Notes under the pieces: generated by a model
Told to the model about the DNA's origin: nothing
Seen by the model: only the letters and a program-made list of their open reading frames with translations
The model's database searches: none
Position numbers and translations under genes: made by a program
Part shown: one piece after another, positions 1-32,452 of the stretch
How the letters are laid out: each line of letters opens with the position of its first letter
How positions within the stretch are numbered: position 1 is the stretch's first letter
Source: a virus
Taxonomy: Duplodnaviria; Heunggongvirae; Uroviricota; Caudoviricetes
Strand: one strand, 5' to 3'
Length of the DNA stretch: 32,452 bases
IMG/VR virus record: IMGVR_UViG_2568526722_000001

Positions 1-333
1 ACGGGCGTAAACCTTACGCCGGACCACCGTTCCGCCGACCAGACTCTGCAGATCTTCCGCCATCCCGGTGACCATGCCGTGCAGGTTAGAGACCGTCAGT
101 GTCGGACGGGCAGCACTGCCCTTGCCGTTCATCTCAAATCCACTCCCCTGAATGGGATAGGCCTGATACTGCCGACTCTGCCAGGTGACCGGCTCACCTT
201 TTTCATTCTGCTCATTGCAGAAAAAGTAGCGATCCCCGCCTACCTCGGTCAGGTCGATTTCCCAGAGCACCACGCTGGCCGACTGCTCCGCACGAATGCA
301 TTCATTCAGCGTTTCCTGTTGTATGTCCTGCAT
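1..333 (-). CDS. Minor tail protein L (lambda gpL-like), truncated at the window edge
   Basis: Minus-strand translation from the ATG at 333-331 reads MQDIQQETLNECIRAEQSASVVLWEIDLTEVGG..., closely matching my memory of lambda gpL. The start overlaps the stop of the upstream M gene (ATGA). The ORF runs off the window. Confidence 0.85.
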   Translation of the reverse strand, partial: MQDIQQETLNECIRAEQSASVVLWEIDLTEVGGDRYFFCNEQNEKGEPVTWQSRQYQAYPIQGSGFEMNGKGSAARPTLTVSNLHGMVTGMAEDLQSLVGGTVVRRKVYAR

Positions 334-629
334 CAGATCACCACTTCGTCAAACTGACACGAAAAATCGGTATAGGTGATATGTTCTGTCGCTGACCACG
401 TTCGACACACCACTCTGATTTTTCTGTTAATACCTGGCGGGCGCCAAAAAAAAGATTTATAGCCTTCATGCCGGGCTAAAAATTTTTCAAATGAATCACG
501 TTCATTCGCCTCAACTTTGAAATCACAGGTGAAAACGCGCAGAGAATGATTAAGTCCATTTGGACTTCGTTGCTCATAACCATCGCCAAATCTTACAGTT
601 TTTATCGATGGTTTATTTTCTGTTTTCAT
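333..629 (-). CDS. Minor tail protein M (lambda gpM-like)
   Basis: The ORF-track protein contains ...KTVRFGDGYEQRSPNGL...KSFFWRPP...QFDEVVI, resembling lambda gpM. I chose the internal ATG at 629 (MKTENKP...) because it is preceded by a GAGGA Shine-Dalgarno; the track ORF itself begins at a GTG at 671. Confidence 0.8.
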   Translation of the reverse strand: MKTENKPSIKTVRFGDGYEQRSPNGLNHSLRVFTCDFKVEANERDSFEKFLARHEGYKSFFWRPPGINRKIRVVCRTWSATEHITYTDFSCQFDEVVI

Positions 630-663
630 TCCATCCTCTGGTAACCAGTGAAATTCTTCCGTA

Positions 664-3630
664 TTAGCCACTTAACATTCCCCCATCACGTCGCATATTT
701 AACAGATTGCCCTGCACCCGCTGATCAACCATCCCCATAAGTGCTTTTATTGCCTGAGGGCCAATCTCTCCATTCTGGCCGTCATTTTGAATAGTGATTT
801 GGTATACAGGGGCATAGGTAATATCTCCGCCTCCATTACCACTTTTACTATTAATAGCTCTGACACCAAGAGAACCATCGGAAGTTCGTGTTAATGGCAT
901 AATGGCTTCCGGACCAGCCTCACCAAAAACACCAGCCCCTTTTGCAAAAGCAAAAAATTGCGGGGAATCATAAATACCGTTCGAATACATGTTCAATGAC
1001 GGAGACTCATAAACACCGCCCTTTGCATTCGGAATAAATTTACTAATAGCACTCCCGATAGTTCCTAAAATCCCCCCAGAAGAACTGTTACTAATGCTGT
1101 CGAAAATCCCAGTAATTGAAGCCTTTAATGCTATTCGACTAAGATCCGAAATCACGGAAGTAGCGAAAGAACGAAAATTTGCCTTGCCTGTCGTGACAAA
1201 ATCACCCAGCGCATCGGTCATTCCATCAAACATCTGAGTCGTGGTTGATTTTATCTGCTCACTGATATCCTTAGTGTCATCCAGCCAGTTATTGAATCCC
1301 TGGGAGGCACCACTAACCCAGTCTCCTGCCTGAATATCGAGCTGCTCGTTTTTCTGTCTGACAATGTCTTTTTCTCGTTCCAGAGCATCATTCAGAGCCT
1401 GCATTTTCTCCTGAAAAACATGATTTGACATCCCACGGGATTTATCTGCATAGTCACGTTCAAGTTGCAGACGCTGATTGTTATATTCACGTTCAATCCG
1501 CAGTAATTCCTGCTGGCGTTGCTGATTTTTATCGCCAACCCCATAACCAGCAATCTGAATATCATACCCCTGTTGACGATTATCAATCGAAGCCTGCAAT
1601 GAATCACGCCATGCAGCTATTTCGGCGGATTCCTTGATTAGCCTGTTATTTTTTTCAATCGCAACATTTTTCTCCATCAACGCGGTTATTTCTTCCCGGT
1701 GTAAGAGAAGCGATTTCTGATCCTGGGTTAATTTCGATGACGGTCGTGACTCCAGGTTGGCAATCTGCTGACGCCACTTAACCAGTTCCTGTTCAGTGGA
1801 ACTTAATTTAACGGTTAATTCAGTTTGTGAACTTAGTAACGCATTCTGTTGATTCAGATGATCAATCATTCGTTGGGCAGCATCATCCGAATAACCTTTC
1901 GCCTTTGGTTGCTTTGGATCTTTATAACGCTCATTTATTTGAGCGATAAGATTATTATATTCTTCCTTTGAATACTGACTCTTTAGCTTTTCCAGTTTTG
2001 CAAGTTCACTAGCTCTCTGCTGCTCCCGGGTCTGATATTGTTTTGAAAAGGCATCTGCTCTCTGTCTGAGTTCAATTCCTTCCTGTTGTCGCTTGTTGTA
2101 ATCGTTTATTGATGAATTTAGTACGTCCTGAGCAATTTTTTCTGCTTGAAGTGCGCCCAATTGCTGCTTTAATCGTGCCAGCCTTTTATTTTGAGCTCCG
2201 CCATCTCCAATGCCACCTAACCCGAAAACTCCGGGTCGGGTATTTTTTTCTATTTCATCAATTTGACGGAGAACATCTGAGATTTTTTGATCAAGGGAGG
2301 CCTCACGGCCAATATCCAGCATGGAATCCCATGCCCATTTTGCGGAGTCTGCGACAGCTTTCCATGCAGTCTCAAGATAACCAAGATTTTCTTTAATCTG
2401 GTTGGTGCGCTGGATCATTGAGGATGAGTATGCTTCTGTCGCAATGCGGGCGGCCTCCTGCTGGTTCCCTTCATCCTGTAGCGCCTTAATCTGGTTATAA
2501 GTCGCAATTGTCAGAAAATGGTACTGATCATTAAGTTTTGATATGGCACTGACAGGATCCTTTGCAATTTCATTGAAGTCATTAACCAGTTGTTCGGTTG
2601 ATATTCCTGTTACTTCGCTCGTTTTTACTATCGCTGTCGTCACTTGCTCCAGCGAACTGCTCGCTACCTTTCCCGAACGCACAAGCTGGTTTAATACTGC
2701 CGCCGCAGCGCCAGTTGTCGAATCAGCCGCATTCCCGGCACGTTGAGCTATATCGGCCAATTGCCCGCTGGTTGTCCCCAACTGATTTCCGGTAAGAATA
2801 AGAGATTTATTAAATTCGTCCTGCTCCTGAGAGCCTTTATAGTAAGCCAGCCCTAAGACGCCAACGGCTGCTGCGGCCAGGGTAAAAGGATTAATTAATC
2901 CCAGCACATAAGAACCAACACCTTTGATCGCCGGGCCAATCCCACCGAACATATCTTTTAGCTGGCCGCCCTGCTGCATTAACACCATAAAAGGCGACTG
3001 ACCAGTGGACAACCCAACAACAATATCCGTCATTTGTGCAGGCAACATGCGCATAGCAAAAGCCGTTTGTTTTGCCGACATTCCGGTTTTGCTTAATTGA
3101 GATTGAGTAACCTCAAGCTCACTCCGCATAGCACGAAGTTTTCCAGAAAGTTCCTCATACATTTCAGGAGAGAGCATCCCCTTAGCTTTTGCTTCATTGA
3201 GCTGTTTCTGTTGTTCTACCAGACGATTAAAAGCAGTTCCGACAGGGTCAAGTTGAGCAATCAGACGTTGCAAAGCAGCAACCTGTTCATCATGCGCTTT
3301 TGCTGCTTCTCGCTCTGCCTGAGCCTCTCCGGTAAGCTCTCGCCGTGTTTCCTGTATTTTTCGGCTATAATTCTCAAACTGAGAACCAGTAATTTTCACA
3401 TCAACAGTGCCAATATTTTGATCACCGGTATTCGGAGCTGACGGCCCCGGTACGATATCTTCGGTTTTCGCCTCAGGCGCAACTGGCGCGGTTACCGTCT
3501 GATCTTTTGCTGCGGCGTCAGCTTTTGCGTTTTTTGCTACCGCAGGGATAAAACCTACCTGCTCACGGGATACAATATCCAGGGCGGTATAAATAGTCGG
3601 GATCAACCCGGTCAGGGTATTTCCAGCCAT
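664..3630 (-). CDS. Tail tape-measure protein (lambda gpH-like) with an atypical N-terminal region of about 200 aa
   Basis: Large coiled-coil protein. The segment [41 protein letters not shown] and the C-terminus ...[16 protein letters not shown]...[10 protein letters not shown] match conserved lambda gpH blocks. Start taken as the ATG at 3630 (MAGNTLTG...) with an AAGGA upstream; the track ORF extends to 3723 but begins at a TTG. Confidence 0.85.
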
Positions 3631-3728
3631 AATTAAATATTCCTTAAAAATTTGCGTAATTGTGAATAGATGGAGTAATGAGCTATCCAGCCCTGACACC
3701 AGCTCCCATCCGGAAGCTGACAAATGTG

Positions 3729-4493
3729 TTAATCAACAATTGTGATACCGTCTTTCAATGCGTTTTGCTTACCTGCAATATCCAGTGCATCAAAAGCAGA
3801 GCGTTTCATCGTTTTCTGACCAATATCATGCTGTGTCGGACGGGAGCCGCCGCCATTGTTGCCACTGGCTTTCAGGATGTAGTCTTTCTGAGGGTAATTT
3901 TCGACGAGGAACTCCAGCGCCTCATCAAACTGCGCCAGTTCGCCAGGCTTCGCGCGGGAATAAATTTTGTTGCCGGAAGCGTCATAAGCAACGATCTTCC
4001 CTTCTTCCACTTTGAATGCCTGCCCGAAGCGGGCTTGTAATAAATCTGCCGGGATCGCAATTTTATCGGCAATATATTTTGAACCCGCAAAACTACCGCC
4101 AATCATAGAATCGTAAAGCTGCGTCTCCAGCATCTGAGAGCGTTGCTTTTCTTCATCTAATTGCTGCTGAAAATTTTTCGTAATTTCTGCCTTAACCTGG
4201 TCAACCTGTCCCGCATCGAGCAGCTTTTTCTGGTCGATTTTTGACAGCATTTCCAGTGCCTCGATCGCCTTCTTCGGGTCTTCGATAGCGGCAAACTTAG
4301 CCAGTTTTTCCTCTGCAGCTTCTTTAGCCAGGCGATGATTTTTTGCCTCGCCATTAAGCTCTGTAATTTTTTTTGTCGCCAGCGGTGCATCGAAGCCAAT
4401 TTCTTTACCATCGTCGTGCACATAAACTGGCAGGCCAGCAGTATCAATTTCTGCGTATTGTTTTCCGTTAATCTCGACCGTTTTCAGTTTCAT
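3729..4493 (-). CDS. Coiled-coil, charged phage protein, possibly a head scaffold-like protein; start uncertain
   Basis: ORF of 278 codons rich in K/E/A/Q ([30 protein letters not shown]...). It sits downstream of the head-morphogenesis gene, where scaffold genes usually lie. Candidate starts are the ATGs at 4493 and 4538 and the GTG at 4565; none has a strong ribosome-binding site. Confidence 0.4.
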
Positions 4494-4549
4494 ATTAGTA
4501 CCTGGTTTAAGTCTTCCGACAGTTACGCTGCTCACCATCCGGATCGCAG

Positions 4550-4578
4550 CAATAAAAAAGGCCACCCGAAGGTAGCCT
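4550..4578 (-). terminator. Intrinsic terminator (8-bp stem, UUCG tetraloop, U-tract) just after the head-morphogenesis gene
   Basis: Minus-strand RNA reads aggcuaccUUCGgguggccu followed by uuuuuuauu. It lies 20 nt downstream of the stop at 4598. Confidence 0.5.
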
Positions 4579-4597
4579 GTTGTAATAAATGATTTAT

Positions 4598-5713
4598 TTA
4601 AATCCCTGCTTTTCTGAATACCTGTGCATCACGCTCACGGAGCTGCTTCAGCGTCAGCCATTCGCCTTTATCGGTGTAAAATTCATCTGGCGACATACCA
4701 CCATCCCGAATCAGCTTTGCTCGGGTTTCCCCCACAATCTGTTTTTGTCTGGTGTAAGGCTGACGCAAAAACCATTCCCTGTAGGTTGTATCTCCGGCCA
4801 CCACGCCATCCATGCTGGCCCGCTCAGCCGGGGAAATATCGCGAACATCAATACCCAGTTCCTTCGCTGATTTCAGAATGAACGTTTCCGTTGAGCGGCA
4901 GCAGAAATGAATTTTTCCCGGCCCCTGCAAATAAGGCACGCTGTGACCTACAGGTTTATTATTCAGCGTATATTTGAGGCGATCCCTGATTCGACATTGT
5001 GGCGTAGTACGATTATCAAGCGTTGATAACCATTGCTTACCCTTAATCAAATCATTATTCGCGCTGGCAAAACTCTCACGGGCAGTAGCAGCAAGATGTC
5101 CAACCGCTGTTTTTGCAATGCTGGCCGCATTAGCCCGGCTCATCTGCAATGCACCATCCTGAAATCCCTTACTGACATGTCCCCGAATTTTTCTTGCGAT
5201 CTGCTCATTGGTATCCCCCAGCAAAAAACCCTGACGCACTGTATTTGTTATGCGTCTGAGCCGATCCGCCTCAAGATCTGAGGCCCACTCACTGAGCAGT
5301 CGTCCCTGGAATGGTCGCGCCATTGCAGCGGCATAAAGTGCATCAGGAGAGATACCAACCAGAGGGTGAACATCAGCAACAAAATCAGGTAGCATAGAAT
5401 CAAACAGACTTAACTGATAACCAGCCTCATAAATTGCCAGCTCGTTCAGCTCTCCGGAGAGACGGGTAAACATGCTGTTAATAGCAGCGCGGTTAACCTC
5501 TCTGACACTCGCCAGAAGTGACTCCAGGCGCGTAACGGTAAAACTACCAGGATCGAGGCTGTCCAGTGCTACCAGCAGGCGAGCTGTAAGCTCCGCATCG
5601 CTGTCATTCAGTATTTTCACCATTCTGGCAGCCACACCAGTGCTATAGCGGGATATCCAGACTGCATGAGCAATTGATTCATCACGCAGCCGTTCATTCA
5701 CGGTTTGCATCAT
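4598..5713 (-). CDS. Phage head morphogenesis protein (SPP1 gp7 / Mu gpF family)
   Basis: 371 aa with features I associate with this family (for example ...TTPQCRIRDR...), located directly downstream of the portal gene. Starts at an ATG ATG pair at 5713 and overlaps the portal stop. Confidence 0.8.
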   Translation of the reverse strand: MMQTVNERLRDESIAHAVWISRYSTGVAARMVKILNDSDAELTARLLVALDSLDPGSFTVTRLESLLASVREVNRAAINSMFTRLSGELNELAIYEAGYQLSLFDSMLPDFVADVHPLVGISPDALYAAAMARPFQGRLLSEWASDLEADRLRRITNTVRQGFLLGDTNEQIARKIRGHVSKGFQDGALQMSRANAASIAKTAVGHLAATARESFASANNDLIKGKQWLSTLDNRTTPQCRIRDRLKYTLNNKPVGHSVPYLQGPGKIHFCCRSTETFILKSAKELGIDVRDISPAERASMDGVVAGDTTYREWFLRQPYTRQKQIVGETRAKLIRDGGMSPDEFYTDKGEWLTLKQLRERDAQVFRKAGI

Positions 5714-7100
5714 TGATTTCCATCAGCATTACACTCTGATTTTTTAATTCATCGATCACTTCCTCTGGACGGGAATCCTGATCGATAAATTTCAACGCCT
5801 GCAACACCCGAACCGCATCAATCTGACGTATATCACCGCCCTGACGCAATGACTGAACAGCCAGCGCGGAGGATGAGTCAAACACCTGGGCAGATACATC
5901 CAGTTCAGTGCGCACATCCACATTGCCACCGCAACTCTCTCCGATCCATTCCGCCATTATCTGGAGAATATTATCGAGGGCATCTTCGAGGGAGTTCGCC
6001 ATTGTATAAAGCGGCGAGTTTTCCTGCATTCGCTCTTCATTAGTCTGATCAACAGATTTGGTGGATGTATTTTCAGCACGCAGAAGTTTAGCGCCGGCAT
6101 GACGCATCTGATTTTCCAGCTTCTCAAGTGATGTTTCGCCAGATTCTATCGCTGCGCCACTATGTTCAACATATTCGAGGCCATTTTTTGTTCTGTCCTC
6201 AAAAATCGTAGCGGTGGATGCACCAACCGTCAGTTCTTCATTCCTGTCCAGCCCGTAGGCCACCAGCAATGGAACGCGGGCAACATGAAGAATATTGTCC
6301 TGCTCGCTCTGGCTTTGCCAGTGCTTGATATTCAGCAAGCCAAGATTAAGCAATGGCGGTGTACCACGCATAAATCCTGTTTTCTTCGTGTACAGTGTTA
6401 CCAGAGGAATATCATCACGGCTGGTATTCCATGACTCATGAAGCGTCCAGACAGATTCGCCATTAGTGCCTTCGCTACGTCGATAAATTTCAACTCGACG
6501 GGGCATAATATGGCGGATCTGCTCCACCTTCTTCTGCCCGAAATCATCACCATCAATAATGATGACCTCTTTTATACGCAAATCAGTGAGAACAACTTTC
6601 CCTTTTTCAACTTTCGATTTCCATCCAATAACCTGGCGTGGATTCAGCATCGTAACGTACGGACGACCACCGGCCGCGTTTTCATCGGCTTTTGTCCGAA
6701 TCTCTTTCATATCCGTTCGTGGATAGTCCACCAGCGCATGTGCCACACCATACTGAAATGCGAGGCTGAAAAATTGCTGCGCCCACACATCCAGTCGGCT
6801 CCCCTCCATGTCGATATTTTCTGCATATTCCCTGATTTTTGCCGGCGTTTCCTCACTCAATACTGTCGGCTCTGCAAATATGCGCCCAATATTTTGCTTG
6901 ATGCTTTCTTCATACACAGGAAGTAGCGTAGCCACAGACAGGCGTTTTTTATAAGCGTCTTCATCTTCGTTAGGCCATTTTGGGAGATAATTTTCCCCCT
7001 GCCTGCGCATTTCAAGCGTACCGCCCATCAGTGCGTCGTTAATATCCCACGCCTCCAGCATATCGTTATAGTCGAGGTTGGGTGTTGATATATCAGCCAT
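5694..7100 (-). CDS. Portal protein
   Basis: 468-aa ORF immediately downstream of the large terminase subunit and upstream of the head-morphogenesis gene. Size and position are typical for a portal protein; ATG start confirmed at 7100. Confidence 0.7.
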   Translation of the reverse strand: MADISTPNLDYNDMLEAWDINDALMGGTLEMRRQGENYLPKWPNEDEDAYKKRLSVATLLPVYEESIKQNIGRIFAEPTVLSEETPAKIREYAENIDMEGSRLDVWAQQFFSLAFQYGVAHALVDYPRTDMKEIRTKADENAAGGRPYVTMLNPRQVIGWKSKVEKGKVVLTDLRIKEVIIIDGDDFGQKKVEQIRHIMPRRVEIYRRSEGTNGESVWTLHESWNTSRDDIPLVTLYTKKTGFMRGTPPLLNLGLLNIKHWQSQSEQDNILHVARVPLLVAYGLDRNEELTVGASTATIFEDRTKNGLEYVEHSGAAIESGETSLEKLENQMRHAGAKLLRAENTSTKSVDQTNEERMQENSPLYTMANSLEDALDNILQIMAEWIGESCGGNVDVRTELDVSAQVFDSSSALAVQSLRQGGDIRQIDAVRVLQALKFIDQDSRPEEVIDELKNQSVMLMEINDANRE

Positions 7101-7102
7101 AA

Positions 7103-8404
7103 TTAAATCCGAAGTGATGTGACTCTTCCGGTCGGTTTGACAATAGGGAATTGCTTAACGATGAAATAACCTCCGGCATCATTCGGGTGATCATTGCCAG
7201 ATTTTTTATCAGGCTCCCCCTTCTCATCCCAGACCTGTTGCTCCAGAGATTCGGCATATAACGGGCAACGCTTCACATTAACTTTATAGCGACGCTCACC
7301 ATTGGCATTGCAGAACATTGCATTCATTGAGTTAACGCGATCTTTTACTGGCGGGTTCGAGCTGTTCACCACAACGTTAAAACCAGCCTGCTTAAGCTGG
7401 GCTATATCCGTCGTACTTGCGTTACTTGATTTTCTGGAATCCCCGGAAGCATCTGGATAAATATAAATTTCCCTCACTTTCCGGTAATCATTCCCATCAT
7501 ACAGCCAGAAGCGTTCTTTAATGATGCGGATCATATCCGGCGTATCGTAGGCATTGATGATTTCAGTTACCGCACATGGAAGCCCCAAACGCAGCACATG
7601 GACGATTCCCGCCATCTTTCCAACGTTAAAATCCATCCCAATATAAATCGGCTCCCCTGGCTGCTCCACTTCTTCGCAATTATTCAGTTTCCGGTCAAAC
7701 TGATGGTAAACAGTACCACTTGTCAGGTTAGTAAACTGTCCTCGCAGATAGGCTTTAATCAGCTCTGGAGGGTATGATTCAAGAAGCGAAGGAATGTAAT
7801 CTGCTGGCAGGTTCTTTTCATTATCGAAAGTAGATGCCTGCACCAGACCATACAGTGAGGCCAGCTCTGTTTTTTCACGCACGGCTTTAACAAACTGCTC
7901 GTAGACAAATTTGAATCCTTCCGGCGTGGTTGTAACGTCAATACCGTTGCGAAGTCCATCAATCTTATAACGCATACGCGCAATTATCTTGCGCCACGCC
8001 GTTCTGGCTTTTTCCTTCGGCAAAATGTCCAGTTCATCCACCAACGCATTACCAATTTTGAAACCGACGATCGTTTGTGGCTTCTCCATCGATCTGCAGA
8101 TAGTGGTTCCCCGATACTGGCGTCCGTAATAAAAGTGAACCTCTTTATTTCCCTCATTAATTTTTACGTTCAATCCCCAGTCAGCAGCAACTTCTTCCAC
8201 TGTAGGGTAAAAAATATCGCGAATTTGGGGATACGTTGGCGCAAAATATCCCTGATTTATACCTGGATGCTCCCAAATCCCCTTGCATATGCCGCCACAC
8301 CCAACCCATGTTTTGCCCGAGCCAAAACCAGCAATATAGGCTTTAAATTTATGGGGCATTGAAAGAAATCGCGCCTGAGGCACATTAAGCGTCGGAGAGA
8401 TCAT
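7103..8404 (-). CDS. Terminase large subunit
   Basis: Walker A motif (AGFGSGKTW) near the N-terminus and a size of about 433 aa. The ATG at 8404 has an AAGGAG Shine-Dalgarno with 8-nt spacing; the track ORF begins at a GTG at 8413. Confidence 0.85.
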   Translation of the reverse strand: MISPTLNVPQARFLSMPHKFKAYIAGFGSGKTWVGCGGICKGIWEHPGINQGYFAPTYPQIRDIFYPTVEEVAADWGLNVKINEGNKEVHFYYGRQYRGTTICRSMEKPQTIVGFKIGNALVDELDILPKEKARTAWRKIIARMRYKIDGLRNGIDVTTTPEGFKFVYEQFVKAVREKTELASLYGLVQASTFDNEKNLPADYIPSLLESYPPELIKAYLRGQFTNLTSGTVYHQFDRKLNNCEEVEQPGEPIYIGMDFNVGKMAGIVHVLRLGLPCAVTEIINAYDTPDMIRIIKERFWLYDGNDYRKVREIYIYPDASGDSRKSSNASTTDIAQLKQAGFNVVVNSSNPPVKDRVNSMNAMFCNANGERRYKVNVKRCPLYAESLEQQVWDEKGEPDKKSGNDHPNDAGGYFIVKQFPIVKPTGRVTSLRI

Positions 8405-9479
8405 CTTCATCACTCCTTACTCTGGCATCAACCACATTAATATTGATCGCCACAGGCTGGGGATGTTCATTATCTTCCACCGTTTCGATCTCTTTGCGCA
8501 GCTTCTGGTTTTCCATTCTGCGCCGTTCAATTTCCAGTTCCTGTAGCCGCTTATCTGCACATAAAGCCCCGCCAGCAGAAAGCAAACGCAACAATTCACG
8601 CCGGGCGGCAGCCTTATCCTCCAGCAGGATCTCAACGCCGAATTTTCCGAATTTTGCCCCTGCATATAATTGCCGCGCATCCCCATCAAGCAGAGTGGTA
8701 TCAGCCATATAAAGCTGTCCCGTTCCCTCACCGCAGCACTTCGGGCAGTCCGGATTGGGTATGGCGTTATCAACAAAGCCGAGGCCTCCATATTCCGGTT
8801 CGGGTTTGCCATCTCTGGAAGCCTGCGCCGCTGCCTTGTCGAATTCTGCTATATCGCGCCACTGGTAGAGATGATTCTCGCCCCAGCAATAACGGCAGTT
8901 AACACGGCGAAATTGTGCAAGCTGATTGGGGTCGGCCAGGACAATGGCCATCAACTGACTCACTAGTAAATCCAGGTCTGCGGTATAGCGTTTCTGGTAC
9001 TGATTGCGGAAGTAGCTGATAGCGCGAAAAACCCTGGCATTTCTAAGCATACGACTGGCGTTGCTGTTAGCTGTCGCACCTTGCCCCTCATAACCGGCTA
9101 GTCGGTACGCCTCTGTCGGCTTTTTACCCTGAGCAACAAGCATCGCAAACTTAGCCTGCTGGTCAGAAATGCCGAATTCATCGGGACAGAACGAAAATTC
9201 CTCCGCGTCGCCCTCATTCAGGCCCGCATCGAATACTGGCTTTTTTTCCTGAGATTTTTCGTTCCGCTTTTGTGCAGTCTGCGCAGATTTTTTCTGCGCA
9301 CTTTTTTGCGCAGTTTTGCGCATTTCTGTCTGCGCATTTTTCGGAGTTTTTTTGATGTAACGACGGGCTGTTGCGTAATTCAGTCCCCTTGCTTCACACC
9401 ATGCCACCGGAGATATACCGGAGCGGGTGTATTCAGCAATATACTCCTGCTGCAACGCCCCCCAGTCCGGTCTGCTCAT
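8385..9479 (-). CDS. Terminase small subunit-like DNA-binding protein
   Basis: 364-aa ORF directly upstream of and overlapping the large terminase. It has an N-terminal HTH-like region, a lysine/alanine/glutamine-rich repeat and an acidic C-terminus. ATG at 9479 with an AGGA Shine-Dalgarno. Confidence 0.6.
   Translation of the reverse strand: MSRPDWGALQQEYIAEYTRSGISPVAWCEARGLNYATARRYIKKTPKNAQTEMRKTAQKSAQKKSAQTAQKRNEKSQEKKPVFDAGLNEGDAEEFSFCPDEFGISDQQAKFAMLVAQGKKPTEAYRLAGYEGQGATANSNASRMLRNARVFRAISYFRNQYQKRYTADLDLLVSQLMAIVLADPNQLAQFRRVNCRYCWGENHLYQWRDIAEFDKAAAQASRDGKPEPEYGGLGFVDNAIPNPDCPKCCGEGTGQLYMADTTLLDGDARQLYAGAKFGKFGVEILLEDKAAARRELLRLLSAGGALCADKRLQELEIERRRMENQKLRKEIETVEDNEHPQPVAININVVDARVRSDEDDLSDA
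9280..9336. repeat. Five phased TGCGCA hexamers each followed by a T-tract (candidate pac or terminase-binding site)
   Basis: TGCGCA occurs at 9280, 9295, 9307, 9317 and 9331, each followed by 3-6 T residues. The array lies inside the small terminase gene and encodes the AQK-type protein repeats. Confidence 0.5.
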
Positions 9480-9482
9480 CAG

Positions 9483-9734
9483 TTAGTCCTGATTTTTATC
9501 CACCCTGAGTAGTTCGCGCAGAGCAAAGGCATCCCCTTTTCTGGCAAGCTTAAACAATGCCGCTCGTAACTCGGCTTCACCTTTCGCTCTGCCCTTACGG
9601 ATGGCCGCATAAAAATCTGTCATTGCTTCCCGATTTTCTTTCAGTCGGTTCAGATCAACATCCAGAACGTCAGCGATTTGTTGTGCAGTCATCCGGCACG
9701 CTGCCAGAGACTCGACTTTCGAATACGGAATCAT
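9483..9734 (-). CDS. Small putative DNA-binding protein of 83 aa upstream of the terminase genes
   Basis: ATG at 9734 preceded by GGGGGTGA. The stop lies 3 nt before the small terminase start. The 5' end overlaps the upstream gene by about 65 nt, so the start is uncertain. Confidence 0.45.
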   Translation of the reverse strand: MIPYSKVESLAACRMTAQQIADVLDVDLNRLKENREAMTDFYAAIRKGRAKGEAELRAALFKLARKGDAFALRELLRVDKNQD

Positions 9735-10602
9735 TTGTCACCCCCATTGATATGCAGGGTGTCTTCTTCCTGTATTTTTCGTGAAGGATTTTTACTGCAG
9801 CGTTGTTCCAGGTGACCTGATGGTGAATGCGTTTATGGCTGGCACCCATCAGTGAAATTTTTACGCACGACGGCGCATACATGACGGAGTAAAAACTTTT
9901 AACGTAGGTTCCGGAATCCAGATACAGCTCGGTCATTCCGCCGCTGTTTTTCTGCGTCTGTTTCTGCCCTAACTGGACAGCACCGATCGTCATAAACAAT
10001 TCACCACAGCGACCGAGATTCGTGTACGTATTCACATCCTCGTTAATGCGCCCCATGAATGAGAACGGTCGATCAACCGAACAGATAAAGCTGTTCATTG
10101 CCTTGCGTTTCACCCACGAAGCATGGCCGCCATTGTCACCAAGAAAATCCCCGCCCTGCGACATAGCGATGGAAAGAGCAGGTATTGATTCGTAGTACGC
10201 CAGCATTTCAGAAAGGATCGCATCCAGTTTCCTTATCGGAAAATAGGCCTGGTCATAGTTGCGATCCACCCGAAACTGGAACTCGTGATAATCATCATCG
10301 AGCTGAATGAAGTATTTACACCCGACCAGTTTTGCCAGGTCGAAACAGGCATTACGGGCGTAAAAAATTGAGCGGCGGTCACAGAAATTATCGGCTTCGT
10401 CAAAACGACTGGCGATATCGGCTTTGGAAAACACCAGCACCTGTTCACCAAATTCAGCCATGTACTGATGCCGTGTCTTATCTTCATCATCAACAACGAT
10501 AAAAATTTTCCCGGTATAGCCAGCACGACGCAACGTCCGGTAAGTCAGAACTTTGTCCGGTCGCCCGTGAGTCAGAATAAAGGCGCAAAAATCATCACGC
10601 AT
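9670..10602 (-). CDS. DxD-motif protein, possibly a nucleotide-sugar transferase-like enzyme (intact counterpart of the K-12 Rac ydaY remnant?)
   Basis: Start taken at the ATG at 10602, which has a strong GGAGGAGG Shine-Dalgarno and overlaps the ParB-like stop (ATGCGTGA). Contains IVVDDED and QLDDDYHEF motifs. The functional call is an inference from these motifs only. Confidence 0.45.
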   Translation of the reverse strand: MRDDFCAFILTHGRPDKVLTYRTLRRAGYTGKIFIVVDDEDKTRHQYMAEFGEQVLVFSKADIASRFDEADNFCDRRSIFYARNACFDLAKLVGCKYFIQLDDDYHEFQFRVDRNYDQAYFPIRKLDAILSEMLAYYESIPALSIAMSQGGDFLGDNGGHASWVKRKAMNSFICSVDRPFSFMGRINEDVNTYTNLGRCGELFMTIGAVQLGQKQTQKNSGGMTELYLDSGTYVKSFYSVMYAPSCVKISLMGASHKRIHHQVTWNNAAVKILHEKYRKKTPCISMGVTNDSVFESRVSGSVPDDCTTNR

Positions 10603-11386
10603 ATTCCTCCTCCTCACCACCATGCATGATCTCCACCATGCGCTGCGTCATCCGGACAAATCCATTTTCAATAGCCTGCTGATAATCAATGATCACCAGC
10701 GCCGACTCCTCGAAAAAACACTGAATTTCAGAGGGGGCGTGAGCGTAATAGTCCGCAATTCTGCTGAAATTAAACACCGTGTGACGTTCTGCCGCACACA
10801 GGAGGAATTTCTCAATATCAGGCTCAAGGGACGCCGAACGTATCCGGCTGATCAGCTCCTGAGTTTTCGTATCGTCGTACAGTTCACTGATATCCGGTTT
10901 ACCGCCCGACGGCTCATAAACAGGCGTATCAATTTTCGTCGTATACGGCTCCTCCTCATTTCCTGTACCGGGCAAAACATCCGTCAACAGTTCATCAATT
11001 TCTGTCGGGATGAAGCCTGTCAGGGAGACATCAAAATCAGCATTGATTAGGTCCGACAGCTCCATCCGCAACAGATCTTCATCCCAGCCAGCATTCATCG
11101 GCAGGCGATTATCTGCCAGGCGGTACGCCTTTTTCTGCTCCTCCGTCAGGCCAGACAGAACAATGACCGGAACAGAATCCATTTTGAGCATTTCAGCCGC
11201 CATAACACGACCGTGACCCGCAATAATTTCGCCCTTTTCGTCAATCAGCACCGGATTAGTCCAGCCGAATTGCTTAATACTTTCTACCAGTTGTGCCACC
11301 TGCTCAGTACTGTGCGTCCTGGCGTTGTGCGCATACGGTGACAATTCTTGTAATGGGCGATAGACTATCTTTAATTTCTCGCTCAT
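10595..11386 (-). CDS. ParB-like nuclease domain protein (full-length counterpart of K-12 Rac ynaK)
   Basis: The N-terminal region (YRPLQELSPYAHNARTHSTEQVAQLVESIKQFGWTNPVLID...GHGRVMAA) has the ParB/Srx-like signature. ATG at 11386 with an AAGG upstream. Confidence 0.7.
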   Translation of the reverse strand: MSEKLKIVYRPLQELSPYAHNARTHSTEQVAQLVESIKQFGWTNPVLIDEKGEIIAGHGRVMAAEMLKMDSVPVIVLSGLTEEQKKAYRLADNRLPMNAGWDEDLLRMELSDLINADFDVSLTGFIPTEIDELLTDVLPGTGNEEEPYTTKIDTPVYEPSGGKPDISELYDDTKTQELISRIRSASLEPDIEKFLLCAAERHTVFNFSRIADYYAHAPSEIQCFFEESALVIIDYQQAIENGFVRMTQRMVEIMHGGEEEEYA

Positions 11387-11523
11387 ACAGCCTTGCTTTA
11401 TGAATAAAACGCACCCCAGCAGCCAGTGCTACTGGGGGCGGAGGTGTTGCTGGTAAAGTTAGGTATTGGATCAATGAGTGAGTCAATATAATATTAAACT
11501 CACAATTATAAATCAGCCATATA

Positions 11524-12981
11524 TTAGGAGCGCCAAAAAAAACCTGAAAACAATATAATAACAGGATAAATTTCAAGGCGACCAAGAATCATAGCTATGC
11601 ACATTAAATATTTTGCAATGTCATTAAGCACTCCGAATGACGATGCAGTAGCCCCAAAACCTAATCCCATATTATTAATACATGCAGCCACTGTTGCAAA
11701 TGATGTAAGAAAATCATATCCCATACCATTTAACACCAGTATAAAAAACACCGTGAAGAGAGTATAAAGAAAAAAGAAACTCCATACAGACCTCATTACA
11801 CGATCTGTAACTATCTTCCCTCCTACATTTACACTCAACAACGCTCTGGGATGAGAAAGCTGATTTATCTCGTGTTTGCTTTGTTTGAAAAGTATAAGAA
11901 ATCGAAGTGACTTAATTCCACCACAAGTTGAACCTATACATCCCCCAAAGAAACTTGACGACAGCAAAAACACTATCGTGTGCGTGGGCCAGTTTGCATA
12001 ATCCTGCGTAGCTAAACCATTATCAGTGAGCATGGAGCTGGCAAGAAAAAACGAATGAATAAAACTTCCATGCAAGTCATACATACCTATATGCCAGACC
12101 TGGAAAGAGGTAACAATGATCACCCCTAAGGCTATTAACAGAAAGAAACGAAGTTCAATATCTCTGATTAAAGGTTTTATCGTTTTCCTGCTAATAACAA
12201 TATACCAAAGAGTGAAGTTGAAAGCCGATAGCAGGGAAAAAGAACCAGCCACCAGCTCAACCAAATAGTTATTAAAATATCCGATACTCTCGCTATGAGT
12301 TGAGAAACCACCAAGCGAAACTGTGGAAATCCCGTGACAAATAGCATCAAACAAAGGCATTCCTGCAAGTCTATAACAGACAATACAAGCAATACCTAAT
12401 AAAGAATAAGTTATCCACAGTGTCCGTGACGTATCGGCCAGGCGGGGAGTGAGTTTGTCATCCTTAAATGGCCCCGGCATTTCTGACTGATAAAGCTTTG
12501 CACCACCAATACCCAATAATGGCAATACAGCAACCGCCAGAACAATAACTCCTAAACCACCTATAAAATTTAACTGTGACCGATAGTACAAATATGCCCG
12601 AGGTAATGAACTAACATCATCAATTACAGTTGCTCCTGTTGTTGTTATTCCAGAAACCCCTTCAAACAGAGCATCAATGAACGTTAAATTAAGTTCTGAG
12701 TCAATCCATAAAGGGAATGCACTAATAACAGAAAACAAAATCCAAAACATTACAATTATAATAAACCCATCACGGGTACGTAATTGAATGCCAGATTTCT
12801 TAGTTGTATACCACGCTCCGCCACCAATGCAAAAAAATATAACGAAAGTTATAAAGAAAACGAACAGGCTTTTTTCTTTATAAAACAATGCTACAACCAT
12901 TGGTGGCAACATTGAAAGACTATAGAGCCAAACCAGGAACCCACACATATGAGTAACAACTCTTACATGAGATGTATTCAT
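11524..12981 (-). CDS. trkG: Potassium uptake protein TrkG
   Basis: 485-aa polytopic membrane protein from MNTSHVRVV..., matching my memory of the Rac prophage TrkG from E. coli K-12. The gene is visibly AT-rich compared with its neighbours. Confidence 0.9.
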   Translation of the reverse strand: MNTSHVRVVTHMCGFLVWLYSLSMLPPMVVALFYKEKSLFVFFITFVIFFCIGGGAWYTTKKSGIQLRTRDGFIIIVMFWILFSVISAFPLWIDSELNLTFIDALFEGVSGITTTGATVIDDVSSLPRAYLYYRSQLNFIGGLGVIVLAVAVLPLLGIGGAKLYQSEMPGPFKDDKLTPRLADTSRTLWITYSLLGIACIVCYRLAGMPLFDAICHGISTVSLGGFSTHSESIGYFNNYLVELVAGSFSLLSAFNFTLWYIVISRKTIKPLIRDIELRFFLLIALGVIIVTSFQVWHIGMYDLHGSFIHSFFLASSMLTDNGLATQDYANWPTHTIVFLLSSSFFGGCIGSTCGGIKSLRFLILFKQSKHEINQLSHPRALLSVNVGGKIVTDRVMRSVWSFFFLYTLFTVFFILVLNGMGYDFLTSFATVAACINNMGLGFGATASSFGVLNDIAKYLMCIAMILGRLEIYPVIILFSGFFWRS

Positions 12982-13118
12982 ATCTAAATATTCTTTCAAT
13001 TATAACCACCTTGCTGCAATATTATGATTATACTGTATAAAATTTAACTCCTCTTAGATCTTACTTCACTGTTCCTTATGAAACAATCATCAAAATGAAT
13101 CATATTGTAGTTAAGATT

Positions 13119-13583
13119 TTACTTTAAACACTGCTCGGTTATGTATTGCTGAGCACCTTCAAGTTGGGCCTGCATCATTACCAGTCGTTCCCGGAGGGTG
13201 AAATAATCCCGTTCAGCGGTGTCTGCCAGTCGGGGGGAGGCTGCATTATCCACGCCGGAGGCGGTGGTGGCTTCACGCACTGACTGACAGACTGCTTTGA
13301 TGTGCAACCGACGACGACCAGCGGCAACATCATCACGCAGAGCATCATTTTCAGCTTTCGCATCAGCTAACTCCTTCGTGTATTTTGCATCGAGCGCAGC
13401 AACATCACGCTGACGCATCTGCATGTCAGTAATTGCCGCGTTCGCCAGCTTCAGTTCTCTGGCATTTTTGTCGCGCTGTTCTTTGTAGGCGATGGCGTTA
13501 TCACGGTAATGATTAACACCCCATGACAGGCAGACGACGATGCAGATAACCAGAGCGGAGATAATCGCGGTTACTCTGCTCAT
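13119..13583 (-). CDS. rzpR: Rz i-spanin (intact lambda Rz homologue)
   Basis: [55 protein letters not shown]... is near-identical to lambda Rz as I remember it. The start overlaps the endolysin stop. Confidence 0.9.
13178..13363 (-). CDS. rzoR: Rz1 o-spanin lipoprotein, embedded in the +1 frame of Rz
   Basis: [61 protein letters not shown] has a signal peptide with a lipobox cysteine and a proline-rich body. It is near-identical to lambda Rz1. Confidence 0.85.
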
Positions 13584-14056
13584 ACCTCAATCTCTCTGAC
13601 CGTTCCGCCAGCTTCTTTGAATTTTGCAATCAGACTGTCAGCCTTATGCTCGAACTGACCATAACCAGCGCCCGGCAGTGAAGCCCATATATTGCTGCAA
13701 CGGTCGATAGCCTGACGGATATCACCGCGATCAATCATCGGCAAAGCGCCACGCTCTTTAATCTGCTGCAGCGCTACAGCATCCTGACTTTCTGGAGAAA
13801 AATCTTTCAGGCCAAGTTGCTTGCGGTAGGCATCCCACCAGCGTGAAAGAAGCTGGTAACGTCCAGCGGCTGTTGATTTGAGTTTCGGATTTAGCGTGAC
13901 AAGTTTGCGGGGGTGATCGGAGTAATCAGTGAACAGTTCGCCACCGACAATAACATCATAACCGTGATTTCTGGTTTTCTGCCGTCCGTTATCTGTTCCT
14001 TCTGACCATGCCACCATATCAAGGAAAGCTTTACGCTGGGAATTAAGTGTCTGCAT
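13580..14056 (-). CDS. Endolysin (lambda R-like lytic transglycosylase)
   Basis: 158-aa protein: [62 protein letters not shown]... is near-identical to lambda R. AAGGAG Shine-Dalgarno 6 nt before the ATG. Confidence 0.9.
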
Positions 14057-14059
14057 TAA

Positions 14060-14401
14060 TTACTCCTTATGGGCACCGAACTTGTTACCGATGACCCTCA
14101 TTGCCGCACCACGAATAGCATCAACACCAATCAGCCCCACCCCACCACCAATGGCAACAGAAAGTGATTTAGGCCATCCGACATACTCAAGCGCGGATGC
14201 AAAGGTCAGCGTCAGAGCACCACAAAGCAGAATCTCAAGCGTTTTTCGTTTCCAGCCGCCGCCACCGCCAAAATAGGCAATGCGCAAACCAGCCATAATA
14301 ATTGACATAACCACTGCACCCAGCGGCGTATCTCCACGCCACCAACTTTGTAAGAGTTCCAGTAAGTCAGGCCAGGAATGAGGGGCATTGTGCATTTTCA
14401 T
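14060..14401 (-). CDS. Holin (class I-like) with an M-K-M dual-start motif
   Basis: Lies immediately upstream of the endolysin and has three predicted transmembrane segments. GGAGG sits 8 nt before the ATG at 14401, and a second in-frame ATG lies two codons later (MKMHNAP...), as in lambda S107/S105. The track ORF begins at a GTG at 14410. Confidence 0.7.
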   Translation of the reverse strand: MKMHNAPHSWPDLLELLQSWWRGDTPLGAVVMSIIMAGLRIAYFGGGGGWKRKTLEILLCGALTLTFASALEYVGWPKSLSVAIGGGVGLIGVDAIRGAAMRVIGNKFGAHKE

Positions 14402-14494
14402 AAGCCTCACCTCCGAGAGTTCGGATGGTGCTAAGTGTAAGATTCAGGCTCTCAGGCTTGCTAACAAGAAGTCGAGGATGTTTCCGGAGCCTAA

Positions 14495-14524
14495 CAACGA
14501 AAAAGCCCCGGGACATGCCGGGGC
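14495..14524 (-). terminator. Intrinsic terminator between the moron gene and the holin
   Basis: GC-rich 7-bp stem (gccccgg / ccggggc) with a 6-nt loop. On the minus strand the hairpin is followed by uuuucguugu. Confidence 0.5.
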
Positions 14525-14618
14525 CAGATGGAGTGCCAGATTAAGCTTCTGGCGGTATATACTCGTGTTTGATATCGTTAAATCGCCAAAAGTAACAATT
14601 CAAACAAAGAGGATTTTT

Positions 14619-14780
14619 ATGTCTGAAAAAAACAAACCACAAGGTGAAAATAAACCTCAGCACCCCGTGGCACCAAAACCAACTCCAACACAAAGTACTA
14701 CAGACTTTGCTACACGTCGTGTTTTTGTTGGAGATTCTGCCGACTCAGTCATTGAACATATAAAAAAACAGCCGAGATAA
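14619..14780 (+). CDS. Small hypothetical protein of 53 aa
   Basis: The ATG at 14619 is preceded by AAGAGG. The product MSEKNKPQGENKPQHPVAPKPTPTQSTTDFATRRVFVGDSADSVIEHIKKQPR is proline/lysine-rich with no recognisable domain. It converges on and overlaps the 3' end of the moron gene. Confidence 0.3.
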   Translation: MSEKNKPQGENKPQHPVAPKPTPTQSTTDFATRRVFVGDSADSVIEHIKKQPR

Positions 14781-15318
14781 ACATCGCCGCTACCGGAGCA
14801 AGGATGGTATACATCCTTGCTTTATCGAGACTCGTGCGGATTTTCTCATTTTCCAACAGTAACTCTCTTGCTGTATCACTCAAGTCAACAAGGCGATACC
14901 TTCGTATAAGCGGCAATAACTTATCAGGTCCTAAATATCCTGCATCAGCGAATATTTTAAAGCTCGAGGGCTCCATATCCTTATATTTTTCATGATATAG
15001 ATGATCAGGAGGGGCATTGATCAGGCCCCTAACCTTCACAGATAAACCAGTACATACCAAGTAAATGGCGCACCATGTCCATAGTAATGTAAATGTGGTA
15101 ATTCCGGCGGTGAGAAAATCGAAATTAGTTTTCTGTGTCAGCAATAAAAAAGATGAACCAATTCCAACAATCTGAATGTTCAGAAGTTTGTATCCATTCT
15201 CAACATTGGTTTTGTTAGAAAGATGAATCTCTCGTATCGTCTCTTCCCCTTGTTTTTCAAGATAATCGACGAGCTCATCATCTACTCCTAAAAAATAATC
15301 TTTAGGTAGTTCTCTCAT
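14749..15318 (-). CDS. Uncharacterised membrane protein (moron between Q and the lysis cassette)
   Basis: ATG at 15318 with a strong GGAGGTGAG Shine-Dalgarno. The 189-aa product has a cytoplasmic-looking N-terminal domain, then hydrophobic segments (FLLLTQKTNFDFLTAGITTFTLLWTWCAIYLVC and MYTILAPVAAMFISAVFLYVQ). The gene is AT-rich. Confidence 0.55.
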   Translation of the reverse strand: MRELPKDYFLGVDDELVDYLEKQGEETIREIHLSNKTNVENGYKLLNIQIVGIGSSFLLLTQKTNFDFLTAGITTFTLLWTWCAIYLVCTGLSVKVRGLINAPPDHLYHEKYKDMEPSSFKIFADAGYLGPDKLLPLIRRYRLVDLSDTARELLLENEKIRTSLDKARMYTILAPVAAMFISAVFLYVQ

Positions 15319-15426
15319 CTCACCTCCACATCCTGTACTGAAAACAATTTTACCAGAATGTCTCGATTCTAGGTATTCCGCCAGGAATCGCGCTCCAGAA
15401 ATGAAACATCAGGTTCGCCAGTACCA

Positions 15427-15456
15427 GAAACAACAAAACCCGCTCAATGGCGGGTT
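15427..15456 (-). terminator. Intrinsic terminator downstream of Q (tR'-like)
   Basis: Hairpin aacccgc / gcgggtt with a 6-nt loop, followed on the minus strand by uuguuguuucugg. It lies about 85-115 nt downstream of the Q stop. Confidence 0.5.
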
Positions 15457-15539
15457 CTGGTAAAGTTCATGCGCTTGGTTCGCCTCGCGATACAGCTTTG
15501 CGAAGCATACCGGAATTGAAGCAGTTTATGCGTAAAAAA
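15457..15539 (-). promoter_or_regulatory. Candidate late promoter (pR'-like) and Q-utilisation region
   Basis: Positional inference only: the interval between the Q stop and the tR'-like terminator. The minus strand contains TTGATT, then 17 nt, then TTCAAT as a weak -35/-10 candidate. Confidence 0.3.
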
Positions 15540-16082
15540 TCAAGCTATTTTTTGAGCAAATGATTCTCGCATGGGAATATATAGGGCATACTCAGCAACA
15601 GCCAACCAATTAGCAATTCGCTTTTCGCATGTGCTAAAACACCACTCAGGATGTGCATCATTTAGCAATTCAGCCATTTTGCGCTTAGTCATCCCCCGTC
15701 CTTCATACCGTTGCCGGAGGACACTAATCAATCCAGGATGCTCTGCCAGCACCTCACTTATGACTCTATCAATACATAACGCCTCTGCATCAGTACAATG
15801 CGCCAGCCAGGTCTTTTGCTTGCCATTGATCATCTCTCGCAAAAACGCTTCCAGCTCAGGTTTCTCTATTCCCGCTTTTTTCATCCTGCGCAGGGCTTCA
15901 TTGACGGCTGTTTTCGTCAATTTTTTGGATGCCAGCAACTGGTTAAACATATTTCCCGTCTTACCGCCGCCAATATACGACCAGCGCCCCCACATGCGCA
16001 GTTTTCCCTGAATCCAGACACTTTCCAGCGTGGTGAGACGAAGGTGTTCCCCGCTTTTGCCTGTATTTGTTGGGTAAATCAT
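15540..16082 (-). CDS. Late-gene antiterminator Q
   Basis: The protein (MIYPTNTGKSGEHLRLTTLESVWIQGKLRMWGRWSYIGGGKTG...) resembles lambdoid Q antiterminators. It lies upstream of the lysis genes. The ATG at 16082 overlaps the upstream stop (ATGA) and has GAAGG at -6. Confidence 0.75.
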   Translation of the reverse strand: MIYPTNTGKSGEHLRLTTLESVWIQGKLRMWGRWSYIGGGKTGNMFNQLLASKKLTKTAVNEALRRMKKAGIEKPELEAFLREMINGKQKTWLAHCTDAEALCIDRVISEVLAEHPGLISVLRQRYEGRGMTKRKMAELLNDAHPEWCFSTCEKRIANWLAVAEYALYIPMRESFAQKIA

Positions 16083-16369
16083 AAATAACCTTCCTTTCTC
16101 CAGATTTCTTGTGTGCGAAAAACACCTTCTGCATGCATCAGGCGTAATTCTTCTTTGGTGTAATCGCTGGTTTTTACCCGCCCGTCGATTAAATCGTGGC
16201 ATGAGCTACAGGCAATCGCTGCCTGCATATCGTGTGGTTTTGTCACTGTTCCGCACGTCCCCGCCAGCCTGTAATGCGCCAGCACAGATGTTTCGGGATT
16301 GTGATTGCAGTAGCCAGGAATTCTGACGGTGCACATCTGCCCCCGCGCCGCTTTACGTAAATCCACCAT
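16079..16369 (-). CDS. YbcO-like protein (DUF1364; putative nuclease of the nin region)
   Basis: 96 aa: MVDLRKAARGQMCTVRIPGYCNHNPETSVLAHYRLAGTCGTVTKPHDMQAAIACSSCHDLIDGR... This has the same length and cysteine pattern as DLP12 YbcO. Confidence 0.7.
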   Translation of the reverse strand: MVDLRKAARGQMCTVRIPGYCNHNPETSVLAHYRLAGTCGTVTKPHDMQAAIACSSCHDLIDGRVKTSDYTKEELRLMHAEGVFRTQEIWRKEGYL

Positions 16370-16968
16370 TACGCAAACTCCAGCAGCTGCGCGGCCACAT
16401 TTTCGACTTGTTCCGGAGAGGAAAATTTACGGAACAGAATCCAGTTCCACAGCACATTCAGAACAGATTTATAAACCTGCTGAAACTCGGTTTCGTCCAT
16501 ATTCGCAAAAGCGATAGATTTTGCCCGACGCCCGCGGCTACCGTCCGGATAAAAATGTTCGGTGTAAAATCCAGCCTGAATGGTTACCCACTCGCGAAAA
16601 GCCTCAAACGACTTTAGCAATGCCGTATCCCGGGTTCTGCGTGTCGCAACTGTATTCAGATATTGCTCTGCGGCATCACTCAGGGCTGGCGTGTGTTCCC
16701 GACCAACTGATTCGCACAGGTAATCAACGAAACCAGACAGCAGTTCTCGTTCGCGAGGCGTGATCGCCCCACCGACCGGAGTCCAGTAATCGAATCCCAG
16801 TTGCAGGAGTTTGAAAAAACGCTTGTGGAATGCGTAGTTACGCACACGCTTAAAGTCTGCGTGTATCCACTCGCCTATTTTGATTTGATGCAGAAAATCA
16901 CAACTCTCCGGCGTCGCCGGGAGAAGTAATCCGGAAGAGGTTTGTTTGACCAGTTGTATATGCGCCAT
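16369..16968 (-). CDS. nin-region protein (DUF1367-like)
   Basis: 199-aa ORF with a confirmed ATG, immediately upstream of the YbcO-like gene with a TAA/ATG junction. The family assignment is from memory of the typical DUF1367-DUF1364 gene pair. Confidence 0.5.
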   Translation of the reverse strand: MAHIQLVKQTSSGLLLPATPESCDFLHQIKIGEWIHADFKRVRNYAFHKRFFKLLQLGFDYWTPVGGAITPRERELLSGFVDYLCESVGREHTPALSDAAEQYLNTVATRRTRDTALLKSFEAFREWVTIQAGFYTEHFYPDGSRGRRAKSIAFANMDETEFQQVYKSVLNVLWNWILFRKFSSPEQVENVAAQLLEFA

Positions 16969-17240
16969 TTCTTAATCTCTCGATGGCGCAGCGCAGCAGA
17001 TGCCAGTTGTTCAGGCTGACGTATGAAGTATAAATAAACTGGCTCCAGTGTAAAGCCCCACCTTAATGGAATAAAAACCAAACAACAGATTGCTGGGATA
17101 CAAACAACGCTTATTATTAAAAGCGGTTAAACAAATTAAATTTTAATGTTATGCAAATCTGCCAGATCACCATAATATCTCATTTAAAAACCGCTGAAAT
17201 AACAACCCTATTAGGGTTAATCATATTAAGGTGAGTAAAT

Positions 17241-17327
17241 ATGGAAAACAACAAATCTGCACATTACGTTCCTTTTTTATCTGTAATACTTTTTGTTTTA
17301 TGCTGTGCGTGGGCATTATTTTTATAA
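17241..17327 (+). CDS. Candidate small hydrophobic peptide of 28 aa
   Basis: ATG preceded by AAGGTGAG at -7. The product MENNKSAHYVPFLSVILFVLCCAWALFL would be a single transmembrane helix. It converges on the hok-like gene. Confidence 0.25.
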   Translation: MENNKSAHYVPFLSVILFVLCCAWALFL

Positions 17328-17433
17328 AAATATTCACAGATAAAATATACCCGCCAAAGTTGGTTAAGTGCGGGTGCGTTGAGGATGCCTGACTCATCAG
17401 AGGTGGCGAGGGATTTCTCCCTCGCCTGGTCTC

Positions 17434-17586
17434 TCACTCCTCAGGTTCGTAAGCTGTGAAGACAGCGACCTCCGTCTGACCGGTTCGGATTTGTACCTCG
17501 CAGAAGTCTTTCCTTGTTACCAGTGCCATCACAACGACGGTAATACAGATGACAATCAGGGCGATTAACATCGTCTTTTGCTGCAT
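17434..17586 (-). CDS. hok: Hok/Gef-family type I toxin
   Basis: The 50-aa product MQQKTMLIALIVICITVVVMALVTRKDFCEVQIRTGQTEVAVFTAYEPEE is highly similar to HokC(Gef) and HokD(RelF) as I remember them. A perfect 8-bp stem hairpin (ggcgaggg / ccctcgcc) follows the stop at about 17405-17427. Confidence 0.8.
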   Translation of the reverse strand: MQQKTMLIALIVICITVVVMALVTRKDFCEVQIRTGQTEVAVFTAYEPEE

Positions 17587-17600
17587 CACAGCCTACTTAC

Positions 17601-17635
17601 CCTTACCTTTCGTTCAAGCGGTAAGGTCACTTTTT
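17601..17635 (+). ncRNA. Candidate Sok-like antisense RNA 3' end (terminator hairpin plus T-tract) next to the hok start
   Basis: Plus-strand inverted repeat ccttacc (12 nt) ggtaagg followed by tcactttttctg, 15 nt beyond the hok start codon. Position and orientation fit an antisense RNA terminator. The 5' end and promoter are not identified. Confidence 0.3.
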
Positions 17636-17734
17636 CTGTTGTGTGCTAACCAACAAACCTCTTTTATCTGCATTAAAAATCGTTATCATGTCATCCTCAA
17701 CCTGTTAATAGCCTATTATGGACTTTAGTAAACA

Positions 17735-19564
17735 ATGAGCACTTCCGCATACAAGAGCAAAATTCGAACACTCCAGTGCGCGTTAAAAAACGGTGAATTT
17801 GAACCATTCATACAACATATCCGTTTTCCATACTTTAAAAATATAGAGCAGAATGCAAGGATCGATTTTCAGTTCCCTATAACGGCTTTAGTAGGAAAAA
17901 ATGGAACTAATAAAAGTTCTGTTATCAAAGCGCTATTTGGTTGCCCACATGGTAAAAATATAACTCGTTATTGGTTCACAACTGAAACAGATGAGTTTCC
18001 TGACCTAAAACTTGCTGATGGCAGTTCTCTTAAACCTAGATATATATATGGATATAAAAATGCTGATGGCCGTTTAGTTGAAATACTCCAAGCACGTATC
18101 AATGCTACCAAGAAAACAATCGATTATTGGGAAACAAGTCGACCATCTGTTGGTGATAACATGGAGAGTATTTCGGATGATCTGGGTGCTAATAGTAATG
18201 CAACCAGATGGAAAAAAATCAAGAAGGGATTGGTTTTCCTAGATTTCAGATCGGAAATAAGTGCATTTGATAGATGTATGTATCACTCTGATTTTAAATT
18301 AAGAAAGAAGAAGAGTGGTGTATTAATTACAAAGCAAGACTATATCAGAAGCAAATCTAAATATATAAAGAAAGCTTTTGATGAAAAGCTAAGTAATTTA
18401 AGACTCTGGGGGGCGGAAACCATTGTTAAAAATATAACCTTGGCGCCAGAACTAGTTGAGCACGTCTCATTTATATTAGGGAAAAAATATAAAGTCATTA
18501 AATTTCTTGAGCATCGGTTATTTGGAACCAGAGGAGGAACCGCTTTACTTTCAACTGATAAGTTGAACTATACAGAAGCGTTTGCTGGAAGTGGTGAATT
18601 TGCAATAGTTTCACTAATACTCAATATTTATTCGGCCAAACCTAATTCATTAATTCTTCTTGACGAACCAGAAGTTTCACTTCACCCTGGTGCACAAAAA
18701 AGGATGATGGATGTTCTGTACTCTATTGTTGAGCAGAAAAAACATCAAGTGGTAATATCAACCCATTCTCCTGTTATTGTGAACACTCTTCCCAAAGATG
18801 CCATTAAATTATTTGTTTTTGATGAAGAGAGTGAAACAGCTAAAATAGTTCAAAATATAGCACCGGATGAAGCTTTTATAGAGCTAGGGCATGATATTAA
18901 CAAGAAAACAATAATTGTAGAAGATAAATTAGCTAAAGCAATTATAGATAAAGCGATTAAAAATGATGAAAGATTAAGCTTATCATTTAGTGTAAGTTAT
19001 ATACCAGGTGGTTCGGAGACCATTTTAAGCAAGCATCTTCCCAGTTACGCTGTGGTAGAACGCAATGATATTTTGTTTTTACTTGATGGTGATAAAAACA
19101 AAAAAATAAAACCAGTAAGAATTAGTGAAATTGCTGATGCTGATTTAGTTAATACAATGTGCAAATATTATGGTTGCGAGTTAATTATCAATGCCAGTGG
19201 TAGTAATGGCAAAAAAAATGAACAAGAATCTAATAGACTCAAAAGGCAAGTGCTTGAGTATGCATTCAATAAAGTGCAGTATTTACCATTTGATACTCCC
19301 GAACAATTACTCATTGAAAAGGCAATTACGCCAAGTGAAAAAGAAATAATTGATTCACAGACCTGGAGTTCTAATGATCCAGAACTGTATAAGAATCAAA
19401 TAAGATTATTAGCGCAACACCTGTATGATAAAGAAGAAGTAAATGCAGAGGAAATTTTTTGCCTCCAACAAATGATGACCGCAAGACTTAAAAATGAATT
19501 GCCTGAATTTATAAAAATAAGAAAAATAATTACTCAGGCTCTTGACCGTGGTATCATTAGGTAG
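17735..19564 (+). CDS. ABC-type ATPase with a C-terminal TOPRIM-like domain (OLD-family / GajA-like putative nuclease)
   Basis: Walker A (LVGKNGTNKSS); a long insert; signature-like AFAGSGEF; Walker B (LILLDEPEVSLH); H-loop (VISTHSP). The C-terminal region has an invariant-Glu motif (TIIVEDKLAKAII) and a DxD motif (LFLLDGDKNKK) as in TOPRIM. 609 aa, in an AT-rich segment. Confidence 0.7.
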   Translation: MSTSAYKSKIRTLQCALKNGEFEPFIQHIRFPYFKNIEQNARIDFQFPITALVGKNGTNKSSVIKALFGCPHGKNITRYWFTTETDEFPDLKLADGSSLKPRYIYGYKNADGRLVEILQARINATKKTIDYWETSRPSVGDNMESISDDLGANSNATRWKKIKKGLVFLDFRSEISAFDRCMYHSDFKLRKKKSGVLITKQDYIRSKSKYIKKAFDEKLSNLRLWGAETIVKNITLAPELVEHVSFILGKKYKVIKFLEHRLFGTRGGTALLSTDKLNYTEAFAGSGEFAIVSLILNIYSAKPNSLILLDEPEVSLHPGAQKRMMDVLYSIVEQKKHQVVISTHSPVIVNTLPKDAIKLFVFDEESETAKIVQNIAPDEAFIELGHDINKKTIIVEDKLAKAIIDKAIKNDERLSLSFSVSYIPGGSETILSKHLPSYAVVERNDILFLLDGDKNKKIKPVRISEIADADLVNTMCKYYGCELIINASGSNGKKNEQESNRLKRQVLEYAFNKVQYLPFDTPEQLLIEKAITPSEKEIIDSQTWSSNDPELYKNQIRLLAQHLYDKEEVNAEEIFCLQQMMTARLKNELPEFIKIRKIITQALDRGIIR

Positions 19565-19587
19565 TGATTCTGGATGCAGAGGGAAAA

Positions 19588-20628
19588 ATGAAAAAAATCA
19601 AAGTGTTTGACTTCTTTTCCGGTTGTGGTGGAACCAGCCAAGGTTTCCATCAAGCTGGAATGGATATTGTTTTTGGCCTCGATTTCGACGTTGATGCAGC
19701 CAGTTCATTTCGTGCAAATTTCCCGCAGGCTGCTTTTATTAACTCGGACATTAGGTTAATCGACAACAATGCCATAAACAAGTTAGTAAAAAAACATCGT
19801 AATGATTACATTCTTTTTTCAGGATGTGCGCCTTGTCAACCGTACTCTAAGCAAAACTCAAATAAGAAAAATGATGATCCACGATTAGATCTATTAAAGG
19901 AATTCAGTCGCTTTGTAGAGCATTATATGCCTGATTTTATTTTTGTTGAAAACGTGCCAGGAATGCAAAAGTTTAACAAAAATGAAGGAACATTCATGAT
20001 GTTTTTAGAAATGCTTTCATCAAAGGGATATAGTGTAGATTATAAAGTAATGCCAGCTGCGTGGTACGGTGTACCACAGACGCGAGAAAGATTAGTGCTC
20101 ATTGCATCCAAGGATTTTTATGTCGCATTGCCTTCTCCTACACATGGGGTTGGAAATACTCCCTATTCAACAGTAAAGGACTGGATCGCTAATTTACCGA
20201 AGATAGAAGCAGGAGAAAAGCATAATAGTATTCCTGATCATGAAGCTGCACGCTTATCAGAGCTTAATTTACGTAGAATAAAATGCACTCCTGAAGGTGG
20301 AAGTCGAGAATTTTGGCCAGATGAATTGATTTTAGAATGCCATCGTAACCATAAAGGGCATACAGACGTATATGGACGTTTGAGTTGGGACAAACCAGCC
20401 AGCGGACTAACAACTCGTTGTATTAGCTATTCAAATGGACGTTTTGGACATCCAACACAAAATCGAGCAATATCGGTTCGTGAAGCAGCGTGTCTACAAA
20501 CATTTCCTTTGGATTATAAATTTATTGGTTCTTTGCAATCTCGGGCTCGTCAAATAGGAAATGCGGTCCCTCCGAAGATGTCTGAAACGATTGGAAAACA
20601 TTTGCTTAATATAATCAAAGCCTCCTAG
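19588..20628 (+). CDS. DNA (cytosine-5)-methyltransferase
   Basis: Canonical C5-methyltransferase motifs in order: I (FDFFSGCGG), IV (GCAPCQPYS), VI (ENVPGM), VIII (PQTRERLVLIA), IX (RAISVREAACLQTFPLDY), X (QIGNAVPP). Starts 23 nt after the ATPase stop; the track ORF begins earlier at a GTG at 19564. Confidence 0.9.
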   Translation: MKKIKVFDFFSGCGGTSQGFHQAGMDIVFGLDFDVDAASSFRANFPQAAFINSDIRLIDNNAINKLVKKHRNDYILFSGCAPCQPYSKQNSNKKNDDPRLDLLKEFSRFVEHYMPDFIFVENVPGMQKFNKNEGTFMMFLEMLSSKGYSVDYKVMPAAWYGVPQTRERLVLIASKDFYVALPSPTHGVGNTPYSTVKDWIANLPKIEAGEKHNSIPDHEAARLSELNLRRIKCTPEGGSREFWPDELILECHRNHKGHTDVYGRLSWDKPASGLTTRCISYSNGRFGHPTQNRAISVREAACLQTFPLDYKFIGSLQSRARQIGNAVPPKMSETIGKHLLNIIKAS

Positions 20629-20644
20629 GAGGCTTTATTTTATT
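20617..20644 (+). terminator. Intrinsic terminator at the end of the ATPase-methyltransferase cassette
   Basis: Perfect inverted repeat aaagcctcc / ggaggcttt with the methyltransferase stop codon TAG in the loop, followed by attttattg. Confidence 0.6.
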
Positions 20645-20661
20645 GTTATCCCCCCTAGTAG

Positions 20662-21093
20662 TTAATCGTGCTCACCAGACAACCTCCTGAAATTACTCTG
20701 GTAAAATGCCAGTACACGCTGCATAACTTCGCTTTTCCGGCACTCGCGACAGATTATATTCAGGCGCCTGTCGTAGCGGCGTATTTCTCCGTCTGGTAAT
20801 GACCAGATAAGGTCAGGATCAACCACAACCGTTTTTTTCACCTTTGCCCTGGATAGTTTTTTGCGGGCGTTTTGCCAGTCCTTACGAGCCTGCTCAGACG
20901 GGAATAATCCGTAGCCTGAATTGTAAACATCACCACTGGCGACCAGTTCTCTGGCGAGAGTGCTTATGTAATACCTTGATGCACCGGTTTTAGCCTCCAG
21001 AGCCCGTAACGTCTCGCGACCGCTCAGACGTACAAGTTCAACAACCTGCCCTTTAATTTTTTCCCGCTCTTCTGGTGTAAATACTTTTGCCAT
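20662..21093 (-). CDS. Hypothetical prophage protein of about 143 aa
   Basis: The ATG at 21093 has a GGAGG Shine-Dalgarno at -5 (MAKVFTPEEREK...). The C-terminal half is basic. No confident family assignment. Confidence 0.5.
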   Translation of the reverse strand: MAKVFTPEEREKIKGQVVELVRLSGRETLRALEAKTGASRYYISTLARELVASGDVYNSGYGLFPSEQARKDWQNARKKLSRAKVKKTVVVDPDLIWSLPDGEIRRYDRRLNIICRECRKSEVMQRVLAFYQSNFRRLSGEHD

Positions 21094-21108
21094 ATGTGCC
21101 TCCGGCAA

Positions 21109-21870
21109 TCACTTTTCCGACACAATACGACTGGAGGAATCGAAAATCTGTCGAACAATATCCCGGTGCTTGTTCAGCTCCCGCAGCGCGGCGCAGACTC
21201 GCTCCCACTTCTGGACATGATTTTTCGCCCGACGCAGTTCACGGTTTGCCATATGCAGCGATGGTAAAATCAGGTTATCCGCTTGCGTTTCAGTAAACGA
21301 TGGCAACGACTGCACAATGTCCGCCACAGTTTCTGTTTTAATATCTTCCTGTGTTGCAGCTTCCTGTACTGGTAACGCAACACCGGCTAGCTGAGGAAAG
21401 GCTTTACCATCTGTTTCCGCTACCGATGCAGCTTTCGGCTCTGCTGGTAAATTACCGCCCGGCATGCAGTAACGAAATTTACCGTTCTGATTAACGCGAA
21501 TCAGACGAGCTTTGCTGATTGCCATTGCCAGCGTTGAAGCCACTTTGCGGGATGTGGTACCGAACAACGTAGCCAGTTCATCCGCAGTTAGTGGACCACG
21601 TTGTTCAATCGTCGCAGTTAAATCGCTCTCTGAAATTTTCGCGACTGTTGCCGTGGTAGTTTCTTCCGGCAGTTCTGCCGGCGCTGGCTGTTCCTGCTGA
21701 ACGTTGTTATCAGCCACACGCCAGGTGTACGCGCTTTTATCAACGAAACCAGCCTTTTTCAGTTCCCATAGTTCGTTCAGCACTTCTTCACGGCTGATAT
21801 CAAGTCGCGCAGCAAGTTCTATGGATGTGGCTTTTCCCATTGCTTTCAGTGCGTCAAAAACAGTCTCCAT
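21109..21870 (-). CDS. Prophage protein with an N-terminal winged-helix-like domain (probable intact form of K-12 Rac ydaW)
   Basis: [43 protein letters not shown]... looks like a wHTH. It lies immediately downstream of the DnaC-like gene, as ydaW does in Rac. An alternative start at 21921 exists. Confidence 0.5.
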
Positions 21871-21892
21871 TAAATTTTTCTCCCGGTAAAAA

Positions 21893-22639
21893 TTACTTCG
21901 CAATTCCTGGCTGGACGACATTCGGACGCCAGCTCTCCCAGTTAAAATTCACCCATCGCCCGCCGTTCATGGTCATGCGATCCATAATCCTCTCGCCGAG
22001 CAATGTTTTCATGGCCTCATAATTCAGGTTTGTCAGCATCCCCACGCTGCGCATCGACGCTGTCCGGCGATCAACAATCTGGTGCAGCACCACCTGCTCG
22101 TTTTTTGTCTCGCGCTGAATGCCAATTTCATCAAGAACCAGCAGATCCACTTGGCACAGTTCCCGCAAAAATTTTTCGCCTGATTGCCCGTCGTCATAGC
22201 TGGCGTGTAGAGCACTCATGACATCAGCCACGGTAACCACAATCACTGTCTGGCCATCTTTCAGCAGGCGATTCCCGATAGCCGCCGCCAGATGGTTTTT
22301 TCCGGTACCAGGTTTTCCGCTGAACGCAAAATTTGTACACCCGGTCATCAGTTCATCAGCGATGGATTTCGCCTGACTCAACGCGTATCGCTGCCCTTCG
22401 TTCTGCACCTGGTAATTCGAAAACGAGCATTTGCGGTGCAATGGCTGGATGCCAGAGCGATTAAGAATTTTTTCCACCCGCAACTGACGATTCTGACGGT
22501 TGATCTCCTCACAACGTTTCTGGCCTTCGGAAAGTTGCCACTCGCGCCACTCCGCTACCGTCTTGAATGGCGCGGTTACATGTGACGGGGCCAGTCTGCG
22601 GATACGTTCAAGAACATCGCCTGTCGCAATATTTTTCAT
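21893..22639 (-). CDS. ydaV: DnaC-like replicative helicase loader (IstB-like ATPase)
   Basis: Walker A ([17 protein letters not shown]) and Walker B ([10 protein letters not shown]). At 248 aa it matches the length of Rac YdaV. Confidence 0.85.
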
Positions 22640-22645
22640 GGTCAG

Positions 22646-23434
22646 TTACCCCCTGAAGCCTGGCGGGATCGCACTATCCGGTAACGAGACGGTGTTAACC
22701 TGTCGGAGTAACGTCTCAGGTCGAACACCTTTCGGCGCGAACAAGCCCTGGTATTCATTGGCGATGCTGTGTCGAATCACCTGCTCAGGTGAAAAACCCT
22801 GCTGGCGGAATTTTTCCAGCTCCCGTATCGCCCCGTTAGCGCCCTGCTCCGTTCGAATCGGTTTTCGCAATGCCTGCCTGAACTGAACCCACTCATGCCA
22901 GAGTGTTTCCGGCAACCAGTCAGGCAGCTCGATAGCCTCCGGTTCGAATTTTTTAGACGCTCGTTTTTGGCGAGGGGGATTTAGGGGGAGATAAGTATTT
23001 ATATCTTCCTCTTTCTCTTCCTCTGGTAACGCTTTTTGATCCGTTTTTGTAACGCTGGCAGCGTTACCTTTTCGTTTCAGTTCTCGTATTTTTGTTACTC
23101 TCTCGTTTGTAACCGCCCGTTTTTTAGAGCTTTTCCCGTTATGGCGCTCAAAGTTAGGAAGCGACAACACACCATTAGTTTCGACCAGCCATCCAACCTG
23201 AATTAACGCATCAGCAAAACCAGCCATAAAAGTGATGCGATCTATTGCACTTTTTGTAACGCCGCGAGCGTTACACTCTGCGTTACCGTCTATCATTTGT
23301 TGATCCGCCCATGCCCAGAAGCGAATGACTTTCCCTAATGCGGCATCTGGATCAATATTCAGAATCTCAGCAAGCCTGAATATTTCCGGCTTATCCGGCG
23401 TAATAACTTCGAGCTTTATCCAGTTTGAAGCCAT
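22646..23434 (-). CDS. ydaU: Replication initiation/primosomal protein (DUF1376, DnaT-like; YdaU-like)
   Basis: Positioned immediately upstream of the DnaC-like gene. The N-terminal domain has a conserved-looking RFWAWADQQ block. Contains two of the three GTAACGC-N5-GCGTTAC palindromes. Confidence 0.6.
   Translation of the reverse strand: MASNWIKLEVITPDKPEIFRLAEILNIDPDAALGKVIRFWAWADQQMIDGNAECNARGVTKSAIDRITFMAGFADALIQVGWLVETNGVLSLPNFERHNGKSSKKRAVTNERVTKIRELKRKGNAASVTKTDQKALPEEEKEEDINTYLPLNPPRQKRASKKFEPEAIELPDWLPETLWHEWVQFRQALRKPIRTEQGANGAIRELEKFRQQGFSPEQVIRHSIANEYQGLFAPKGVRPETLLRQVNTVSLPDSAIPPGFRG
23049..23067. repeat. 19-bp palindrome GTAACGC-N5-GCGTTAC, copy 1 (inside the ydaU-like gene)
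   Basis: gtaacgc tggca gcgttac, with perfect 7-bp arms. An additional gtaacgc half-site lies about 20 bp upstream. Confidence 0.6.
23256..23274. repeat. 19-bp palindrome GTAACGC-N5-GCGTTAC, copy 2 (inside the ydaU-like gene)
   Basis: gtaacgc cgcga gcgttac, followed 5 bp later by another gcgttac half-site. Confidence 0.6.
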
Positions 23435-23447
23435 TTGTTTTCACCTT

Positions 23448-23466
23448 GTAACGCTCGCAGCGTTAC
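23448..23466. repeat. 19-bp palindrome GTAACGC-N5-GCGTTAC, copy 3 (intergenic, just upstream of the ydaU-like start)
   Basis: gtaacgc tcgca gcgttac, located between the ydaT stop and the ydaU-like ribosome-binding site. Confidence 0.6.
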
Positions 23467-23511
23467 ATTTAACTGATACCGAACAAAACAGTTCGGTACG
23501 ATTAATTTCAA

Positions 23512-23934
23512 TCAATGCACTACGACAGAATCGCTAGGAGAACCGCCGCCGCTGAAATGTGCTTTACGGTAAACGGCCTGGACTGCATCATCATGCGCAT
23601 CAATTGCCGTACTCAGTGCATCCTGTGCCGCCAGTAATGCACGGCGTTCCAGGGTATCGAAGATGCAGAGTCGGTGACGCAGCTCGCGAGGAAGAATTGC
23701 CAGAACCGCAGGGATCAGTTTCTGAATTTTTTCCCTTTGCGCATTCGTTTCACCTTTCAACCAACGATGATAGATATTCTGCTGATTGTTCCAGTCCTTG
23801 CCTGGTACCAGGGGCAATTCGCCGCCCCCCTGGCGCAGATATTCTTCAGTAATTGCGTTAGCGACCCACGCCTGCCCTTTTTCGGCTGCCAGGGCTAACA
23901 ACACTGATTCGATGTGCTCATGCTTGATTTTCAT
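23512..23934 (-). CDS. ydaT: YdaT (CII-like regulator of Rac)
   Basis: 140 aa (MKIKHEHIESVLLALAAEKGQAWV...), the same length as K-12 YdaT. Its start overlaps the ydaS stop (ATGA), as in the ydaS-ydaT operon. Confidence 0.75.
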   Translation of the reverse strand: MKIKHEHIESVLLALAAEKGQAWVANAITEEYLRQGGGELPLVPGKDWNNQQNIYHRWLKGETNAQREKIQKLIPAVLAILPRELRHRLCIFDTLERRALLAAQDALSTAIDAHDDAVQAVYRKAHFSGGGSPSDSVVVH

Positions 23935-24185
23935 GAATCAACTCCCATCAGCTTTTTCGTAGTAGTTTTATTTCTGCCAATAGTTAAAATTGCATCGGCA
24001 GAAAATAATCCGTTTGATGCATGAGCGATTTTTTCAGCGTAATTTGTTTCGCCGGTATATTCTGTGCGAGGCAATTTTCCGTTATCCATCCATTTGTAGA
24101 TTGCTCTTTGGCTGACACCACAAACGTCGGCCACAACAGAAACGCGAACAGTTTTGATTACATCTTCAAGTGTTTTCTGGTTCAT
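23931..24185 (-). CDS. ydaS: Cro-like HTH regulator (YdaS-like)
   Basis: HTH segment VADVCGVSQRAIYKWMDNGKLP. It is divergent from the repressor gene and first in the early-right operon. The start is uncertain: the ATG for MNQKTLED... is used; the track ORF extends to 24257. Confidence 0.6.
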   Translation of the reverse strand: MNQKTLEDVIKTVRVSVVADVCGVSQRAIYKWMDNGKLPRTEYTGETNYAEKIAHASNGLFSADAILTIGRNKTTTKKLMGVDS

Positions 24186-24264
24186 ATCATCCTCACAATG
24201 TGAACTTTGAGTACATGCTATAACAGAACTGACAGTACATTCAAGAGCGAATATCATTGAACTT
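24186..24264. promoter_or_regulatory. Divergent promoter/operator region between ydaS and racR (OR-like)
   Basis: An 80-bp interval between divergent regulator genes. It contains two direct AGTACAT motifs about 24 bp apart (near 24211 and 24235) and a short TTCAA...TTGAA inverted repeat. Confidence 0.4.
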
Positions 24265-24684
24265 ATGGTTCATGAAGATAAAGCGCGTAAAGAGTTCGCC
24301 AGTAGGCTTGCGCTAGCCTGTGAAAACGCTGGTTATGAACAACATGGAAGGCAGGCAGAAATTGCCCGTCGAATGAAATTAACACCAAAAGCGGTTAGCA
24401 AATGGTTTAATGGTGAAACAATTCCTCGCCGAGAGAAATTAAGGGAATTAGCAACACTCATTGGAACAACACCAACCTATCTTTTGGGAGAGGATACAGA
24501 AGAAAGTGGACAGATACGTTTCTATCAGGAGTTAAATCCAAGACAAAAAATCATCATTGACCTTCTGGACGAGCTCCCTGACAGTGAGACAGATGAACTT
24601 TTAAAAACTCTTGAGGAGAAAAAACAGAAGTACAATGCAATTTACGAAGAGTTAGCACGAAAGAAAAAACAAAAAGCCTCTTAA
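24265..24684 (+). CDS. racR: Prophage repressor (XRE-family HTH; RacR-like)
   Basis: HTH segment QAEIARRMKLTPKAVSKWFNGETIP. It is divergent from ydaS-ydaT, the position of RacR/cI. The length (139 aa) differs from my recollection of K-12 RacR (158 aa), so the symbol is tentative. Confidence 0.6.
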   Translation: MVHEDKARKEFASRLALACENAGYEQHGRQAEIARRMKLTPKAVSKWFNGETIPRREKLRELATLIGTTPTYLLGEDTEESGQIRFYQELNPRQKIIIDLLDELPDSETDELLKTLEEKKQKYNAIYEELARKKKQKAS

Positions 24685-24739
24685 ACCAGCATAAATCCGG
24701 TAGCGTCCCCCTCCGGGTTTGTGCTTCACTTTATCCCGT

Positions 24740-24805
24740 CTCATTTTTTTATACATAAAATGTACCTAAAGTACTTTACAATGATGAACACAAAGTACAT
24801 TATAT
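24740..24805. promoter_or_regulatory. Candidate OL-like operator/promoter cluster downstream of racR
   Basis: Recurrence of the same motif family as in the OR-like region: ATGTACC, AAGTACTTT and AAGTACATT within about 50 bp, in AT-rich DNA. It lies upstream of the plus-strand early-left genes. Confidence 0.35.
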
Positions 24806-24971
24806 ACCTACCAACCCACCCCGCCCCACAGAACGCCGGGCAATACTTCGAGTTACCAGGCAGTGGTCAGGGGTTAAGTAGCCAGCCCGAGGCGTATGAA
24901 CATGACGGCGGGATTCAAATTTTGCAGTGCAGCAGTTAGTTCCGCCACCCGGCGTTAAGGGGAGAGATAAG

Positions 24972-25061
24972 ATGGTGCATTACGAAGTAGTTCAGTATTT
25001 GATGGATTGTTGCGGTATCACTTACAACCAGGCTGTGCAGGCTTTACGCAGCAACGACTAG
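24972..25061 (+). CDS. ydaG: ydaG-like small ORF ending at an in-frame TAG after 29 codons (the frame continues 14 codons to a TGA at 25106)
   Basis: MVHYEVVQYLMDCCGITYNQAVQALRSND-TAG-DLWQAEVAIRSNKM-TGA. A read-through product would be 44 aa, the length I recall for K-12 YdaG. Confidence 0.35.
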   Translation: MVHYEVVQYLMDCCGITYNQAVQALRSND

Positions 25062-25116
25062 GATCTCTGGCAGGCAGAAGTCGCTATACGTAGCAACAAG
25101 ATGTGAGATTCGCAAA

Positions 25117-25272
25117 ATGCAAAAAATCGACCTCGGCAACAACGAATCCCTGGTGTGCGGCGTGTTCCCCAACCAGGATGGAACGTTCACTGCCATGACG
25201 TATACCAAAAGCAAAACATTTAAAACCGAAACTGGTGCGCGCCGATGGTTGGAGAAGCACACAGTAAGCTAA
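25117..25272 (+). CDS. ydaF: Small protein YdaF-like (51 aa)
   Basis: ATG at 25117, MQKIDLGNNESLVCGVFPNQDGTFTAMTYTKSKTFKTETGARRWLEKHTVS. Its 3' end overlaps the sieB stop by 4 nt (convergent). Confidence 0.55.
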   Translation: MQKIDLGNNESLVCGVFPNQDGTFTAMTYTKSKTFKTETGARRWLEKHTVS

Positions 25273-25757
25273 CGATTAAAACGTCTACTCCTGCTGTTCC
25301 AGAATAACTTCATAAAATGGGAGTATTTTTCGGTGACGAGATAATAAGAACAGTTTGCGCTATCACTCTGATGTTGAATGATGCCCTTCCGTTCTAATTT
25401 TTTCATAACCGGGTTACGGCAAGGAGAAGTGATAATAAGATTTCCTGTTTTAAGGAAATCTTTAAATACAGCGATTTCTTTCTCAGATAAACGAAGCAAT
25501 ACTCGTTGCTCTGGTAGTAATGAATAATGCTTTTGAATATGTGCTCGCAATCTTGAGAAGGAAATGGCGACCACGAAAGAAAAGGCAAAAACGATAATCT
25601 GAAAGAGCCAAGGTATTTCAGTATAAGCATTGAATGCGACAGTAAACTCTTTCGGTATCAGCCAGAGAGTGAGACCAAAAATGATAATCGTATACATAAG
25701 TCTTTCGAGTGGCTCGTTAGCAAAAAGTTTCAACAATGGAGTAAATACATCCAACAT
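25269..25757 (-). CDS. sieB: Superinfection exclusion protein SieB
   Basis: 162 aa from MLDVFTPLLKLFANEPLERLMYTIIIFGLTLWLIPKEF..., matching Rac/lambda SieB in length and membrane character. The track ORF extends further upstream, but the internal ATG gives the canonical length. Confidence 0.85.
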   Translation of the reverse strand: MLDVFTPLLKLFANEPLERLMYTIIIFGLTLWLIPKEFTVAFNAYTEIPWLFQIIVFAFSFVVAISFSRLRAHIQKHYSLLPEQRVLLRLSEKEIAVFKDFLKTGNLIITSPCRNPVMKKLERKGIIQHQSDSANCSYYLVTEKYSHFMKLFWNSRSRRFNR

Positions 25758-26198
25758 ATCAATAACTCTCAACTGTAAGGGTATTGAAATGTTAACACAA
25801 GCTCTCGCTGTAGGGGTATAGCCGAGACCACCGAAGCCCGGAGGTGGTGAAATAAAACCGGGCACAACACGAAGGCGCATTTCCGATATCCATAAAGAGT
25901 CGGTCTTGTCTGTTAAATTTAAATGGTGGGAGTGCGCCTCCGGTTGTAAATAACGACATTGCTGTGTGTAGTCCTGGCGGCATCAGTTTTTTTCTTGAAG
26001 TTCGGCTGATGTCCGCCCTTTTTAAAGTGAATTTTGTGATGCGGTGAATGCGGCTAAGCGCACGTGGCACAGTTAAAAGTCATGTTAGTCCTTATTGGTT
26101 TGGGTGGGAAAGCCGACTGTAATTGTTAACTGGTTGCAGTCACCTGGAGGCACCAGGCACCGCATCAACAAAGTTCATTTGTAAAAATGGAGATAATT

Positions 26199-26420
26199 AT
26201 GATTGCACATCACTTCGGAACTGATGAAATACCACGTCAGTGTGTGACTCCTGGCGATTATGTTCTTCATGAAGGCCGGACATATATTGCCTCGGCAAAC
26301 AATATTAAAAAGCGAAAACTATATATTCGTAACCTGACCACAAAAACATGCATTACTGACCGCATGATTAAAGTCTTCCTCGGTCGTGATGGTTTACCTG
26401 TAAAGGCGGAGTCATGGTGA
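26199..26420 (+). CDS. kilR: Cell-division inhibitor KilR
   Basis: 73 aa, [73 protein letters not shown], matching K-12 KilR from memory. GGAG Shine-Dalgarno 6 nt upstream. Confidence 0.85.
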
Positions 26421-26590
26421 TGACTAAGAAAATAAAATGTGCTTACCACCTTTGCAAAAAAGACGTTGAAGAAAGCAAAGCTATTGAAAGAATGCTTCAC
26501 TTCATGCACGGGATTTTATCAAAAGACGAACCGAGAAAATATTGCAGTGAAGCTTGTGCCGAAAAAGACCAGATGGCACATGAACTTTAA
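26420..26590 (+). CDS. ydaE: Small cysteine-containing protein YdaE-like (56 aa)
   Basis: The ATG overlaps the last base of the kilR stop. Product [56 protein letters not shown] (a CxxC...CxxxC pattern). Below the ORF-track length cutoff, so hand-translated. Confidence 0.6.
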   Translation: MTKKIKCAYHLCKKDVEESKAIERMLHFMHGILSKDEPRKYCSEACAEKDQMAHEL

Positions 26591-26664
26591 TTAATTGACT
26601 ATTCGAAACTGAATTTATGCCAGAAATGGCAGGTATTCGCTCAACCTTAATTAAGGAGAAAAAC

Positions 26665-26940
26665 ATGATTACCAATTATGAAGCCACTGTTGTAACTACC
26701 GATGACATTGTTCACGAGGTGAATCTGGAAGGAAAGCGCATTGGCTACGTAATTAAAACAGAAAATAAAGAAACCCCATTCACTGTGGTTGATATCGATG
26801 GTCCATCAGGCAACGTAAAAACACTTGATGAAGGTGTCAAAAAAATGTGCCTGGTGCATATCGGAAAGAATCTGCCCGCAGAAAAAAAAGCCGAATTTCT
26901 GGCAACTCTAATTGCAATGAAATTAAAAGGTGAAATCTGA
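26665..26940 (+). CDS. racC: RacC
   Basis: 91 aa from MITNYEATVVTTDDIVHEVNLEGKRIGYVIK..., with AAGGAG before the ATG. It lies directly upstream of recE, as in Rac. Confidence 0.8.
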   Translation: MITNYEATVVTTDDIVHEVNLEGKRIGYVIKTENKETPFTVVDIDGPSGNVKTLDEGVKKMCLVHIGKNLPAEKKAEFLATLIAMKLKGEI

Positions 26941-26945
26941 AAGAA

Positions 26946-26970
26946 ATAGCCTGCGTATGGCGCAGGCTAT
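26946..26970 (+). promoter_or_regulatory. Perfect 10-bp stem hairpin between racC and recE (candidate attenuator/terminator)
   Basis: atagcctgcg tatgg cgcaggctat. There is no clear U-tract, so function as a terminator is an inference. Confidence 0.35.
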
Positions 26971-27041
26971 GAACAGTGTGTATCCGGCAAGATCATTCAC
27001 TGAACAAAACGAATTTTAATCTGAGTTGAGGTTAAAAAACA

Positions 27042-29642
27042 ATGAGCACAAAACCACTCTTCCTGTTACGGAAAGCGAAAAAATCATCCGGTGAACCTGA
27101 CGTCGTCCTGTGGGCAAGCAACGATTTTGAATCGACCTGTGCCACTCTGGACTACCTGATCGTTAAGTCAGGTAAAAAACTGAGCAGCTATTTTAAAGCT
27201 GTTGCCACGAATTTTCCTGTCGTTAATGACCTGCCCGCTGAAGGTGAGATCGATTTTACCTGGAGTGAACGCTATCAACTCAGCAAAGACTCCATGACAT
27301 GGGAACTAAAACCGGGAGCAGCACCAGACAACGCTCACTATCAAGGCAATACCAACGTCAACGGCGAAGACATGACTGAGATTGAGGAGAATATGCTACT
27401 CCCAATTTCTGGCCAGGAACTGCCCATTCGTTGGCTTGCTCAACACGGCAGCGAAAAACCGGTAACGCACGTTTCACGCGACGGACTCCAGGCATTACAC
27501 ATTGCTCGGGCTGAAGAACTACCGGCTGTTACTGCCCTGGCTGTTTCCCACAAAACCAGCCTGCTCGACCCGCTGGAAATTCGCGAACTCCACAAACTGG
27601 TTCGTGACACTGACAAAGTTTTCCCTAATCCTGGTAATTCAAACCTGGGACTGATAACTGCTTTTTTCGAAGCATACCTGAACGCTGACTACACCGATCG
27701 AGGACTGCTGACAAAAGAGTGGATGAAGGGTAATCGTGTTTCACACATCACTCGCACGGCTTCCGGTGCTAATGCTGGCGGCGGAAACCTCACCGATCGC
27801 GGCGAAGGTTTCGTACACGATCTGACGTCACTGGCGCGCGACGTAGCCACTGGCGTACTGGCCCGTTCAATGGATCTGGACATCTATAACCTTCATCCGG
27901 CACACGCTAAACGCATTGAGGAAATTATCGCTGAAAATAAACCGCCCTTTTCTGTTTTCCGCGACAAATTCATCACCATGCCTGGCGGGCTGGATTATTC
28001 CCGCGCCATCGTGGTTGCGTCCGTAAAAGAAGCACCAATTGGGATCGAGGTCATCCCCGCGCACGTCACTGAATATCTGAACAAAGTACTGACTGAAACC
28101 GATCATGCCAACCCTGATCCGGAAATCGTGGATATTGCCTGCGGTCGCTCCTCTGCCCCGATGCCGCAGCGAGTAACAGAAGAAGGAAAACAGGATGATG
28201 AAGAAAAACCGCAACCATCTGGAACAACGGCAGTTGAACAGGGAGAGGCTGAAACAATGGAACCGGACGCAACTGAACATCATCAGGACACGCAGCCGCT
28301 GGATGCTCAGTCACAGGTAAATTCTGTTGATGCGAAATATCAGGAACTGCGGGCAGAACTCCATGAAGCCAGAAAAAACATTCCATCAAAAGATCCTGTC
28401 GATGCCGATAAATTGCTTGCTGCATCACGTGGTGAATTTGTTGACGGAATTAGCGACCCGAACGATCCGAAATGGGTAAAGGGGATCCAGACTCGCGATT
28501 CTGTGTACCAGAACCAGCCAGAAACGGAAATAATCAGCCCGGATGCGAAACAACCTGAGCCAGTAGTGCAACAGGAACAGGAAATAGTCTGCAATGCCTG
28601 CGGTCAGACTGGCGGGGATAACTGCCCTGACTGTGGTGCGGTGATGGGCGACGCAACATACCAGGAAACATTCGGTGAAGAGAATCAGGTTGAAGCTAAG
28701 GAAAAAGATCCGGAGGAAATGGAAGGCGCTGAACATCCGCACAATGAGAATGCTGGCAGCGATCCGCATCGCGATTGCAGTGATGAAACTGGCGAAGTCG
28801 CAGATCCCGTAATCGTAGAAGACATAGAGCCCGGTATTTATTACGGAATTTCGAATGAGAATTACCACGCGGGTCCCGGTGTCAGTAAGTCTCAGCTCGA
28901 TGACATTGCTGATACTCCGGCACTGTATTTGTGGCGTAAAAATGCCCCCGTGGACACTACAAAGACAAAAACGCTCGATTTAGGAACCGCTTTCCACTGC
29001 CGGGTACTTGAACCGGAAGAATTTAGTAACCGCTTTATCGTAGCACCTGAATTTAACCGCCGTACAAACGCCGGAAAAGAAGAAGAGAAAGCGTTTCTGA
29101 TGGAATGCGCAAGCACAGGAAAAACGGTTATCACTGCGGAAGAAGGCCGGAAAATTGAACTCATGTATCAAAGCGTTATGGCTTTGCCGCTGGGGCAATG
29201 GCTTGTTGAAAGCGCCGGACACGCTGAATCATCAATTTACTGGGAAGATCCGGAAACAGGAATTTTGTGTCGGTGCCGTCCGGACAAAATTATTCCTGAA
29301 TTTCACTGGATCATGGACGTGAAAACCACAGCGGATATTCAACGATTCAAAACGTCTTATTACGACTACCGCTATCACGTTCAGGATGCATTCTACAGTG
29401 ACGGTTATGAAGCACAGTTTGGTGTGCAGCCAACTTTCGTTTTTCTGGTTGCCAGCACAACTGTTGAATGCGGACGTTATCCGGTTGAGATTTTCATGAT
29501 GGGCGAAGAAGCAAAACTGGCAGGCCAGCAGGAATATCACCGCAATCTGCGGACCCTGGCTGACTGCCTAAATACCGATGAATGGCCAGCTATTAAGACG
29601 TTATCACTGCCCCGCTGGGCTAAGGAGTATGCAAATGACTAA
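27042..29642 (+). CDS. recE: Exodeoxyribonuclease VIII (RecE)
   Basis: 866 aa, directly upstream of and overlapping recT. The N-terminus ([41 protein letters not shown]) and the length match K-12 RecE. Confidence 0.9.
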
Positions 29643-30468
29643 GCAACCACCTATCGCAAAAGCCGATCTGCAAAAAACTCAGGGAAACCGTGCACCAGCA
29701 GCAGTTAACGATAAGGATGTGCTGTGCGTGATTAACAGCCCGGCAATGAAAGCGCAACTGGCAGCAGCTCTGCCACGTCACATGACAGCGGAACGCATGA
29801 TCCGCATTGCTACAACAGAAATCCGTAAAGTACCGGAACTAAGAAACTGTGACTCGACGAGTTTTATCGGTGCCATCGTACAGTGTTCACAGCTCGGACT
29901 TGAGCCAGGTAGCGCCCTCGGTCATGCATATCTGCTACCGTTCGGCAACGGAAAAGCAAAAAACGGTAAGAAGAACGTACAGCTGATCATCGGTTATCGC
30001 GGCATGATCGACCTTGCCCGTCGATCAGGTCAAATCATCAGTCTGTCAGCTCGTGTTGTCCGTGAATGTGATGAATTCAGCTATGAACTTGGCCTTGATG
30101 AAAAACTGGTTCATCGTCCCGGTGAAAACGAAGATGCCCCTATAACCCATGTCTATGCTGTTGCAAAACTGAAAGACGGAGGAGTGCAGTTTGAAGTCAT
30201 GACCCGCAAACAAGTAGAAAAAGTTCGCGACACACACAGCAAGGCGGCAAAAAACGCAGCGTCAAAAGGGGCGTCGTCCATCTGGGATGAACACTTTGAA
30301 GACATGGCCAAAAAGACAGTGATACGAAAACTGTTCAAGTATCTGCCGGTATCTATTGAAATCCAGCGTGCAGTATCGATGGATGGAAAAGAGGTGGAAA
30401 CAATTAATCCAGACGACATATCGGTTATAGCCGGGGAATACAGTGTAATCGATAATCCAGAAGAATAA
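29635..30468 (+). CDS. recT: Single-strand annealing recombinase RecT
   Basis: [18 protein letters not shown]... with GGAG upstream. It overlaps the recE 3' end by 8 nt, the canonical recET arrangement. Confidence 0.9.
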
Positions 30469-30512
30469 TCCAGCCTGGCGGTGTAATGCACCGCCAACGT
30501 GAGATAGTTTTT

Positions 30513-30719
30513 ATGACAAAAACTTTGAGATATGACGATGTTAAACCATGTCCGTTTTGTGGTTGTCCATCAGTAACGGTGAAAGACATTTCAGGATATT
30601 ACCGGGCAAAATGCAACGGATGCGAATCCCGAACTGGCTATGGTGGAAGTGAAAAAGAAGCGCTCGAAAGATGGAATAAACGAACCACTGAAAATATTAA
30701 TGGAGGCGTTCATGTATAA
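30513..30719 (+). CDS. ralR: RalR (Lar) restriction-alleviation protein / type I toxin
   Basis: ...RYDDVKPCPFCGCPSVTVKDISGYYRAKCNGCESRTGYGGSEKEALERWNKRTT... The 64-aa core matches K-12 RalR. The start may instead be the TTG at 30525. Confidence 0.7.
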   Translation: MTKTLRYDDVKPCPFCGCPSVTVKDISGYYRAKCNGCESRTGYGGSEKEALERWNKRTTENINGGVHV

Positions 30720-30900
30720 AATTACCGCTACAATTGAAAAGGAAGGTGGCACTCCTACTAACTGGACAAGATATTCAAAATCTAAACTAACGAAATCAGA
30801 ATGCGAAAAAATGCTCTCAGGTAAAAAAGAAGCAGGCGTTTCCAGAGAGCAGAAAGTAAAACTGATAAATTTTAATTGCGAGAAACTTCAGTCCTCGTGA
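30712..30900 (+). CDS. ydaC: YdaC-like small protein
   Basis: MYKITATIEKEGGTPTNWTRYSKSKLTKSECEKMLSGKKEAGVSREQKVKLINFNCEKLQSS, with GGAGG upstream of the ATG. It overlaps the ralR stop. Confidence 0.6.
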   Translation: MYKITATIEKEGGTPTNWTRYSKSKLTKSECEKMLSGKKEAGVSREQKVKLINFNCEKLQSS

Positions 30901-30999
30901 ATTGCATTGTATTCAAATTAAAACTTCATAGCTGATTATTAATAATCAACATCAGGCGTCAATTTCAGTCTAACATTGGCGCCTGCCAGAGGTGATGCG

Positions 31000-31215
31000 A
31001 TGGCACAAGTAATCTTTAATGAAGAGTGGATGGTTGAATACGGCCTGATGCTTCGCACTGGTCTGGGGGCCAGACAAATTGAAGCATACCGCCAGAACTG
31101 TTGGGTGGAGGGCTTCCACTTCAAACGAGTATCTCCTTTAGGTAAGCCAGACAGCAAACGAGGGATTATCTGGTACAACTATCCAAAGATAAATCAGTTT
31201 ATCAAAGACTCATGA
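31000..31215 (+). CDS. xisR: Excisionase XisR (YdaQ)
   Basis: 71 aa from [44 protein letters not shown]... It lies immediately upstream of the integrase. Confidence 0.75.
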
Positions 31216-31216
31216 T

Positions 31217-32452
31217 ATGTCTAAATTACCAACAGGTGTCGAGATTAGAGGTAGAAACATTCGCATCTGGTTCATGTTTCGAGGAAAACGATGTCGGGAA
31301 ACATTAAAAGGCTGGGAGATTACAAACAGTAATATTAAAAAAGCCGGAAATTTAAGAGCGCTGATAGTTCATGAAATAAACTCCGGTGAATTTGAGTATT
31401 TAAGACGTTTTCCCCAGTCCAGCACTGGGGCAAAAATGGTGACAACGAGAGTCATAAAAACGTTCGGGGAGCTTTGTGATATCTGGACAAAAATTAAAGA
31501 GACAGAGTTAACAACAAATACAATGAAGAAAACGAAATCACAATTAAAAACACTCAGAATAATAATTTGTGAAAGTACCCCGATATCATATATTCGTTAT
31601 AGCGATATCTTAAACTACCGGAATGAACTGCTGCATGGAGAAACGCTTTACCTGGATAATCCAAGATCCAACAAAAAAGGAAGAACCGTGCGCACAGTTG
31701 ATAACTATATCGCCCTGCTCTGTTCTTTGTTACGTTTTGCTTATCAGTCGGGATTTATATCAAACAAACCATTTGAAGGAGTAAAAAAATTACAGCGAAA
31801 CAGAATAAAGCCAGATCCGTTATCTAAAACAGAATTCAATGCATTAATGGAAAGTGAAAAAGGACAGAGCCAGAACTTGTGGAAATTTGCCGTTTACTCC
31901 GGGCTTCGTCACGGGGAACTGGCAGCTCTGGCGTGGGAGGATGTGGATTTCGAGAAGGGAACTGTGAATGTCAGAAGAAACCTGACGATACTGGATATGT
32001 TCGGTCCCCCAAAAACAAATGCCGGGATCCGGACGGTAACATTACTACAGCCAGCTCTTGAAGCACTGAAGGAGCAATACAAACTGACCGGGCATCATCG
32101 CAAAAGCGAAATCACTTTTTATCATCGGGAGTACGGCAGAACCGAAAAGCAAAAACTGCATTTTGTTTTCATGCCCAGGATGTGTAACGGAAAACAGAAA
32201 CCTTATTACTCGGTAAGCAGTTTGGGTGCGAGATGGAATGCAGCAGTAAAACGTGCTGGTATTCGCCGCCGTAATCCGTACCATACGCGACATACTTTTG
32301 CCTGCTGGCTGTTGACGGCAGGAGCGAACCCGGCATTTATAGCCAGCCAGATGGGGCATGAAACTGCGCAGATGGTGTATGAAATTTACGGTATGTGGAT
32401 TGATGACATGAACGACGAACAGGTAGCTATGTTGAATGCGCGGTTATCGTAG
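31217..32452 (+). CDS. intR: Tyrosine integrase IntR
   Basis: 411 aa. The C-terminal catalytic region carries an R...HxxR...Y pattern (RHGELAALAWEDVD; HTRHTFACWLL; MVYEIYGMWIDD). The window ends exactly at its stop codon. Confidence 0.9.
   Translation: MSKLPTGVEIRGRNIRIWFMFRGKRCRETLKGWEITNSNIKKAGNLRALIVHEINSGEFEYLRRFPQSSTGAKMVTTRVIKTFGELCDIWTKIKETELTTNTMKKTKSQLKTLRIIICESTPISYIRYSDILNYRNELLHGETLYLDNPRSNKKGRTVRTVDNYIALLCSLLRFAYQSGFISNKPFEGVKKLQRNRIKPDPLSKTEFNALMESEKGQSQNLWKFAVYSGLRHGELAALAWEDVDFEKGTVNVRRNLTILDMFGPPKTNAGIRTVTLLQPALEALKEQYKLTGHHRKSEITFYHREYGRTEKQKLHFVFMPRMCNGKQKPYYSVSSLGARWNAAVKRAGIRRRNPYHTRHTFACWLLTAGANPAFIASQMGHETAQMVYEIYGMWIDDMNDEQVAMLNARLS

Follow-up and report, generated by a model that had tools for sequence, protein, structure and literature searches.

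Prophage decay by deletion and the resulting "grounded" or domesticated defective prophages have been reviewed (PMC6379469), and defective prophages have been described as gene donors via Rad52-like recombinases (PMC3945230). The Rac prophage of Escherichia coli K-12 MG1655 (NC_000913.3, 1411899-1434958) is defective by loss of virion genes. Compared to the F5-type genome, it carries three separate deletions (F5 locus 10404-20066, 22491-34049, and 35807-44258), which take Q and the lysis genes, the genes from ParB' through the tail tube, and the stretch from the tape-measure C-terminus through J. The stretch of DNA analyzed here (32,452 nucleotides; "the window") comes from E. coli BIDMC 37 and represents a Rac-family prophage with its late genes on the minus strand. 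Over 12.3 kb it aligns to K-12 Rac at 93-99.6%, it contains the RalA sRNA (RF02694; 218 bits) and a TrkH Pfam match (trkG cargo), and Rac gene names are annotated in the near-identical prophage of strain F5; in the intact relatives, int adjoins ttcA. The genes held in common with K-12 Rac comprise intR, xisR, rcbA, ralR/RalA, recT, recE, racC, kilR, sieB, the replication genes, and trkG. Window position 1 corresponds to scaffold position 2, so that the prophage is seen up to the scaffold end, which cuts gene L, and the opposite window end is the stop codon of the integrase gene. The prophages of E. coli F5 (NZ_CP195955.1) and 13E0767 (NZ_CP020107.1) served as intact references. On either side of the joint, they are 99.7-99.9% identical to the window. 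They share its late gene order, and their hairpin, DUF6651 gene, and capsid gene start (described below) do not differ from those of the window, whereas mosaicism sets their early regions and moron cargo apart from it. They also contain a capsid-to-tape-measure segment of 5146 bp in F5 and 5150 bp in 13E0767, which the window lacks.

We are highly confident that a single event of illegitimate recombination removed 5146 bp from the late operon of this lambdoid prophage. Two ungapped blastn alignments to F5 carry this conclusion, i.e., window positions 1-3397 (99.94% identity, 2 mismatches in 3397 bases) and 3388-13582 (99.75% identity, 26 mismatches in 10195 bases). Both stretches are collinear within a single F5 prophage and 5146 bp apart there, with the deleted interval at 30236-35381 in F5 locus coordinates, which corresponds to F5 positions 1471735-1476880; against 13E0767, the blocks likewise meet at 3388-3397, and the gap is 5150 bp. 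In a three-way alignment, the matching parent changes abruptly at the joint, which is located at 3387|3388 within the alignment overlap 3388..3397. In coding-strand orientation, the sequence is GAAAATTACT on the capsid side and GAAAATAAAT on the tape-measure side, and the two match at 8 of 10 positions. Only the last T is common to both sides at the crossover, and because homology at the joint thus amounts to 1 bp in the strict sense, or 8 of 10 bp if imperfect pairing is allowed, the mechanism was illegitimate recombination. A single such event would have dropped the 5146 bp and fused major capsid codon 81 to tape-measure codon 171. The deletion looks recent, since every retained late gene is intact. 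The proteins encoded by the genes for the terminase large subunit, portal, MuF-like, DUF6651, and gpM-like proteins are the same as those of F5.

A deletion or recombination joint had been anticipated in the original prediction, which was based on the sequence alone and suggested an alignment to intact relatives to find it. That alignment places the joint elsewhere than expected: it does not lie between the head-morphogenesis and tape-measure genes, but inside the presumed tape-measure ORF, 243 bases outside the interval 3630-4598 that had been singled out. The predicted gene order on the minus strand, i.e., head-morphogenesis gene, hairpin, ORF, and tape-measure ORF, was recovered by Pfam, PHROG, and ORF analysis. 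It begins with an intact minor head/head-morphogenesis protein of the Mu F/SPP1 gp7 type (4598..5710, 370 aa; PF04233 (Phage_Mu_F), 1.3e-8; phrog_241, 6.5e-183), without internal stops, followed by a terminator-like hairpin with a U tract (4551..4578; pattern scan and folding) and the intact gene of a DUF6651 protein (3729..4493, 254 aa; PF20356, 1.8e-61). The native intergenic region 3631..3728, which falls within the ungapped 99.75% alignment to F5, holds the ribosome-binding site of the capsid gene (AAGGAA, 9 nt before the ATG, by sequence reading). Next comes an ORF of 988 aa (664-3630 in the ORF list, ATG at 3630), which consists of a remnant of a major capsid gene of the P22 coat family (3388..3630, codons 1-81 of 379; phrog_283 and F5 identity) and, fused to it in frame, codons 171-1077 and the stop codon of the tape-measure gene (664..3387; Pfam and phrog_24). 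An intact minor tail protein gene (lambda gpM-like, 333..671; PF05939, 1.2e-31) and the 5' part of the minor tail protein L gene (1..333, cut by the scaffold end; gene map of L002 and L004) complete the minus-strand series. No capsid, connector, tube, or chaperone gene is present between the head-morphogenesis gene and the ORF 664-3630, in line with what had been predicted, and in F5 these genes, in the case of the capsid gene its codons 82-379, lie within the 5146-bp segment. According to annotation and family matches, the deletion removed capsid residues 82-379, a 58-aa protein, the Ad1 adaptor, head closure protein Hc1, the Neck1/tail completion protein, the tail terminator, the tail tube, the YdaY tail-assembly chaperone, and tape-measure residues 1-170.

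The 988-aa product is a chimera rather than a natural tape-measure variant, because 81 capsid residues replace the native first 170. Residues 1-81 are those of the F5 capsid protein and residues 82-988 those of F5 tape-measure residues 171-1077, with zero differences, and the in-frame fusion retains the start codon and ribosome-binding site of the capsid gene. In the PHROG search, phrog_283 ("major head protein") matched ORF residues 3-107 (profile positions 2-104 of 385), and the tape-measure family phrog_24 matched from residue 58 onward. The Pfam families PF06791, PF24622, and PF09718 were found in the ORF (TMP_2, 2.7e-82; TMP_4, 5.5e-23; Tape_meas_lam_C, 1.8e-27), as was TIGR01541 (3.1e-64). 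This likeness to the tape measures of the lambda gpH type resides in the C-terminal 907 residues; the difference lies in the 81 capsid residues, which stand in place of the first 170 of the family and of the 1077-aa native protein. The first ~200 aa, which had been noted as unlike lambda gpH, are composed of two parts: residues 1-81 derive from the capsid gene, and residues 82 to ~178 are the tape-measure's own N-proximal region, common to intact relatives. Of the full P22-coat-family fold region (PF11651/phrog_283), only residues 1-81 remain. They yielded no Pfam match, and the P22_CoatProtein match of the intact capsid protein (residues 105-241) covers a region without counterpart in the fusion. 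A functional capsid protein, which would have spoken against the predicted defect, is thus encoded neither here nor by the DUF6651 gene, whose product is no capsid protein. The chimera appears to be a by-product of the deletion, and would be produced whenever the late operon is transcribed.

Both the hairpin and the DUF6651 gene had been read as signs of the lesion; since both are unchanged in intact relatives, they lie outside the scar. The hairpin (AGGCUACC-UUCG-GGUGGCCU, then a UUUUUUAUU tail; 4578..4551) has an 8-bp stem with 5 GC pairs and combines a GC-rich stem with a directly following U tract, as in Rho-independent terminators. Folded alone (34 nt), it reached -13.8 kcal/mol (z = -4.07; 0 of 200 shuffles as stable), and a fold of the 71 nt around it was unremarkable (z only -1.5). 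The predicted UUCG-loop hairpin is real and its fold significant, but it is unrelated to the lesion. We rejected it as the mark of a recombination scar because it is base-for-base the same in intact relatives, with an exact 30-mer found in L001 and L004. It is probably a normal internal terminator or an mRNA-stabilizing element of this phage family. In lambda late transcription, Q antitermination lets RNA polymerase pass terminators, and by analogy, given that this hairpin sits within a late operon, Q-modified polymerase probably reads through it as well.

Regarding the coiled-coil ORF, the 278-aa version (3729-4565, GTG start) proved to be an artefact of the ORF list. The real gene (3729-4493) starts at an ATG at 4493 with AGGT six bases upstream, which disposes of the supposed lack of a good ribosome-binding site. 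Its product equals the annotated protein of intact relatives, with zero amino-acid differences from F5. The best PHROG match was phrog_784 (5e-126, function unassigned), followed by phrog_206 ("head scaffolding protein", 1.7e-22), and in intact relatives the capsid gene is the immediate downstream neighbor; the product is scaffold-like and a probable head scaffolding protein. An NCBIfam search gave no match for DUF6651, and PDB sequence searches with the DUF6651 and intact capsid proteins gave chance-level matches only. On the basis of Pfam, PHROG, and F5 identity, we discarded a degraded capsid or chaperone gene as an explanation of the 278-codon ORF. The separate homology searches that had been suggested for this ORF and for the tape-measure N-terminus thus lead to an intact scaffold-like DUF6651 gene and, for residues 1-81, to the capsid gene, respectively.

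The joint is known here from two assemblies, the NCBI scaffold and a Logan contig of SRR850816; at this level, heteroplasmy or a library artefact keeps a small probability. The Logan assembly is identical to the window across 13.6 kb and contains the same joint and 988-aa protein; SRR850816 may represent the reads of the BIDMC 37 isolate itself, in which case this is a second assembly of the same strain. If an assembler had misjoined capsid and tape-measure genes of a module that is in reality intact, a position less than 3.4 kb from the scaffold end would be a plausible place, and lambdoid tail genes are indeed repeated in E. coli genomes, with tape-measure-like sequence at a median of 2 places per genome. 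However, the joint is interior to the contig, its homology falls far short of any assembler k-mer, the two assemblies agree on it, and the missing segment is single-copy in relatives: at least 80% of it is held by about 706 of 5426 complete E. coli genomes, at a median of 1 place per genome. We consider such an artefact very improbable. A recombination between two different resident lambdoid prophages, which would have left a hybrid and a chromosomal rearrangement, could likewise draw on the several tape-measure-like places per genome and on the tail side being more diverged from 13E0767 (97.5% identity) than the head side (99.5%). The unequal divergence is explained by ordinary mosaicism of 13E0767, though, and in strains F5 and 2024CK-00188 a single prophage matches both flanks at ~100%, with order and orientation preserved and 5.1 kb between them. 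One deletion is the simplest account, and an exchange between two prophages is very improbable.

The chimera itself might be more than debris, namely a selected functional protein that, for instance, serves as a decoy and spoils the assembly of heads or tails when Rac-type phages superinfect. The in-frame join with native start and ribosome-binding site and the intact scaffold, portal, and terminase genes would fit this. Expressed from the capsid translation signals, the chimera could engage scaffold and portal or the tail-tip complex, and so, as a dominant-negative decoy, counter superinfection by Rac-type or lambdoid phages; the deletion would then be selectively useful and not merely neutral decay. 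Yet an in-frame join is expected by chance in about one third of cases, and neither spread nor sequence change since the fusion was seen. The joint is confined to one clone: across the 5426 complete E. coli genomes, none of 1151 matching records covered at least 80% of a 301-bp joint probe. An exact 33-base joint probe was unmatched in GTDB species-representative genomes, IMG/VR, and JGI metagenomes, a search that captures strain-level variation in E. coli poorly and tells us only that the joint is not widespread. Both a selected function of the chimera and the decoy role in particular are, in our view, extremely improbable.

Under the single-deletion reading, the element would be unable to build virions by itself, as had been predicted, because the capsid body, connectors, tube, chaperone, and tape-measure start are gone. 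Capsid residues 82-379, adaptor, head closure, Neck1, tail terminator, tube, and chaperone, all present in intact relatives, are absent, which makes this a defective prophage that, judged by its genes, should produce neither capsids nor tails on its own. The intact form, by contrast, would be expected to make virions, given its gene content and conservation in about 700 genomes. We found no isolated plaque-forming phage with the intact head module. Ten records of the INPHARED phage collection are predicted prophage regions with host flanks; the one examined (ON470595) has host flanks abgT through ttcA and belongs to a series from a study locating prophages in clinical isolates. Because of these flanks and their prophage-survey origin, we did not accept them as evidence of virion production.

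The comparison with Rac in K-12 made in the original prediction holds insofar as both elements are defective by virion-gene loss. The element is itself of the Rac family, though, and its deletion is a different one; since the breakpoints differ, the deletions are independent. Unlike K-12 Rac, the window shows one 5.1-kb deletion only and keeps the lysis genes, the ParB-like gene, TAGT, both terminase subunits, portal, MuF, scaffold, and the distal tape-measure and tail genes. This "grounded" defective prophage may still excise, recombine (RecET), replicate, and lyse. It is a case of ordinary prophage decay at an early stage, with a single identifiable lesion in the visible part of the element, and does not differ in kind from the general model, in which structural genes are lost and accessory and recombination genes are kept. 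With a near-identical intact parent at hand, whole neighboring genes, and an event separate from those of K-12 Rac, it illustrates cleanly a step that may be the first to inactivate a decaying prophage. Beyond annotation, the finding matters little. Tools that rely on gene content would score the prophage as largely complete, even though it should not form particles alone, and the GenBank entry ESL42253.1, named "lambda family phage tail tape measure protein", is actually the capsid-tape-measure chimera.

All genes of the late region lie on the minus strand and are arranged, 5′ to 3′, as small terminase (8385–9479), large terminase (7103–8404), DUF4055 portal (5694–7100), a Mu F/SPP1 gp7-like minor head protein (4598–5710; PF04233, phrog_241), a 104-bp spacer with a hairpin and U tract (4494–4597), a 254-aa DUF6651 gene (3729–4493), a 98-bp spacer containing an AAGGAA ribosome-binding site (3631–3728), a 988-aa ORF with TMP_2, TMP_4, and Tape_meas_lam_C domains (664–3630), a gpM-like gene (333–671), and the start of gene L (1–333). 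The window corresponds to positions 2–32453 of scaffold KI535406.1 from E. coli BIDMC 37. The scaffold end, window position 1, cuts the prophage off within gene L, and the tail tip genes K, I, J, Lom, and side tail fibre lie past it, outside view.

A first hint of a chimera came from PHROG profiles: residues 3–107 of the 988-aa "tape-measure" ORF match "major head protein" phrog_283 (positions 2–104 of 385; 1.5e-22), and tape-measure profiles begin only at about residue 58–76. Megablast of window 3000–5800 against 5426 complete E. coli genomes gave hits in 1201 genomes, and all top hits ended at window 3388, in a gene annotated as "P22 phage major capsid protein family protein". Alignment to two structurally intact relatives located the joint at 3387|3388. 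The prophage locus of strain 13E0767 (L001; NZ_CP020107.1) gave two ungapped blastn blocks (window 1–3397 to 5464–8860, and 3388–12000 to 14001–22613), and that of strain F5 (L004; NZ_CP195955.1) matched with zero gaps at 99.94% identity over 1–3397 and 99.75% over 3388–13582, with 5146 bp separating the blocks. Judged by these alignments, the F5 prophage is a near-perfect parent. The coding strand reads ...GATGTGAAAATTACT|AAATCC... in the capsid parent, ...TCCGGGAAAATAAAT|GGTTCT... in the tape-measure parent, and ...GATGTGAAAATTACT|GGTTCT... in the fusion; strict identity is limited to the final T, and the 10 bases around the crossover agree at 8 positions, a pattern that identifies the joint as a product of illegitimate, microhomology-level recombination. 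The reading frame is kept, i.e., fusion residues 1–81 (...VDVKIT) are identical to the capsid protein and residues 82–988 (GSQFENY...) to tape-measure residues 171–1077.

The missing segment comprises capsid residues 82–379, with the sole Pfam P22_CoatProtein match region (residues 105–241), a 58-aa protein (phrog_1514), head–tail adaptor Ad1 (phrog_493), head closure Hc1 (phrog_161), Neck1/tail completion (phrog_169), tail terminator (phrog_179, PF13554), tail tube (PF18906), the tail assembly chaperone YdaY (phrog_313) with a small ORF downstream, and tape-measure residues 1–170. This is the gene set (capsid, connectors, tube, and chaperone) whose absence the original prediction had observed, which confirms the observation; its reading as a deletion or recombination joint is supported by the alignments, but the joint had been placed too far upstream, at 3630–4598. 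In F5 (L004 34042–34720, within the stretch that the window lacks), ydaY carries a slippery heptamer, A AAA AAG, at the gene end (34389). A long overlapping ORF downstream (about 100 aa, including an annotated 41-aa gene) lies in frame +1/−2 relative to ydaY, and in the −1 frame a stop follows after only about 34 codons. If the two form a G/GT-type pair, the frameshift geometry in this one relative would be unusual.

The terminator and coiled-coil ORF, previously taken as marks of the lesion, are unchanged in intact relatives. The spacer hairpin (AGGCUACC-UUCG-GGUGGCCU, then a U tract; 4578..4551) is identical base for base in both, and the DUF6651 protein (PF20356, 1.8e-61; more weakly phrog_206 "head scaffolding protein", 1.7e-22) is identical to that of F5. 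The comparison places both among the normal parts of the late operon, not of the lesion, and the terminator-like hairpin is, by analogy with other lambdoid phages, probably read through inside a Q-antiterminated operon. The true DUF6651 start is ATG 4493, with AGGT six bases 5′ of it; the 278-codon ORF proposed originally was a mechanical extension from an upstream GTG.

A misassembly as the source of the joint is unlikely, as the joint is internal to the contig, without a repeat, and two assemblies give the same joint. Recombination between two prophages is unnecessary, both flanks being collinear with one prophage, F5. That the chimera has a selected function is very unlikely, and nothing speaks for it. 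The element belongs to a known family, and its loss of these genes is ordinary prophage decay.

Of the 5426 complete E. coli genomes, 706 carry 80% or more of the segment that the window lacks; the joint is present in none (a 301-bp probe spanning it matched 1151 records, each by at most 52% of its length), nor was it found in GTDB representative genomes, IMG/VR, or JGI metagenomes. The exact fusion protein (ESL42253.1) is on record in one NCBI contig (two samples) and one Logan contig (four samples), and is therefore confined to a small clone. Internal stops or frameshifts were found in none of trkG, the ParB-like gene, TAGT, both terminase subunits, portal, MuF, DUF6651, and gpM, and the products of TAGT, a 69-aa ORF, large terminase, portal, MuF, DUF6651, and gpM are identical to those of F5. 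The rarity of the joint and these intact neighbours argue for a recent deletion. This head module was not found in any isolated phage; the INPHARED "phage" records with a match are predicted prophage regions. Those named "Escherichia phage vB_EcoS-...R.." (ON470595.1 and related) are partial predictions that include host genes from abgT to ttcA over kilobases, and to treat them as isolated phages would be mistaken.

Sequence comparison assigns the element to the Rac family. K-12 Rac aligns to 12.3 kb of the window at 93–99.6%, and the near-identical F5 prophage is annotated with intR, xisR, rcbA, ralR, recT, recE, racC, ydaE, kilR, sieB, racR, and trkG. The RalA antitoxin sRNA (30718–30896, minus strand; Rfam RF02694, 218 bits) runs antisense to the ralR/rcbA region, an arrangement also present in K-12 Rac. 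On the F5 map, K-12 Rac has three deletions (10404–20066, 22491–34049, and 35807–44258), whereas that of the window spans 30236–35381; the breakpoints differ, and the events are therefore independent.

The holin/endolysin region (13580–15318) is a different allele without DNA match to F5, and its 158-aa and 189-aa ORFs have zero Pfam or NCBIfam matches. In F5 (L004 18430–18583, compared with window 13600–17400) and another relative, 683R6, genes for tRNA-Thr and tRNA-Gly lie between the Q-like gene and the lysis genes; no tRNA genes were found in the window. Just upstream of the terminase genes (9670–11386, minus strand), a 263-aa ParB/Srx-N protein, whose N-terminus matches PADLOC MTase_II (8e-39) and of which K-12 ynaK is a truncated remnant, is followed by the TET-associated glycosyltransferase family (TAGT) gene (PF20691, 3.8e-35); the two may form a DNA-modification pair. 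Two overlapping genes at 17735–20628 (plus strand, opposite to the phage genes) encode a 609-aa ABC/OLD-type AAA_21/AAA_15 ATPase (PADLOC HEC-04, 1.7e-34; ATPase-Toprim_I-B, AriA/PtuA-like) and a 354-aa C5 cytosine DNA methyltransferase (PF00145, 5e-61). In F5 the same slot holds a hypothetical protein and a nucleoid-associated protein, and in 683R6 an FtsH-like protein and an S8 peptidase; it looks like a variable defence/moron hotspot.

Follow-up and report, generated by a model that had tools for sequence, protein, structure and literature searches.

A conserved TGCGCA hexamer array inside the small terminase gene of a Rac-like prophage as a candidate P1-style pac site

The window, i.e. the whole stretch of 32,452 nucleotides that was analysed, carries a small terminase gene (terS), followed by the large terminase gene (terL) and then by the gene for the portal protein. 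These genes and the features within terS are as follows.

5694 to 7100, minus strand: gene for the portal protein, 468 aa, DUF4055 (phrog_145, E = 2e-165)
7103 to 8413, minus strand: terL, large terminase subunit, 436 aa, with a T4-type ATPase and an RNaseH-like nuclease (Terminase_6N, E = 3.7e-33; Terminase_6C, E = 3.4e-10)
8385 to 9479, minus strand: terS, small terminase subunit, 364 aa (Pfam Terminase_2; phrog_51, E = 3e-76)
9180 to 9344, minus strand: terS codons 46–100, a low-complexity linker predicted to be disordered (AF2 pLDDT about 46–61), whose DNA bears the hexamer array
9241 to 9353, plus strand: T-runs that separate and flank the hexamers, seen as A-tracts on the coding strand (T-run listing, curvature prediction)
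9271 to 9336, no strand assigned: hexamer array, the proposed TerS-binding part of a pac site (positions, statistics, conservation, codon fixation)
9345 to 9479, minus strand: terS codons 1–45, a three-helix HTH-like N-domain (PDWG..WCEARGLNYATARRYIKK) that presumably reads the hexamers (AF2, fold search)
9363 to 9365, minus strand: CGT codon of Arg39, a residue of the presumed recognition helix that co-varies with base 5 of the hexamer (sequence comparison)

Elsewhere, the window encodes tape-measure, minor-tail and lysis proteins, a Q-like antiterminator, replication and immunity functions, sieB, recE/recT and a trkG-like gene, together with a ParB_N protein, a C5-methylase and, upstream of terS, an 83-aa TerS-like (HTH-like) ORF. 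The element is a complete Rac-like lambdoid prophage, and its gene content does not fit the helper-dependent satellite that the original prediction had envisaged. We found terS in 896 of 5426 complete E. coli genomes, and related genes in prophages of Klebsiella, Enterobacter, Providencia and Aeromonas. The terS of E. coli SC516 (NZ_CP025048) is 100% identical to that of the window. The genes upstream of terS vary by lineage, with lysis genes lying directly upstream in some.

On the non-coding strand of terS, the array occupies nt 143–209 of the gene, where it covers codons 48–67 of the AQK-rich linker. It consists of five exact TGCGCA copies (9280–9285, 9295–9300, 9307–9312, 9317–9322 and 9331–9336) with start-to-start distances of 15, 12, 10 and 14 bp, and of a sixth, degenerate copy, TGTGCA, at 9271–9276, a position at which many relatives have an exact TGCGCA. 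Every exact copy is followed after 0–2 nt by a run of three to six T (T6 at 9288–9293, T6 at 9302–9307, T4 at 9314–9317, T3 at 9323–9325 and T5 at 9337–9341). The five hexamers at 10–15 bp spacing, each with its T-run, were thus all located as originally described, and they lie far above chance. By a Poisson estimate, five TGCGCA would fall within a given 57-bp span with a probability of about 2e-11, or about 7e-7 over the whole window, and none of 300 Markov-1 simulations contained three or more copies within 57 bp. The whole 32-kb window holds 19 copies compared to 11.9 expected. No second hexamer cluster was found in the window, even with one mismatch allowed, and there is no GATC between 9230 and 9360.

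The T-runs of the region, at 9241, 9255, 9268, 9288, 9302, 9314, 9323, 9337 and 9347, recur about every 12 bp (Fourier peak at period 12) rather than at the 10.5-bp helical repeat. A wedge model predicts a curvature of 57 degrees at 9353 and of 50 degrees at 9314; these values reach or exceed the window's 99.7th percentile, and the array region is the second-highest curvature peak in the 32 kb. Of the phased bending tracts that had been suggested, the bending agrees with the strong predicted curvature, but helical phasing of the T-tracts was rejected because of the period of about 12 bp. Hexamer spacing is irregular too, at 7–16 bp, and no simple geometric model fits it.

TerS matches Pfam Terminase_2 (PF03592) over aa 122–321, with 35.9 bits against a cut-off of 26.1 (E = 1.4e-8). 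The N-domain that precedes the linker has an HTH-like sequence (...ISPVAWCEA-RGL-NYATARRYIKK), and the AF2 model places helices at residues 6–20, 24–31 and 35–38 with a pLDDT of 85–89, helix 3 being only four residues long. The alignment that served for this model came from a profile search with the N-domain, which returned only truncated ORFs of 44–81 aa. The best Foldseek matches of the N-domain are all HTH DNA-binding domains, none of them significant (E ≥ 0.5), and there is a weak match to the HTH of IS66 TnpA (E = 2.7e-4). Pfam at a lenient threshold gave no family name for the N-domain, and a PDB sequence search with TerS returned noise only. Several TerS PHROGs have only this N-domain in common, and it occurs fused to different TerS cores.

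Conservation of the array was assessed in a sample of about 170 distinct terS 5′ regions that share the N-domain, drawn from IMG/VR, GTDB species genomes and GenBank phages, with hosts among the Enterobacterales, Aeromonas, Vibrio and Pasteurella. A search of a collection of 5.8 billion proteins with full-length TerS returned relatives at ≥80% identity only. All intact sampled genes but one carry 3–12 hexamers at about nt 130–330 of terS. The one exception is a Parashewanella gene that has the N-domain without an array; one E. coli R39H variant and several frameshifted genes are also exceptional. Absence of the repeat from close homologues had been named as an observation that would speak against a pac site, and what we found is its presence in all of 35 distinct E. 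coli-family sequences, with four to six copies and with copy number changing in 9-bp (three-codon) steps. The array is also present in distant homologues (36–44% TerS identity) and in TerS proteins that share the N-domain only. Hexamer density is 24–30 per kb within the array compared to 0.35–0.68 per kb elsewhere in the loci. Two array types occur: TGCGCA (R type), and TGCGAA with its complement TTCGCA (K type), the latter often as the palindrome TGCGAATTCGCA.

The hexamers are not bound to one reading frame. In the window, four copies read xAQ (NNT GCG CAR) and one reads MRK in another frame (aTG CGC Aaa), and the six copies of Klebsiella phage 5 LV-2017 (44% TerS identity) occupy all three frames and read TAQ, TAQ, PAQ, tTG-CGC-Act, TAQ and TGC-GCA. 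Across 83 distinct R-type genes the three frames hold 354, 75 and 25 copies, and the peptides over TGCGCA include TAQ, SAQ, NAQ, PAQ, CA, MRK, LRT and VRK. In Pasteurella phage Pmp11 the peptide over the TGCGAA copies is NCETNCESNCET, and the copies in arrays of the Pmp11 type are all in one orientation. Codon choice points the same way as the frames. The linker Ala in AQ is GCG in 576 of 613 cases and is preceded by T in 592 of 613, compared to a GCG share of 23% among Ala codons elsewhere in the sampled genes; in the K group, TCG encodes 55 of 58 Ser residues in SQ versus 1 of 26 elsewhere. Invariant HTH residues, in contrast, use four to six synonymous codons across the sampled genes, so the sequences are well diverged and common descent alone does not explain the codon fixation. 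Judged by these comparisons, the array is under selection at the DNA level and is not a by-product of the AQK peptide. The AQK-rich linker that had been noted is indeed encoded by the repeats (aa 48–67), but the peptide is better viewed as the passenger of a DNA signal.

The array type follows a single residue of TerS. Of the distinct N-domains, 73 combine the motif A-R-R-Y with TGCGCA and 19 combine A-K-R-Y with TGCGAA/TTCGCA, with no mismatches. The R39 and K39 states are scattered over the domain tree, and Fitch parsimony on a neighbour-joining topology gives a rough estimate of about nine switches. A near-isogenic pair consists of a P. rustigianii prophage, which has R39 and nine TGCGCA, and Providencia phage PSTCR3, which has K39 and seven TGCGAA; apart from residue 39, their N-domains differ at two of 43 positions. 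Since no more than about 20 bp separate codon 39 from the array, recombination can move helix 3 and the array together as a unit, and physical linkage could yield part of the R39/K39 co-variation without direct contact. Across the compared genes, and apart from the exceptions given above, it is shown that the array always accompanies the N-domain and co-varies with residue 39. In Rac-SA53, where the N-domain has been lost by deletion, mutations have altered two of the four hexamer positions that remain (to AGCGCA and TGCGAA), although this is a single case. A bolder reading, which we offer tentatively and hold at somewhat below an even chance, is that the HTH N-domain and the array form a portable packaging-specificity cassette, in which Arg39 would read C and Lys39 would read A at hexamer position 5, and which may have moved between unrelated TerS cores and between phage lineages of the Gammaproteobacteria. 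Single-linkage clustering of the C-terminal parts of TerS merged nearly all of them.

To place the terminase in a packaging mode, we turned to TerL, which is of the T4-like Pfam type Terminase_6N/6C. Pfam and NCBIfam gave no match of the lambda, HK97, GpA or P2 type, and the match to the PBSX family is weak and sub-threshold. A sequence search of the PDB matched no solved TerL, and there is no HNH gene between the lysis genes and the portal gene. The characterised relatives, at 40–50% identity, are the TerLs of Jerseyvirus (about 43%), Kagunavirus and Dhillonvirus siphophages. For Jerseyviruses, headful packaging was found by PhageTerm, PFGE and restriction patterns (PMC10783031), and for Sciku it was predicted (PMC6753286). 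K1G-like TerLs were grouped with HK97 3′-cos enzymes, by tree alone (PMC11641727), and because of this placement the headful argument from TerL relatives is not airtight. The published papers on Yersinia phages and on in silico E. coli prophages hold no packaging data. While a cos-type TerL had been named as evidence against a pac site, the enzyme found here is a Terminase_6N/6C protein whose relatives are reported as headful, with one tree-only 3′-cos claim, and headful packaging is likely for the window prophage.

Among known systems we compared phage P1 first, which packages by headful. Its pac site lies inside pacA and has the order HEX4, IHF site, cut, HEX3 (Sternberg & Coulby 1987; Skorupski et al. 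1994, via PMC10028697 and the P1 GenBank annotation). We located the seven TGATCA/G hexamers at nt 193, 200, 212 and 227 and at nt 323, 335 and 346 of pacA, in two frames, with the two clusters flanking the mapped cuts (nt 276–285) and the IHF site between them. Synonymous recoding of these hexamers lowers packaging about 9-fold (PMC10028697). Like P1, the window has repeated TGNNCA palindromes in the 5′ third of the small terminase gene, at irregular spacing (7–15 bp in P1) and in more than one frame, and in both cases the hexamers lie just downstream of the codons for an HTH-like N-terminus with a TARRY helix. The PacA N-terminus (NLNPNTARRYLRA), which has a Pfam HTH_23-like motif at aa 10–44, shares the helix TARRY[IL] with the TerS of the window (GLNYATARRYIKK). 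An HMM of the N-domain ranks PacA first of 217 ORFs, with the weak score of 9.7 bits (E = 0.008), and BLASTP gives E = 0.08; this likeness in sequence is suggestive and hints at homology without establishing it. The phage collection contains PacA homologues of the P1-like kind only, and these yielded no PacA profile for a remote-homology test. The hexamers of P1 and of the Arg type in the window family also agree in being TGNNCA with C at position 5, where the Lys type has A.

The differences from P1 concern regulation, layout and the remainder of the terminase. P1 has two hexamer clusters and the window has one, although relatives with cores of 324–335 aa (Klebsiella-type) and a Vibrio prophage have a second cluster 150–190 bp downstream, like HEX4 and HEX3 of P1. 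The core of the window hexamer is CG and contains no GATC, and the regulation of P1 by Dam therefore cannot apply. The IHF consensus WATCAANNNNTTR has no match in the first 600 nt of terS, a consensus scan being a weak test. The core of the P1 protein is PacA-like, whereas that of the window TerS is Terminase_2 and the rest of the protein is unrelated to PacA; likewise, TerL has no pairwise similarity to P1 PacB. The TGCGAA/Lys39 specificity class is a feature of the window family, unlike P1.

Other systems share single elements of this arrangement. In SPP1 and SF6, TerS (G1P) has an N-terminal HTH and an oligomerisation core, and pac, arranged as pacL-pacC-pacR, consists of repeated short boxes in A-tract-rich, intrinsically bent DNA that lies partly inside terS. 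The SPP1 boxes, however, are not a simple exact hexamer, and the TerS and TerL families differ from those of the window. In lambda cosB, the R-sites are bound by the winged HTH of gpNu1, with bending by IHF. Lambda is like the arrangement proposed for the window in having several short sites near the terminase genes, an N-terminal HTH of TerS as reader, and bending, but it uses cos with fixed cohesive ends and a GpA-type TerL, and its sites are upstream of Nu1 and not inside it. Multiple TerS contact points flank the cut in SPP1, which packages by headful, and TerS binding in vitro is weak or non-specific (PMC9611059). In P22, also a headful phage, pac lies inside the coding sequence of terS (gene 3) (PMC9611059, PMC11260489). 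P22 resembles the arrangement proposed for the window as a lambdoid-type temperate enterobacterial phage with its pac signal in terS, but the signal is a single 22-bp asymmetric site with no array, and its TerS is without such an N-terminal HTH.

Taken with the P1 comparison, these data suggest that the TGCGCA array is probably the recognition part of a P1-style pac site without Dam sites. A candidate pac site in the small terminase gene was the central claim of the original prediction, and at the level of sequence it is supported by conservation, frame independence and the co-variation with residue 39. We infer TerS binding, the bending or wrapping, the position of the cut and headful initiation as follows. 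Several 6-bp sites would lie in the stretch of terS that codes for the flexible linker, just downstream of the HTH domain, and each hexamer would be occupied by one HTH of an oligomeric TerS, with residue 39 of the recognition helix touching base pair 5 (Arg with C:G, Lys with A:T). Thanks to the A/T tracts that separate these sites, the DNA would be able to bend or wrap on the TerS assembly, and the complex of TerS and array would recruit the T4-type TerL, which would cut nearby. The first headful would start at this cut, and later headfuls would follow processively. Our literature searches found nothing on TGCGCA with terminase, and P1 only for hexamer repeats with pac or terS. The array family is widespread and, it seems, undescribed, and what is most likely new here is the non-GATC hexamer, the two specificity classes and the attachment to other terminase cores.

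Viral DNA recognition by small terminases has been called unclear and controversial, and specific pac binding has been hard to show for P22, Sf6, SF6 and SPP1 (PMC9611059). The array family is unusually legible in comparison, as it has an exact 6-bp site present 3–12 times, a small HTH encoded directly upstream, and two natural specificity classes that are one residue and one base apart and come in near-isogenic natural pairs. With such legibility, specific binding, stoichiometry and DNA wrapping become open to direct tests. Knowing the pac signal would help to predict hotspots of lateral and generalised transduction (pseudo-pac sites) and would allow packageable phagemids to be designed, as has been done with P1. 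If the cassette reading is true, a single amino-acid change together with a recoded array could switch packaging specificity, and this would be the first TerS–pac pair with a readable sequence code.

The N-domain might instead bind the hexamers to repress or time the expression of terS and terL, and such an autoregulatory operator could coexist with a role as pac; we consider it unlikely. The ties between array and N-domain apply to it equally and the sites lie inside the gene of the supposed regulator, and in other phages TerS–pac binding has proved difficult to show (PMC9611059). However, the same layout in P1 is a packaging site, no promoter-like site was found between 8900 and 9900, and the bipartite arrays of relatives look like binding sites on either side of a cleavage site. 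We know of no TerS protein with a regulatory role of this kind, which also speaks against an operator.

A function in nucleic-acid structure, either as mRNA hairpins that tune the translation of terS or as plus-strand terminators against antisense transcription into the late operon, appears very unlikely. Folding of the array RNA gives z = −4.3 relative to shuffles, and the plus strand has four terminator-like hairpins in 9269–9336 and six in a 1-kb scan versus 1.4 expected, a structure signal that arises because palindromes alternate with T-runs. Compensatory changes would be expected of hairpins, yet the exact hexamer is kept across bacterial orders, and the TGCGAA copies of Pmp11-type arrays, which all have one orientation, cannot pair. 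In K-type arrays, an A-run follows the palindrome on the coding strand, so that on the opposite strand the T-run comes before the hairpin. We therefore rejected a Rho-independent terminator: the plus-strand pattern matches one, but the exact hexamer is conserved and one-orientation arrays exist.

Slightly less credible still is that the array is read by another DNA-binding protein, such as a host factor, the neighbouring ParB-like protein, the 83-aa HTH-like ORF or, as the hexamer contains GCGC, a factor that depends on methylation by the prophage C5-methylase. The ParB_N protein, the small TerS-like ORF and the C5-methylase are all encoded in the window, but no candidate is conserved with the array. 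Homologues of the 83-aa ORF are present at 89 of about 250 loci, essentially the E. coli family and seven others, and the ORF was dropped as a reader. The C5-methylase, considered as a control on the GCGC of the hexamers (cf. Dam in P1), was dropped as well, since its cassette is a rare moron found in 32 of the 5426 E. coli genomes versus 896 for terS. Among the candidate partners, constant association and co-variation with the array are seen for the TerS N-domain alone.

Finally, that the AQK linker arose by tandem duplication, with slippage leaving a functionless DNA motif, is hardly plausible: the 9-bp copy-number steps of the E. coli family, the predicted disorder of the linker and the xAQ reading of most copies would fit, but about 22% of copies lie in other frames and encode unrelated residues, the Ala, Ser and preceding third positions are fixed beyond codon usage while the codons of invariant HTH residues vary, the linker peptides vary between a basic form, AQK, and an acidic, Cys-rich one, NCET, and the hexamer type switches in step with residue 39.

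In the relatives whose terS recognition helix carries lysine at residue 39 and whose arrays are built of TGCGAA (the Lys39 class), the helix codons for [S/T]-A-K themselves read TGCGAA (terS nt ~110–117; e.g. L085, L088, and L089). The proposed reader residue is thus encoded by DNA that itself carries one copy of the site. In two further relatives the locus lacks one of the two partners, and others carry a second hexamer cluster, as follows.

L002 (Escherichia phage Rac-SA53), 3023–3322: terS fusion annotated 'gpOterS', N-terminal domain lost by deletion
L210 (Vibrio salinus prophage), 1631–1955: two clusters, 4 + 8 copies
L001/L087 (Klebsiella phages), terS nt 347–397: second cluster

Two of the four hexamer positions retained in Rac-SA53 terS are mutated (AGCGCA and TGCGAA), a single case that fits relaxed selection after loss of the reader domain. 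In a Parashewanella hymeniacidonis prophage (L231), the N-terminal domain is present in a diverged form (…LNYQTARRYIKN) and neither a TGCGCA nor a TGCGAA array occurs at any point of the 3-kb locus. The site may here lie elsewhere, have a different sequence, or be gone. The second TGCGCA cluster lies 150–190 bp downstream of the first in the relatives that have it, and this layout resembles the bipartite arrangement of HEX4 and HEX3, the two hexamer clusters of the phage P1 pac site; the window's own terS family is without a second cluster.

Many database entries of the terS family are cut to 44–81 aa or frameshifted inside the linker, which is rich in A-runs (proteins P0121–P0240; loci including L071, L094, L123, L186, L192, L203, and L205). 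Frameshifts seem to arise readily in the homopolymer A/T runs that separate the hexamers; such cases could represent real pseudogenes or sequencing errors, or possibly phase variation.

Other features of the window are as follows.

9483–9734, minus strand: 83-aa ORF (69 aa in the RefSeq annotation), directly upstream of terS
9670–11386, minus strand: overlapping genes for a TET-associated glycosyltransferase and a ParB_N-domain (YnaK-like) protein, just upstream of the packaging genes
11524–12999, minus strand: TrkH/TrkG-type potassium transporter gene, with the lysis genes on one side and the packaging region on the other
17735–20628, plus strand: two-gene accessory cassette, on the strand opposite to the prophage genes on both sides

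The 83-aa ORF resembles a small HTH protein, and with E 8e-23 it matches the middle part of PHROG 309 ('terminase small subunit'). Its homologues occur in only 89 of the ~250 collected loci, essentially members of the E. coli Rac-like family, with seven loci from elsewhere. The glycosyltransferase belongs to PF20691 and phrog_842 ('beta-glucosyl-HMC-alpha-glucosyltransferase'); the scanned ORFs of the window include no TET/JBP dioxygenase that could account for its substrate. The transporter gene, an accessory gene of host-like character within the late region, occupies the position that trkG has in the K-12 Rac prophage.

The cassette is rare among complete E. coli genomes (32 of 5426) and encodes a 609-aa AAA_21/AAA_15 ATPase with weak PtuA/MADS3-like matches, labelled ATP-dependent nuclease in other records, and a C5 cytosine methyltransferase of 354 aa. 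Among solved structures, the latter is closest to DNMT1 catalytic domains (E about 1e-39), with HaeIII and HhaI ranking below. If the target of this methylase is CG or GCGC, the hexamers would be modified by it.

Follow-up and report, generated by a model that had tools for sequence, protein, structure and literature searches.

Phage DNA glycosylation is a classic counter-defence. As far as we know, all cases found to date follow an enzyme that first makes 5hmC, 5hmU or 5-hydroxycytosine, and every characterised TAGT-type enzyme known to us requires either a hydroxymethyl-pyrimidine or DNA that already bears a sugar. A pair of overlapping genes next to the packaging genes of the Escherichia coli Rac prophage raises the question of what a phage glycosyltransferase does when it is accompanied by a ParB-like protein and not by such an enzyme. 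We analyzed the pair in the window, the 32,452-nt stretch of IMG/VR record IMGVR_UViG_2568526722_000001. A preliminary description, made from the sequence, had read it as a ParB-like protein translationally coupled to a nucleotide-dependent transferase, possibly a DNA modification or anti-defence module. Our literature search found no experimental study of such a pair.

Gene organization of the pair

Both genes are read from the minus strand (Table 1). Direct reading of the sequence confirmed their overlap and the strong Shine-Dalgarno of the downstream gene, as the preliminary description had stated. The 5′ limit of the transferase ORF is at 10623 in the program-made ORF list, compared with an ATG at 10602. 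The Shine-Dalgarno GAGGAGGAGGAA lies within codons for the acidic tail of the ParB-like protein, and purine-rich stretches like it are also present in enterobacterial relatives. An overlap was kept in 59 of 64 analysable related loci (8 nt in 45 and 11 nt in 14), hence it is not a product of chance, and the ATGCGTGA overlap probably serves translational coupling of the two genes.

An intrinsic terminator behind trkG (10-bp stem with 7 GC pairs, T-rich tail, RNA fold z-score −3.2) precedes the pair, and no convincing promoter was detected between it and the ATG of the ParB-like gene. On these grounds, expression would be late, and expression in a lysogen is unlikely. The order transferase, small HTH protein, terminase small subunit and terminase large subunit (7103..9734) is matched in enterobacterial relatives. 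On balance we take the pair to be a self-contained two-gene module that heads the late (packaging) operon of the Rac prophage.

Both genes had been described as remnants, ynaK and ydaY, in the Rac prophage of K-12. This is correct for ynaK, which corresponds to the first ∼85 codons of the ParB-like gene (97.7% identity), with homology stopping at window position 11133. It does not hold for ydaY, which is unrelated to the transferase: it has no match anywhere in the window, and in intact Rac prophages it is a gene flanked by those for the tail tube and the tape measure.

Table 1. Features of the pair and its surroundings (window positions)
Feature	Position	Strand	Remarks
Intrinsic terminator 3′ of trkG	11414..11437	minus	28 nt before the ParB start codon
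ParB/Srx-fold partner gene, 263 aa	11386-10595	minus	ORF; full-length form of the K-12 fragment ynaK
ParB N-terminal NTP-binding-type domain with short helical extension (aa 1-135)	10982..11386	minus	Box II is GHGR, not GERR
Linear motif YTTKIDTPVYEP (aa 148-159); the linker around it (aa 136-165) is predicted to be disordered	10910..10945	minus	invariant
Helical C-terminal domain (aa 166-∼245) and acidic tail	10598..10891	minus	best-conserved part of the partner
Stop/start overlap ATGCGTGA of the ParB-like and transferase ORFs	10595-10602	minus	direct reading
Shine-Dalgarno GAGGAGGAGGAA of the transferase	10605-10616	minus	2 nt before the ATG; direct reading
TAGT-family GT-A glycosyltransferase gene, 310 aa	9670..10602	minus	ATG at 10602..10600, end 9670
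DDD (D102-D104), DxD metal/sugar-nucleotide motif	10291..10299	minus	invariant in 15-sequence alignment
Small HTH protein	9483-9692/9734	minus	next after the transferase
Terminase small subunit	8385-9479	minus	profile/context, tightly packed
Terminase large subunit	7103-8413	minus	profile/context, tightly packed

Assignment of the 310-residue protein to the TAGT family

TAGT (TET-associated glycosyltransferase) enzymes have a GT-A fold and are related to the trypanosome base-J glucosyltransferase. The 310-residue protein matched the Pfam TAGT model PF20691 over residues 8–222 (E 3.4e-35; 122.3 bits, cut-off 27.5) and phrog_842 (E 6e-104), and its RefSeq name is ‘GREB1-related protein’. Its structural model, confident for residues 1–150 and unreliable in the C-terminal third (residues 216–310), which was excluded from use, matched the GT-A enzymes SpsA, 6p61, K4CP and SunS; glycogenin and ThuS, the latter a peptide glycosyltransferase like SunS, matched as well. 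A nucleotide-dependent transferase had been proposed from the motifs VVDDED (residues 36–41; 10480-10497) and QLDDDYHEF (residues 100–108), and the profile match and the GT-A fold bear this out.

The two motifs proved to be conserved. In a family alignment of 15 sequences with 61–83% identity, G13-R14, D38/D39/D41, D102-D104-Y105, N187-E188-D189 and R258/H260/H261 are invariant, and R14, D102-D104 and E188-D189 make up the R...DDD...ED(Y/F) active-site signature. The invariance of all catalytic residues argues for real glycosyl transfer. The protein is basic (pI 8.0; family median 8.85), and a conserved basic C-terminal extension reaches past the PF20691 model. Relatives also match this model (c5 ORF2, 184 bits; HHTV-2 gp22, 107 bits). 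From profile and predicted structure together, we show the protein to be a TAGT-family transferase that has a GT-A fold and uses a sugar nucleotide.

Architecture and conservation of the ParB-like partner

The 263-residue partner belongs to PF02195 by both family model (E 1.8e-6) and ParB/Srx fold, and matched phrog_620 (E 8e-91); its RefSeq name is ‘ParB/Srx family N-terminal domain-containing protein’. It is acidic (pI 4.5; family median 4.65). Its AF2 model has a pLDDT of 87, with low values at residues 140–150. R23, R60 and N93 are counterparts of phosphate-binding residues, and the NTP-site residues are lost in 15–20% of family members. The linear motif (consensus YTxKIxxPxYEP) and the C-terminal domain are far better conserved: in a 98-sequence alignment, Y148 and Y157 are present in all 98 sequences, P155 in 97 and K151 in 90, and T/S149 is near-invariant. 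The C-terminal domain had no detectable relative by any search used. Some Vibrio phages have the pair in a replication gene cluster; there, a partner without the ParB domain but with the motif and the C-terminal domain is encoded upstream of the transferase (54% identity, E 5e-42).

Judged from these alignments, the invariant part of the partner is the YTxKIxxPxYEP motif together with the C-terminal domain, and not the ParB domain. The motif and the C-terminal domain would then be its obligate part.

ParB-like proteins beside terminase genes had been said to partner often with DNA-modifying enzymes. In agreement with this, the closest phage relatives of the N-domain are the N-termini of DNA methyltransferases. 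The ParB domain alone matches these fusions (residues 3–141 vs. phrog_498 and residues 10–144 vs. PADLOC MTase_II). A DNA-modification reading of the pair is supported by the comparisons, from which we infer the modification itself.

Distribution and genomic context of the pair

Conservation of the pair had been proposed as a check, and the two genes were found together throughout: in each of the ∼85 related loci whose upstream DNA could be examined, the gene immediately before the transferase has the same orientation and encodes a ParB homolog. The loci span Proteobacteria, Bacteroidota, Firmicutes, Desulfobacterota, Acidobacteriota, Actinobacteria and Saccharibacteria. The pair also occurs in isolated Lactobacillus and Nocardia phages (phi jlb1, c5, NTR1) and in Haloarcula virus HHTV-2. 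Virulent phages and an archaeal virus are among its carriers, and the module is present in about one in six complete E. coli genomes. The E. coli transferase is 42–60% identical to those from Bacteroides, Lactobacillus and the halovirus, which implies a universal substrate. In some virulent Lactobacillus phages the transferase is decayed and thus dispensable there.

Almost always the pair is directly upstream of terminase genes. In ∼50 loci, the two downstream ORFs encode terminase large subunits of at least five families, portals or small terminases. In phage c5, the pair lies directly behind the cos site, and HNH endonucleases are found nearby in several loci. In some cases this position is taken by DNA methylases or by Mom. 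One relative carries four further GT2 genes beside its capsid gene.

Search for an acceptor-making enzyme

No TET/JBP dioxygenase or hydroxymethylase (thymidylate-synthase-like) gene was found in the complete Rac prophage, and neither a TET/JBP nor a thymidylate-synthase-like gene in the complete 31.8-kb genome of phage c5. The small complete genome of phi jlb1 has no candidate hydroxylase. No TET/JBP or thymidylate-synthase-like gene was seen within ±6–10 kb of the pair at dozens of loci, among them neighbourhoods of ±10 kb labelled with Pfam families. Among ∼310 neighbour ORFs, no acceptor-making enzyme appeared in the 25 commonest families listed per census, a depth at which a rare or divergent hydroxylase could escape. 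Hence, in the genomes and neighbourhoods examined, the pair is not accompanied by a 5mYOX, a hydroxymethylase or a primary alpha/beta-glucosyltransferase.

A C5 methyltransferase of the prophage (19564-20628) was considered as a pathway member but not retained: it is encoded on the other strand at a distance of about 8 kb, its own partner is a nuclease of OLD/ATPase-Toprim type, and the prophage has no dioxygenase. As no enzyme making 5hmC or 5hmU goes with the pair, the transferase may act on a group of canonical DNA or on something not predicted. In a recent survey, 288 of 753 phage genomes with a TAGT homolog lacked the known primary glucosyltransferases, and the function of these homologs was left open (PMC13216743).

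Proposed role of the module

From homology and genomic context, the reading that we regard as somewhat probable is that the pair is a late-expressed module which glycosylates phage DNA before packaging, in a partner-dependent manner. The ParB-like protein and the transferase would be made in fixed proportion and would work together in one complex. The acidic partner would have an obligate part, its motif and C-terminal domain, that docks on or activates the basic transferase, and the ParB domain would be accessory, like those fused to phage DNA methyltransferases and those shown to stimulate thymine dioxygenases of phages on double-stranded DNA. At a late stage of infection, the two proteins would transfer a sugar from a UDP-sugar to replicated phage DNA, just ahead of packaging by the terminase, and the sugar on the packaged genome would give protection from host nucleases in the next cell.

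A bolder form of this proposal, that the transferase and its motif/C-terminal-domain partner sugar ordinary unmodified DNA (canonical base or backbone) with no hydroxymethyl precursor, is in our judgement unlikely. If true, such precursor-independent glycosylation would be a new DNA-modification chemistry, spread as widely as the module itself in E. coli and in viruses of many bacterial phyla and of a haloarchaeon. If the target is hmC, hmU or a protein, the transferase would be a usual member of its family, and only its setting would be out of the ordinary.

Within the largest group of TAGT homologs without known primary glucosyltransferases, the pair in the window is an E. coli case that is open to experiment. 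The new points are that (i) in the loci examined, the transferase always comes with a specific partner, whose invariant part is a new motif and domain; and (ii) the module keeps to the packaging genes irrespective of terminase type. Partner-dependent glycosylation would add a further case to the DNA-modifying enzymes that ParB-type proteins have recently been shown to activate.

Alternative explanations

We consider it rather doubtful that the transferase glycosylates a protein and not DNA, be it its own partner (on a motif Tyr or Thr, as in glycogenin) or a packaging or virion protein from the same operon. The invariant Y148 and Y157 and the near-invariant T/S149 in a disordered stretch would suit such a target, as would the matches to glycogenin, SunS and ThuS, the missing DNA acceptor pathway and the GT2 genes by the capsid gene of one relative; GREB1, with a TAGT-type domain, O-GlcNAcylates a protein (PMC7968844). 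The invariant disordered motif is, however, equally compatible with a docking peptide, the ParB domain of the partner is of the type fused to DNA methyltransferases, and the transferase is basic. Moreover, the module is indifferent to the terminase, portal and capsid family, so that a target among the structural proteins would have to be a different one in each case. An enzyme that needs 5hmC, 5hmU or glucosyl-hmC already on DNA, and that either excludes incoming T-even-type genomes by over-glycosylating them or relies on a hydroxylase encoded elsewhere or too divergent, seems improbable to us, even though such acceptors are used by every family member characterised so far. A role of prophage transferases against invading phages has been suggested before; 5mYOX, transferase, ParB and terminase genes often co-occur in other phages, and many 5mYOX-like genes are missed by the Pfam model. 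Against it, the terminator ahead of the pair and the lack of a promoter make expression in a lysogen unlikely, the pair is found in virulent phages and an archaeal virus, and the small complete genomes of c5 and phi jlb1 have no candidate hydroxylase; besides, hmC-dependent enzymes are not strictly coupled to a dedicated partner.

The position of the pair upstream of terminase genes, and directly behind the cos site in c5, would also be expected of a DNA-packaging accessory, in which a ParB-like nuclease or NTP-driven clamp helps the terminase to recognise or cut concatemers and the transferase is regulatory or structural. HNH endonucleases, which are known terminase helpers, are near several loci, and some ParB-domain proteins are nucleases (5k5d). 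We nevertheless give this explanation a low probability, because the partner is strongly acidic and has no DNA-binding domain, NTP-site residues are lost in part of the family, and in the Vibrio phages the ParB domain is absent and the pair lies among replication genes. The invariant catalytic residues of the transferase and the independence of the module from terminase type point the same way. Several deposited phage records annotate the ParB-like protein as a ‘chromosome (plasmid) partitioning protein’. Only the similarity of the ParB N-domain speaks for such a function, which is effectively refuted: homology to ParB, Noc and Spo0J does not reach the HTH but ends at residue ∼134, TIGR00180 gives a score of 36.9 vs. 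a cut-off of 58.45, the prophage has no ParA gene, and it is integrated, with the gene in a late operon.

Comparison with known systems

The reading that we favour, late glycosylation of phage DNA, can be set against the systems to which each protein is related. PF20691 includes the T2/T6 beta-glucosyl-HMC-alpha-glucosyltransferase and 5mYOX-associated GT-A enzymes (Pyle et al., bioRxiv 10.1101/2023.12.21.572611). The transferase has in common with the TAGT phage DNA glycosyltransferases the family, the GT-A fold, the R, DDD and ED residues and a phage-borne location among DNA-handling genes; its D102-D104 is the ‘DDD’ of the signature described for phage GT-A DNA glycosyltransferases and the base-J glucosyltransferase. 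In contrast to the characterised TAGT enzymes, it is found, in the loci examined, without TET/JBP, without a C5-methyltransferase plus dioxygenase and without a dCMP/dUMP hydroxymethylase, and it is always coupled to a dedicated ParB-type partner with a C-terminal domain that those enzymes do not need. No pairwise similarity to the T6 enzyme was detected (hhalign probability 0.1), tblastn with the transferase at E 1e-5 gave no T-even phage match, and PF20691 gives the T6 enzyme no more than 37 bits, compared with 122.3 here. The label ‘beta-glucosyl-HMC-alpha-glucosyltransferase’ of phrog_842 and RefSeq phage entries is therefore a transferred name, and we did not adopt it as a function, there being no hmC pathway in the prophage.

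The partner resembles the canonical CTP-dependent clamps ParB, Spo0J, Noc and KorB in its N-terminal fold and in the phosphate-binding counterparts. It differs from them in having GHGR in place of GERR (the GERRxRA box), in its strong acidity, in the absence of an HTH, a ParA partner and parS, and in a C-terminal domain unrelated to theirs by any search used. Iyer and colleagues reportedly defined TAGT in 2013 and already noted ParB genes in such neighbourhoods. Their work is cited in PMC13229309 for the idea of ParB directing modification machinery. The citing study reports that a phage thymine dioxygenase on double-stranded DNA requires a ParB without a DNA-binding domain (O’Toole et al., PNAS 2026, PMC13229309). 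When the AF2 model of the partner is compared with the published description of this 5mYOX-activating ParB, both show the same order of NTP-binding domain, helices, disordered stretch and C-terminal domain. Both lack an HTH, are encoded in phages beside an enzyme that modifies DNA after replication, often with terminases close by, and have NTP-site residues that are not strictly required or conserved. Here, however, the partner enzyme is a glycosyltransferase, with no cognate 5mYOX dioxygenase alongside in the Rac prophage or the neighbourhoods.

Fusions of a ParB domain to a DNA methyltransferase are reported to be enriched in prophages (Kaljevic et al., PNAS 2025, PMC12704722). The N-domain of the partner is 44–57% identical to those of such fusions (phrog_498, PADLOC MTase_II), but no N6/N4 or C5 methyltransferase domain is fused to it. 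Instead, the catalytic partner is a separate, coupled polypeptide of another enzyme class, and after the N-domain come the unique motif and C-terminal domain.

Strict pairing of a transferase with a ParB-like partner

Transferase relatives were collected from 80 IMG/VR loci and 53 GTDB loci (one genome per species). In all loci having upstream DNA, a ParB homolog lay directly 5′ of the transferase gene on the same strand, and only two exceptions were found, a contig that opens inside the transferase gene and a fragmentary gene; joint conservation of the two genes across phages, on which the preliminary description had depended, is thus observed. Stop and start overlapped by 8 nt in 45 and by 11 nt in 14 of the 64 analysable loci. 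Identity to the E. coli proteins was 42–60% for the transferase and 29–50% for the partner. Hosts included Enterobacterales, Bacteroidota, Clostridia, Veillonella, Desulfovibrionaceae, Acidobacteriota, Actinobacteria and Saccharibacteria, and the pair was also found on a Virgibacillus plasmid.

Among isolated viruses, the order is ParB, transferase, TerS and TerL in Lactobacillus phage phi jlb1; cos site, ORF1 (ParB), ORF2 (transferase) and terminase in the virulent L. delbrueckii phage c5; and Orf1, Orf2 and TerL in Nocardia phage NTR1. Gp21 and gp22 form the pair in haloarchaeal virus HHTV-2, with TerL 3 kb further on. As judged from gene content, these loci show a transferase always co-encoded with a partner of fixed design, usually in overlapping frames, at the front of the packaging operon in tailed viruses that are unrelated to one another. 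Such very high conservation, from bacteria to a virus of haloarchaea, speaks for a substrate and a donor that are both universal, for instance DNA and a UDP-sugar.

At least 80% of the pair is present in 889, and some of it in 1,580, of 5,426 complete E. coli genomes. K-12 had been thought to keep remnants of both genes: ynaK is indeed the start of the ParB gene, whose first ∼85 codons are all that K-12 retains, but ydaY is unrelated. In the virulent L. delbrueckii phages Ld17, LL-Ku and Ld25A (search matches H59–H66), the ParB gene is accompanied by a disrupted transferase gene or by a mere 45-aa remnant of it, and in the hosts of these phages the pair appears to be dispensable.

Transferase and partner

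The 310-aa transferase matches Pfam PF20691 (TAGT, TET-associated glycosyltransferase; E 3.4e-35) and phrog_842 (E 6e-104); its present RefSeq name is 'GREB1-related protein'. The AlphaFold2 model, confident at residues 1–150 and poor in the C-terminal third, resembles the GT-A enzymes SpsA, a Leptospira GT2, chondroitin polymerase and SunS, in agreement with the transferase fold proposed earlier from two acidic motifs. In the family alignment these motifs are the acidic patch that binds the nucleotide in a GT-A enzyme and its DxD motif. The invariant residues are G13-R14, D38/D39/D41, D102-D103-D104-Y105, N187-E188-D189 and R258/H260/H261, and the first three of these groups match the R...DDD...ED(Y/F) signature published for GT-A DNA glycosyltransferases of phages and for the base-J glucosyltransferase. 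Alignment and model show a predicted catalytically intact GT-A enzyme of a DNA-glycosylating family.

PF20691 scores were 122 bits for the window transferase and 184 for c5 ORF2, but only 37 for the T6 enzyme, and profile comparison of the T6 protein with the window family revealed no similarity; the ParB-linked proteins therefore lie at the core of PF20691. The function 'beta-glucosyl-HMC-alpha-glucosyltransferase' was rejected as a name transferred from this T6 enzyme, after which the PHROG is named.

The partner carries a ParB/Srx-fold domain with a short helical extension (residues 1–135), a disordered linker with the motif YTxKIxxPxYEP and a helical C-terminal domain (CTD). It is barely over the cut-off of PF02195, and its profile (98 sequences) matches Noc, Spo0J and ParB at 1e-11 to 1e-8, limited to positions 1–134. 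Box II is GHGR, not GERR, and counterparts of the phosphate-binding residues R23, R60 and N93 are kept in the window partner and absent from 15–20% of relatives. It has no HTH domain, and there is no ParA gene. Fusion of ParB domains to phage DNA methyltransferases is common, and the window domain is 44–57% identical to such fused domains, which supports the earlier view of ParB-like proteins as partners of DNA modifiers. The partner is strongly acidic (pI 4.5; family median 4.65) and the transferase basic (pI 8.0; median 8.85).

In 191-kb Vibrio phages the transferase sits among replication genes, and the 139-aa protein 5′ of it consists of motif and CTD alone (54% identity, E 5e-42). This protein is complete, with its own start codon, and its motif reads YxxKIxxPxYEP. 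Such stand-alone proteins and the conservation pattern show motif and CTD to be the predicted obligate companion of the transferase, and the ParB domain an apparently frequent yet dispensable addition. Family member P0272 (433 aa) has two tandem ParB N-domains, followed by motif and CTD. The Vibrio protein and the window CTD give the same sub-threshold match to PF23887 (mycobacteriophage L5 gp47-like).

Layout of the Rac-type prophage

The window is filled by an E. coli Rac-type prophage, with intR next to ttcA at its end and recET, racR, ydaS-V, lysis genes, trkG, terminase and head genes. The gene overlap reported earlier was confirmed. No convincing promoter was found between the trkG terminator and the first ATG of the pair; given that upstream terminator, the pair looks like the opening of an antiterminated late operon, rather than cargo expressed in the lysogen. 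The terminator also insulates trkG against the late genes 3′ of it.

Features of the window and of a Vibrio phage
Feature	Position	Strand	Remark
ParB-like partner ORF, 263 aa	11386..10595	minus	TGA stop within ATGCGTGA
Transferase ORF, 310 aa	ATG 10602..10600 to 9670	minus	ATG also within ATGCGTGA
GAGGAGGAGGAA	immediately 5′ of transferase ATG	minus	read from sequence
Small HTH protein gene	first after transferase	minus	short overlaps/gaps between successive genes
Terminase small subunit	8385-9479	minus	after small HTH protein
Terminase large subunit	7103-8413	minus	after small subunit
Strong intrinsic terminator	11437-11414	minus	3′ of trkG; 28 nt ahead of partner ATG
trkG, potassium transporter	11524-12999		5′ of pair; ends in own terminator
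Capsid/tape-measure junction	3388-3397		10-bp shared stretch
Chimeric ORF	664-3723	minus	first ∼81 capsid codons joined to tape-measure sequence
Two-gene island	17735-20628	plus	opposite to pair
OLD/ATPase-Toprim-type nuclease, 609 aa	first island gene	plus	PADLOC HEC-04, ATPase-Toprim_I-B, AriA/PtuA-like
C5 cytosine methyltransferase, 354 aa	19564 to 20628	plus	second island gene; MTase_II/DruM-like
Stand-alone motif-CTD protein, 135-139 aa	L139 (Vibrio phage pv27) 5459-5878		5′ of transferase, adjoining; also P0380

About 5.1 kb that the closest E. coli genomes have between the major capsid and tape-measure genes is missing from the window, and the capsid gene is fused to tape-measure sequence. 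Virions cannot come from this copy of Rac, although its pair is intact. The two island genes share base 19564, the last of one and the first of the other, and look like a putative module for defence, or one resembling restriction-modification. In related genomes the island is directly preceded by a Hok/Gef toxin gene.

Neighbourhood of the pair

Across about 50 diverse loci, terminase large subunits made up most of the two ORFs 3′ of the pair and came from at least five Pfam families (Terminase_6N, 22; Terminase_3, 15; TerL_ATPase, 3; GpA, 2; and T7-type), with portals and small terminases also present. Pfam-labelled contigs read HNH ... ParB-TAGT-TerS-TerL-portal-protease-capsid, and genes 5′ of the pair have mixed replication functions. 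No TET/JBP dioxygenase or thymidylate-synthase-type hydroxymethylase was among the 25 commonest families per census in the neighbour surveys, and the annotations of the complete Rac prophage and of the complete c5 genome list neither; divergent dioxygenases can evade Pfam.

DNA-modification genes seem to concentrate in the slot between pair and terminase (loci L080–L145), with DNA N6/N4 methyltransferases at two loci and a Mom-family and a uracil-DNA glycosylase-superfamily gene at one each. At one locus, the genes just 5′ of the pair are sugar-nucleotide genes (epimerase, GDP-mannose dehydratase-like, nucleotidyl transferase). A Bacteroidaceae locus (L108 2970-5117) has the order transferase, short ParB, transferase; the upstream copy is a divergent TAGT paralog (PF20691, 82 bits), which hints at two-step glycan building. 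One relative (L145 17837-20316, L146 8659-11138) has four consecutive GT2-family glycosyltransferase genes after the capsid gene, which may serve virion glycosylation.

Proposed function

Published TAGT-type enzymes place sugar onto hydroxymethyl-pyrimidines or onto DNA-borne sugars. We lean, with modest confidence, towards DNA glycosylation by the pair with dependence on the partner. Partner and transferase would form a complex, with the invariant disordered motif and CTD docking onto the basic transferase and activating it; the complex would glycosylate replicated phage DNA shortly before packaging, and this DNA would be protected in the next host. Within DNA glycosylation, direct modification of canonical DNA without a precursor is, judged overall, rather unlikely.

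Glycosylation of a protein, perhaps on the partner's own invariant Tyr/Thr motif, is an unlikely role. It is quite improbable that the pair is an accessory of packaging, beside whose genes it sits, and equally so that it relies on an outside supply of hmC or hmU, a reading that takes in the exclusion of modified phages as they enter; a role in partition is barely credible. The terminator and absent promoter, the members in virulent phages and an archaeal virus, the indifference to terminase type and the invariant catalytic residues count against these last three.

ParB genes in TAGT neighbourhoods were reportedly noted already in the 2013 paper defining TAGT. The TAGT family, a general ParB association (PMC13229309) and 'solitary' TAGT homologs (PMC13216743) are already in the literature; literature searches found no experimental study of the pair. 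New here are (i) the strict, translationally coupled pairing; (ii) the conserved core of the partner, motif and CTD; (iii) the constant position ahead of terminases of whatever type; and (iv) a precursor pathway that is consistently missing. Two small E. coli genes make the proposed function directly testable. A phage thymine dioxygenase needs a ParB without a DNA-binding domain, specifically on double-stranded DNA (PMC13229309), and the window partner resembles that ParB in having the same order of parts and no DNA-binding domain.

Follow-up and report, generated by a model that had tools for sequence, protein, structure and literature searches.

What does an Escherichia coli prophage carry between its late antiterminator gene Q and its lysis genes, how would this DNA be expressed, and what might it do? 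Shiga toxin is one of the morons carried in the Q-to-lysis slot, and prophage cargo situated there is therefore of practical interest. The window, i.e. the whole 32,452-nt stretch of DNA that was analyzed, is an E. coli Rac-type prophage. A prediction made from the letters alone (hereafter the original prediction) had placed a moron in the stx-like slot of this prophage, consisting of a membrane protein gene and a small convergent open reading frame between two terminators. The features found in the follow-up analysis are listed in Table 1.

Table 1. Features of the Q-to-lysis region, with positions numbered from the first letter of the window
Feature	Position	Strand	Description
Q-type late antiterminator gene (context, outside the insert)	15540..16082	-	DUF1133, E-value = 5e-109; Phage_antitermQ, E-value = 4.5e-6; PHROG 753 'anti-termination protein Q-like'; annotated in RefSeq at this position, 180 aa
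Putative late promoter pR′	15576..15605	-	TTGGCT-18-TATATT in the 3′ end of Q; consensus scan alone, 9/12 matches
First intrinsic terminator, tR′ of the Q module	15424..15459	-	10-bp stem 15459-15434 and T tail to 15424; -18.0 kcal/mol, z = -3.8
Candidate promoter of the 189-aa gene	15347..15355	-	TGgTAAAAT (extended -10), 28 nt upstream of the ATG; read from the sequence
189-aa predicted inner-membrane protein gene	14749..15318	-	GGAGG Shine-Dalgarno 5 nt ahead of the ATG; PHROG 11870
Convergent partner gene, 53 aa	14619..14780	+	ATG with AGAGGA Shine-Dalgarno at 14608-14613; PHROG 14506
Near-invariant non-coding block upstream of the small gene	14570..14598	+	TGATATCGTTAAATCGCCAAAAGTAAC; extended -10-like TGnTATCGT; from alignment
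Hairpin between the block and the second terminator	14535..14553	-	GCCAGA-N7-TCTGGC; in the minimum-energy fold
Second intrinsic terminator, cassette/holin gap	14494..14525	-	stem 14525-14504, 8 bp (7 G-C), and TTTTT tail to 14494; -16.4 kcal/mol, z = -2.9
Lambda-S-type holin gene (context)	14060..14401	-	M-K-M dual start; Phage_holin_3_1, E-value = 2e-27; RefSeq start gives 113 aa
Lysozyme gene	13580-14056		after the holin gene; ORF list
Rz/Rz1 genes	13119-13583 and 13178-13363		after the lysozyme gene; ORF list

Boundaries and terminators of the insert

PHROG and Pfam matches mark a Q antiterminator gene (DUF1133/PF06530) upstream of the cassette and a lambda-S-type holin gene (PF05106) downstream, and the segment between them does prove to be an insert in the stx-like slot. 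Compared with prophages that have identical flanks but different cargo, the inserted DNA spans positions 15424 to approximately 14609. Hundreds of other E. coli Q modules are homologous up to 15424 and no further, and this position is the end of the T tract of the first terminator. In other E. coli prophages the Q-tR′ module is common up to this position and the holin-side flank is found from 14609, with other cargo or lysis modules in between. The cassette thus separates genes that lie next to each other in related phages. It also differs from its neighbors in base composition, with a GC content of 0.39 in the 189-aa gene and 0.41 in the small gene, as against 0.47 in Q and 0.51 in the lysis genes. 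Among 5426 complete E. coli genomes, 223 (~4%) have the complete cassette. It is absent from K-12, where the Rac prophage does not contain this region.

Read along the late strand, the cassette begins with the upstream terminator (tR′), a spacer of ~70 nt, the -10-like TAAAAT, a leader of ~20 nt with the strong Shine-Dalgarno sequence, and the 189-aa gene. There follow the opposite-strand small gene, its Shine-Dalgarno sequence, ~35 nt of conserved putative 5′ UTR, the extended -10-like block, a hairpin, and the second terminator. The holin start beyond it reads ATG AAA ATG, i.e. a lambda-like M-K-M dual start. Upstream of the insert, the candidate pR′ would yield a counterpart of lambda 6S RNA, a leader of ~145 nt with its end at tR′.

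Minus-strand terminators had been expected at about 15427-15456 and 14495-14524, and the two best minus-strand sites of a terminator scan over the 5-kb region fall there, one on each side of the cassette. The scanned region shows 11 terminator-like sites vs. 4.7 +/- 2.4 in shuffled sequences, and conservation is stronger evidence for the two terminators than the scan. In a strict search of 40 distinct related loci, the upstream terminator is found in 32 and the downstream terminator in 28. The first hairpin, at which Q was predicted to antiterminate, is tR′ of the Q module, as the end of homology at the T tract indicates. The second, predicted to guard the lysis genes, goes with the cassette, which it separates from the holin gene: in most loci this terminator lies at a fixed distance, 86-99 nt beyond the ATG of the small gene, and 6 of the 8 pairs of its stem are preserved by compensatory double-sided changes (15 loci). 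The cassette therefore has a downstream terminator of its own. No T tract follows the second hairpin on the plus strand, thus it would terminate in one direction only.

The two genes and their promoter-like elements

The 189-aa open reading frame has the strong Shine-Dalgarno sequence attributed to it, and its membrane character is borne out by the topology analysis. Hydropathy and charge, the AlphaFold model and family conservation together point to three hydrophobic helices, at approximately residues 45-62, 69-92 and 169-188; the model itself (pLDDT = 83) displays three long helices with three hydrophobic segments. The N-terminus carries 11 acidic and 6 basic residues and the middle segment 14 basic and 12 acidic. 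Across genera the family holds its length at 189 aa and shows 25 invariant residues, among which are G52, W80, P104, R140, R142, N157 and P175. An exhaustive profile search yields just 98 representatives of the family in 1.84 billion proteins, and all are stand-alone proteins of 160-250 aa.

The 189-aa protein shows a full-length match to PHROG 11870 (E-value = 6e-108), whose function is unknown. The original prediction assigned it to no family, and remote-homology searches agree in matching only PHROGs of unknown function. Neither this protein nor the small one has a Pfam, NCBIfam or PADLOC match. With the defense models of PADLOC-DB 2.0, zero families are found for both proteins at E-values up to 0.1; this library dates from 2023, so that later defense systems lie outside its coverage. 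For the 189-aa protein there is no Pfam match to SieB, RexB or any holin family. The Pfam holin models give none at E-values up to 0.1 and PHROG 11870 is the sole PHROG match, whereas the neighboring gene does match Phage_holin_3_1. Pfam searches with 75 distant members of the family return scattered chance matches alone (E-values above 0.002), and a fold search returns generic helical bundles and no specific fold. GpsB, the best hit of a profile search against PDB sequences (E-value = 0.11), was rejected as a relative. Literature searches by accession, PHROG number and description found no publications on this family. Thus neither protein of the cassette belongs to a family with known function, and since no defense model, SieA, SieB, RexB, holin or specific fold is matched, function is argued here from context alone.

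The small convergent open reading frame had been noticed as well, and it proves not to be incidental. It is found in 40 of 40 distinct loci, where it displays the motif DF-x3-R-V-F-V-G-D-S-A-D/E followed by a basic tail. Outside the overlap with the 189-aa gene, pN/pS is 0.19-0.20 in frame as compared with 1.4-1.8 in the other frames, which indicates purifying selection. The predicted protein is proline/lysine-rich, with 9 basic and 6 acidic residues, and a profile search with it returns only stand-alone hypothetical proteins of 41-100 aa. Judged by its sequence, then, the small gene is a conserved and selected partner gene that has a conserved promoter-like block of its own. The 3′ ends of the two open reading frames overlap by 32 nt, and an overlap of 20-35 nt is found in every enterobacterial locus; in Pasteurella the two abut without overlap.

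The original prediction had left expression to antitermination by Q or to a promoter of the moron's own. The sequence favors the second possibility. In approximately 36 of 40 diverged loci the start codon of the 189-aa gene is preceded, at 27-35 nt, by TAAAAT or a variant with one mismatch, and the sequence around this element varies. The element shows no recognizable sigma-70-like -35 sequence, and the TG extension is absent in most loci. Upstream of the small gene, most positions of the non-coding block are conserved at >=80% over 28 distinct sequences, from E. coli to Yersinia and Pantoea, in a MAFFT alignment; the 189-aa proteins are only ~50% identical where this block is near-invariant. 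The MAFFT alignment gives the unbiased figure, as a block identity of 91% obtained with a regular expression is inflated by the selection of blocks. The block is also present at one locus with different cargo. It may consist of the promoter and 5′ UTR of the small gene. A generic promoter scan called neither the TAAAAT site nor the site in the block, and both promoter assignments are drawn from conservation. For the putative promoter of the small gene, a LexA box and a phage operator were considered and rejected: inspection by eye shows no CTG-N10-CAG, and the palindrome varies between loci.

Distribution and mobility of the pair

The two genes are kept as a unit in all 40 distinct loci across Enterobacterales, plus Pasteurella, and two distant relatives from metagenomes, at 23-27% identity, also have the pair. 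The hosts are prophages of E. coli, Klebsiella, Citrobacter, Serratia, Yersinia, Proteus, Providencia, Pantoea, and Pasteurella. Most copies directly follow a Q gene, but these Q genes belong to three or four unrelated families (PF06530/DUF1133, PF03589 and PF06323 among them), and the holins that follow the cassette to at least six Pfam families. Distant relatives are likewise the first gene after Q. The adjacency to Q in most copies could be a true link to late transcription rather than an insertion hot spot.

Other copies are situated elsewhere. One subclade has the tail tube/chaperone genes on one side and the tape-measure gene on the other, which is the type of slot occupied by HK97 gp15; here the non-coding block is absent but both genes are retained. 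A Pasteurella prophage carries its copy near the repressor and the cI/cro/cII region, and in distant phages the cassette is found before the terminase genes, with no holin gene there. Linkage to a lysis cassette is therefore not obligate. The cassette is very probably a conserved and autonomous two-gene moron. Both of its proteins are unannotated everywhere despite their wide enterobacterial spread, and the cassette is uncharacterized.

Relation to known systems and possible function

The explanation that best accounts for the locus, and to which we would give slightly less than even confidence as a whole, is an autonomous and doubly insulated moron with face-to-face promoters, probably expressed in the lysogen, where a membrane protein and its small partner would act in exclusion or abortive infection. 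A horizontally mobile two-gene moron would have inserted just past the Q-module terminator of a Rac-type prophage. In the lysogen, transcripts from pR′ would stop at tR′, and the cassette's own promoters, whose activity in the lysogen the conserved elements make fairly probable, would drive the mRNAs of the membrane protein and the small protein toward each other. The membrane-protein mRNA would end at the second terminator, thus there would be no read-through into the holin gene. The two transcripts would be complementary, and therefore could damp each other by transcriptional interference or antisense pairing. After induction, polymerase modified by Q would pass both terminators, so that the membrane-protein mRNA would rise and the small gene would be overridden.

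In the model of the 189-aa protein the N-terminus is inside and the C-terminus outside, and the acidic N-terminal helix and a middle segment of 75 residues would form a cytoplasmic bundle atop the three membrane helices, one of which bears an invariant G-I-G-S-S face. The basic, proline/lysine-rich small protein may bind to it as a cytoplasmic partner, or act as its regulator. The likeliest function for the pair would be membrane-level phage exclusion or abortive infection from the prophage, which is put forward tentatively. An exclusion factor was one of the two functions suggested by the original prediction, and it is a reasonable guess. The cassette could then be a new module of this kind. 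In addition it would be a natural example of convergent-transcription control inside a phage late operon, and its clean architecture makes it a compact and easily testable candidate.

The HK97 and HK022 morons, as defined by Hendrix and Juhala, are promoter-gene-terminator units within late operons. The cassette resembles these in lying between otherwise adjacent genes, in its atypical composition, and in having its own terminator after it and a promoter-like element before it. It differs in having two genes, of which one is a convergent partner, a second and opposing promoter-like element, and insulation by an upstream terminator. The slot of the subclade between the tail chaperone and tape-measure genes is also like that of HK97 gp15, an inner-membrane superinfection-exclusion protein according to the reference list of PMC11364771. 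As a homolog gp15 was rejected, since it is 62 aa long and unrelated.

The phi80 genes TaiEcA/AtiEcA form a 'noncontiguous operon', in which lysogens express the opposite-strand gene and expression of Q lowers its level (PMC11364771). The cassette shows the same arrangement, i.e. an opposite-strand gene within a Q-controlled late operon beside a same-strand partner: the small gene is on the plus strand and is flanked by late genes on the minus strand. Tai, however, is a 26-kDa soluble inhibitor of tail assembly encoded upstream of the packaging genes (PMC11364771), whereas, compared by size and predicted location, the opposite-strand product of the cassette is a disordered-looking peptide of 53 aa and the same-strand product a membrane protein.

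The P22 SieA protein (164 aa, with its own annotated promoter) is similar to the 189-aa protein in size and, like it, is a prophage-encoded multi-pass inner-membrane protein. It differs in genome position and in having no small partner gene, and as a homolog it was rejected (hhalign probability 0.5%, E-value = 0.11 over 14 columns). Lambda RexA/RexB also combine a membrane protein and a soluble partner made from a prophage; RexB has four transmembrane helices and RexA is 279 aa long. Genes of the rex type sit near the repressor, as does the Pasteurella copy of the cassette. Unlike RexA/RexB, the cassette genes are convergent and not co-transcribed, and they show no Pfam match to the Rex or Sie families.

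The convergent pair also invites comparison with type I toxin-antitoxin systems such as txpA/RatA and bsrG/SR4 of B. subtilis, in which convergent antisense RNAs overlap at the 3′ end, the toxins are shorter than 60 aa and the partners are non-coding. In an addiction or abortive pair of this type, the small protein, or its mRNA as a 3′-overlapping antisense (a type I-like, dual-function RNA), would restrain a depolarizing membrane toxin. The overlap of a membrane-protein gene with a short opposite-strand gene would fit this reading. So would the strict co-inheritance of the pair, the complementary charges of the acidic N-terminus of the large protein and the basic small protein, and the presence of an intact cassette in Rac-type prophages without structural genes, e.g. 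FORC 064. One Leclercia locus has a frameshift in the membrane gene but an intact small gene, which is the expected order of decay for a toxin and its antidote. However, type I toxins are hydrophobic peptides of less than ~60 aa, and the 189-aa protein is far larger and has large predicted cytoplasmic segments. No toxin-antitoxin family is matched, the Pasteurella pair lacks the overlap, and the opposite-strand gene encodes a protein under selection, so that an antisense RNA alone would not be the whole story. A toxin-antitoxin pair is thus unlikely.

Equally unlikely is a previously unrecognized prophage switch, with two face-to-face promoters inside the late operon. The lysogen would make mainly the small protein and Q-driven transcription would switch production to the membrane protein, or vice versa, and the two products would be an effector and its antidote. 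In one form of such a switch, an abortive-infection effector that forms a membrane pore would be restrained by a small protein also encoded on its antisense RNA. In another, the two would be a defense and self-immunity pair of the Tai/Ati kind at the inner membrane.

The second function suggested by the original prediction, a lysis-timing factor, fares worse. The 189-aa gene would here be a late lytic gene dependent on Q and made only by read-through of tR′, acting either as a lysis accessory (antiholin-like or a holin modulator) or in a late block of superinfection or re-adsorption. It is on the late-operon strand, is first after Q/tR′ and directly precedes the holin gene in most loci, and the position is shared by the distant relatives noted above. 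Its product is a small protein with several predicted membrane passes, of which TM1 has a face of small residues. But a terminator parts the gene from the holin gene, a conserved -10-like element stands upstream of it, and copies are found in tail-gene and immunity-region slots as well as before terminase, where no lysis genes come after them. Partner holins from so many unrelated families speak against an interaction with one specific holin, neither holin nor antiholin models are matched, and the local holin already carries the dual-start antiholin motif. Given the tail-gene and near-repressor copies and the varied Q and holin families, a dedicated lysis role is unlikely, and the late lytic gene as a whole is more doubtful than the toxin-antitoxin pair.

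It is very unlikely that the non-coding block, the hairpin and the terminator are the functional core, as the 3′ end of a small RNA derived from a 3′ UTR or as a nut/boxA-like site on the late strand, with the open reading frames of lesser importance. The block is far better conserved than either coding gene, and on the late strand it would be a conserved unpaired stretch, with two hairpins and a U tail after it. GCGATTTAACGA agrees at 9 of 12 positions with the rrn boxA sequence, but a match of this quality is estimated to occur by chance at roughly 10% in such a region. An Rfam search of the region gave no credible family match, the subclade in the tail slot keeps both genes without the block, and protein-level constraint is clear on both open reading frames. 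At other loci the position of the first of the two hairpins is occupied by a hairpin of different sequence, e.g. GCCGCC...GGCGGC or AACCACG...CGTGGTT, as seen by eye.

Selfish or neutral passenger DNA that serves neither phage nor host would make this an ordinary finding, and the low frequency of the cassette in E. coli and the lack of a known phenotype would agree with it, but it is hardly credible in view of the length and invariant residues that the 189-aa protein has kept across genera, the purifying selection on the small open reading frame, and the compensatory changes in the terminator stem.

Position and borders of the cassette

Open reading frame calls, a terminator scan and folding confirm the arrangement described in the original prediction, with the coordinates, both open reading frames and both hairpins correct. 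The cassette consists of a 189-aa membrane-protein gene and a small convergent open reading frame, situated between the late antiterminator gene Q and the holin gene.

Features of the cassette and of other parts of the prophage
Feature	Position	Strand	Remarks
DUF1367 gene, YbcO/DUF1364 gene, then Q		-	upstream end of the region in late-operon order
Q-type antiterminator gene (DUF1133/PF06530)	15540-16082	-	
First hairpin with T tail	stem 15459-15434, tail to 15424	-	
TAAAAT element	15355-15347	-	TGgTAAAAT, an extended -10 form
189-aa open reading frame	15318-14749	-	GGAGG 5 nt ahead of ATG
53-aa open reading frame	14619-14780	+	AGAGGA Shine-Dalgarno; convergent with the 189-aa gene, sharing its last 32 nt
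Conserved non-coding block	14570-14598	+	TcTGaTATcGTTAAATCGCcAaAAgTAAC, roughly 30 nt, before the small gene
Second hairpin with T tail	14525-14504, tail to 14494	-	
Lambda-S-type holin gene	14401-14060	-	followed by lysozyme, Rz/Rz1 and trkG
Holin start M-K-M (ATG AAA ATG)	14393-14401	-	
trkG (potassium transporter)	11524-12999	-	
Hok/Gef-type peptide gene	17434-17589	-	
609-aa ATP-dependent nuclease gene	17735-19564	+	
DNA cytosine methyltransferase gene	about 19588-20628	+	

The 1.16-kb region shows 100% identity to many E. coli chromosomes, and the complete cassette is present in 223 of 5426 complete E. coli genomes; K-12 does not carry it. In strain FORC 064 it is found in the Rac prophage, with the order intR, recET, kilR, sieB, racR, ydaSTUV ... 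Q, cassette, holin, lysozyme, Rz, trkG, and both genes are annotated as hypothetical proteins in RefSeq. Below trkG, the prophage of the window retains genes for terminase, portal, P22-type capsid and tape measure (window 1-11400), and thus represents a Rac-type prophage far more complete than that of FORC 064. A further insert, the trkG gene, separates Rz from the head genes; in FORC 064 a tail-fibre-assembly pseudogene and sitABCD come after trkG.

For about 1300 other E. coli genomes, similarity to the query is confined to its Q end, and the best of these matches reach window position 15424-15425, the end of the T tract of the first terminator. Since Q-module homology stops here, the first hairpin is tR′, the terminator of the Q module, and the insert begins directly after it. 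At the other border, homology to the window picks up again at 14609 in the related locus L019, which has the same holin and a different cargo (a 76-aa open reading frame and a YmfI-family gene on the opposite strand). Another related locus, L020, shows the same Q-tR′, with a pair of tRNA genes and another lysis module beyond it. The GC content is 0.39–0.41 in the cassette vs 0.47–0.51 in its neighbours. At the sequence level, insert borders, alternative cargoes and low GC are the classic marks of a moron, a prophage accessory gene with its own controls. The earlier suggestion of a moron guarded by terminators is borne out.

Terminators that follow Q genes of unrelated families (window 15424-15440, minus strand, and related loci L002, L012, L049, L061, L071 and L097) differ in their stems and share a tail, TTTTG(Y)CGTTTCTGG, directly after which the cassette starts. 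This tail may be a recombination junction between modules. In Klebsiella-type loci (L002:6700-7010; L055, L053, L057) tRNA-like sequence of one or more genes, recognized by eye, is situated between cassette and holin, and a strong terminator is present only beyond it.

The small gene and the 189-aa protein

Approximately 100 loci were gathered and reduced to 40 with distinct 189-aa proteins. All 40 show a convergent open reading frame of 47–56 aa that overlaps the 3′ end of the 189-aa gene by 20–35 nt. The small protein displays the pattern M-S-x-x-N-K-P..K-P-Q.., a P/Q/K-rich stretch, D-F-(S/A)-x-x-R-(V/M)-(F/L)-V-G-D-S-A-(D/E) and a basic tail. The same kind of open reading frame follows relatives of only 23–35% identity, in a Pasteurella multocida prophage (MSNQKPSQPKPQ...VFIGDSVDIPKKK) and in metagenome contigs. 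Outside the overlap, in the two best-aligned groups, pN/pS is 0.19–0.20 in the annotated frame vs 1.4–1.8 in the other two frames. A search with this family turned up neither larger relatives nor any with a name. One Leclercia locus has two frameshifts in the large gene and an intact small gene. Judged by its constant pairing and its reading frame, the small open reading frame, underrated in the original prediction, is a real partner gene of the 189-aa gene.

The 189-aa protein matches PHROG 11870, a family of unknown function, end to end, with no match in Pfam, NCBIfam, PADLOC or PDB sequences, in agreement with the earlier statement that no family could be assigned. Relatives, all about 189 aa, are found in Escherichia, Klebsiella, Citrobacter, Enterobacter, Salmonella, Serratia, Yersinia, Proteus, Providencia, Morganella, Pantoea and Sodalis, with identities down to about 42%. 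An exhaustive profile search yielded only 98 cluster representatives in 1.84 billion proteins, and none of 75 distant members could be assigned to a Pfam family. The alignment has 25 invariant positions, including the TM1 face G52-I-G-S-S, W80, P104, an R-R-Y-R-L motif, N157 and P175.

The AlphaFold model (pLDDT 83) shows three long helices, 14–62, 68–92 and 134–188, with hydrophobic portions at about 45–62, 69–92 and 169–188. TM2 and TM3 are strongest by hydropathy alone; TM1 comes mainly from the model and from conservation. Acidic residues prevail in the N-terminal 44 positions (11 D/E, 6 K/R), and segment 93–168 is basic-rich (14 K/R, 12 D/E). We infer an N-in, C-out protein whose two soluble parts pack together into a cytoplasmic bundle. 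Generic long-helix bundles were all that fold searches returned. P22 SieA and HK97 gp15 were considered as relatives and rejected, both proving unrelated on comparison.

Terminators and control elements

Of all terminator candidates within 5 kb the two hairpins score best, with folding energies of −18.0 kcal/mol (z = −3.8) for the first and −16.4 kcal/mol (z = −2.9) for the second. A terminator is situated 60–130 nt ahead of the 189-aa ATG in 32 of 40 loci. TAAAAT, or a one-off variant, is found 27–35 nt ahead of this ATG in about 36 of 40 loci, in otherwise variable sequence; no -35 is evident. Expression had been tentatively attributed either to Q antitermination or to an own promoter, and the conserved TAAAAT element makes the latter the more probable.

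In 28 distinct sequences, which range from E. coli to Pantoea and Yersinia, most positions of the non-coding block are kept at 80% or more. The block is much better conserved than either cassette gene, the proteins being only about 50% identical there. It holds an extended -10-like TGnTAT(C/T)GT about 40 nt ahead of the small-gene ATG. Beyond it are a hairpin of variable sequence and then the second terminator, 86–99 nt from the small-gene ATG, which displays compensatory changes in six of eight stem pairs (15 loci). There is no T tract after its hairpin on the plus strand, thus it acts on late-strand transcription only. A generic promoter scan called neither promoter-like site, and putative promoter activity of both is deduced from conservation. 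The conserved elements give the layout terminator, promoter-like element, gene, convergent gene, promoter-like element, hairpin, terminator.

The block is conserved beyond the needs of a -10 element, and on the late strand two hairpins and a U tail come after it, an arrangement resembling a small-RNA 3′ end. Within the block, GCGATTTAACGA matches boxA at 9 of 12 positions.

Genomic slots and possible function

The cassette comes after a Q antiterminator in most loci; of 34 distinct upstream neighbours, at least 19 are Q genes of PF06530 (some also DUF1133), PF03589 or PF06323. The holins downstream belong to at least six Pfam families. In a subclade at about 53–57% identity the tail tube and tail assembly chaperone genes precede the cassette (L085:3986-4570, L090:3998-4570), and at least two loci have the tape-measure gene beyond it. 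This is the type of slot occupied by the HK97 gp15 moron. The Pasteurella multocida prophage copy (L105:4998-5657) is a few kb from cI/cro/cII and adjoins a RelE/antidote pair. A relative of 23% identity comes directly after Q and has terminase genes next to it downstream. The cassette is not tied to lysis genes. It is rare outside prophages: of 50,697 deposited phage genomes 5 records contain it, and of 72,556 plasmids 2.

The cassette fits an autonomous, doubly insulated two-gene moron, widespread, uncharacterised and convergent. The arrangement is most readily understood if transcription of the 189-aa gene proceeds without Q, because the second terminator then bars its transcript, and tR′ leak, from the holin. 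The convergent promoters would give fully complementary transcripts and mutual damping. After induction, Q-modified polymerase would bypass both terminators, raising late-strand RNA and suppressing the small gene. Phi80 taiEcA, an opposite-strand, lysogen-expressed gene inside the Q operon that is lowered by Q expression (PMC11364771), is an experimental precedent for this proposed logic.

The original interpretation is partly supported. Moron architecture, the membrane location of the large protein, strict gene pairing and slot kinds common to HK97 gp15 and rex/sie-type genes tentatively suggest a module for exclusion or abortive infection at the membrane level that is expressed from the prophage and in which the small protein would act as partner or regulator. 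The overlap of the two genes, their charge complementarity and the Leclercia decay pattern would also suit a toxin/antidote pair, which appears rather doubtful. A Q-dependent lytic-cycle or lysis accessory, such as the lysis-timing factor proposed earlier, is unlikely, as the cassette also occupies non-lysis slots, a terminator stands between it and the holin, the partner holins are diverse and the holin has its own M-K-M dual start. This is the arrangement that yields the antiholin and holin forms of lambda S. An RNA-centred function of the conserved block is improbable, and a neutral passenger very much so.

Elsewhere in the window, the Hok/Gef-type gene adjoins the 609-aa nuclease gene, whose product has PADLOC matches to HEC-04, ATPase-Toprim and PtuA/OLD-like models, and the methyltransferase gene follows. 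These three genes resemble a small defence islet, placed between the replication genes and the pre-Q genes.

Follow-up and report, generated by a model that had tools for sequence, protein, structure and literature searches.

A reversed AT-rich island in a Rac/Qin-like lambdoid prophage pairs a predicted OLD-family nuclease with a cytosine-5 methyltransferase

What is an AT-rich block of oppositely oriented genes doing inside the early-right operon of a lambdoid prophage, and what might its genes do for the host? We examined this question in a 32,452-nt stretch of Caudoviricetes DNA (hereafter the window), in which the host operon runs on the minus strand from cro- and ydaT-like genes through Q. 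The minus-strand genes around the block comprise a cro-position ORF, a ydaT-like gene, a ydaU-position gene, a DnaC-like ydaV, DUF1627, DUF977, hok, DUF1367, YbcO and a Q-like DUF1133 protein that matches Phage_antitermQ at 27 bits (cutoff 26). The cargo, a 609-aa ATPase (17735-19564) and a methyltransferase (19588-20628), lies on the plus strand, as the first-pass annotation had described for these two genes within an operon leading to Q. The features of the locus are as follows.

17613..20660, no strand assigned: inserted AT-rich island, about 3.05 kb, the interval between homology breakpoints with related prophages
17651..17734, plus strand: cassette leader, presumed promoter region, 84 nt, common to the Citrobacter copy
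17735..19564, plus strand: OLD-family protein gene, 609 aa, with N-terminal ABC ATPase and C-terminal predicted TOPRIM nuclease plus helical domain
19588..20628, plus strand: DNA cytosine-5 methyltransferase gene, 346 aa, beginning 23 nt past the ATPase stop
20617..20636, no strand assigned: G+C-rich hairpin AAAGCCTCC-TAGG-AGGCTTT, overlapping the methyltransferase stop and called as the cassette terminator
20662..21108, minus strand: DUF977 gene, the last replication-side gene, whose stop codon abuts the right junction
17434..17589, minus strand: hok (hokD-like) toxin gene, part of the backbone and not cargo
16369..16968, minus strand: DUF1367 gene, which opens the nin side downstream of hok
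15540-16202, minus strand: Q-like DUF1133 gene; YbcO and DUF1133 come after DUF1367

Base composition set the block apart from its surroundings. The GC content of the island was 0.359 compared with 0.463 for the remaining window, and 500-nt windows between 17.75 and 20.25 kb ranged from 0.31 to 0.37 while both flanks stood at about 0.50. Island-length windows taken elsewhere had a mean of 0.463 (sd 0.021, minimum 0.416), which places the island about 5 sd away. Third codon positions gave the same picture, with GC3 values of 0.26 for the ATPase gene and 0.29 for the methyltransferase gene against 0.45-0.62 in adjoining genes. The AT-richness proposed in the first-pass annotation was thus borne out by the sliding-window and codon-position checks that it had suggested.

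Comparison with related prophages fixed the edges of the block. The left breakpoint fell at 17612/17613 in all four prophages compared (L003, L020, L021 and L022), and the right breakpoint at 20660/20661, at the stop of the DUF977 gene, with the right-flank homology of other prophages beginning as early as 20661. The earlier proposal of 17100-20650 reached too far at its left, where the edge is 17613, most of 17100-17612 being backbone common to other prophages. Annotation from locus L001 was used for 15429-22900, the window being mosaic relative to the L001 genome elsewhere. A foreign, AT-rich accessory block sits reversed, with the replication genes on one side and the nin/Q genes on the other. 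It holds two genes, the ATPase and the methyltransferase, and not three: the plus-strand small peptide previously counted with them did not survive, and the only supported small gene is hok (HOK_GEF 1e-21), on the minus strand and in the backbone. A 59-aa plus-strand ORF at 17549-17728 was rejected as a gene; it is antisense to hok, spans the recombination junction and had no Pfam or PADLOC match.

The left junction also revealed what the island had displaced. The hok gene of the window, a member of the conserved backbone, shows about 90% identity to hokD loci, and the homology of its leader ends at 17612. In the prophage with an empty site (L022), a 238-bp hok/sok leader alone stands where this prophage has the cassette, and sok (Rfam RF01794) was detected just upstream of hokD at 115 bits, providing a positive control. 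The window gave no sok match at the gathering threshold, and no sok or other Rfam RNA was found in 16000-21500 at E<=0.1, because, as the L022 control indicates, the sok region is the part that the insertion deleted. As this comparison shows, insertion of the cassette replaced the mok/sok leader of hok.

The same cassette occurs in Citrobacter, from 84 nt upstream of the ATG through the terminator hairpin, where its surroundings are unrelated, with tRNA-Ser on one side and a prophage integrase on the other. The shared leader contains TATCAT, a -10-like hexamer, at 17684-17689, and a consensus scan called no strong sigma-70 site within 17651-17734; we take this leader to carry a putative promoter. 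At the other end, the hairpin has a good T-tract on the plus strand (ATTTTATTGT) and a poor one on the minus strand (ATTATATTAA), and by score it is terminator-like on the minus strand too. It is kept in the Citrobacter copy, where homology stops just beyond it. The island would accordingly be described as a horizontally acquired, self-contained transcription unit of leader, two genes and terminator, which most likely arrived by recombination replacing the 238-bp hok/sok leader and not by transposition.

To place this unit in its population, we surveyed complete E. coli genomes and found the cassette in 32 of 5426, each time in the slot between DUF977 and hok; carriers include a mosaic O103 STEC prophage. 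The list of 32 carriers contains no K-12 record, in keeping with the earlier statement that K-12 Rac lacks the block. Alignment of related prophages showed that the two genes are not a collinear part of the operon, other cargo or an empty slot being present instead: AbiH with a hypothetical gene, a Sll1717-family ATPase, QueH, or an ATP-binding protein with an O-methyltransferase and Dcm, and in L022 nothing apart from the hok/sok leader. Morons are independent transcription units inserted between phage genes, and the lambdoid morons share with this island a foreign composition, a leader and terminator of their own, presence in some related prophages but not in others, and placement between two functional modules; they differ in that the island opposes the early-right operon, has replaced the hok/sok leader and has a promoter that is putative (PMC3594210). 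Taken alone, the island is an ordinary moron, and its slot is a variable one. Like the P2/P4 hotspots, the slot is a fixed prophage position with swappable anti-phage cargo (AbiH, the Sll1717 ATPase, the OLD-methyltransferase dyad), although here it is the DUF977-to-hok interval of a Rac/Qin-like lambdoid phage family (PMC9122126). We found no description of this slot among the searchable papers.

We then considered the products of the two genes. [quoted passage not shown] A family-profile search of the PDB aligned the ABC signature region alone (E=3e-11 at best). Since that search missed the TOPRIM, its assignment rests on a separate model of the C-terminal domain, whose best structural matches were Bp OLD, AriB and Ts OLD. 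The top PADLOC profile match was HEC-04 at 117 bits, a partial match of residues 232-459 to profile positions 160-383 of 494, and the E...DxD spacing was 55/2 in the 609-aa protein and 56/2 in HEC-04. Domain content and motifs identify the protein as an OLD-family ABC-ATPase/TOPRIM protein and a predicted nuclease.

The OLD family includes P2 Old, Class 1 Thermus scotoductus OLD 6p74, Class 2 GajA, the Class 3 retron effectors and Class 4 PARIS AriA/AriB (PMC6755086, PMC10568477). As in OLD nucleases, the ABC ATPase is followed by TOPRIM and a helical domain in a single polypeptide, and sequence likeness to the solved OLD proteins is limited to the ABC signature region. Unlike Class 1, a lone gene, the 609-aa protein has a conserved m5C methyltransferase neighbour. 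Unlike Class 2 Gabija, it has no adjoining gene for a UvrD/PcrA-like helicase (GajB) in the window or in nine annotated neighbourhoods, and it departs from Classes 3 and 4 in that no retron reverse transcriptase was found in the examined neighbourhoods and its ATPase and TOPRIM are not split as in AriA/AriB. HEC-04, the top profile match, is an ABC-ATPase/TOPRIM protein with defence activity against T4 and T5 that depends on its Walker A as well as its TOPRIM residues, and it has been found embedded in methylase-containing Hma systems (bioRxiv 10.1101/2024.01.29.577857); IbfA behaves similarly (PMC12111858). The domain order is shared, as are, with HEC-04, the near-equal E...DxD spacing and the best PADLOC profile, but HEC-04 and IbfA work as single genes of about 500 aa, whereas here a 609-aa protein with a partial profile match is locked to a methyltransferase.

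The methyltransferase matched Pfam DNA_methylase (5e-61) and TIGR00675 dcm (1e-48), and motifs FSGCGG (I), PCQ (IV, Cys83), ENV (VI), QTRER (VIII) and GNAVPP (X) are kept in eight orthologues. The enzyme is predicted to be intact, with a complete set of catalytic motifs. A relative 63% identical to it carries the label M.HgiDII in one source. HgiDII is a type II restriction-modification system whose NTPase-type restriction enzyme has a GHKL N-terminal domain (PMC2441816, PMC2292703); the present locus resembles it in this methyltransferase label and differs in its partner, an OLD ABC-ATPase/TOPRIM protein and not a GHKL protein. For GTCGAC, the target guessed from the label, the window holds one site against about six expected by simple calculation from base composition. 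This count is uninformative because GTCGAC is generally rare in coliphage DNA.

The linkage of the two genes is tight and crosses phyla. The ATPase gene was followed by the methyltransferase gene in nine of nine neighbourhoods (ATPase identity 38-83%), several with a 4-nt overlap. Among 80 species loci, the methyltransferase lay immediately downstream in 43, immediately upstream in 16 and on the same strand within 5 kb in 10, giving adjacency in 59/80 and the same gene cluster in 10 more. Adjacency held down to 33-40% ATPase identity, in either gene order and often with overlapping codons, and spanned Proteobacteria, Actinomycetota, Bacteroidota, Bacillota and others. Pairwise identities of the two proteins co-varied (r=0.89), with 55-93% conservation in the methyltransferase, its target-recognition region included, versus 38-83% in the ATPase. 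Of the E. coli copies, one alone is broken in either gene, and there the nuclease is frameshifted and the methyltransferase intact. No full-length relative of the ATPase was found in INPHARED phages, the family being found only in prophages and chromosomes; contexts examined in detail were mostly prophages, with the genes adjoining int or an S24 repressor, or lying between Q and holin. At least 8 of the 80 loci place the ATPase gene after a methyltransferase and another NTPase or nuclease gene: two of these hold a complete HpaII-type system (M.HpaII-like plus R.HpaII), and the rest encode GHKL proteins of the R.HgiDII/NmeAIP type, with a Hypoth_Ymh domain. More distant ATPase relatives share operons with GHKL proteins of R.HgiDII/NmeAIP/EcoUTORF4938P types, and an AspBHI-like domain that reads m5C occurs in one locus. 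Literature searches on OLD or TOPRIM with cytosine methyltransferase, on HEC-04 and on HgiDII returned no paper describing the ATPase-methyltransferase dyad.

With moderate confidence, we lean towards reading 17613-20660 as a moron with a methylation-coupled, restriction-modification-like defence module, in which the OLD nuclease takes the restriction role. The m5C methyltransferase would mark host and prophage DNA, and the nuclease, using ATP, would attack the unmarked nucleic acid of invading phages; this widespread pair thereby probably protects the host against other phages. Given its orientation against lytic transcription and its own leader and terminator, the cassette would be expressed in the lysogen. 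A methyltransferase with complete catalytic motifs strongly linked to a predicted nuclease, joined in some loci by R.HpaII or a GHKL-type enzyme, recalls type II restriction-modification. Several findings sit less easily with this reading. The nuclease gene comes first in the operon and there is no controller protein, which is awkward for the safe establishment of a classical system; the specificity diversification typical of restriction-modification families is missing; the nuclease shows no obvious domain for reading sequence; and the characterised relatives P2 Old, PARIS and HEC-04/IbfA work without a methylation mark, some of them cleaving tRNA. Loci with a separate restriction enzyme also imply that an accessory or back-up role fits better than that of sole restriction enzyme.

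Those loci, where the ATPase is a third gene behind the methyltransferase and R.HpaII or a GHKL-type enzyme, favour a different division of labour, in which the OLD-type protein is a dormant suicide nuclease, perhaps one that cuts tRNA as reported for PARIS AriB and P2 Old, and the methyltransferase restrains it or is under its surveillance. Were a phage to inhibit or deplete the methyltransferase or a restriction-modification complex, the nuclease would be freed, by analogy with PrrC, which EcoprrI holds in check, or with PARIS, which Ocr triggers; PrrC-EcoprrI is a precedent for such an arrangement. A conserved methyltransferase beside a fast-evolving ATPase would suit a sensor in an arms race, and relatives act as abortive systems independent of methylation. 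We nevertheless consider this guard or abortive-infection model unlikely, if a serious contender: 59 of the 80 loci have the methyltransferase only and no other restriction gene to back up, the physical ATPase-methyltransferase complex is a hypothetical one, and phages are not known to inhibit type II m5C methyltransferases.

Linkage bears equally on whether the genes need to cooperate at all. Related prophages have orphan methyltransferases in the same region and single-gene ATPase-TOPRIM proteins defend alone, so that a self-protecting anti-restriction methyltransferase, of a sort common in lambdoid nin regions, might simply travel with a stand-alone defence gene of Class 1 or HEC-04 type; we regard this as improbable, because chance hitch-hiking would not outlast the divergence over which adjacency persists, across phyla, to 33-40% identity, in both orders and with co-divergence. 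It is very improbable that the ABC-ATPase/TOPRIM protein is a functional analogue of Vsr, acting on T:G mismatches that arise by deamination of the 5-methylcytosine which its partner produces. Partners in the examined loci are of the cytosine-5 type (HgiDII-like, HpaII-like), the AspBHI-like domain reads m5C, and mismatch reading is known in other ABC ATPases such as MutS, but the characterised OLD-family proteins are all defence nucleases, the family is overwhelmingly located in prophages and mobile islands, and no search detected similarity to Vsr or to MutS mismatch-binding domains. Least probable of all is a transposon- or IS-borne origin, which the block's discreteness, sharp edges and foreign composition might suggest: no transposase or integrase was found inside the island, the flanking direct repeats sought following the first-pass annotation were absent from the junctions, as were inverted repeats, 238 bp of resident sequence was replaced with no target duplicated, and some 38 nt at the left end (17613-17650) have no counterpart in either the backbone or the Citrobacter cassette.

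Beyond this locus, we tentatively suggest, at somewhat short of an even chance, that the methyltransferase-linked ATPase/TOPRIM proteins form a fifth class of the OLD family, coupled to cytosine-5 methylation, spread by prophages and present in at least 250 bacterial species of many phyla. As part of the same suggestion, the coupling could take either of two forms, the nuclease serving a novel sort of restriction-modification system as its ATP-dependent restriction subunit or else guarding the methyltransferase. For OLD proteins, a dedicated m5C methyltransferase offers a testable answer to how self is discriminated from non-self, through methylation as a self-mark or through the methyltransferase as guarded bait. 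For the prophage, early-right transcription is forced through about 3 kb antisense to a putatively expressed cassette before it reaches Q, and hok has been stripped of its sok antitoxin leader by the insertion; either change could influence how the prophage is induced. The DUF977-to-hok interval of Rac/Qin-like prophages carries interchangeable defence genes and could be mined like the P2/P4 hotspots.

The window contains an intact Rac-like prophage, and its 16500-21500 segment has 100% matches in public E. coli genomes. In L001, the best-matching annotated genome, the prophage adjoins ttcA, and comparison with the window showed mosaicism outside 15429-22900. The genes around the AT-rich island were placed as follows:

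15540-16202, minus strand: DUF1133 protein, also above the Phage_antitermQ cutoff
16079-16369, minus strand: YbcO gene
16369-16968, minus strand: DUF1367 gene
17434-17589, minus strand: hok (HOK_GEF 1e-21)
17735-19564, plus strand: ORF for the 609-aa ATPase
19564/19588-20628, plus strand: ORF for the methyltransferase (two start positions given)
20662-21108, minus strand: DUF977 gene
21109-21921, minus strand: DUF1627 gene
21893-22639, minus strand: ydaV, DnaC-like
22646-23434, minus strand: ydaU-position gene
23512-23934, minus strand: ydaT-like gene
23931-24257, minus strand: cro-position ORF
24265-24684: DicA-like repressor gene, divergent from the minus-strand operon

Elsewhere in the prophage, window 13583-15428 is mosaic with respect to L001 13307-15927: in L001, tRNA-Gly and tRNA-Thr separate the Q-like gene from the lysis genes, whereas ARAGORN found no tRNA in the window. 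A second AT-rich block (about 11500-13000, GC 0.38-0.40) lies where the annotation of the matching genome has trkG, a potassium-transporter gene known to be foreign to Rac. The sole Rfam gathering-level match in the window was the RalA antitoxin sRNA (RF02694, 218 bits; 30718-30896, minus strand) of the RalR/RalA type I toxin-antitoxin pair.

The first-pass annotation had described a reversed, AT-rich island at 17100-20650 with three plus-strand genes. Sliding GC analysis and a codon check bore out the composition, as GC fell to 0.31-0.37 in 500-nt windows across 17.75-20.25 kb, against about 0.50 on either side, and 17613-20660 had a GC of 0.359 compared with 0.463 for the remainder of the window. 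Same-length windows elsewhere (n=467) had a mean of 0.463, a standard deviation of 0.021 and a minimum of 0.416, and GC3 was 0.26 in the ATPase gene and 0.29 in the methyltransferase gene, compared with 0.45-0.62 in adjoining genes. The reversed orientation also held, with two long ORFs on the plus strand and all surrounding genes on the minus strand. The right edge was approximately right (20660), whereas the left edge had to be moved to a homology break at 17612/17613, and the proposed plus-strand small-peptide gene was not recovered, the sole supported small gene being hok on the minus strand. A plus-strand 59-aa ORF at 17549-17728 was rejected as a gene: it has no family match, its first third is antisense to hok, and it spans the insertion junction.

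The DUF1367-to-hok region is common to thousands of lambdoid prophages, with about 90% identity to hokD loci, and its homology to other prophages ends near 17612-17615. For each of four related prophages, BLAST located the break exactly at 17612; an alignment of the four showed homology among them extending into the hok leader for about another 170 nt, where the window departs. On the right, homology to other prophages starts as early as 20661, the DUF977 stop codon; no flanking repeats were found at the island junctions. In L022, a Qin-like prophage of a B strain, 238 bp separate DUF977 from hokD. Because this interval contains the sok element (Rfam RF01794, 115 bits), and Rfam searches found no sok in the window, the 3048-bp block has replaced the hok regulatory leader. 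The hok ORF itself (17434-17612 region) is intact, its mok/sok leader having been lost through the insertion, and its start ATG has become GTG, with ATG as the second codon. The gene may be silent, or governed solely by read-through or by Sok in trans; K-12 hokD/relF is likewise known without sok and mok.

The 609-aa protein matched the Pfam families AAA_21 and AAA_15, and its top PADLOC models were HEC-04 and retron ATPase-Toprim_I-B. Across 25 homologues (38-83% identity), the Walker A motif (G54-S62), D310-E311-P312-E313, H344 and the TOPRIM residues E396-D397 and D451-G452-D453 were invariant, and the protein is therefore a predicted OLD-family ATPase-nuclease. Its partner is by sequence a complete m5C enzyme (DNA_methylase 5e-61), with motifs I, IV, VI, VIII and X all conserved. 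Its best sequence matches among solved structures were catalytic domains of eukaryotic DNMT1 (E about 1e-38), which scored well above M.HaeIII and M.HhaI, and a relative with 63% identity carries the label M.HgiDII in one source.

The methyltransferase gene followed the ATPase gene in every neighbourhood inspected in detail, namely those in Citrobacter (ATPase identity 83%), Serratia (67%), Yersinia (51%), a second E. coli lineage between Q and holin (39%), and Bradyrhizobium, Pseudomonas and Microbulbifer (38-41%), with overlapping stop and start codons in several. The second E. coli lineage (L010-L013, 6001-8835), found in 8 of 5426 complete genomes, lies reversed between Q and holin of lambdoid prophages, the position where Stx genes reside in Stx phages. 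With one genome scanned per species, 250 species had a relative. The best 80 loci span Proteobacteria, Actinomycetota, Bacteroidota, Bacillota, Acidobacteriota and other phyla; among them, an m5C methyltransferase lay directly downstream of the ATPase in 43, directly upstream in 16, 1-4.8 kb upstream on the same strand in 10 and on the opposite strand in one; it was absent in 10, four of which stop at a contig edge. Pairwise identities of the two proteins were correlated (r=0.89), and the methyltransferase was the better conserved of the two, its target-recognition region included. These patterns indicate that the two genes form a unit.

Eight loci with genes between methyltransferase and ATPase were examined, and these genes encode GHKL ATPases fused to Hypoth_Ymh, to histidine-kinase-like modules or to a PD-(D/E)xK-like C-terminus, the last judged by eye and without a family match. 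These GHKL proteins are of the R.NmeAIP/R.HgiDII/EcoUTORF4938P types, which are listed among unusual restriction enzymes (PMC2441816, PMC2292703). An M.HpaII-like/R.HpaII operon in each of two Bacteroidota genomes (L088 3657-7764; L090 3645-7752) has the ATPase as its third, overlapping gene, and one Actinomycetota locus without Dcm has an AspBHI-type m5C-reading domain beside the ATPase. The ATPase is thus not always the sole nuclease candidate, and the GHKL, HpaII and AspBHI-type loci together link its family, in the loci examined, to cytosine-5 methylation.

Of 5426 complete E. coli genomes, 32 had the cassette, with the same flanks in all 32; none of these is a K-12 record, and one copy is in a mosaic O103 STEC prophage. 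ATCC 8739 is one carrier strain. The Citrobacter copy lies between tRNA-Ser and a prophage integrase, and its DNA homology extends from about 17651 (84 nt 5' of the ATG) to just beyond a hairpin at 20617-20636, so the mobile unit comprises a leader, two genes and a putative terminator, the classical layout of a moron. The hairpin has a terminator-like score on both strands and a good T-tract on the plus strand only. From the gene layout we infer, in agreement with the first-pass annotation, that early-right transcription crosses about 3 kb of antisense cassette before hok, the nin-side genes and Q; the weak T-tract on the minus-strand face makes read-through plausible.

In the most economical reading, the prophage would express the cassette as a methylation-coupled defence module, in which the methyltransferase would mark resident DNA and the OLD-type ATPase/TOPRIM nuclease would attack invaders without the mark. 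This reading is favoured because the dyad is the majority form among the loci, the two proteins co-diverge, and the contexts are mostly prophages. The single damaged copy among the 32 in E. coli (EC11; L104 1501-3331) also shows the expected asymmetry of nuclease lost and methyltransferase kept, as its ATPase gene is split by a 1-bp insertion close to the TOPRIM DxD motif and its methyltransferase is still identical. Finally, the related HEC-04 and IbfA have anti-phage activity (bioRxiv 10.1101/2024.01.29.577857; PMC12111858), which in HEC-04 requires both ATPase and TOPRIM residues (bioRxiv 10.1101/2024.01.29.577857).

Other features count against methylation-coupled defence. The nuclease gene precedes that of the methyltransferase and no controller protein is present, the target-recognition region of the methyltransferase is conserved family-wide, and the three-gene loci point to an accessory role for the ATPase. 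The characterised OLD-type systems P2 Old and PARIS are moreover abortive sensors, some cutting tRNA. The main rival, an abortive nuclease held by, or guarding, the methyltransferase, therefore keeps real weight. Much less likely are two independent cargo genes, a Vsr-like repair role or a transposon origin of the island.

OLD nucleases are divided into stand-alone, helicase-linked, retron-linked and split PARIS forms (Classes 1-4), none of which is defined by a methyltransferase partner. A 2023 review of the family mentions no methyltransferase, and no description of the OLD-ATPase/methyltransferase dyad was found in the literature searched. As morons and prophage defence hotspots are already well known (PMC3594210, PMC9122126), we regard the island itself as an ordinary feature and see in its cargo a variation on OLD and restriction-modification systems, both known.

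Related prophages did not carry these genes as a collinear, ancestral part of the operon, having instead an empty site or other cargo in the slot, which is bounded by DUF977 or DUF1627 on one side and by hok or DUF1367 on the other:

L003 6176-8565: AbiH and a hypothetical gene (463 aa), also reversed
L004 5689-7758: Sll1717-family P-loop ATPase
L018 752-4251: small nin-type ORFs, Dcm, and a reversed pair of ATP-binding protein and O-methyltransferase
L020 5130-5795: QueH
A further cargo: small ORFs and a methyltransferase

The DUF977-to-hok slot of Rac/Qin-like prophages looks like an unmined defence hotspot with interchangeable cargo.

Follow-up and report, generated by a model that had tools for sequence, protein, structure and literature searches.

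Whether a hok gene that lies immediately beside an ATPase-methyltransferase pair in a prophage still belongs to a working type I toxin-antitoxin module is the question raised by this locus. It was addressed here by computational analysis of the window, the whole stretch of 32,452 nucleotides in IMG/VR record IMGVR_UViG_2568526722_000001. We consider it likely that the gene is an orphan hokD-type toxin gene, truncated at its 5' side and no longer part of a hok/mok/sok module, and that it is most likely silent in the lysogen.

The toxin gene in its prophage

The window is a Rac-like lambdoid prophage, integrated beside ttcA in E. coli. The region of interest was found 100% identical in ATCC 8739 and about 26 further complete genomes. 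Its genes are arranged as follows.

early-right genes, minus strand: cro-like, then ydaT, ydaV, DUF1627 and Ren-like/DUF977
20662-21108, minus strand: the Ren-like/DUF977 gene
17630..20658, plus strand: replacement cargo, consisting of the cassette-side upstream region, the ATPase gene, the methyltransferase gene and a palindromic bidirectional terminator (20616-20637)
to 20628, plus strand: Dcm-type cytosine methyltransferase gene, within the gap between the Ren-like gene and hok, on the strand opposite to the early-right genes
17735-19564, plus strand: ATPase gene, divergent from hok
after the gap, minus strand: hok (17434-17589), the NinB-like/DUF1367 gene, DUF1364 and a Q-type antiterminator gene
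17434..17589, minus strand: hok ORF of the hokD type, 51 codons from its GTG; an in-frame ATG at 17586 gives 50 aa
16369-16968, minus strand: the NinB-like/DUF1367 gene

The hok gene and the early-right genes are read in the same direction, from the minus strand. Between it and these genes lie the palindrome, which is terminator-like on both strands, and 2.9 kb of antisense cassette. A divergent ATPase gene about 150 bp from the toxin gene, as reported by an earlier sequence-only reading, was confirmed, the gap being 145 bp. The same reading suggested a short control region shared by the two promoters. Consensus scans for promoters and terminators over 16900-17800 returned nothing in this gap on either strand, and a relaxed promoter scan gave weak sites only, with 7-8 of 12 matches on both strands. 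Real Sok promoters are likewise far from consensus, and promoter scans cannot exclude transcription. The position of the canonical hok promoter is deleted in the window.

The product had been described as a 50-aa protein close to HokC and HokD, and this was borne out. Pfam HOK_GEF (PF01848; cut-off 22 bits) matched over profile positions 2-42 of 42 with 76.7 bits (E 1e-21), and PHROG 251, 'MokW-like host killing', with 1.4e-29; RefSeq labels the ORF 'Hok/Gef family protein' (WP_032158962). Identity to HokD was 86%, with seven amino-acid changes. The NCBIfam Hok subfamily model was uninformative, since the window protein scored 43.4 against a cut-off of 73 and canonical HokD, at 48.5, fell below it as well. 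A PADLOC run on Hok gave no model. Hok/Gef proteins are about 50 aa long, with an N-terminal basic residue, one transmembrane helix, a conserved cysteine in the helix and in the periplasmic tail, and a C-terminal cysteine/editable tyrosine (UACG) (PMC12214031). All of these features are found in the window protein, which keeps K5, a hydrophobic stretch at 7-24, R26/K27, C15, C30 and Y47. A G follows the UAC codon of Y47, and a site in the UACG context is edited by TadA in hokD (PMC12214031). The peptide, if made, would act like HokD/RelF as an inner-membrane toxin.

The ORF was intact in all 8 sequence variants, which could reflect function or youth. Among the eight DNA variants of these Sok-less copies there were six protein variants, with changes that include I9T, I12S and V18F in the transmembrane helix. 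The complete loci of K-12, O157, APEC and strain 98192, on the other hand, encode one common HokD protein, from which the Rac 442/2 copy differs by I19V only. Small as these numbers are, the sequences suggest relaxed constraint on the Sok-less copies.

The hairpin beside the start codon and the missing antitoxin module

The elements around the hok ORF on which the further argument relies are these.

17586..17596, minus strand: start-codon region GUAGGCUGUGA, which includes the GUG start
17590..17629, minus strand: leader remnant and translation-initiation region of about 38 nt, with the Shine-Dalgarno sequence AAGGGT at 17599-17604 (AAGGAG in hokD loci)
17601..17626, minus strand: predicted hok-sense hairpin of 7 bp, CCUUACC/GGUAAGG, which buries the Shine-Dalgarno core
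17601-17607 (CCTTACC) and 17620-17626 (GGTAAGG), plus strand: arms of the plus-strand hairpin, with a 12-nt loop and a 4-nt spacer, then TTTTT at 17631-17635
17631..17635, plus strand: the T5 run, beyond the homology break and 4 nt past the stem, in AT-rich cassette-side DNA
17627..17630: hok/cassette junction, from alignments and a step in GC content
17405..17426, minus strand: conserved stem-loop in the 3' UTR
17369..17384, minus strand: conserved fbi-like box CCUCAACGCACCCGCA
17340..17375, minus strand: altered 3' terminator, in which the original 5' arm CCCGC is CCAAC

The sequence-only reading had pointed to a plus-strand hairpin with a T-tract, 15 nt past the start codon, as the place where a Sok-like antisense RNA would terminate. 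The structure is present as described and begins 12-15 nt beyond the hok start (15 nt beyond the ATG). Termination of a Sok-like RNA at this site was not borne out. The hairpin folds at −8.8 kcal/mol (z −1.63), 17 of 200 shuffled sequences folded at least as well, and the terminator scan of 16900-17800 did not call it. For sokC and sokB we obtained −21.6 and −22.2 kcal/mol (z −4.3 and −3.7), with a U-run adjacent to the stem. The annotated antisense genes of K-12 lie upstream of the toxin start, sokC at 49-107 nt from hokC on the opposite strand and sokB at 48-104 nt from hokB. The equivalent position in the window, about 17637-17696, is non-homologous DNA of 33% GC on the cassette side, and the −35/−10 elements of Sok would, by normal promoter geometry, map to about 17603-17631. 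Since annotated Sok RNAs lie 48-107 nt upstream, the hairpin sits at the ancestral Sok promoter and the hok Shine-Dalgarno region and not at a Sok terminator. Both of its arms align with conserved hok-leader sequence (CTTACC..., ...AAGG). The apparent plus-strand terminator is therefore explained as the reverse complement of a hok-sense Shine-Dalgarno hairpin that is homologous to the hok leader.

A non-canonical type I locus would also be conceivable, in which a Sok-like RNA begins within the 5' portion of hok (about 17560-17580, plus strand), ends at 17601-17635 and represses by pairing over the Shine-Dalgarno sequence and the start codon. Besides the hairpin and the T5 run, a promoter-like AATACA-18-TAACAT (7 of 12), which would yield a start at about 17578 and an RNA of about 58 nt, points in this direction, as does an 81-nt plus-strand stretch that folds better than shuffles (z −3.0). 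The position is wrong, however, because annotated Sok RNAs start 48-49 nt upstream of hok, and the terminator, with its short stem, wide loop and spacer, is a poor one. The promoter-like pair falls within coding sequence that K-12 hokD also has; next to hokD RefSeq lists no sokD, whereas it does annotate sokC and sokB. With the hairpin accounted for by homology and no Rfam match on either strand, we regard such an RNA as very unlikely.

The Rfam search deserves some detail. As matched here, RF01794 ('sok'), with a gathering score of 59, spans the 157-nt hok leader on the hok-sense strand, up to the hok AUG. Six complete loci, namely K-12 hokC and hokB and four hokD-type controls (an APEC strain, strain 98192, an O157 strain and phage Rac MN652886), scored 107-120 bits. 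No match was found in the window on either strand, at the gathering threshold over 32 kb or at E≤10 over the 651 nt of 17150-17800, nor on K-12 hokD/relF. The only gathering-level Rfam match in the whole window was RalA (30718-30896), and the E≤10 matches around hok were chance hits to miRNA, snoRNA and CRISPR models. BLAST with sokC, sokB and the O157 Sok region/leader over the window gave only chance matches of 11-12 nt elsewhere.

A mok equivalent was looked for as well. The mok start of complete loci is an ATG some 57 nt ahead of hok; mokC and the O157 and APEC loci have it in the hok frame, the Rac record in the −1 frame. No minus-strand ORF of at least 20 aa overlaps the 5' end of hok in the window, where the hok frame is closed by a TAG at 6 nt upstream and the −1 frame, which holds two TAA codons, by a TAA at 10 nt. 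Neither mok nor sok has a counterpart here, and the proposed type I toxin-antitoxin locus is not complete, with no RF01794 match at E≤10 and no mok-type ORF.

The search for the RNA elements fbi, tac and ucb met with partial success: an fbi-like box is there, and tac and ucb are not. Apart from a single additional C, the box is complementary throughout to UGCGGGUGCUUGAGG, the tac sequence with which complete hokD-type leaders begin. This partner is missing from the window, and the tac motif GGGTGCTTGAGG, which opens complete leaders, was absent from the aligned upstream region. In the terminator, the 3' arm GCGGGU was predicted to pair with the fbi box instead, and the sequence AUAUUUUAU comes after it; hok-type homology ends on this side at about 17337-17349. 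In the R1 model, such a 3' stem-loop stabilises processed hok mRNA at its 3' end (PMC9841398). Altogether the locus has lost the hok promoter (about 170 nt upstream in complete loci), tac, ucb, the mok start, the Sok target and Sok.

The presence of a Hok ORF is not enough to constitute a type I toxin-antitoxin locus. Because antitoxin, mok and leader are missing here, the claims that the locus stabilises the inserted island or contributes to abortive infection have no basis. Post-segregational killing needs a labile antitoxin, and either this or phage exclusion without one is mechanistically implausible.

Replacement of the leader and its predicted consequences for expression

Where the module was lost can be located from comparison with its relatives. 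Across the 3' UTR and ORF, nucleotide identity to hokD loci, which 4571 of 5426 E. coli genomes possess, was about 91%. The match breaks off at 17598 in the window for the K-12 type and at 17612-17615 for the others, and the limit of strict BLAST homology was set at 17610. Multiple alignments showed residual collinear similarity (CTTACC...CGAAAGG.AAGG) up to about 17626 and random-level identity beyond. GC content was 49% in 17434-17629 as against 33% in 17630-17734, with 36% in the cassette. Comparison of 17590-17760 with the DNA upstream of distant homologues of the cassette showed no similarity, and so 17630-17734 is assigned to the cassette side by its GC content and because hok loci do not contain it. 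No direct or inverted repeats, as a sign of transposition or site-specific insertion, were found at the cassette boundaries.

Phage Rac MN652886, with annotated hok and mok and an RF01794 leader match of 111 bits, is syntenic with the window from Q to irsA (15529-16968), at hok (17349-17610) and from lygF to ydaW (20659-21611). It follows from this synteny that window 17611-20658 replaces the leader/sok and five small genes of phage Rac. A full hok leader was found somewhere in 4260 of the 5426 complete E. coli genomes. An IMG/VR survey gave 113 usable phage-borne hokD copies, in 102 of which the leader is 150 nt or longer. The remaining 11 (about 10%) were 5'-truncated at no fewer than five distinct junctions: two of the window type, four of the relE type, two in another context that share the −14 break, one with a break at −71 and two with breaks inside the ORF. 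Cargo found upstream of hokD in other prophages comprised relBE, AbiH and various hypothetical genes.

Hok might also be a part of the cassette, as an effector or addiction module of the ATPase-methyltransferase system, and move with it. The two are 145 bp apart, and one identical junction, together with the GTG/TAG/TAA changes, is common to 32 of 5426 E. coli genomes, which are all those with the ATPase, and to 12 IMG/VR loci, which are the near-identical (at least 99%) ATPase loci crossing the junction. Homologous cassettes in Pantoea (L010) and on two viral contigs (L019 and L020), with 63-69% aa identity in the ATPase and 72-73% in the methyltransferase, nevertheless had no hok within flanks of about 3 kb (0.57 kb upstream in L020), and for this reason we assign hok to the prophage backbone and not to the cassette. 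The hok block is prophage-like in GC content, and syntenic hok genes are found in prophages without the cassette. The ORF behind the common junction is moreover mosaic, the hokD consensus returning after a few codons in some copies, so that these recombinant alleles share the junction-proximal end only. We take this explanation to be largely refuted already and extremely improbable. The adjacency of hok and cassette fits a by-product of a shared cargo slot. In a published survey, hok was enriched in prophages and not near defence systems (bioRxiv 10.1101/2025.08.07.668861).

The course of events was then probably the following. In related lambdoid and Rac-type prophages, a complete hok/mok/sok locus stands at the edge of a variable cargo slot that extends from the Ren-like gene to ninB. 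In the lineage of the window, an inverted pair of ATPase and cytosine methyltransferase genes has probably replaced all DNA more than about 38 nt upstream of the hok start, with the junction falling at what was probably the −10 element of the ancestral Sok promoter. The Hok ORF, a short leader, the 3' stem-loop, a partnerless fbi box and a degraded terminator are what is left. Transcription of hok would presumably depend entirely on antiterminated read-through from the early-right operon, with which it is co-oriented. The GUG start, the weakened Shine-Dalgarno sequence and two helices over the latter and the start codon are predicted to hinder translation. Because the gene has neither a promoter of its own nor an antitoxin, we infer that it is probably silent in the uninduced lysogen.

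The second of these helices was examined by predicted folding. GUAGGCUGUGA was predicted to pair without mismatch over 11 bp with UCACAGCUUAC (17449-17459, codons 43-47), and two lineage-specific substitutions, C>U and, in the start codon, A>G, create the perfect match. Compared with the hokD consensus, six nucleotides are substituted in the 32-nt initiation region. Predicted energies for opening positions −16 to +6 were as follows, for the window and for the same sequence with the consensus translation-initiation region.

5' end 17640 (51 nt leader): window 20.8, consensus 9.0 kcal/mol
5' end 17680: window 17.5, consensus 6.6 kcal/mol
5' ends 17734 and 17900: window 13.8, consensus 7.7 kcal/mol

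In silico, the six substitutions add 6-12 kcal/mol to the opening energy, an excess that depends on the assumed 5' end and on an assumed ancestral initiation region, in a test devised after the data had been seen. Random sets of six substitutions reached the observed value in 0 of 120 cases for 17640, 0 of 70 for 17680, 2 of 70 for 17734 and 0 of 40 for 17900. Natural complete loci had opening energies of 11-14.5, and the window value of 13.8, obtained with a leader of at least 145 nt, falls inside this range. These modelled values give a hint that the substitutions may fit selection for cis-silencing after the loss of Sok. An AGG 5 nt before the internal AUG could be a weak Shine-Dalgarno sequence.

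Two further readings ascribe a function to the gene. It might be a working orphan toxin, silent in the lysogen and made from the antiterminated early-right transcript after induction or infection, with host killing, lysis timing or abortive infection as outcome. Its orientation and the ORF intact in all variants agree with this, and K-12 relF/hokD is likewise transcribed from an upstream operon (PMC3598666). A 20-codon upstream ORF (17689-17627, with a GAGG Shine-Dalgarno sequence), the UGA of which abuts the hairpin, could unlock the Shine-Dalgarno hairpin as a substitute for mok. The palindrome and the antisense cassette intervene, however, and the start codon would remain in the predicted 11-bp helix whatever the upstream ORF does. 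An ORF of 20 codons is also expected by chance in AT-rich DNA, with 29 ORFs of at least 20 aa in 1.6 kb. The private polar changes in the transmembrane helix (I9T, I12S) suggest relaxed constraint, and the lack of enrichment of hok near defence systems speaks against this role as well. We judge it unlikely.

Still less probable, in our view, is a toxin locked in cis. Here the six substitutions in 32 nt, which yield the GUG start, the weakened Shine-Dalgarno sequence, a perfect 7-bp hairpin over the latter and the perfect 11-bp helix, would have closed translation after the loss of Sok and mok, and ribosomes ending at the 20-codon upstream ORF in antiterminated early-right transcription would open it, for use in host killing or abortive infection. 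If this model were true, an antitoxin-free, structure-gated Hok would stand beside a defence cassette. The helix partner in codons 43-47 includes the TadA-editable UACG.

Returning to the silent orphan gene as our preferred explanation, its overall significance is modest. In lambdoid prophages, recombination seems to have used the hok leader repeatedly as a junction, at the border of a variable cargo slot, and this is useful for delimiting cargo and defence slots. The substitutions that strengthen structure over the ribosome binding site in silico provide a small hint as to how orphan toxins are tolerated.

Comparison with known hok loci

Complete hokD-type loci, as in phage Rac MN652886, the O157 prophages and, as 'MokW'/gef, Stx phages, occupy the same syntenic position (Ren-like/lygF ... 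hok ... irsA/ninB-like) and have about 90% nucleotide identity to the window across ORF and 3' UTR. They possess a 157-nt leader (RF01794 107-120 bits), an annotated or open mok frame and tac, whereas the window is without all of these.

The hok/sok system of R1 (parB) provides the mechanistic framework (PMC9841398). Its protein belongs to the same family, with 34% identity, and the 3' stem-loop and an fbi-type element are recognisable in both. R1, however, has a promoter, tac/ucb, mok, a 64-nt Sok and post-segregational killing; the regulatory parts among these are missing from the window. Just upstream of the window's Shine-Dalgarno sequence, CTTACCGC presumably matches the R1 sequence.

The closest known case is hokD (relF) of the Qin prophage in K-12. 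The proteins are 86% identical, and the two genes have the same 3' UTR with stem-loop and fbi-like box. Both are without an Rfam sok/leader match, mok and a promoter of their own, both have had the 5' leader replaced by other cargo, and both lie in the nin-side region of a lambdoid prophage. They differ in the break point, which is at about −14 in K-12 hokD and at about −38 in the window, and in the neighbour: co-oriented relBE supplies a promoter to K-12 hokD, which is transcribed from it (PMC3598666), whereas the divergent ATPase-methylase pair does not do so for the window gene. The window allele further differs by its GTG start, weakened Shine-Dalgarno sequence, upstream stops and the seven amino-acid changes. 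For hokD, inactivation by rearrangement with loss of canonical toxin-antitoxin components has been described (PMC12214031, PMC7232551). The window locus has the make-up of this rearranged, Sok-less class, an intact hokD-like ORF and 3' UTR behind a replaced leader, and is, judged by its sequence, a new allele of that class, to which K-12 hokD belongs as well.

Truncation at the hok leader

Phage-borne hokD-type copies were taken from the IMG/VR loci L029-L148 (for example L123, L133, L148, L072 and L085). Truncation of the 5' side was observed in 11 of the 113 copies and occurred at no fewer than five distinct points: at -14, in two different upstream contexts, at about -38, at -71 and, in two copies, inside the reading frame. 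Judged from these sequences, the hok leader appears to be a recurrent recombination junction.

The frame of mok varied between close relatives. In K-12 mokC and in the complete hokD loci of O157 (L005) and APEC (L003), mok lies in frame with hok and forms an N-terminal extension from 57 nt upstream, whereas the annotation of phage Rac (MN652886, L026) places mok in the -1 frame, at 58 nt upstream.

RNA structure and a short frame before hok

An 11-bp helix was predicted in the hok mRNA, pairing the start-codon region (17586-17596) with codons 43-47 (17449-17459, minus strand). The UACG motif of hokD mRNA is a TadA editing site that converts Tyr to Cys (PMC12214031), and in the window it falls within the codon 43-47 side of this helix. 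Occlusion of the start codon and the editing site would thus be structurally linked in this hok allele.

A short reading frame precedes the gene:

17627-17689, minus strand: 20-codon ORF MITIFNADKRGLLVSTQQKK with a GAGG Shine-Dalgarno (SD) motif

The hok SD is buried by a hairpin, and the UGA stop of this ORF lies directly against that hairpin's 5' arm, a geometry that suits translational unlocking of hok. An ORF of 20 codons is also expected to occur by chance in AT-rich DNA. The frame was unbroken in all eight DNA variants that share the window's hok-cassette junction, with three non-synonymous changes and one synonymous change.

Other small elements of the window

Two further features belong here:

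17241-17327, plus strand: 28-codon ORF MENNKSAHYVPFLSVILFVLCCAWALFL, hydrophobic and preceded by a good SD (TAAGGTGAG)
30718-30896, minus strand: RalA antitoxin sRNA (Rfam RF02694, 218 bits)

The hydrophobic ORF is convergent with hok, carries no RefSeq annotation and had no match in Pfam, NCBIfam or PHROG. A 76%-identical copy without an adjoining hok (L027) retained its length and SD, as did those in L028 and L003; the changes among these copies were synonymous and conservative. The 465-nt spacer around it was found in 812 E. coli genomes. We regard the ORF product as a candidate small membrane protein conserved in lambdoid prophages.

RalA adjoins ralR, according to the ATCC 8739 annotation. 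RalA/ralR is a genuine type I toxin-antitoxin pair of the Rac prophage, located elsewhere in the window than hok.

The ATPase-methyltransferase cassette

17735-20628, plus strand: two-gene cassette, AAA_21/AAA_15 ATPase and Dcm-type cytosine methyltransferase
20616-20637: perfect palindromic sequence AAAGCCTCCTAGGAGGCTTT, immediately following the stop of the methyltransferase gene

The palindrome was called terminator-like on both strands and would therefore also face early-right transcription from the Ren-like gene. GC content was 36% in the cassette versus 45% in the window. The gene pair is rare in E. coli (32 of 5426 complete genomes) and is also kept in Pantoea and two IMG/VR contigs. 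No match to a named two-gene system was obtained in this analysis. The top PADLOC matches of the ATPase were HEC-04 (1.7e-34) and ATPase-Toprim_I-B (2.8e-26), those of the methyltransferase included MTase_II (1.4e-96) and DruM (4.8e-92), and the cassette looks like a restriction-modification-like or OLD-like defence pair.

Follow-up and report, generated by a model that had tools for sequence, protein, structure and literature searches.

Positions 17735-20644 of the window (i.e., the whole 32,452-nt stretch of DNA that was analysed) hold a two-gene cassette of an E. coli Rac-type prophage, in which a gene for an OLD-like protein, predicted to combine an ABC ATPase with a Toprim nuclease domain (gene 1), and a gene for a cytosine-5 (C5) DNA methyltransferase (gene 2) are both encoded on the plus strand. 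Both genes retain intact catalytic motifs, their linkage is conserved, the two proteins are co-inherited, and the context is that of a mobile, prophage-borne element. On balance, the cassette is probably a horizontally mobile, methylation-based defence of the restriction-modification type and a moron of the Rac-type lambdoid prophage. The features of the cassette are collected in Table 1.

Table 1. Features of the two-gene cassette, with positions in the window.
Feature	Position	Strand	Description
Gene 1, ABC-ATPase/Toprim (OLD-like)	17735..19564	+	ATG ORF, 609 aa; RefSeq WP_000107696.1 'ATP-dependent nuclease'
Gene 1, ABC ATPase module (~aa 25-370)	17807..18844	+	Walker A GKNGTNKSS (K60), signature FAGSGEF (S286/G287), Walker B LILLDEPE (D310/E311), H-loop H344
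Gene 1, predicted Toprim and helical C-terminal domain (~aa 385-609)	18887..19561	+	Invariant E396/D397, D451-G-D453, E523, K553, Q578
Intergenic spacer, 23 nt	19565..19587	+	From the sequence; carries the gene 2 ribosome-binding site GAGGG
Gene 2, cytosine-5 DNA methyltransferase	19588..20628	+	ATG start, 346 aa; WP_000721512.1
Intrinsic terminator	20617..20644	+	8-9 bp GC-containing stem, then ATTTTATT; from a scan of both strands and the sequence

Gene 1 ends with a TAG codon (19562-19564), leaving a gap of 23 nt to the ATG of gene 2 at 19588; upstream of this ATG, gene 2 has an alternative in-frame start, a GTG at 19564. The terminator hairpin, AAAGCCTCCTAGGAGGCTTT (20617-20636), overlaps the gene 2 stop codon and is directly followed by ATTTTATT, and the terminator scan gave a terminator-like score on both strands, implying that the element is bidirectional by sequence. 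The cassette is bordered exclusively by minus-strand genes (hok/gef, DUF1367, DUF1364 and DUF1133 at one end; DUF977, DUF1627 and ydaV at the other), and its GC content is 0.33-0.38 over most of its length and 0.41 near the 3' end, compared with 0.45-0.51 in the flanks. The ORFs, the spacer sequence, the terminator scan and the base composition thus agree with an earlier note on this DNA, which had described a co-oriented gene pair with a gap of 23 nt and a clean terminator at its end, lying opposite to the surrounding prophage genes and more AT-rich than its flanks. A consensus scan of the 145 nt upstream of gene 1 revealed no convincing sigma-70 promoter on the plus strand, and the operon is suggested by the spacing and the terminator rather than by a mapped promoter. 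An Rfam search of the window gave RalA as the sole match, with no retron or other RNA close to the cassette. The standard laboratory strain E. coli ATCC 8739 has the cassette in essentially identical form (99.9%).

The gene 1 protein matches the ABC-type ATPase families AAA_21 (1.8e-20) and AAA_15 (3.6e-20) in Pfam, and its ATPase module has a conserved insert at aa 70-165 (DYWEPSRP, TRWK). Full-length homologues were found in many phyla, and K60, S286/G287, D310/E311, H344, E396/D397 and D451-G-D453 are invariant in 19 homologues sharing 38-83% identity. Beyond aa 369, a Pfam scan at E <= 0.1 gave no match, including none to Toprim_OLD or DUF4435. Two fold-comparison methods placed the C-terminal domain nearest to the Toprim nuclease domains of the OLD family, with TsOLD among the top matches, AriB second-best and GajA also present; the Toprim assignment is therefore based on structure prediction and motif conservation, Pfam being blind to the domain. 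As modelled, the gene 1 protein is an ABC ATPase with a Toprim-type C-terminal domain of the OLD kind and is a predicted nuclease. It shares with the OLD superfamily an ABC ATPase with four motifs and a C-terminal Toprim fold with the Glu and DxD residues; its nuclease domain is not recognised by the curated Pfam Toprim, PADLOC Old and GajA profiles. The best PADLOC profiles, HEC-04 (1.7e-34) and ATPase-Toprim_I-B (2.8e-26), are the only two that reach aa ~460, the Old and GajA profiles are limited to aa ~301-378, and no PADLOC model matches the protein over its full length. A sequence search of the PDB returned TsOLD (6p74) as the best match, and nothing more than a ~60-residue ATPase stretch of OLD, AriA or PtuA. 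A profile search with the C-terminal domain retrieved 585 cluster representatives; among the matches listed, all have the ~600-aa architecture of gene 1 or are fragments. No restriction-enzyme family was matched in Pfam or among the best 25 of 141 PADLOC matches, and no recognisable DNA sequence-reading domain was found in the protein.

The ABC-ATPase and the TOPRIM Glu and DxD residues claimed in the earlier note are thus upheld by the AAA_21/AAA_15 matches, the fold ranking and the invariant residues, and the C-terminal domain does resemble the OLD Toprim nuclease domains, as a structural check was expected to show. Among the profile matches that had been anticipated, AAA_15 and AAA_21 were found, and TOPRIM_OLD and DUF4435 were absent in Pfam. 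The proposed GajA architecture holds as a combination of ATPase and Toprim; the GajA likeness itself is loose, the closest profiles being those of HEC-04/IbfA and the retron I-B ATPase-Toprim effector. The ORFs and the RefSeq annotation contain no UvrD-like helicase in the window, as had also been stated.

Gene 2 matches PF00145 with 4.9e-61 and 207 bits (cut-off 22), TIGR00675 with 166 bits (cut-off 100.65) and the PADLOC profile MTase_II with 1.3e-96. Motifs I (FSGCGG), IV (PCQ, Cys83), VI (ENV, 121-123), VIII (QTRER, 164-168) and X (GNAVPP, 324-329) are all present, and with both PF00145 and TIGR00675 exceeding their cut-offs the sequence identifies the product as a complete Dcm-type C5 DNA methyltransferase, as had been claimed. 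The target-recognition region (aa 221-300) is conserved to the same degree as the catalytic motifs, suggesting that the enzyme has one specificity. A Dnmt2-like tRNA methyltransferase was considered and rejected, as DNMT1 and bacterial DNA methyltransferases match at 1e-38 and Dnmt2 at 5e-11, and as Vsr is a frequent neighbour. Vsr is a repair nuclease for m5C deamination, and its presence in 20 of the 80 loci described below implies DNA as the methyltransferase substrate. One methyltransferase homologue carries the automatic label 'M.HgiDII', which is no evidence of specificity.

The linkage of the two genes was surveyed in 80 loci with gene 1 homologues, each from a different species, spanning Proteobacteria, Actinomycetota, Bacteroidota, Bacillota and Patescibacteria. 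A co-oriented C5 methyltransferase gene lies near the homologue in 73 of them, in most cases as the neighbouring gene with a gap of < ~100 nt, and in ~60 of the 80 the set is confined to the methyltransferase and the OLD-like gene, no further restriction enzyme being present. Five loci are without any methyltransferase, three of which stop at a contig edge; an intact OLD-like gene with no methyltransferase nearby is found in at least two loci (L043 and L065), and in a metagenome assembly (L030) the methyltransferase is possibly frameshifted. The reverse look-up revealed an ATPase gene (~590-607 aa) directly upstream of all four methyltransferase homologues (60-63% identity) sampled from Klebsiella, Burkholderia, Pseudomonas and Pasteurella. 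The pairwise distances among the gene 1 proteins correlate with those among the methyltransferases in the close group (r = 0.83, n = 38), with a Mantel p = 0.001 over all 63 pairs. No cluster of helicases was found as a recurrent neighbour among the loci, a tblastn search of 50,697 phage records at E <= 1e-10 gave no homologue, and a plasmid search gave one distant homologue, which is stand-alone on a Clostridium plasmid (30% identity). Linked and jointly inherited methyltransferase and nuclease genes are features of a restriction-modification system; a restriction-enzyme family, by contrast, was not matched by gene 1 in Pfam or among its best 25 PADLOC matches. The co-occurrence elsewhere on which the earlier proposal depended is thus found, and the recurrence of the pair across bacterial phyla suggests that it is probably an undescribed restriction-modification-like defence system.

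Besides such a module, the earlier note had offered a second reading, namely two independent neighbouring morons, in which an orphan methyltransferase guards phage DNA against restriction by the host, and exclusion is the task of a separate OLD-like nuclease. Orphan methyltransferases are indeed frequent in phages, the interval between DUF977 and hok is a variable cargo site, and OLD-like proteins are able to defend alone (bioRxiv 10.1101/2024.01.29.577857). However, the linkage across phyla in both directions of the survey, the correlated distances, the tight spacing with one terminator closing both genes, and the movement of the pair as a unit among quite different prophage positions render independence extremely improbable, and in view of this co-inheritance the restriction-modification-like reading is favoured over that of two independent modules.

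Accessory genes and gene decay bear on the role of the pair. In E. coli EC11 and in a Halospina locus (L009), a frameshifted nuclease gene stands beside an intact methyltransferase gene, which is the order of decay expected of a restriction-modification pair. Ten loci have a GHKL ATPase gene in four-gene operons, in the order M5C > GHKL > OLD-like > Vsr or M5C > OLD-like > GHKL > Vsr, so that in places the machinery may comprise more than the two genes. These operons, together with the Vsr genes of the 20 loci, could point to a repair accessory, in which the gene 1 protein and the methyltransferase would handle the mutagenic cost of m5C (T:G mismatches from deamination) and, with the GHKL ATPase and Vsr of some loci, form a mobile analogue of MutS (ABC ATPase), MutL (GHKL) and Vsr; a likeness to MutL-based repair has been noted for GHKL (paraMORC) genes in linkage with C5 methyltransferases and Vsr (PMC2292703). 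Such a function is very improbable, since neither Vsr nor GHKL is present in the cassette of the window or in most of the loci, Vsr is in any case a common companion of m5C restriction-modification systems, the family resides at prophage moron sites and beside defence-type genes (GmrSD-like, SNF2, Type I S subunit, HEF_HK/Response_reg_2), and the characterised ABC-Toprim relatives are all defence or toxic nucleases.

In five loci, a classical restriction enzyme is encoded beside the methyltransferase and the OLD-like gene, being of the HpaII type with overlapping start and stop codons in two (L067 and L069) and SmaI-like in three (L011, L020 and L038). The OLD-like protein is therefore not the sole restriction enzyme in these loci and may be an added or guarding effector there. 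This arrangement, including the codon overlap, fits a guard or abortive-infection module, in which the OLD-like protein would be kept inactive through association with the methyltransferase or with an m5C restriction-modification system, would not restrict according to methylation status, and would fire upon phage interference with methylation or restriction or upon aberrant DNA, killing or arresting the cell, possibly by tRNA cleavage, in the manner of PrrC-EcoprrI, PARIS and P2 Old. The closest profiles, those of HEC-04/IbfA and the retron I-B effector, represent stand-alone abortive or defence ATPase-Toprim proteins (PMC12111858), P2 Old and PARIS AriB cleave tRNA instead of DNA and are set off by DNA structures or anti-restriction proteins (bioRxiv 10.64898/2026.07.10.737580; PMC11464382), and the lack of a recognisable sequence-reading domain in gene 1 is in line with such a role. 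On the other hand, the ~60 loci without another restriction enzyme contain nothing of this kind to guard, and an otherwise orphan methyltransferase whose target-recognition region is conserved over phyla is hard to explain unless methylation matters to its partner. The stand-alone relatives work without a methyltransferase, so that the strict linkage in the gene 1 clade calls for a methylation-related role. A guard module is accordingly regarded as unlikely.

Comparison with the known systems revealed that the gene 1 protein fits no described OLD class. Class 1 OLD proteins (P2 Old, Thermus scotoductus OLD and Vibrio cholerae OLD), of which P2 Old is likewise prophage-borne, are encoded by stand-alone genes lacking a conserved neighbour (PMC10568477), whereas the gene 1 clade is tied to the C5 methyltransferase. 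Gabija (GajA/GajB, Class 2 OLD) also has an ABC ATPase with Toprim in a two-gene operon; it was rejected because the downstream gene is a PF00145 methyltransferase rather than the UvrD/PcrA-like helicase GajB, and the GajA profiles match the ATPase core alone. Retron I-B (Eco8, Class 3 OLD) was rejected as well, as there is no reverse transcriptase or msr/msd RNA, the neighbours being hok/gef and DUF977, and the ATPase-Toprim_I-B match is partial (profile positions 18-358 of 443). PARIS (AriA/AriB) and PrrC-EcoprrI resemble the pair in coupling an ABC-type ATPase sensor to a nuclease and in their functional link to restriction systems. However, PARIS normally consists of two split proteins with a DUF4435 Toprim and no methyltransferase, the AriA profiles match the ATPase part of gene 1 alone, and PARIS (Class 4 OLD) was rejected for want of AriB or DUF4435; the nuclease domain of PrrC is of another kind, and PrrC resides within a Type I system. 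HEC-04 and IbfA are fused ABC-Toprim proteins and HEC-04 is the best profile match, yet its 117 bits are confined to profile positions 160-383 of 494, and these proteins of ~500-520 aa act alone without a methyltransferase, gene 1 being ~100 aa longer and methyltransferase-linked. HEC-04 defends E. coli and requires its Walker A and Toprim metal-site residues (bioRxiv 10.1101/2024.01.29.577857), and IbfA interferes with P22-like phages (PMC12111858).

Discrimination by methylation is known from MADS, which has a methyltransferase, the ABC ATPase Mad3 and the Toprim-like Mad4 (bioRxiv 10.1101/2023.03.30.534895; PMC12065111). The likeness lies in the AAA_15/21-type ATPase (Mad3) and the Toprim-like protein (Mad4/DUF4276) accompanying a methyltransferase; MADS differs in having eight genes, a Type I-like N6-adenine methyltransferase and mandatory Mad6-8, as opposed to two genes, C5 methylation and a fused ATPase-Toprim protein, and was rejected on this gene number and on a Mad3 (NF047739, NCBIfam) score of 37 bits, well short of the cut-off of 420. 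Among the other OLD-like genes considered, that beside R.PluTI (PMC2875022) and that in a B. glumae island (PMC12755741) are both linked to a helicase and belong to Gabija, and BanLII of Bifidobacterium (PMC3990576) is an unrelated AvaII-type system. No characterised system pairing an OLD-like protein with a C5 methyltransferase was found in the full-text literature, PADLOC, Pfam or NCBIfam, and the novelty asserted for the pairing holds within these sources.

The cassette shares with Type II and III restriction-modification systems a methyltransferase gene adjoining a nuclease gene on a mobile AT-rich element, the frequent proximity of Vsr and the earlier decay of the nuclease; with Type III Res, gene 1 shares an NTPase coupled to a nuclease without an evident DNA-reading domain. 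In the favoured restriction-modification-type explanation, the methyltransferase would mark lysogen and prophage DNA at one fixed motif and thereby protect it, and the OLD-like protein would be the effector, its ABC ATPase engaging DNA or the methyltransferase and its Toprim domain acting as a nuclease when unmethylated (foreign) DNA is present; what is cut may be this DNA or another target. Given the tight coupling of the genes and the lack of a recognisable sequence-reading domain in gene 1, it may be the methyltransferase that also reads the target within a complex of the two proteins, by analogy with Mod and Res of Type III systems. In favour of this explanation are the linkage and co-inheritance of the genes, the Vsr neighbours, the conserved target-recognition region, the intact active sites, the order of decay, the moron-type sites and the precedents of defence in HEC-04 and MADS. 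Against it stand the function of P2 Old, PARIS, IbfA and HEC-04 without a methyltransferase, the homologues lacking one (L043, L065 and the Clostridium plasmid) or having one that is possibly frameshifted (L030), the classical enzymes of five loci, the GHKL ATPase of ten and the missing promoter upstream of gene 1. A variant would make the pair a methylation-gated sentinel instead of a DNA-cutting restriction enzyme, the ATPase, alone or in complex with the methyltransferase, scanning DNA for unmethylated target sites and, where it meets them, unleashing the Toprim domain for abortive nuclease action, possibly on tRNA as reported for P2 Old and AriB; this is decidedly unlikely and, if true, would join epigenetic self-marking to abortive infection in two genes.

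The established restriction-enzyme folds are PD-(D/E)XK, HNH, GIY-YIG, PLD and half-pipe, and neither a Toprim nuclease nor an ABC ATPase motor is known from any restriction enzyme. Should the pair function as proposed, it would add a methyltransferase-linked class to the OLD family, currently divided into classes 1-5 by gene context, and a restriction effector outside these folds, namely an ABC-ATPase/Toprim protein. For self/non-self discrimination by OLD-type ATPases, the cassette holds an obvious candidate in an explicit epigenetic mark, and it is both small (two genes) and phylogenetically broad (at least five phyla). A paralogous pair in other E. coli prophages lies between Q and the lysis genes, and a cI-like repressor gene immediately precedes the pair in Pseudomonas and Pasteurella. 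As it recurs at such moron sites (downstream of cI and of Q, and in the nin-like region), the cassette likely shapes superinfection immunity and gene flow in enterobacteria. In related prophages, other cargo occupies the DUF977-hok interval, among it a DUF262 (GmrSD-like) gene.

The cassette appears to join a methylation-based defence to an OLD-type effector, a pairing for which no description was found in the literature searched, and everything that the earlier note described in it was found to be present. The two genes, said there to be co-oriented and 23 nt apart, are separated by a spacer of exactly this length with a GAGGG ribosome-binding site, and the intrinsic terminator proposed to close the cassette is a hairpin that scores as terminator-like on both strands. 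Every flanking gene lies on the minus strand, in agreement with the claimed opposite orientation, and the claimed AT-richness is borne out by a GC content of 0.33-0.38 across the greater part of the cassette (0.41 near the 3′ end) versus 0.45-0.51 outside. A scan for a sigma-70 promoter upstream of gene 1 yielded no good candidate, the one thing missing from the operon picture. In the terminator, the stem forms a perfect palindrome with CCTAGG at its centre and encloses the gene 2 stop codon (TAG), a feature that is probably incidental.

Coordinates of the cassette, its surroundings in the window and the compared loci
Feature	Record	Coordinates	Strand	Remarks
Gene 1 (ABC-ATPase/Toprim)	window	17735-19564	+	609 aa
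First ABC ATPase insert of gene 1	window	17942-18229		aa 70-165
Gene 2 (C5 methyltransferase)	window	19588 (ATG)-20628	+	346 aa
Terminator hairpin	window	20617-20644		AAAGCCTCCTAGGAGGCTTT + ATTTTATT; overlaps gene 2 stop codon
Terminator stem	window	20617-20636		
Variable DUF977-hok interval	window	~17590-20660		
hok/gef (Hok/Gef-family type I toxin gene)	window	17434-17589	-	145 nt upstream of gene 1, divergent from it
RalA antitoxin sRNA	window	30718-30896	-	RalR/RalA type I toxin-antitoxin pair of Rac; Rfam RF02694, 218 bits
sitABCD genes and adjoining Rac remnant	window	~7260-10710 and 11520-12980		placed through locus L001
Cassette of E. coli ATCC 8739 (Crooks)	H93, NZ_CP043852.1	1004746-1007639		99.9% identity
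Paralogous pair, lambdoid prophages	L082-L085	6001-8835		39% identity
Pair after cI-like repressor gene	L089	1434-5023		
Pair after cI-like repressor gene	L090	1439-5038		
HpaII-family operon	L067	3657-7764		
HpaII-family operon	L069	3645-7752		
Split nuclease gene, E. coli EC11	L097	301-2131		463-aa and 159-aa ORFs

Pfam searches of the gene 1 protein revealed only an ABC-type ATPase (AAA_21, AAA_15, SMC_N) reaching approximately aa 370, and gave no match past this point. The best PADLOC models were HEC-04 (1.7e-34, partial) and then the retron I-B ATPase-Toprim effector (2.8e-26, aa 41-464), while matches to the Old, GajA, AriA and PtuA models were restricted to the ATPase core. An AlphaFold model of the whole protein (pLDDT 81) matches the heads of SMC, Rad50, PtuA, AriA and GajA. 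In 19 homologues (38-83% identity), the ATPase residues K60 (Walker A), S286/G287 (signature SG), D310/E311 (Walker B) and H344 (H-loop) are invariant, as are E396/D397, D451-G-D453, E523, K553 and Q578 in the C-terminal region. A C-terminal-domain profile retrieves just 585 cluster representatives out of 1.84 billion, and all the matches listed have the same ~600-aa architecture as gene 1 or are fragments thereof. The gene 1 protein is an OLD-like ABC-ATPase/Toprim fusion, yet forms a sequence-distinct clade. It shares the architectural features of OLD-family nucleases and is predicted to work alike, but by gene context the cassette falls outside Class 1 (stand-alone), Class 2 (helicase-linked), Class 3 (retron) and Class 4 (PARIS), and the likeness to HEC-04/IbfA is only partial. 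No methyltransferase-linked class is mentioned in OLD-family reviews and phylogenies (PMC10568477, PMC12796447, PMC12392090); eleven uncharacterised clades are listed in PMC12796447, and the gene 1 family may be one of these. RefSeq names the two proteins "ATP-dependent nuclease" and "DNA cytosine methyltransferase", with nothing further, and the PHROGs entry for the family is phrog_3940, function unknown. Many aromatic and charged residues are invariant in the first insert of the ABC ATPase (W80, F81, Y105, Y107, D130-Y-W-E133, R136, P137, T157 and R158); this insert is partly of low confidence in the model and could be the DNA- or partner-binding surface.

Gene 2 encodes a complete C5 DNA methyltransferase, as had been recognized from the sequence (PF00145, 207 bits; TIGR00675, 166 bits; PADLOC MTase_II, 1.3e-96), with all catalytic motifs present, including PCQ with Cys83. 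The nearest solved structures are the catalytic domain of DNMT1 and bacterial DNA methyltransferases, and Dnmt2 is far. As the target-recognition region is conserved to the same degree as the catalytic motifs, the close group seems to share one specificity.

A survey of one genome per species recovered 80 loci with a gene 1 homologue (33-63% identity), spanning Proteobacteria, Actinomycetota, Bacteroidota, Bacillota, Patescibacteria and others. A same-strand C5 methyltransferase is found nearby in 73 of them, directly downstream in approximately 44 and upstream in 29 (approximately 16 directly, the remainder with at least one gene between); five loci contain no methyltransferase, three of which run into a contig edge. 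Conversely, all four methyltransferase homologues looked up (60-63% identity; Klebsiella, Burkholderia, Pseudomonas and Pasteurella) have a gene for an ATPase of ~590-607 aa directly upstream. The pairwise distances of the two proteins are correlated (r = 0.83 in the close group, n = 38; Mantel p = 0.001 for all 63 pairs). The pairing therefore recurs elsewhere, and its conservation across phyla strengthens the interpretation of the earlier note; that two independent morons are merely adjacent is a weaker alternative. That note knew of no characterised system of this kind, and full-text searches of the literature found no description of an OLD-like/C5-methyltransferase pair; REBASE and the ABC-ATPase survey of Krishnan et al. 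2020 lie outside that scope, and an earlier mention there is possible, as is an existing database annotation. A tblastn search of 50,697 deposited phage records found no homologue at E <= 1e-10, and plasmids yielded a single homologue, which is distant and stand-alone.

The window, which E. coli chromosomes match at 100% identity, comprises a Rac-type lambdoid prophage and its neighbours, with the gene order intR, recET, kilR, sieB, racR, ydaS-V, DUF1627, DUF977 and the cassette, followed by hok/gef, DUF1367, DUF1364, DUF1133, lysis genes and trkG. Among 5,426 complete E. coli genomes, 32 contain the cassette in full, in every case on the chromosome; one of the carriers is ATCC 8739 (Crooks), a strain in common laboratory and quality-control use. 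The cargo between DUF977 and hok varies among Rac-like prophages: in other E. coli strains, this interval holds DUF262 (GmrSD-like) and YfgM-family genes together, an IS5 accompanied by small ORFs, or QueH (L092, L093, L094). In other lambdoid prophages of E. coli and Klebsiella (L082-L085, L086-L087), a paralogous pair, far commoner than the version in the window (520 blocks in the collection), is found after the Q antiterminator gene and before the holin/lysis genes, in the slot that stx genes occupy in Stx phages. In Klebsiella, the pair in the Q-holin slot lies beside HicAB. In Pseudomonas and Pasteurella, as in further prophages (L008, L015, L031), the pair comes immediately after a gene for a cI-like repressor (HTH + Peptidase_S24) and shares its strand; rexAB has this position in lambda, and expression in the lysogen is suggested. 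In Burkholderia, the pair adjoins an integrase. Lysogen-expressed morons and defence genes classically sit at such positions.

In related prophages, hok homologues likewise mark this edge of the variable interval. In an Rfam scan of the window, RalA was the sole match, and no Sok RNA reached the gathering threshold. When positions are carried over from locus L001 (subtracting 601 gives the window coordinate), the sitABCD iron/manganese transporter genes directly adjoin the Rac remnant, which carries a tail-fibre assembly pseudogene and trkG; the trkG segment, with a GC content of 0.35-0.41, is markedly rich in AT.

The pair is extended by further genes in several of the compared loci. Vsr, a repair nuclease for m5C deamination, occurs in 20 loci. 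A GHKL ATPase (HATPase_c_3 + Hypoth_Ymh) shares operons with the methyltransferase and the OLD-like gene in 10 loci. Vsr comes last in eight of these operons, most of which belong to Bacteroidota or uncultured lineages (L059, L060, L061, L066, L071, L073, L076, L081); two are without it (L024, L070). A GHKL/histidine-kinase and receiver pair was found in 2 loci, and a SmaI-like restriction enzyme beside the methyltransferase in 3 (L011, L020, L038). Loci L067 and L069 each have an operon, its start and stop codons overlapping, in which the OLD-like gene is joined to genes for an M.HpaII-like methyltransferase and an HpaII-family restriction enzyme (PF09561, 1e-132); the OLD-like gene is thus the third component of a classical Type II system. 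These extended forms place the OLD-like gene among m5C-centred conflict systems and show that its product is not always the only nuclease present. The GHKL operons recall the paraMORC restriction-modification systems (Iyer et al. 2008), for which an ABC-Toprim component was not mentioned; as a weaker alternative, GHKL, the ABC ATPase and Vsr might serve in repair, like MutL/MutS/Vsr (PMC2292703).

In a restriction-modification-like mechanism, the methyltransferase would mark resident DNA and the ABC-ATPase/Toprim protein would act as an ATP-dependent effector against unmarked DNA, for which the methyltransferase may double as targeting partner. The main rival explanation, in which the OLD-like protein is a guard or abortive effector, is favoured by the loci that already hold a classical restriction enzyme and by recent evidence that P2 Old and AriB are tRNases triggered by DNA cues or anti-restriction proteins (bioRxiv 10.64898/2026.07.10.737580; PMC11464382). 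The restriction-modification-like reading draws support from the conserved linkage, from active sites that are intact, from the association with Vsr and from the mobile setting. Precedents point the same way: HEC-04 defends and requires its Walker A and Toprim residues (bioRxiv 10.1101/2024.01.29.577857), and MADS couples a methyltransferase with a Toprim-like protein and an ABC ATPase (bioRxiv 10.1101/2023.03.30.534895; PMC12065111). The same reading is also favoured by two loci in which the nuclease gene is broken and the methyltransferase intact, namely that of E. coli EC11, where a 1-nt insertion splits the nuclease gene, and that of Halospina (L009).

Follow-up and report, generated by a model that had tools for sequence, protein, structure and literature searches.

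Gene order and repeats at the initiator locus

We analysed a 32,452-bp stretch of DNA, referred to below as the window, which includes a Rac-type prophage region located beside ttcA, with intR, xisR, recET, kilR and sieB. Of 5,426 complete E. coli genomes, 449 contain 80% or more of a 2.5-kb query across the replication locus. The prophage found here may be defective, and the origin proposed below may therefore not currently fire. The genes and sequence elements of the locus are the following:

24265-24684, plus strand: racR-like gene, near the initiator locus
ydaS-like gene, minus strand, in the gene order racR-like, ydaS-like, ydaT, 262-aa ORF, ydaV
23512-23934, minus strand: ydaT, ORF upstream of the initiator gene
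23448-23466, no strand: site C, perfect palindrome GTAACGC-TCGCA-GCGTTAC, intergenic
22646-23434, minus strand: replication initiator gene, 262 aa, PHROG 2509
23280-23286, minus strand: direct half-site GTAACGC, gene nt 149-155, 12 bp upstream of site A
23256-23274, no strand: site A, perfect palindrome within the initiator gene, gene nt 161-179
23049-23067, no strand: site B, central palindrome, gene nt 368-386
23026-23032, plus strand: inverted half-site at gene nt 403-409 (GCGTTAC on the gene strand), distal in the site B array
23004-23024, minus strand: polypurine tract, 21 purines on the gene strand (AGAGGAAGAGAAAGAGGAAGA), then AT-rich GATATAAATA
21893-22639, minus strand: ydaV, Pfam IstB_IS21 and Bac_DnaA ATPase; PHROG 50 'DnaC-like helicase loader', E 4e-85

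The initiator gene starts with an ATG at 23432-34, preceded by a Shine-Dalgarno sequence (AAGGTG) at 23441-46, and ydaV starts 7 nt downstream of it. Site C lies between the ydaT stop (23512) and this Shine-Dalgarno sequence, with its end 13 nt before the ATG; these coordinates agree with the initial annotation, which had placed two palindromes within the initiator gene and the third between the ydaT stop and the ribosome-binding site. That annotation had also called for a motif search and had considered three perfect palindromes improbable by chance. An exact pattern search of the window for GTAACGCNNNNNGCGTTAC returned three copies (23049-23067, 23256-23274 and 23448-23466), all in or just upstream of the initiator gene, and their improbability was confirmed: GTAACGC-N5-GCGTTAC had no copy in 100 dinucleotide-preserving shuffles of the window and an analytic expectation of about 1e-4 per window. 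There are 12 copies of the 7-mer half-site in the window (2.8 expected), eight of them in 23026-23466, including two lone half-sites at 23026-32 and 23280-86, close to the positions (about 23027 and 23280) where extra half-sites had been noted. The three copies were also recovered by an independent repeat finder, which assigned them to a 25-nt family, TTGTAACGC-N5-GCGTTAC, whose successive members are 207 and 192 bp apart.

Both intragenic palindromes are also read as protein. Site A is translated as C-N-A-R-G-V-T, in an N-terminal-domain loop of low prediction confidence, and the direct half-site next to it arose via a four-codon insertion (E-C-N-A); the insertion with its duplicated half-site is common to the closest enterobacterial clusters of the family (L085, L087 and L089). 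Site B, where the N-terminal domain ends, is translated as G-N-A-A-S-V-T, and the distal half-site, which encodes A-L-P, directly adjoins the polypurine tract. Compared with the layout of the family described below, site B of the window is a trimmed array (> <. <).

Domain architecture of the initiator

All of the initiator (residues 1-262) aligns with positions 1-277 of the profile of PHROG 2509 (E 4.7e-88), 'replication initiation protein', a function name that stems from annotation and not from experiment; the RefSeq name of the E. coli protein is 'hypothetical protein'. An N-terminal domain (approx. residues 1-120) is followed by a charged linker and a C-terminal domain (approx. residues 139-262), the latter common to K-12 YdaU and lambda-O-type initiators, and the C-terminal half also matches 'O-like' and 'primosomal' PHROGs. 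The product of ydaV is the presumed partner of this C-terminal domain.

Scans against Pfam (E <= 0.01) and NCBIfam returned no match for the N-terminal domain and only a faint DnaT match in the tail. Membership of the Phage_rep_O family (PF04492) was rejected, as the N-terminal domain has no match to this profile and Gifsy-2 O itself matches it with E 1.5e-30. The YdaU/DUF1376 family (PF07120) was rejected likewise, for want of a Pfam match; the K-12-type protein of phage 683R6 matches DUF1376 with E 9e-26. Profile alignment with hhalign detected no relation of the N-terminal alignment to the N-terminus of DUF1376 (probability 0.1%) or of Gifsy-2 O (Phage_rep_O; probability 0.2%), and an HMM search of PDB sequences with the domain gave no match. 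The structure predicted for the N-terminal domain suggests a winged-helix-like fold, and most of its structural matches are to transcription factors (Crp/Fnr, MarR and GntR types). Residues 51-56, the loop encoded by site A, have a pLDDT below 50 and form the sole low-confidence internal loop of the predicted domain. A word-indexed protein search, which seeded the first structure prediction, returned mostly truncated close relatives.

Proteins of other phages match the initiator over residues 1-145 only and then carry a DnaT-type C-terminus. From these alignments, the initiator is a mosaic protein in which a distinct N-terminal domain is joined to a C-terminus of the YdaU/lambda-O type. The designation 'ydaU-like' chosen in the initial annotation is thus apt for the C-terminal half of the protein and does not extend to the N-terminal domain, which lacks the DUF1376 of K-12-type YdaU. 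The N-terminal domain family is large, with 6,390 representatives at 50% identity with E <= 1e-3 (3,943 with E <= 1e-10), and is found in temperate phages and prophages of Escherichia, Salmonella, Enterobacter, Pseudomonas, Xanthomonas/Xylella, Ralstonia and Vibrio.

Sites and polypurine tract across the phage family

Among twelve annotated phage loci, both intragenic palindromes are found at the same gene positions in all homologues of the N-terminal domain with 37-65% amino acid identity, i.e. in Enterobacter BUCT554, E. coli TL-2011b and HEMP4, CBW1004C, Pseudomonas PAN70 and VW-6S, Xanthomonas CP2 and Ralstonia YL1, and they are absent from those of the twelve loci whose similarity to the window initiator is restricted to the C-terminal domain. 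A wider sample of approx. 330 IMG/VR loci contained 150 distinct N-terminal protein sequences, which at 85% identity group into 62 clusters and come from phages of Escherichia, Pseudomonas, Xanthomonas, Ralstonia, Vibrio and Salmonella; as the 62 clusters share phylogeny, counts made on them overstate the number of independent events. In most of these clusters a clade-specific palindrome lies near codon 50 (site A; gene nt ~149-167), followed near codons 115-135 by an array of 1-4 direct and 2 inverted half-sites (site B; >> <<) with half-site spacings of 12, 12 and 11 bp, and, immediately 3' of this array, by a polypurine tract, usually CC[TA]GAGAAGAGAAGAGAAGAGAAGA. The half-site core of each class is enriched 11.8-fold in gene positions -60 to +450 relative to the flanks, and in nearly every cluster it is the top non-purine 6-mer of that region. 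Site C is confined to an enterobacterial sub-clade: a similar upstream palindrome (gene -44 to -17) is present in 5/5 of the closest enterobacterial representatives (L013, L085, L087, L089 and L091; 61-100% amino acid identity to the window initiator), and a sixth enterobacterial cluster, L227, has its palindrome further upstream, at -98. Spacings between sites, 207 and 192 bp in the window, range from 182 to 264 bp in relatives without constant helical phase, and a looping model with fixed phase was dropped for this reason.

The arms of the palindromes fall into classes that track the initiator clades of the 62 clusters. GTAAC(GC) is the arm of the majority of clusters, the window included; GTCAC(GC) is that of a group containing Vibrio, GTCCGC that of the Salmonella SPN1S/epsilon15-like group, GTAGAC that of two clusters, and GGAACG and GTTGCG that of one cluster each. 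The overall geometry of 19-20 bp is constant across these classes. Sites A and B have the identical arm in 54 of the 59 clusters with a perfect-armed palindrome in both zones. Such co-variation is the pattern expected if one protein, diverging together with its sites, reads all of them. A mutual-information search for specificity residues was uninformative, its top column being residue 51, which is itself encoded by the site, and the remainder being confounded by phylogeny.

Codon usage bears on the level at which the palindromes are maintained. Site A could be scored in 40 of the 42 clusters of the GTAAC class; there, Gly is encoded by GGT in 34/34 cases, Asn by AAC in 40/40 and Val by GTT in 40/40, compared to 19%, 66% and 29%, respectively, in the same genes overall. 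Palindromes of this class in the site B zone occur 35 times in one reading frame and 4 times in another; in BUCT554 and TL-2011b, site B is translated as V-T-R-T-A-L, as against G-N-A-A-S-V-T in the window. At site C, the arms are invariant among 60 distinct close relatives, and eight spacer variants are found. Since the arms match within a genome, synonymous positions are fixed, one site is used in two frames and spacers are free to vary, these comparisons indicate that selection on the palindromes acts at the level of DNA and not of peptide. In the same sense, the Asn-to-His replacement between the GTAAC and GTCAC classes is a change of site read as protein.

The opposite reading, that the palindromes are a by-product of a repeated peptide motif N-A-x-x-V-T and have no function as DNA, draws on the translation of both window sites A and B as G/C-N-A-x-x-V-T. 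It is contradicted by the codon and frame evidence just given, and the chance that it is correct is negligible: the invariant third positions depart from the codon-usage background, site B changes frame in two phages, site C is non-coding, and the residues in question are located in a predicted loop of low confidence. It is also very unlikely that the palindromes serve as RNA hairpins in the operon mRNA, acting in processing, stability or translational control, with arm changes as compensatory mutations of the stem. A stem of 7 bp closed by a 5-nt loop could form at each palindrome, any change in one arm has its mirror image in the other, and a simple scan marks 23049-67 as terminator-like on the antisense strand. 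Hairpins do not, however, need identical arms at all sites of a genome, nor do they account for unpaired direct half-sites at a fixed 12-bp spacing, and the arm sequence itself, beyond mere pairing, is conserved across proteins of 37-100% identity.

The polypurine tract is a near-constant companion of the site B array. An uninterrupted purine run of at least 14 nt is present at this position in 55/62 clusters (median 23.5 nt, usually (GAGAA)n), compared to a median of 11 nt for the longest purine run elsewhere in the loci, and the tract begins 0-2 nt past the last inverted half-site core in 50/62 clusters. Arginine codons within it are AGA in 126 of 127 cases, against 8% elsewhere in the same genes, and this holds in GC-rich hosts too. 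The 40-mer at 22990-23029 is the least stable duplex inside the initiator gene, and within 21800-24800 it ranks third. The AT content of the tract is only moderate, and the least stable stretches of the window are located elsewhere. Being the least stable DNA in the gene and adjoining the array, the tract is a probable site of unwinding, i.e. a candidate DNA-unwinding element.

Site B and the tract correspond to residues ~123-144, the boundary from which homology to other C-terminal modules extends. Between family members, similarity of the proteins stops at the tract, and similarity to K-12-type YdaU starts there. YdaU of the K-12 Rac prophage, compared here via the protein of phage 683R6, occupies the same slot between ydaT and ydaV in the same prophage and has a C-terminal domain 80% identical from window residue 139 onwards; only residues 139-262 are shared. 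Its N-terminal domain is DUF1376, with no detectable similarity to that of the window initiator, and the K-12-type gene has neither GTAACGC palindromes nor a purine run of 12 nt or more; in the corresponding position it has a repeated motif of its own, TGTTCAAACA. From these differences, N-terminal domain and sites have been exchanged as one module. Because similarity breaks at the tract and K-12-type YdaU lacks all of these features, the tract travels with the same module. In this slot of Rac-type prophages, E. coli strains thus carry non-homologous initiator/origin modules of at least two kinds, which bears on the replication of excised Rac and on incompatibility between related prophages. 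An active Rac origin, oriJ, is cited in one report (PMC3945230), and the oriJ papers examined cite oriJ without giving its sequence.

A candidate replication origin within the initiator gene

The ORFs upstream of the initiator gene in the 62 clusters belong to 43 unrelated families, and as no neighbouring gene is conserved, the initiator itself is the likely binder. In the reverse direction, 99 of the first 120 IMG/VR stretches listed with the exact palindrome encode the N-terminal domain, and in 97 of these 99 all palindromes lie within -150 to +480 of the start of the gene, in three positional clusters; the sites are linked exclusively to this domain. The initial annotation had suggested YdaT or RacR as binding proteins, and the three helix-turn-helix proteins YdaT (CII-like), YdaS (Cro-like) and RacR are indeed encoded directly upstream. 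Binding by any of them is nevertheless highly improbable: homologues of YdaT, YdaS and RacR are found in just 3, 2 and 3 of the 62 site-bearing clusters, respectively, the upstream genes are as diverse as stated above, and the arm class tracks the initiator clade. YdaT of CP-933P, moreover, is reported to recognise another inverted repeat, TTGATT-N6-AATCAA, which also counts against a regulator.

Lambda ori is located inside the O gene, between the N-terminal DNA-binding and the C-terminal loader-recruiting domains of the protein, and the relatives of lambda in this respect include 82, 21, phi80, P22 and Gifsy-type phages. The window resembles this arrangement in several ways. Multiple recognition sequences lie in the coding region of the initiator (three palindromes and two half-sites, at positions kept across the family); the sites are ~19 bp long, dyad-symmetric and suited to dimers, and are found at the domain boundary beside a strand-asymmetric tract of low stability; and the next gene, ydaV, encodes a helicase loader. 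A DnaC-like gene was also found downstream of the initiator, within the 1-kb flank examined, in at least 13 of the 62 clusters. The C-terminal part is homologous to Gifsy-2 O, with 35% identity over window residues 89-262 only; unlike lambda O, the window initiator has an N-terminal domain without detectable sequence relation to Phage_rep_O. As a positive control, the same palindrome scan was applied to the lambda-O-type gene of Gifsy-2, where it recovered the classical clustered iterons. These iterons are 4-5 in number, in tandem within ~100-120 bp. The family of the window, in contrast, has 2-3 dispersed clusters over ~420 bp, which was counted against an origin, as were the inconstant helical phase of the spacings, the moderate AT content of the tract and the less stable stretches elsewhere in the window, and its main cluster is a converging half-site array (>> <<) adjoining a (GAGAA)n polypurine run, a layout not seen in lambda ori.

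From this comparative evidence, the palindromes are probably the cognate sites of the N-terminal domain of the initiator and form, together with the tract, a replication origin in the 5' half of the gene. In its core, this agrees with the proposal of the initial annotation that they are origin iterons, or operator sites for a dimeric protein, within a lambdoid-type initiator gene; between the two functions that it had left side by side, we infer that of an origin. By analogy with lambda O and ori, binding, dimer stoichiometry, unwinding, recruitment of helicase and any autoregulation may be envisaged as follows. A dimer of the initiator would sit on each 19-bp palindrome, with one GTAACGC half-site per protomer and half-site starts 12 bp apart. 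At site B (23026-23067), several protomers would assemble head-to-head over the converging half-sites, and sites A (23256-86) and C (23448-66), approx. 200 and 400 bp away, would hold extra dimers, possibly with looping or wrapping of the DNA. Strain from this complex would open the low-stability polypurine/AT tract at 22990-23024, and the C-terminal domain of the initiator would recruit the DnaC-like loader YdaV and the host DnaB helicase. Site C may also act as a roadblock, at which the initiator would halt read-through transcription of its own gene. No binding, unwinding or replication assay for any member of the family was found in the literature searched.

The same protein could instead use the palindromes only as operators, to autoregulate the initiator and loader genes or to control their dosage, with the true origin elsewhere. 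The location of site C beside the ribosome-binding site would suit such a role, palindromes ~200 bp apart look more like looping operators than like tight iterons, and the winged-helix matches are mostly to transcription factors. A promoter scan, however, found no sigma-70-like promoter on the gene strand near any site, which disfavours a classical operator role. Site C, moreover, is found in the enterobacterial sub-clade only, whereas A, B and the tract are family-wide, and a converging array next to a conserved low-stability tract at a domain boundary has no obvious part in repression. Considering also that the PHROGs of the protein carry an annotation as replication initiators and that the helicase-loader gene comes next, we regard a purely regulatory function as unlikely.

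Iteron-type plasmid initiators with winged-helix domains (RepA/Rep_3 and RepA_N) bind direct repeats as monomers and use inverted repeats for autorepression; they have no detectable sequence homology to the window initiator. The core origin of SV40/polyomavirus has four GAGGC pentanucleotides in two inverted pairs, flanked by an AT tract (PMC1779811). The window family likewise has short head-to-head half-sites in pairs beside an easily melted, asymmetric tract, and by this analogy the geometry suits two opposed protein arrays; the likeness is one of layout only, as the SV40 initiator is itself a helicase and is unrelated in sequence. The 'Eru' paper on Stx-phage replication concerns TL-2011c, whose replication module is different from that of TL-2011b, and makes no mention of origins.

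The principle that an origin lies within the initiator gene and is bound by the N-terminal domain of the initiator is the already known lambda paradigm. What appears to be undescribed is the N-terminal family itself, the dispersed palindromes with their converging array, the invariant polypurine element and the natural specificity classes: the literature searched contained no description of the half-site motif, the tract, a ydaU origin or an epsilon15 origin, and earlier work in subscription journals is possible. The arrangement amounts to a testable origin map for the whole family, with predicted initiator sites, the bases read and the place of DNA opening, and it provides at least four well-supported natural specificity variants, plus two from single clusters, that can be used for swaps. 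The case also illustrates cleanly how a protein-binding site constrains the coding sequence of its own putative binding protein.

It is tempting to go further and to speculate that the converging half-site array and the (GAGAA)n tract represent a distinct origin-opening module, with the tract also serving as a recombination joint for cassette swaps, but we hold this extension to be rather doubtful. Initiator arrays would then flank the tract and extrude or capture its homopurine strand, either via a C-terminal domain that binds single-stranded DNA (DnaT-like in many members) or via a triplex-prone structure, and cassettes consisting of a DNA-binding domain plus its cognate sites would be exchanged between phages at the tract. 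Since the sites lie in the coding sequence of the putative binding domain itself, a change of specificity would be recorded as an amino acid change. If this is true, a recognition code could be read from the family, comprising four or more well-supported classes.

Probable exchange of modules at the polypurine tract

Similarity of the initiator encoded in the window to the K-12-type YdaU, which has a DUF1376 N-terminal domain and occupies the same gene slot, starts where the polypurine tract ends (23020, residue ~139), and past this tract the members of the initiator family diverge completely from one another. Because of these two patterns, the tract looks like a joint at which the N-terminal domain, together with its sites, is exchanged against different C-terminal modules, such as YdaU/O-like and DnaT-like modules, among others.

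Repeats within other initiator genes

Variants of site A, the palindrome at 23256-23274 inside the initiator gene, were noted in other family members (positions counted from the gene start). In the GTCCGC class, represented by Salmonella phage SPN1S (L011), the upstream palindrome lies at nt 66-84, as against about 149 otherwise, and extra flanking half-sites occur at nt 55, 101 and 369 (regions 55-107 and 334-375). This class has retained the two-cluster layout, with the position of site A shifted within the domain. Many loci of the GTAAC class (e.g. L010, L095, L097 and L098) carry added inverted half-sites, GCGTTAC, at nt ~177 and ~199, i.e. 11 and 33 nt past site A, within codons for the peptides A-L-L-D and G-V-T-G. 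Their recurrence makes site A, too, a small array in Pseudomonas-, Ralstonia- and Xanthomonas-type members; the initiator gene of the window has no additional GCGTTAC half-sites at these two distances.

The K-12-type YdaU gene of phage vB_EcoS-683R6 (L004, locus 1018-1875) features a repeated motif of its own, (A/G)TGTTCAAACA:

Gene nt 392-402, 425-436 and 448-459: three copies in the linker-coding region, two of them direct and one inverted
Gene nt 149: further occurrence of TGTTCAA

The relative positions of these repeats match those of site B (23049-23067) for the linker copies and of site A for the occurrence at nt 149, making them candidates for the iterons of the Rac origin of K-12 type, perhaps oriJ.

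Further features of the window

23093-23113, gene strand: GTTAC-N10-GTAAC, two 5-nt cores in everted arrangement, at gene nt 322 and 337, lying between site A and site B
23477-23498: inverted repeat TACCGAAC-N6-GTTCGGTA with a perfect 8-bp stem, in the interval that separates the ydaT stop codon from site C (23448-23466)
17735-20628, + strand: two overlapping ORFs of 609 and 354 aa, downstream of the DUF977/DUF1627 genes

Clusters L085 and L087 have one of the two everted cores as well; the pair may represent an additional weak site or have arisen by chance. The absence of a T-run on the gene strand means that the inverted repeat is not a canonical terminator. Judged by eye from sequence, the 609-aa ORF looks ATPase-like and the 354-aa ORF looks like a C-5 cytosine methyltransferase. 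In Rac-type prophages, their location appears to serve as a variable slot for defence genes; in strain AR_0369, the matching slot is occupied by the anti-phage genes iteA and iteS.
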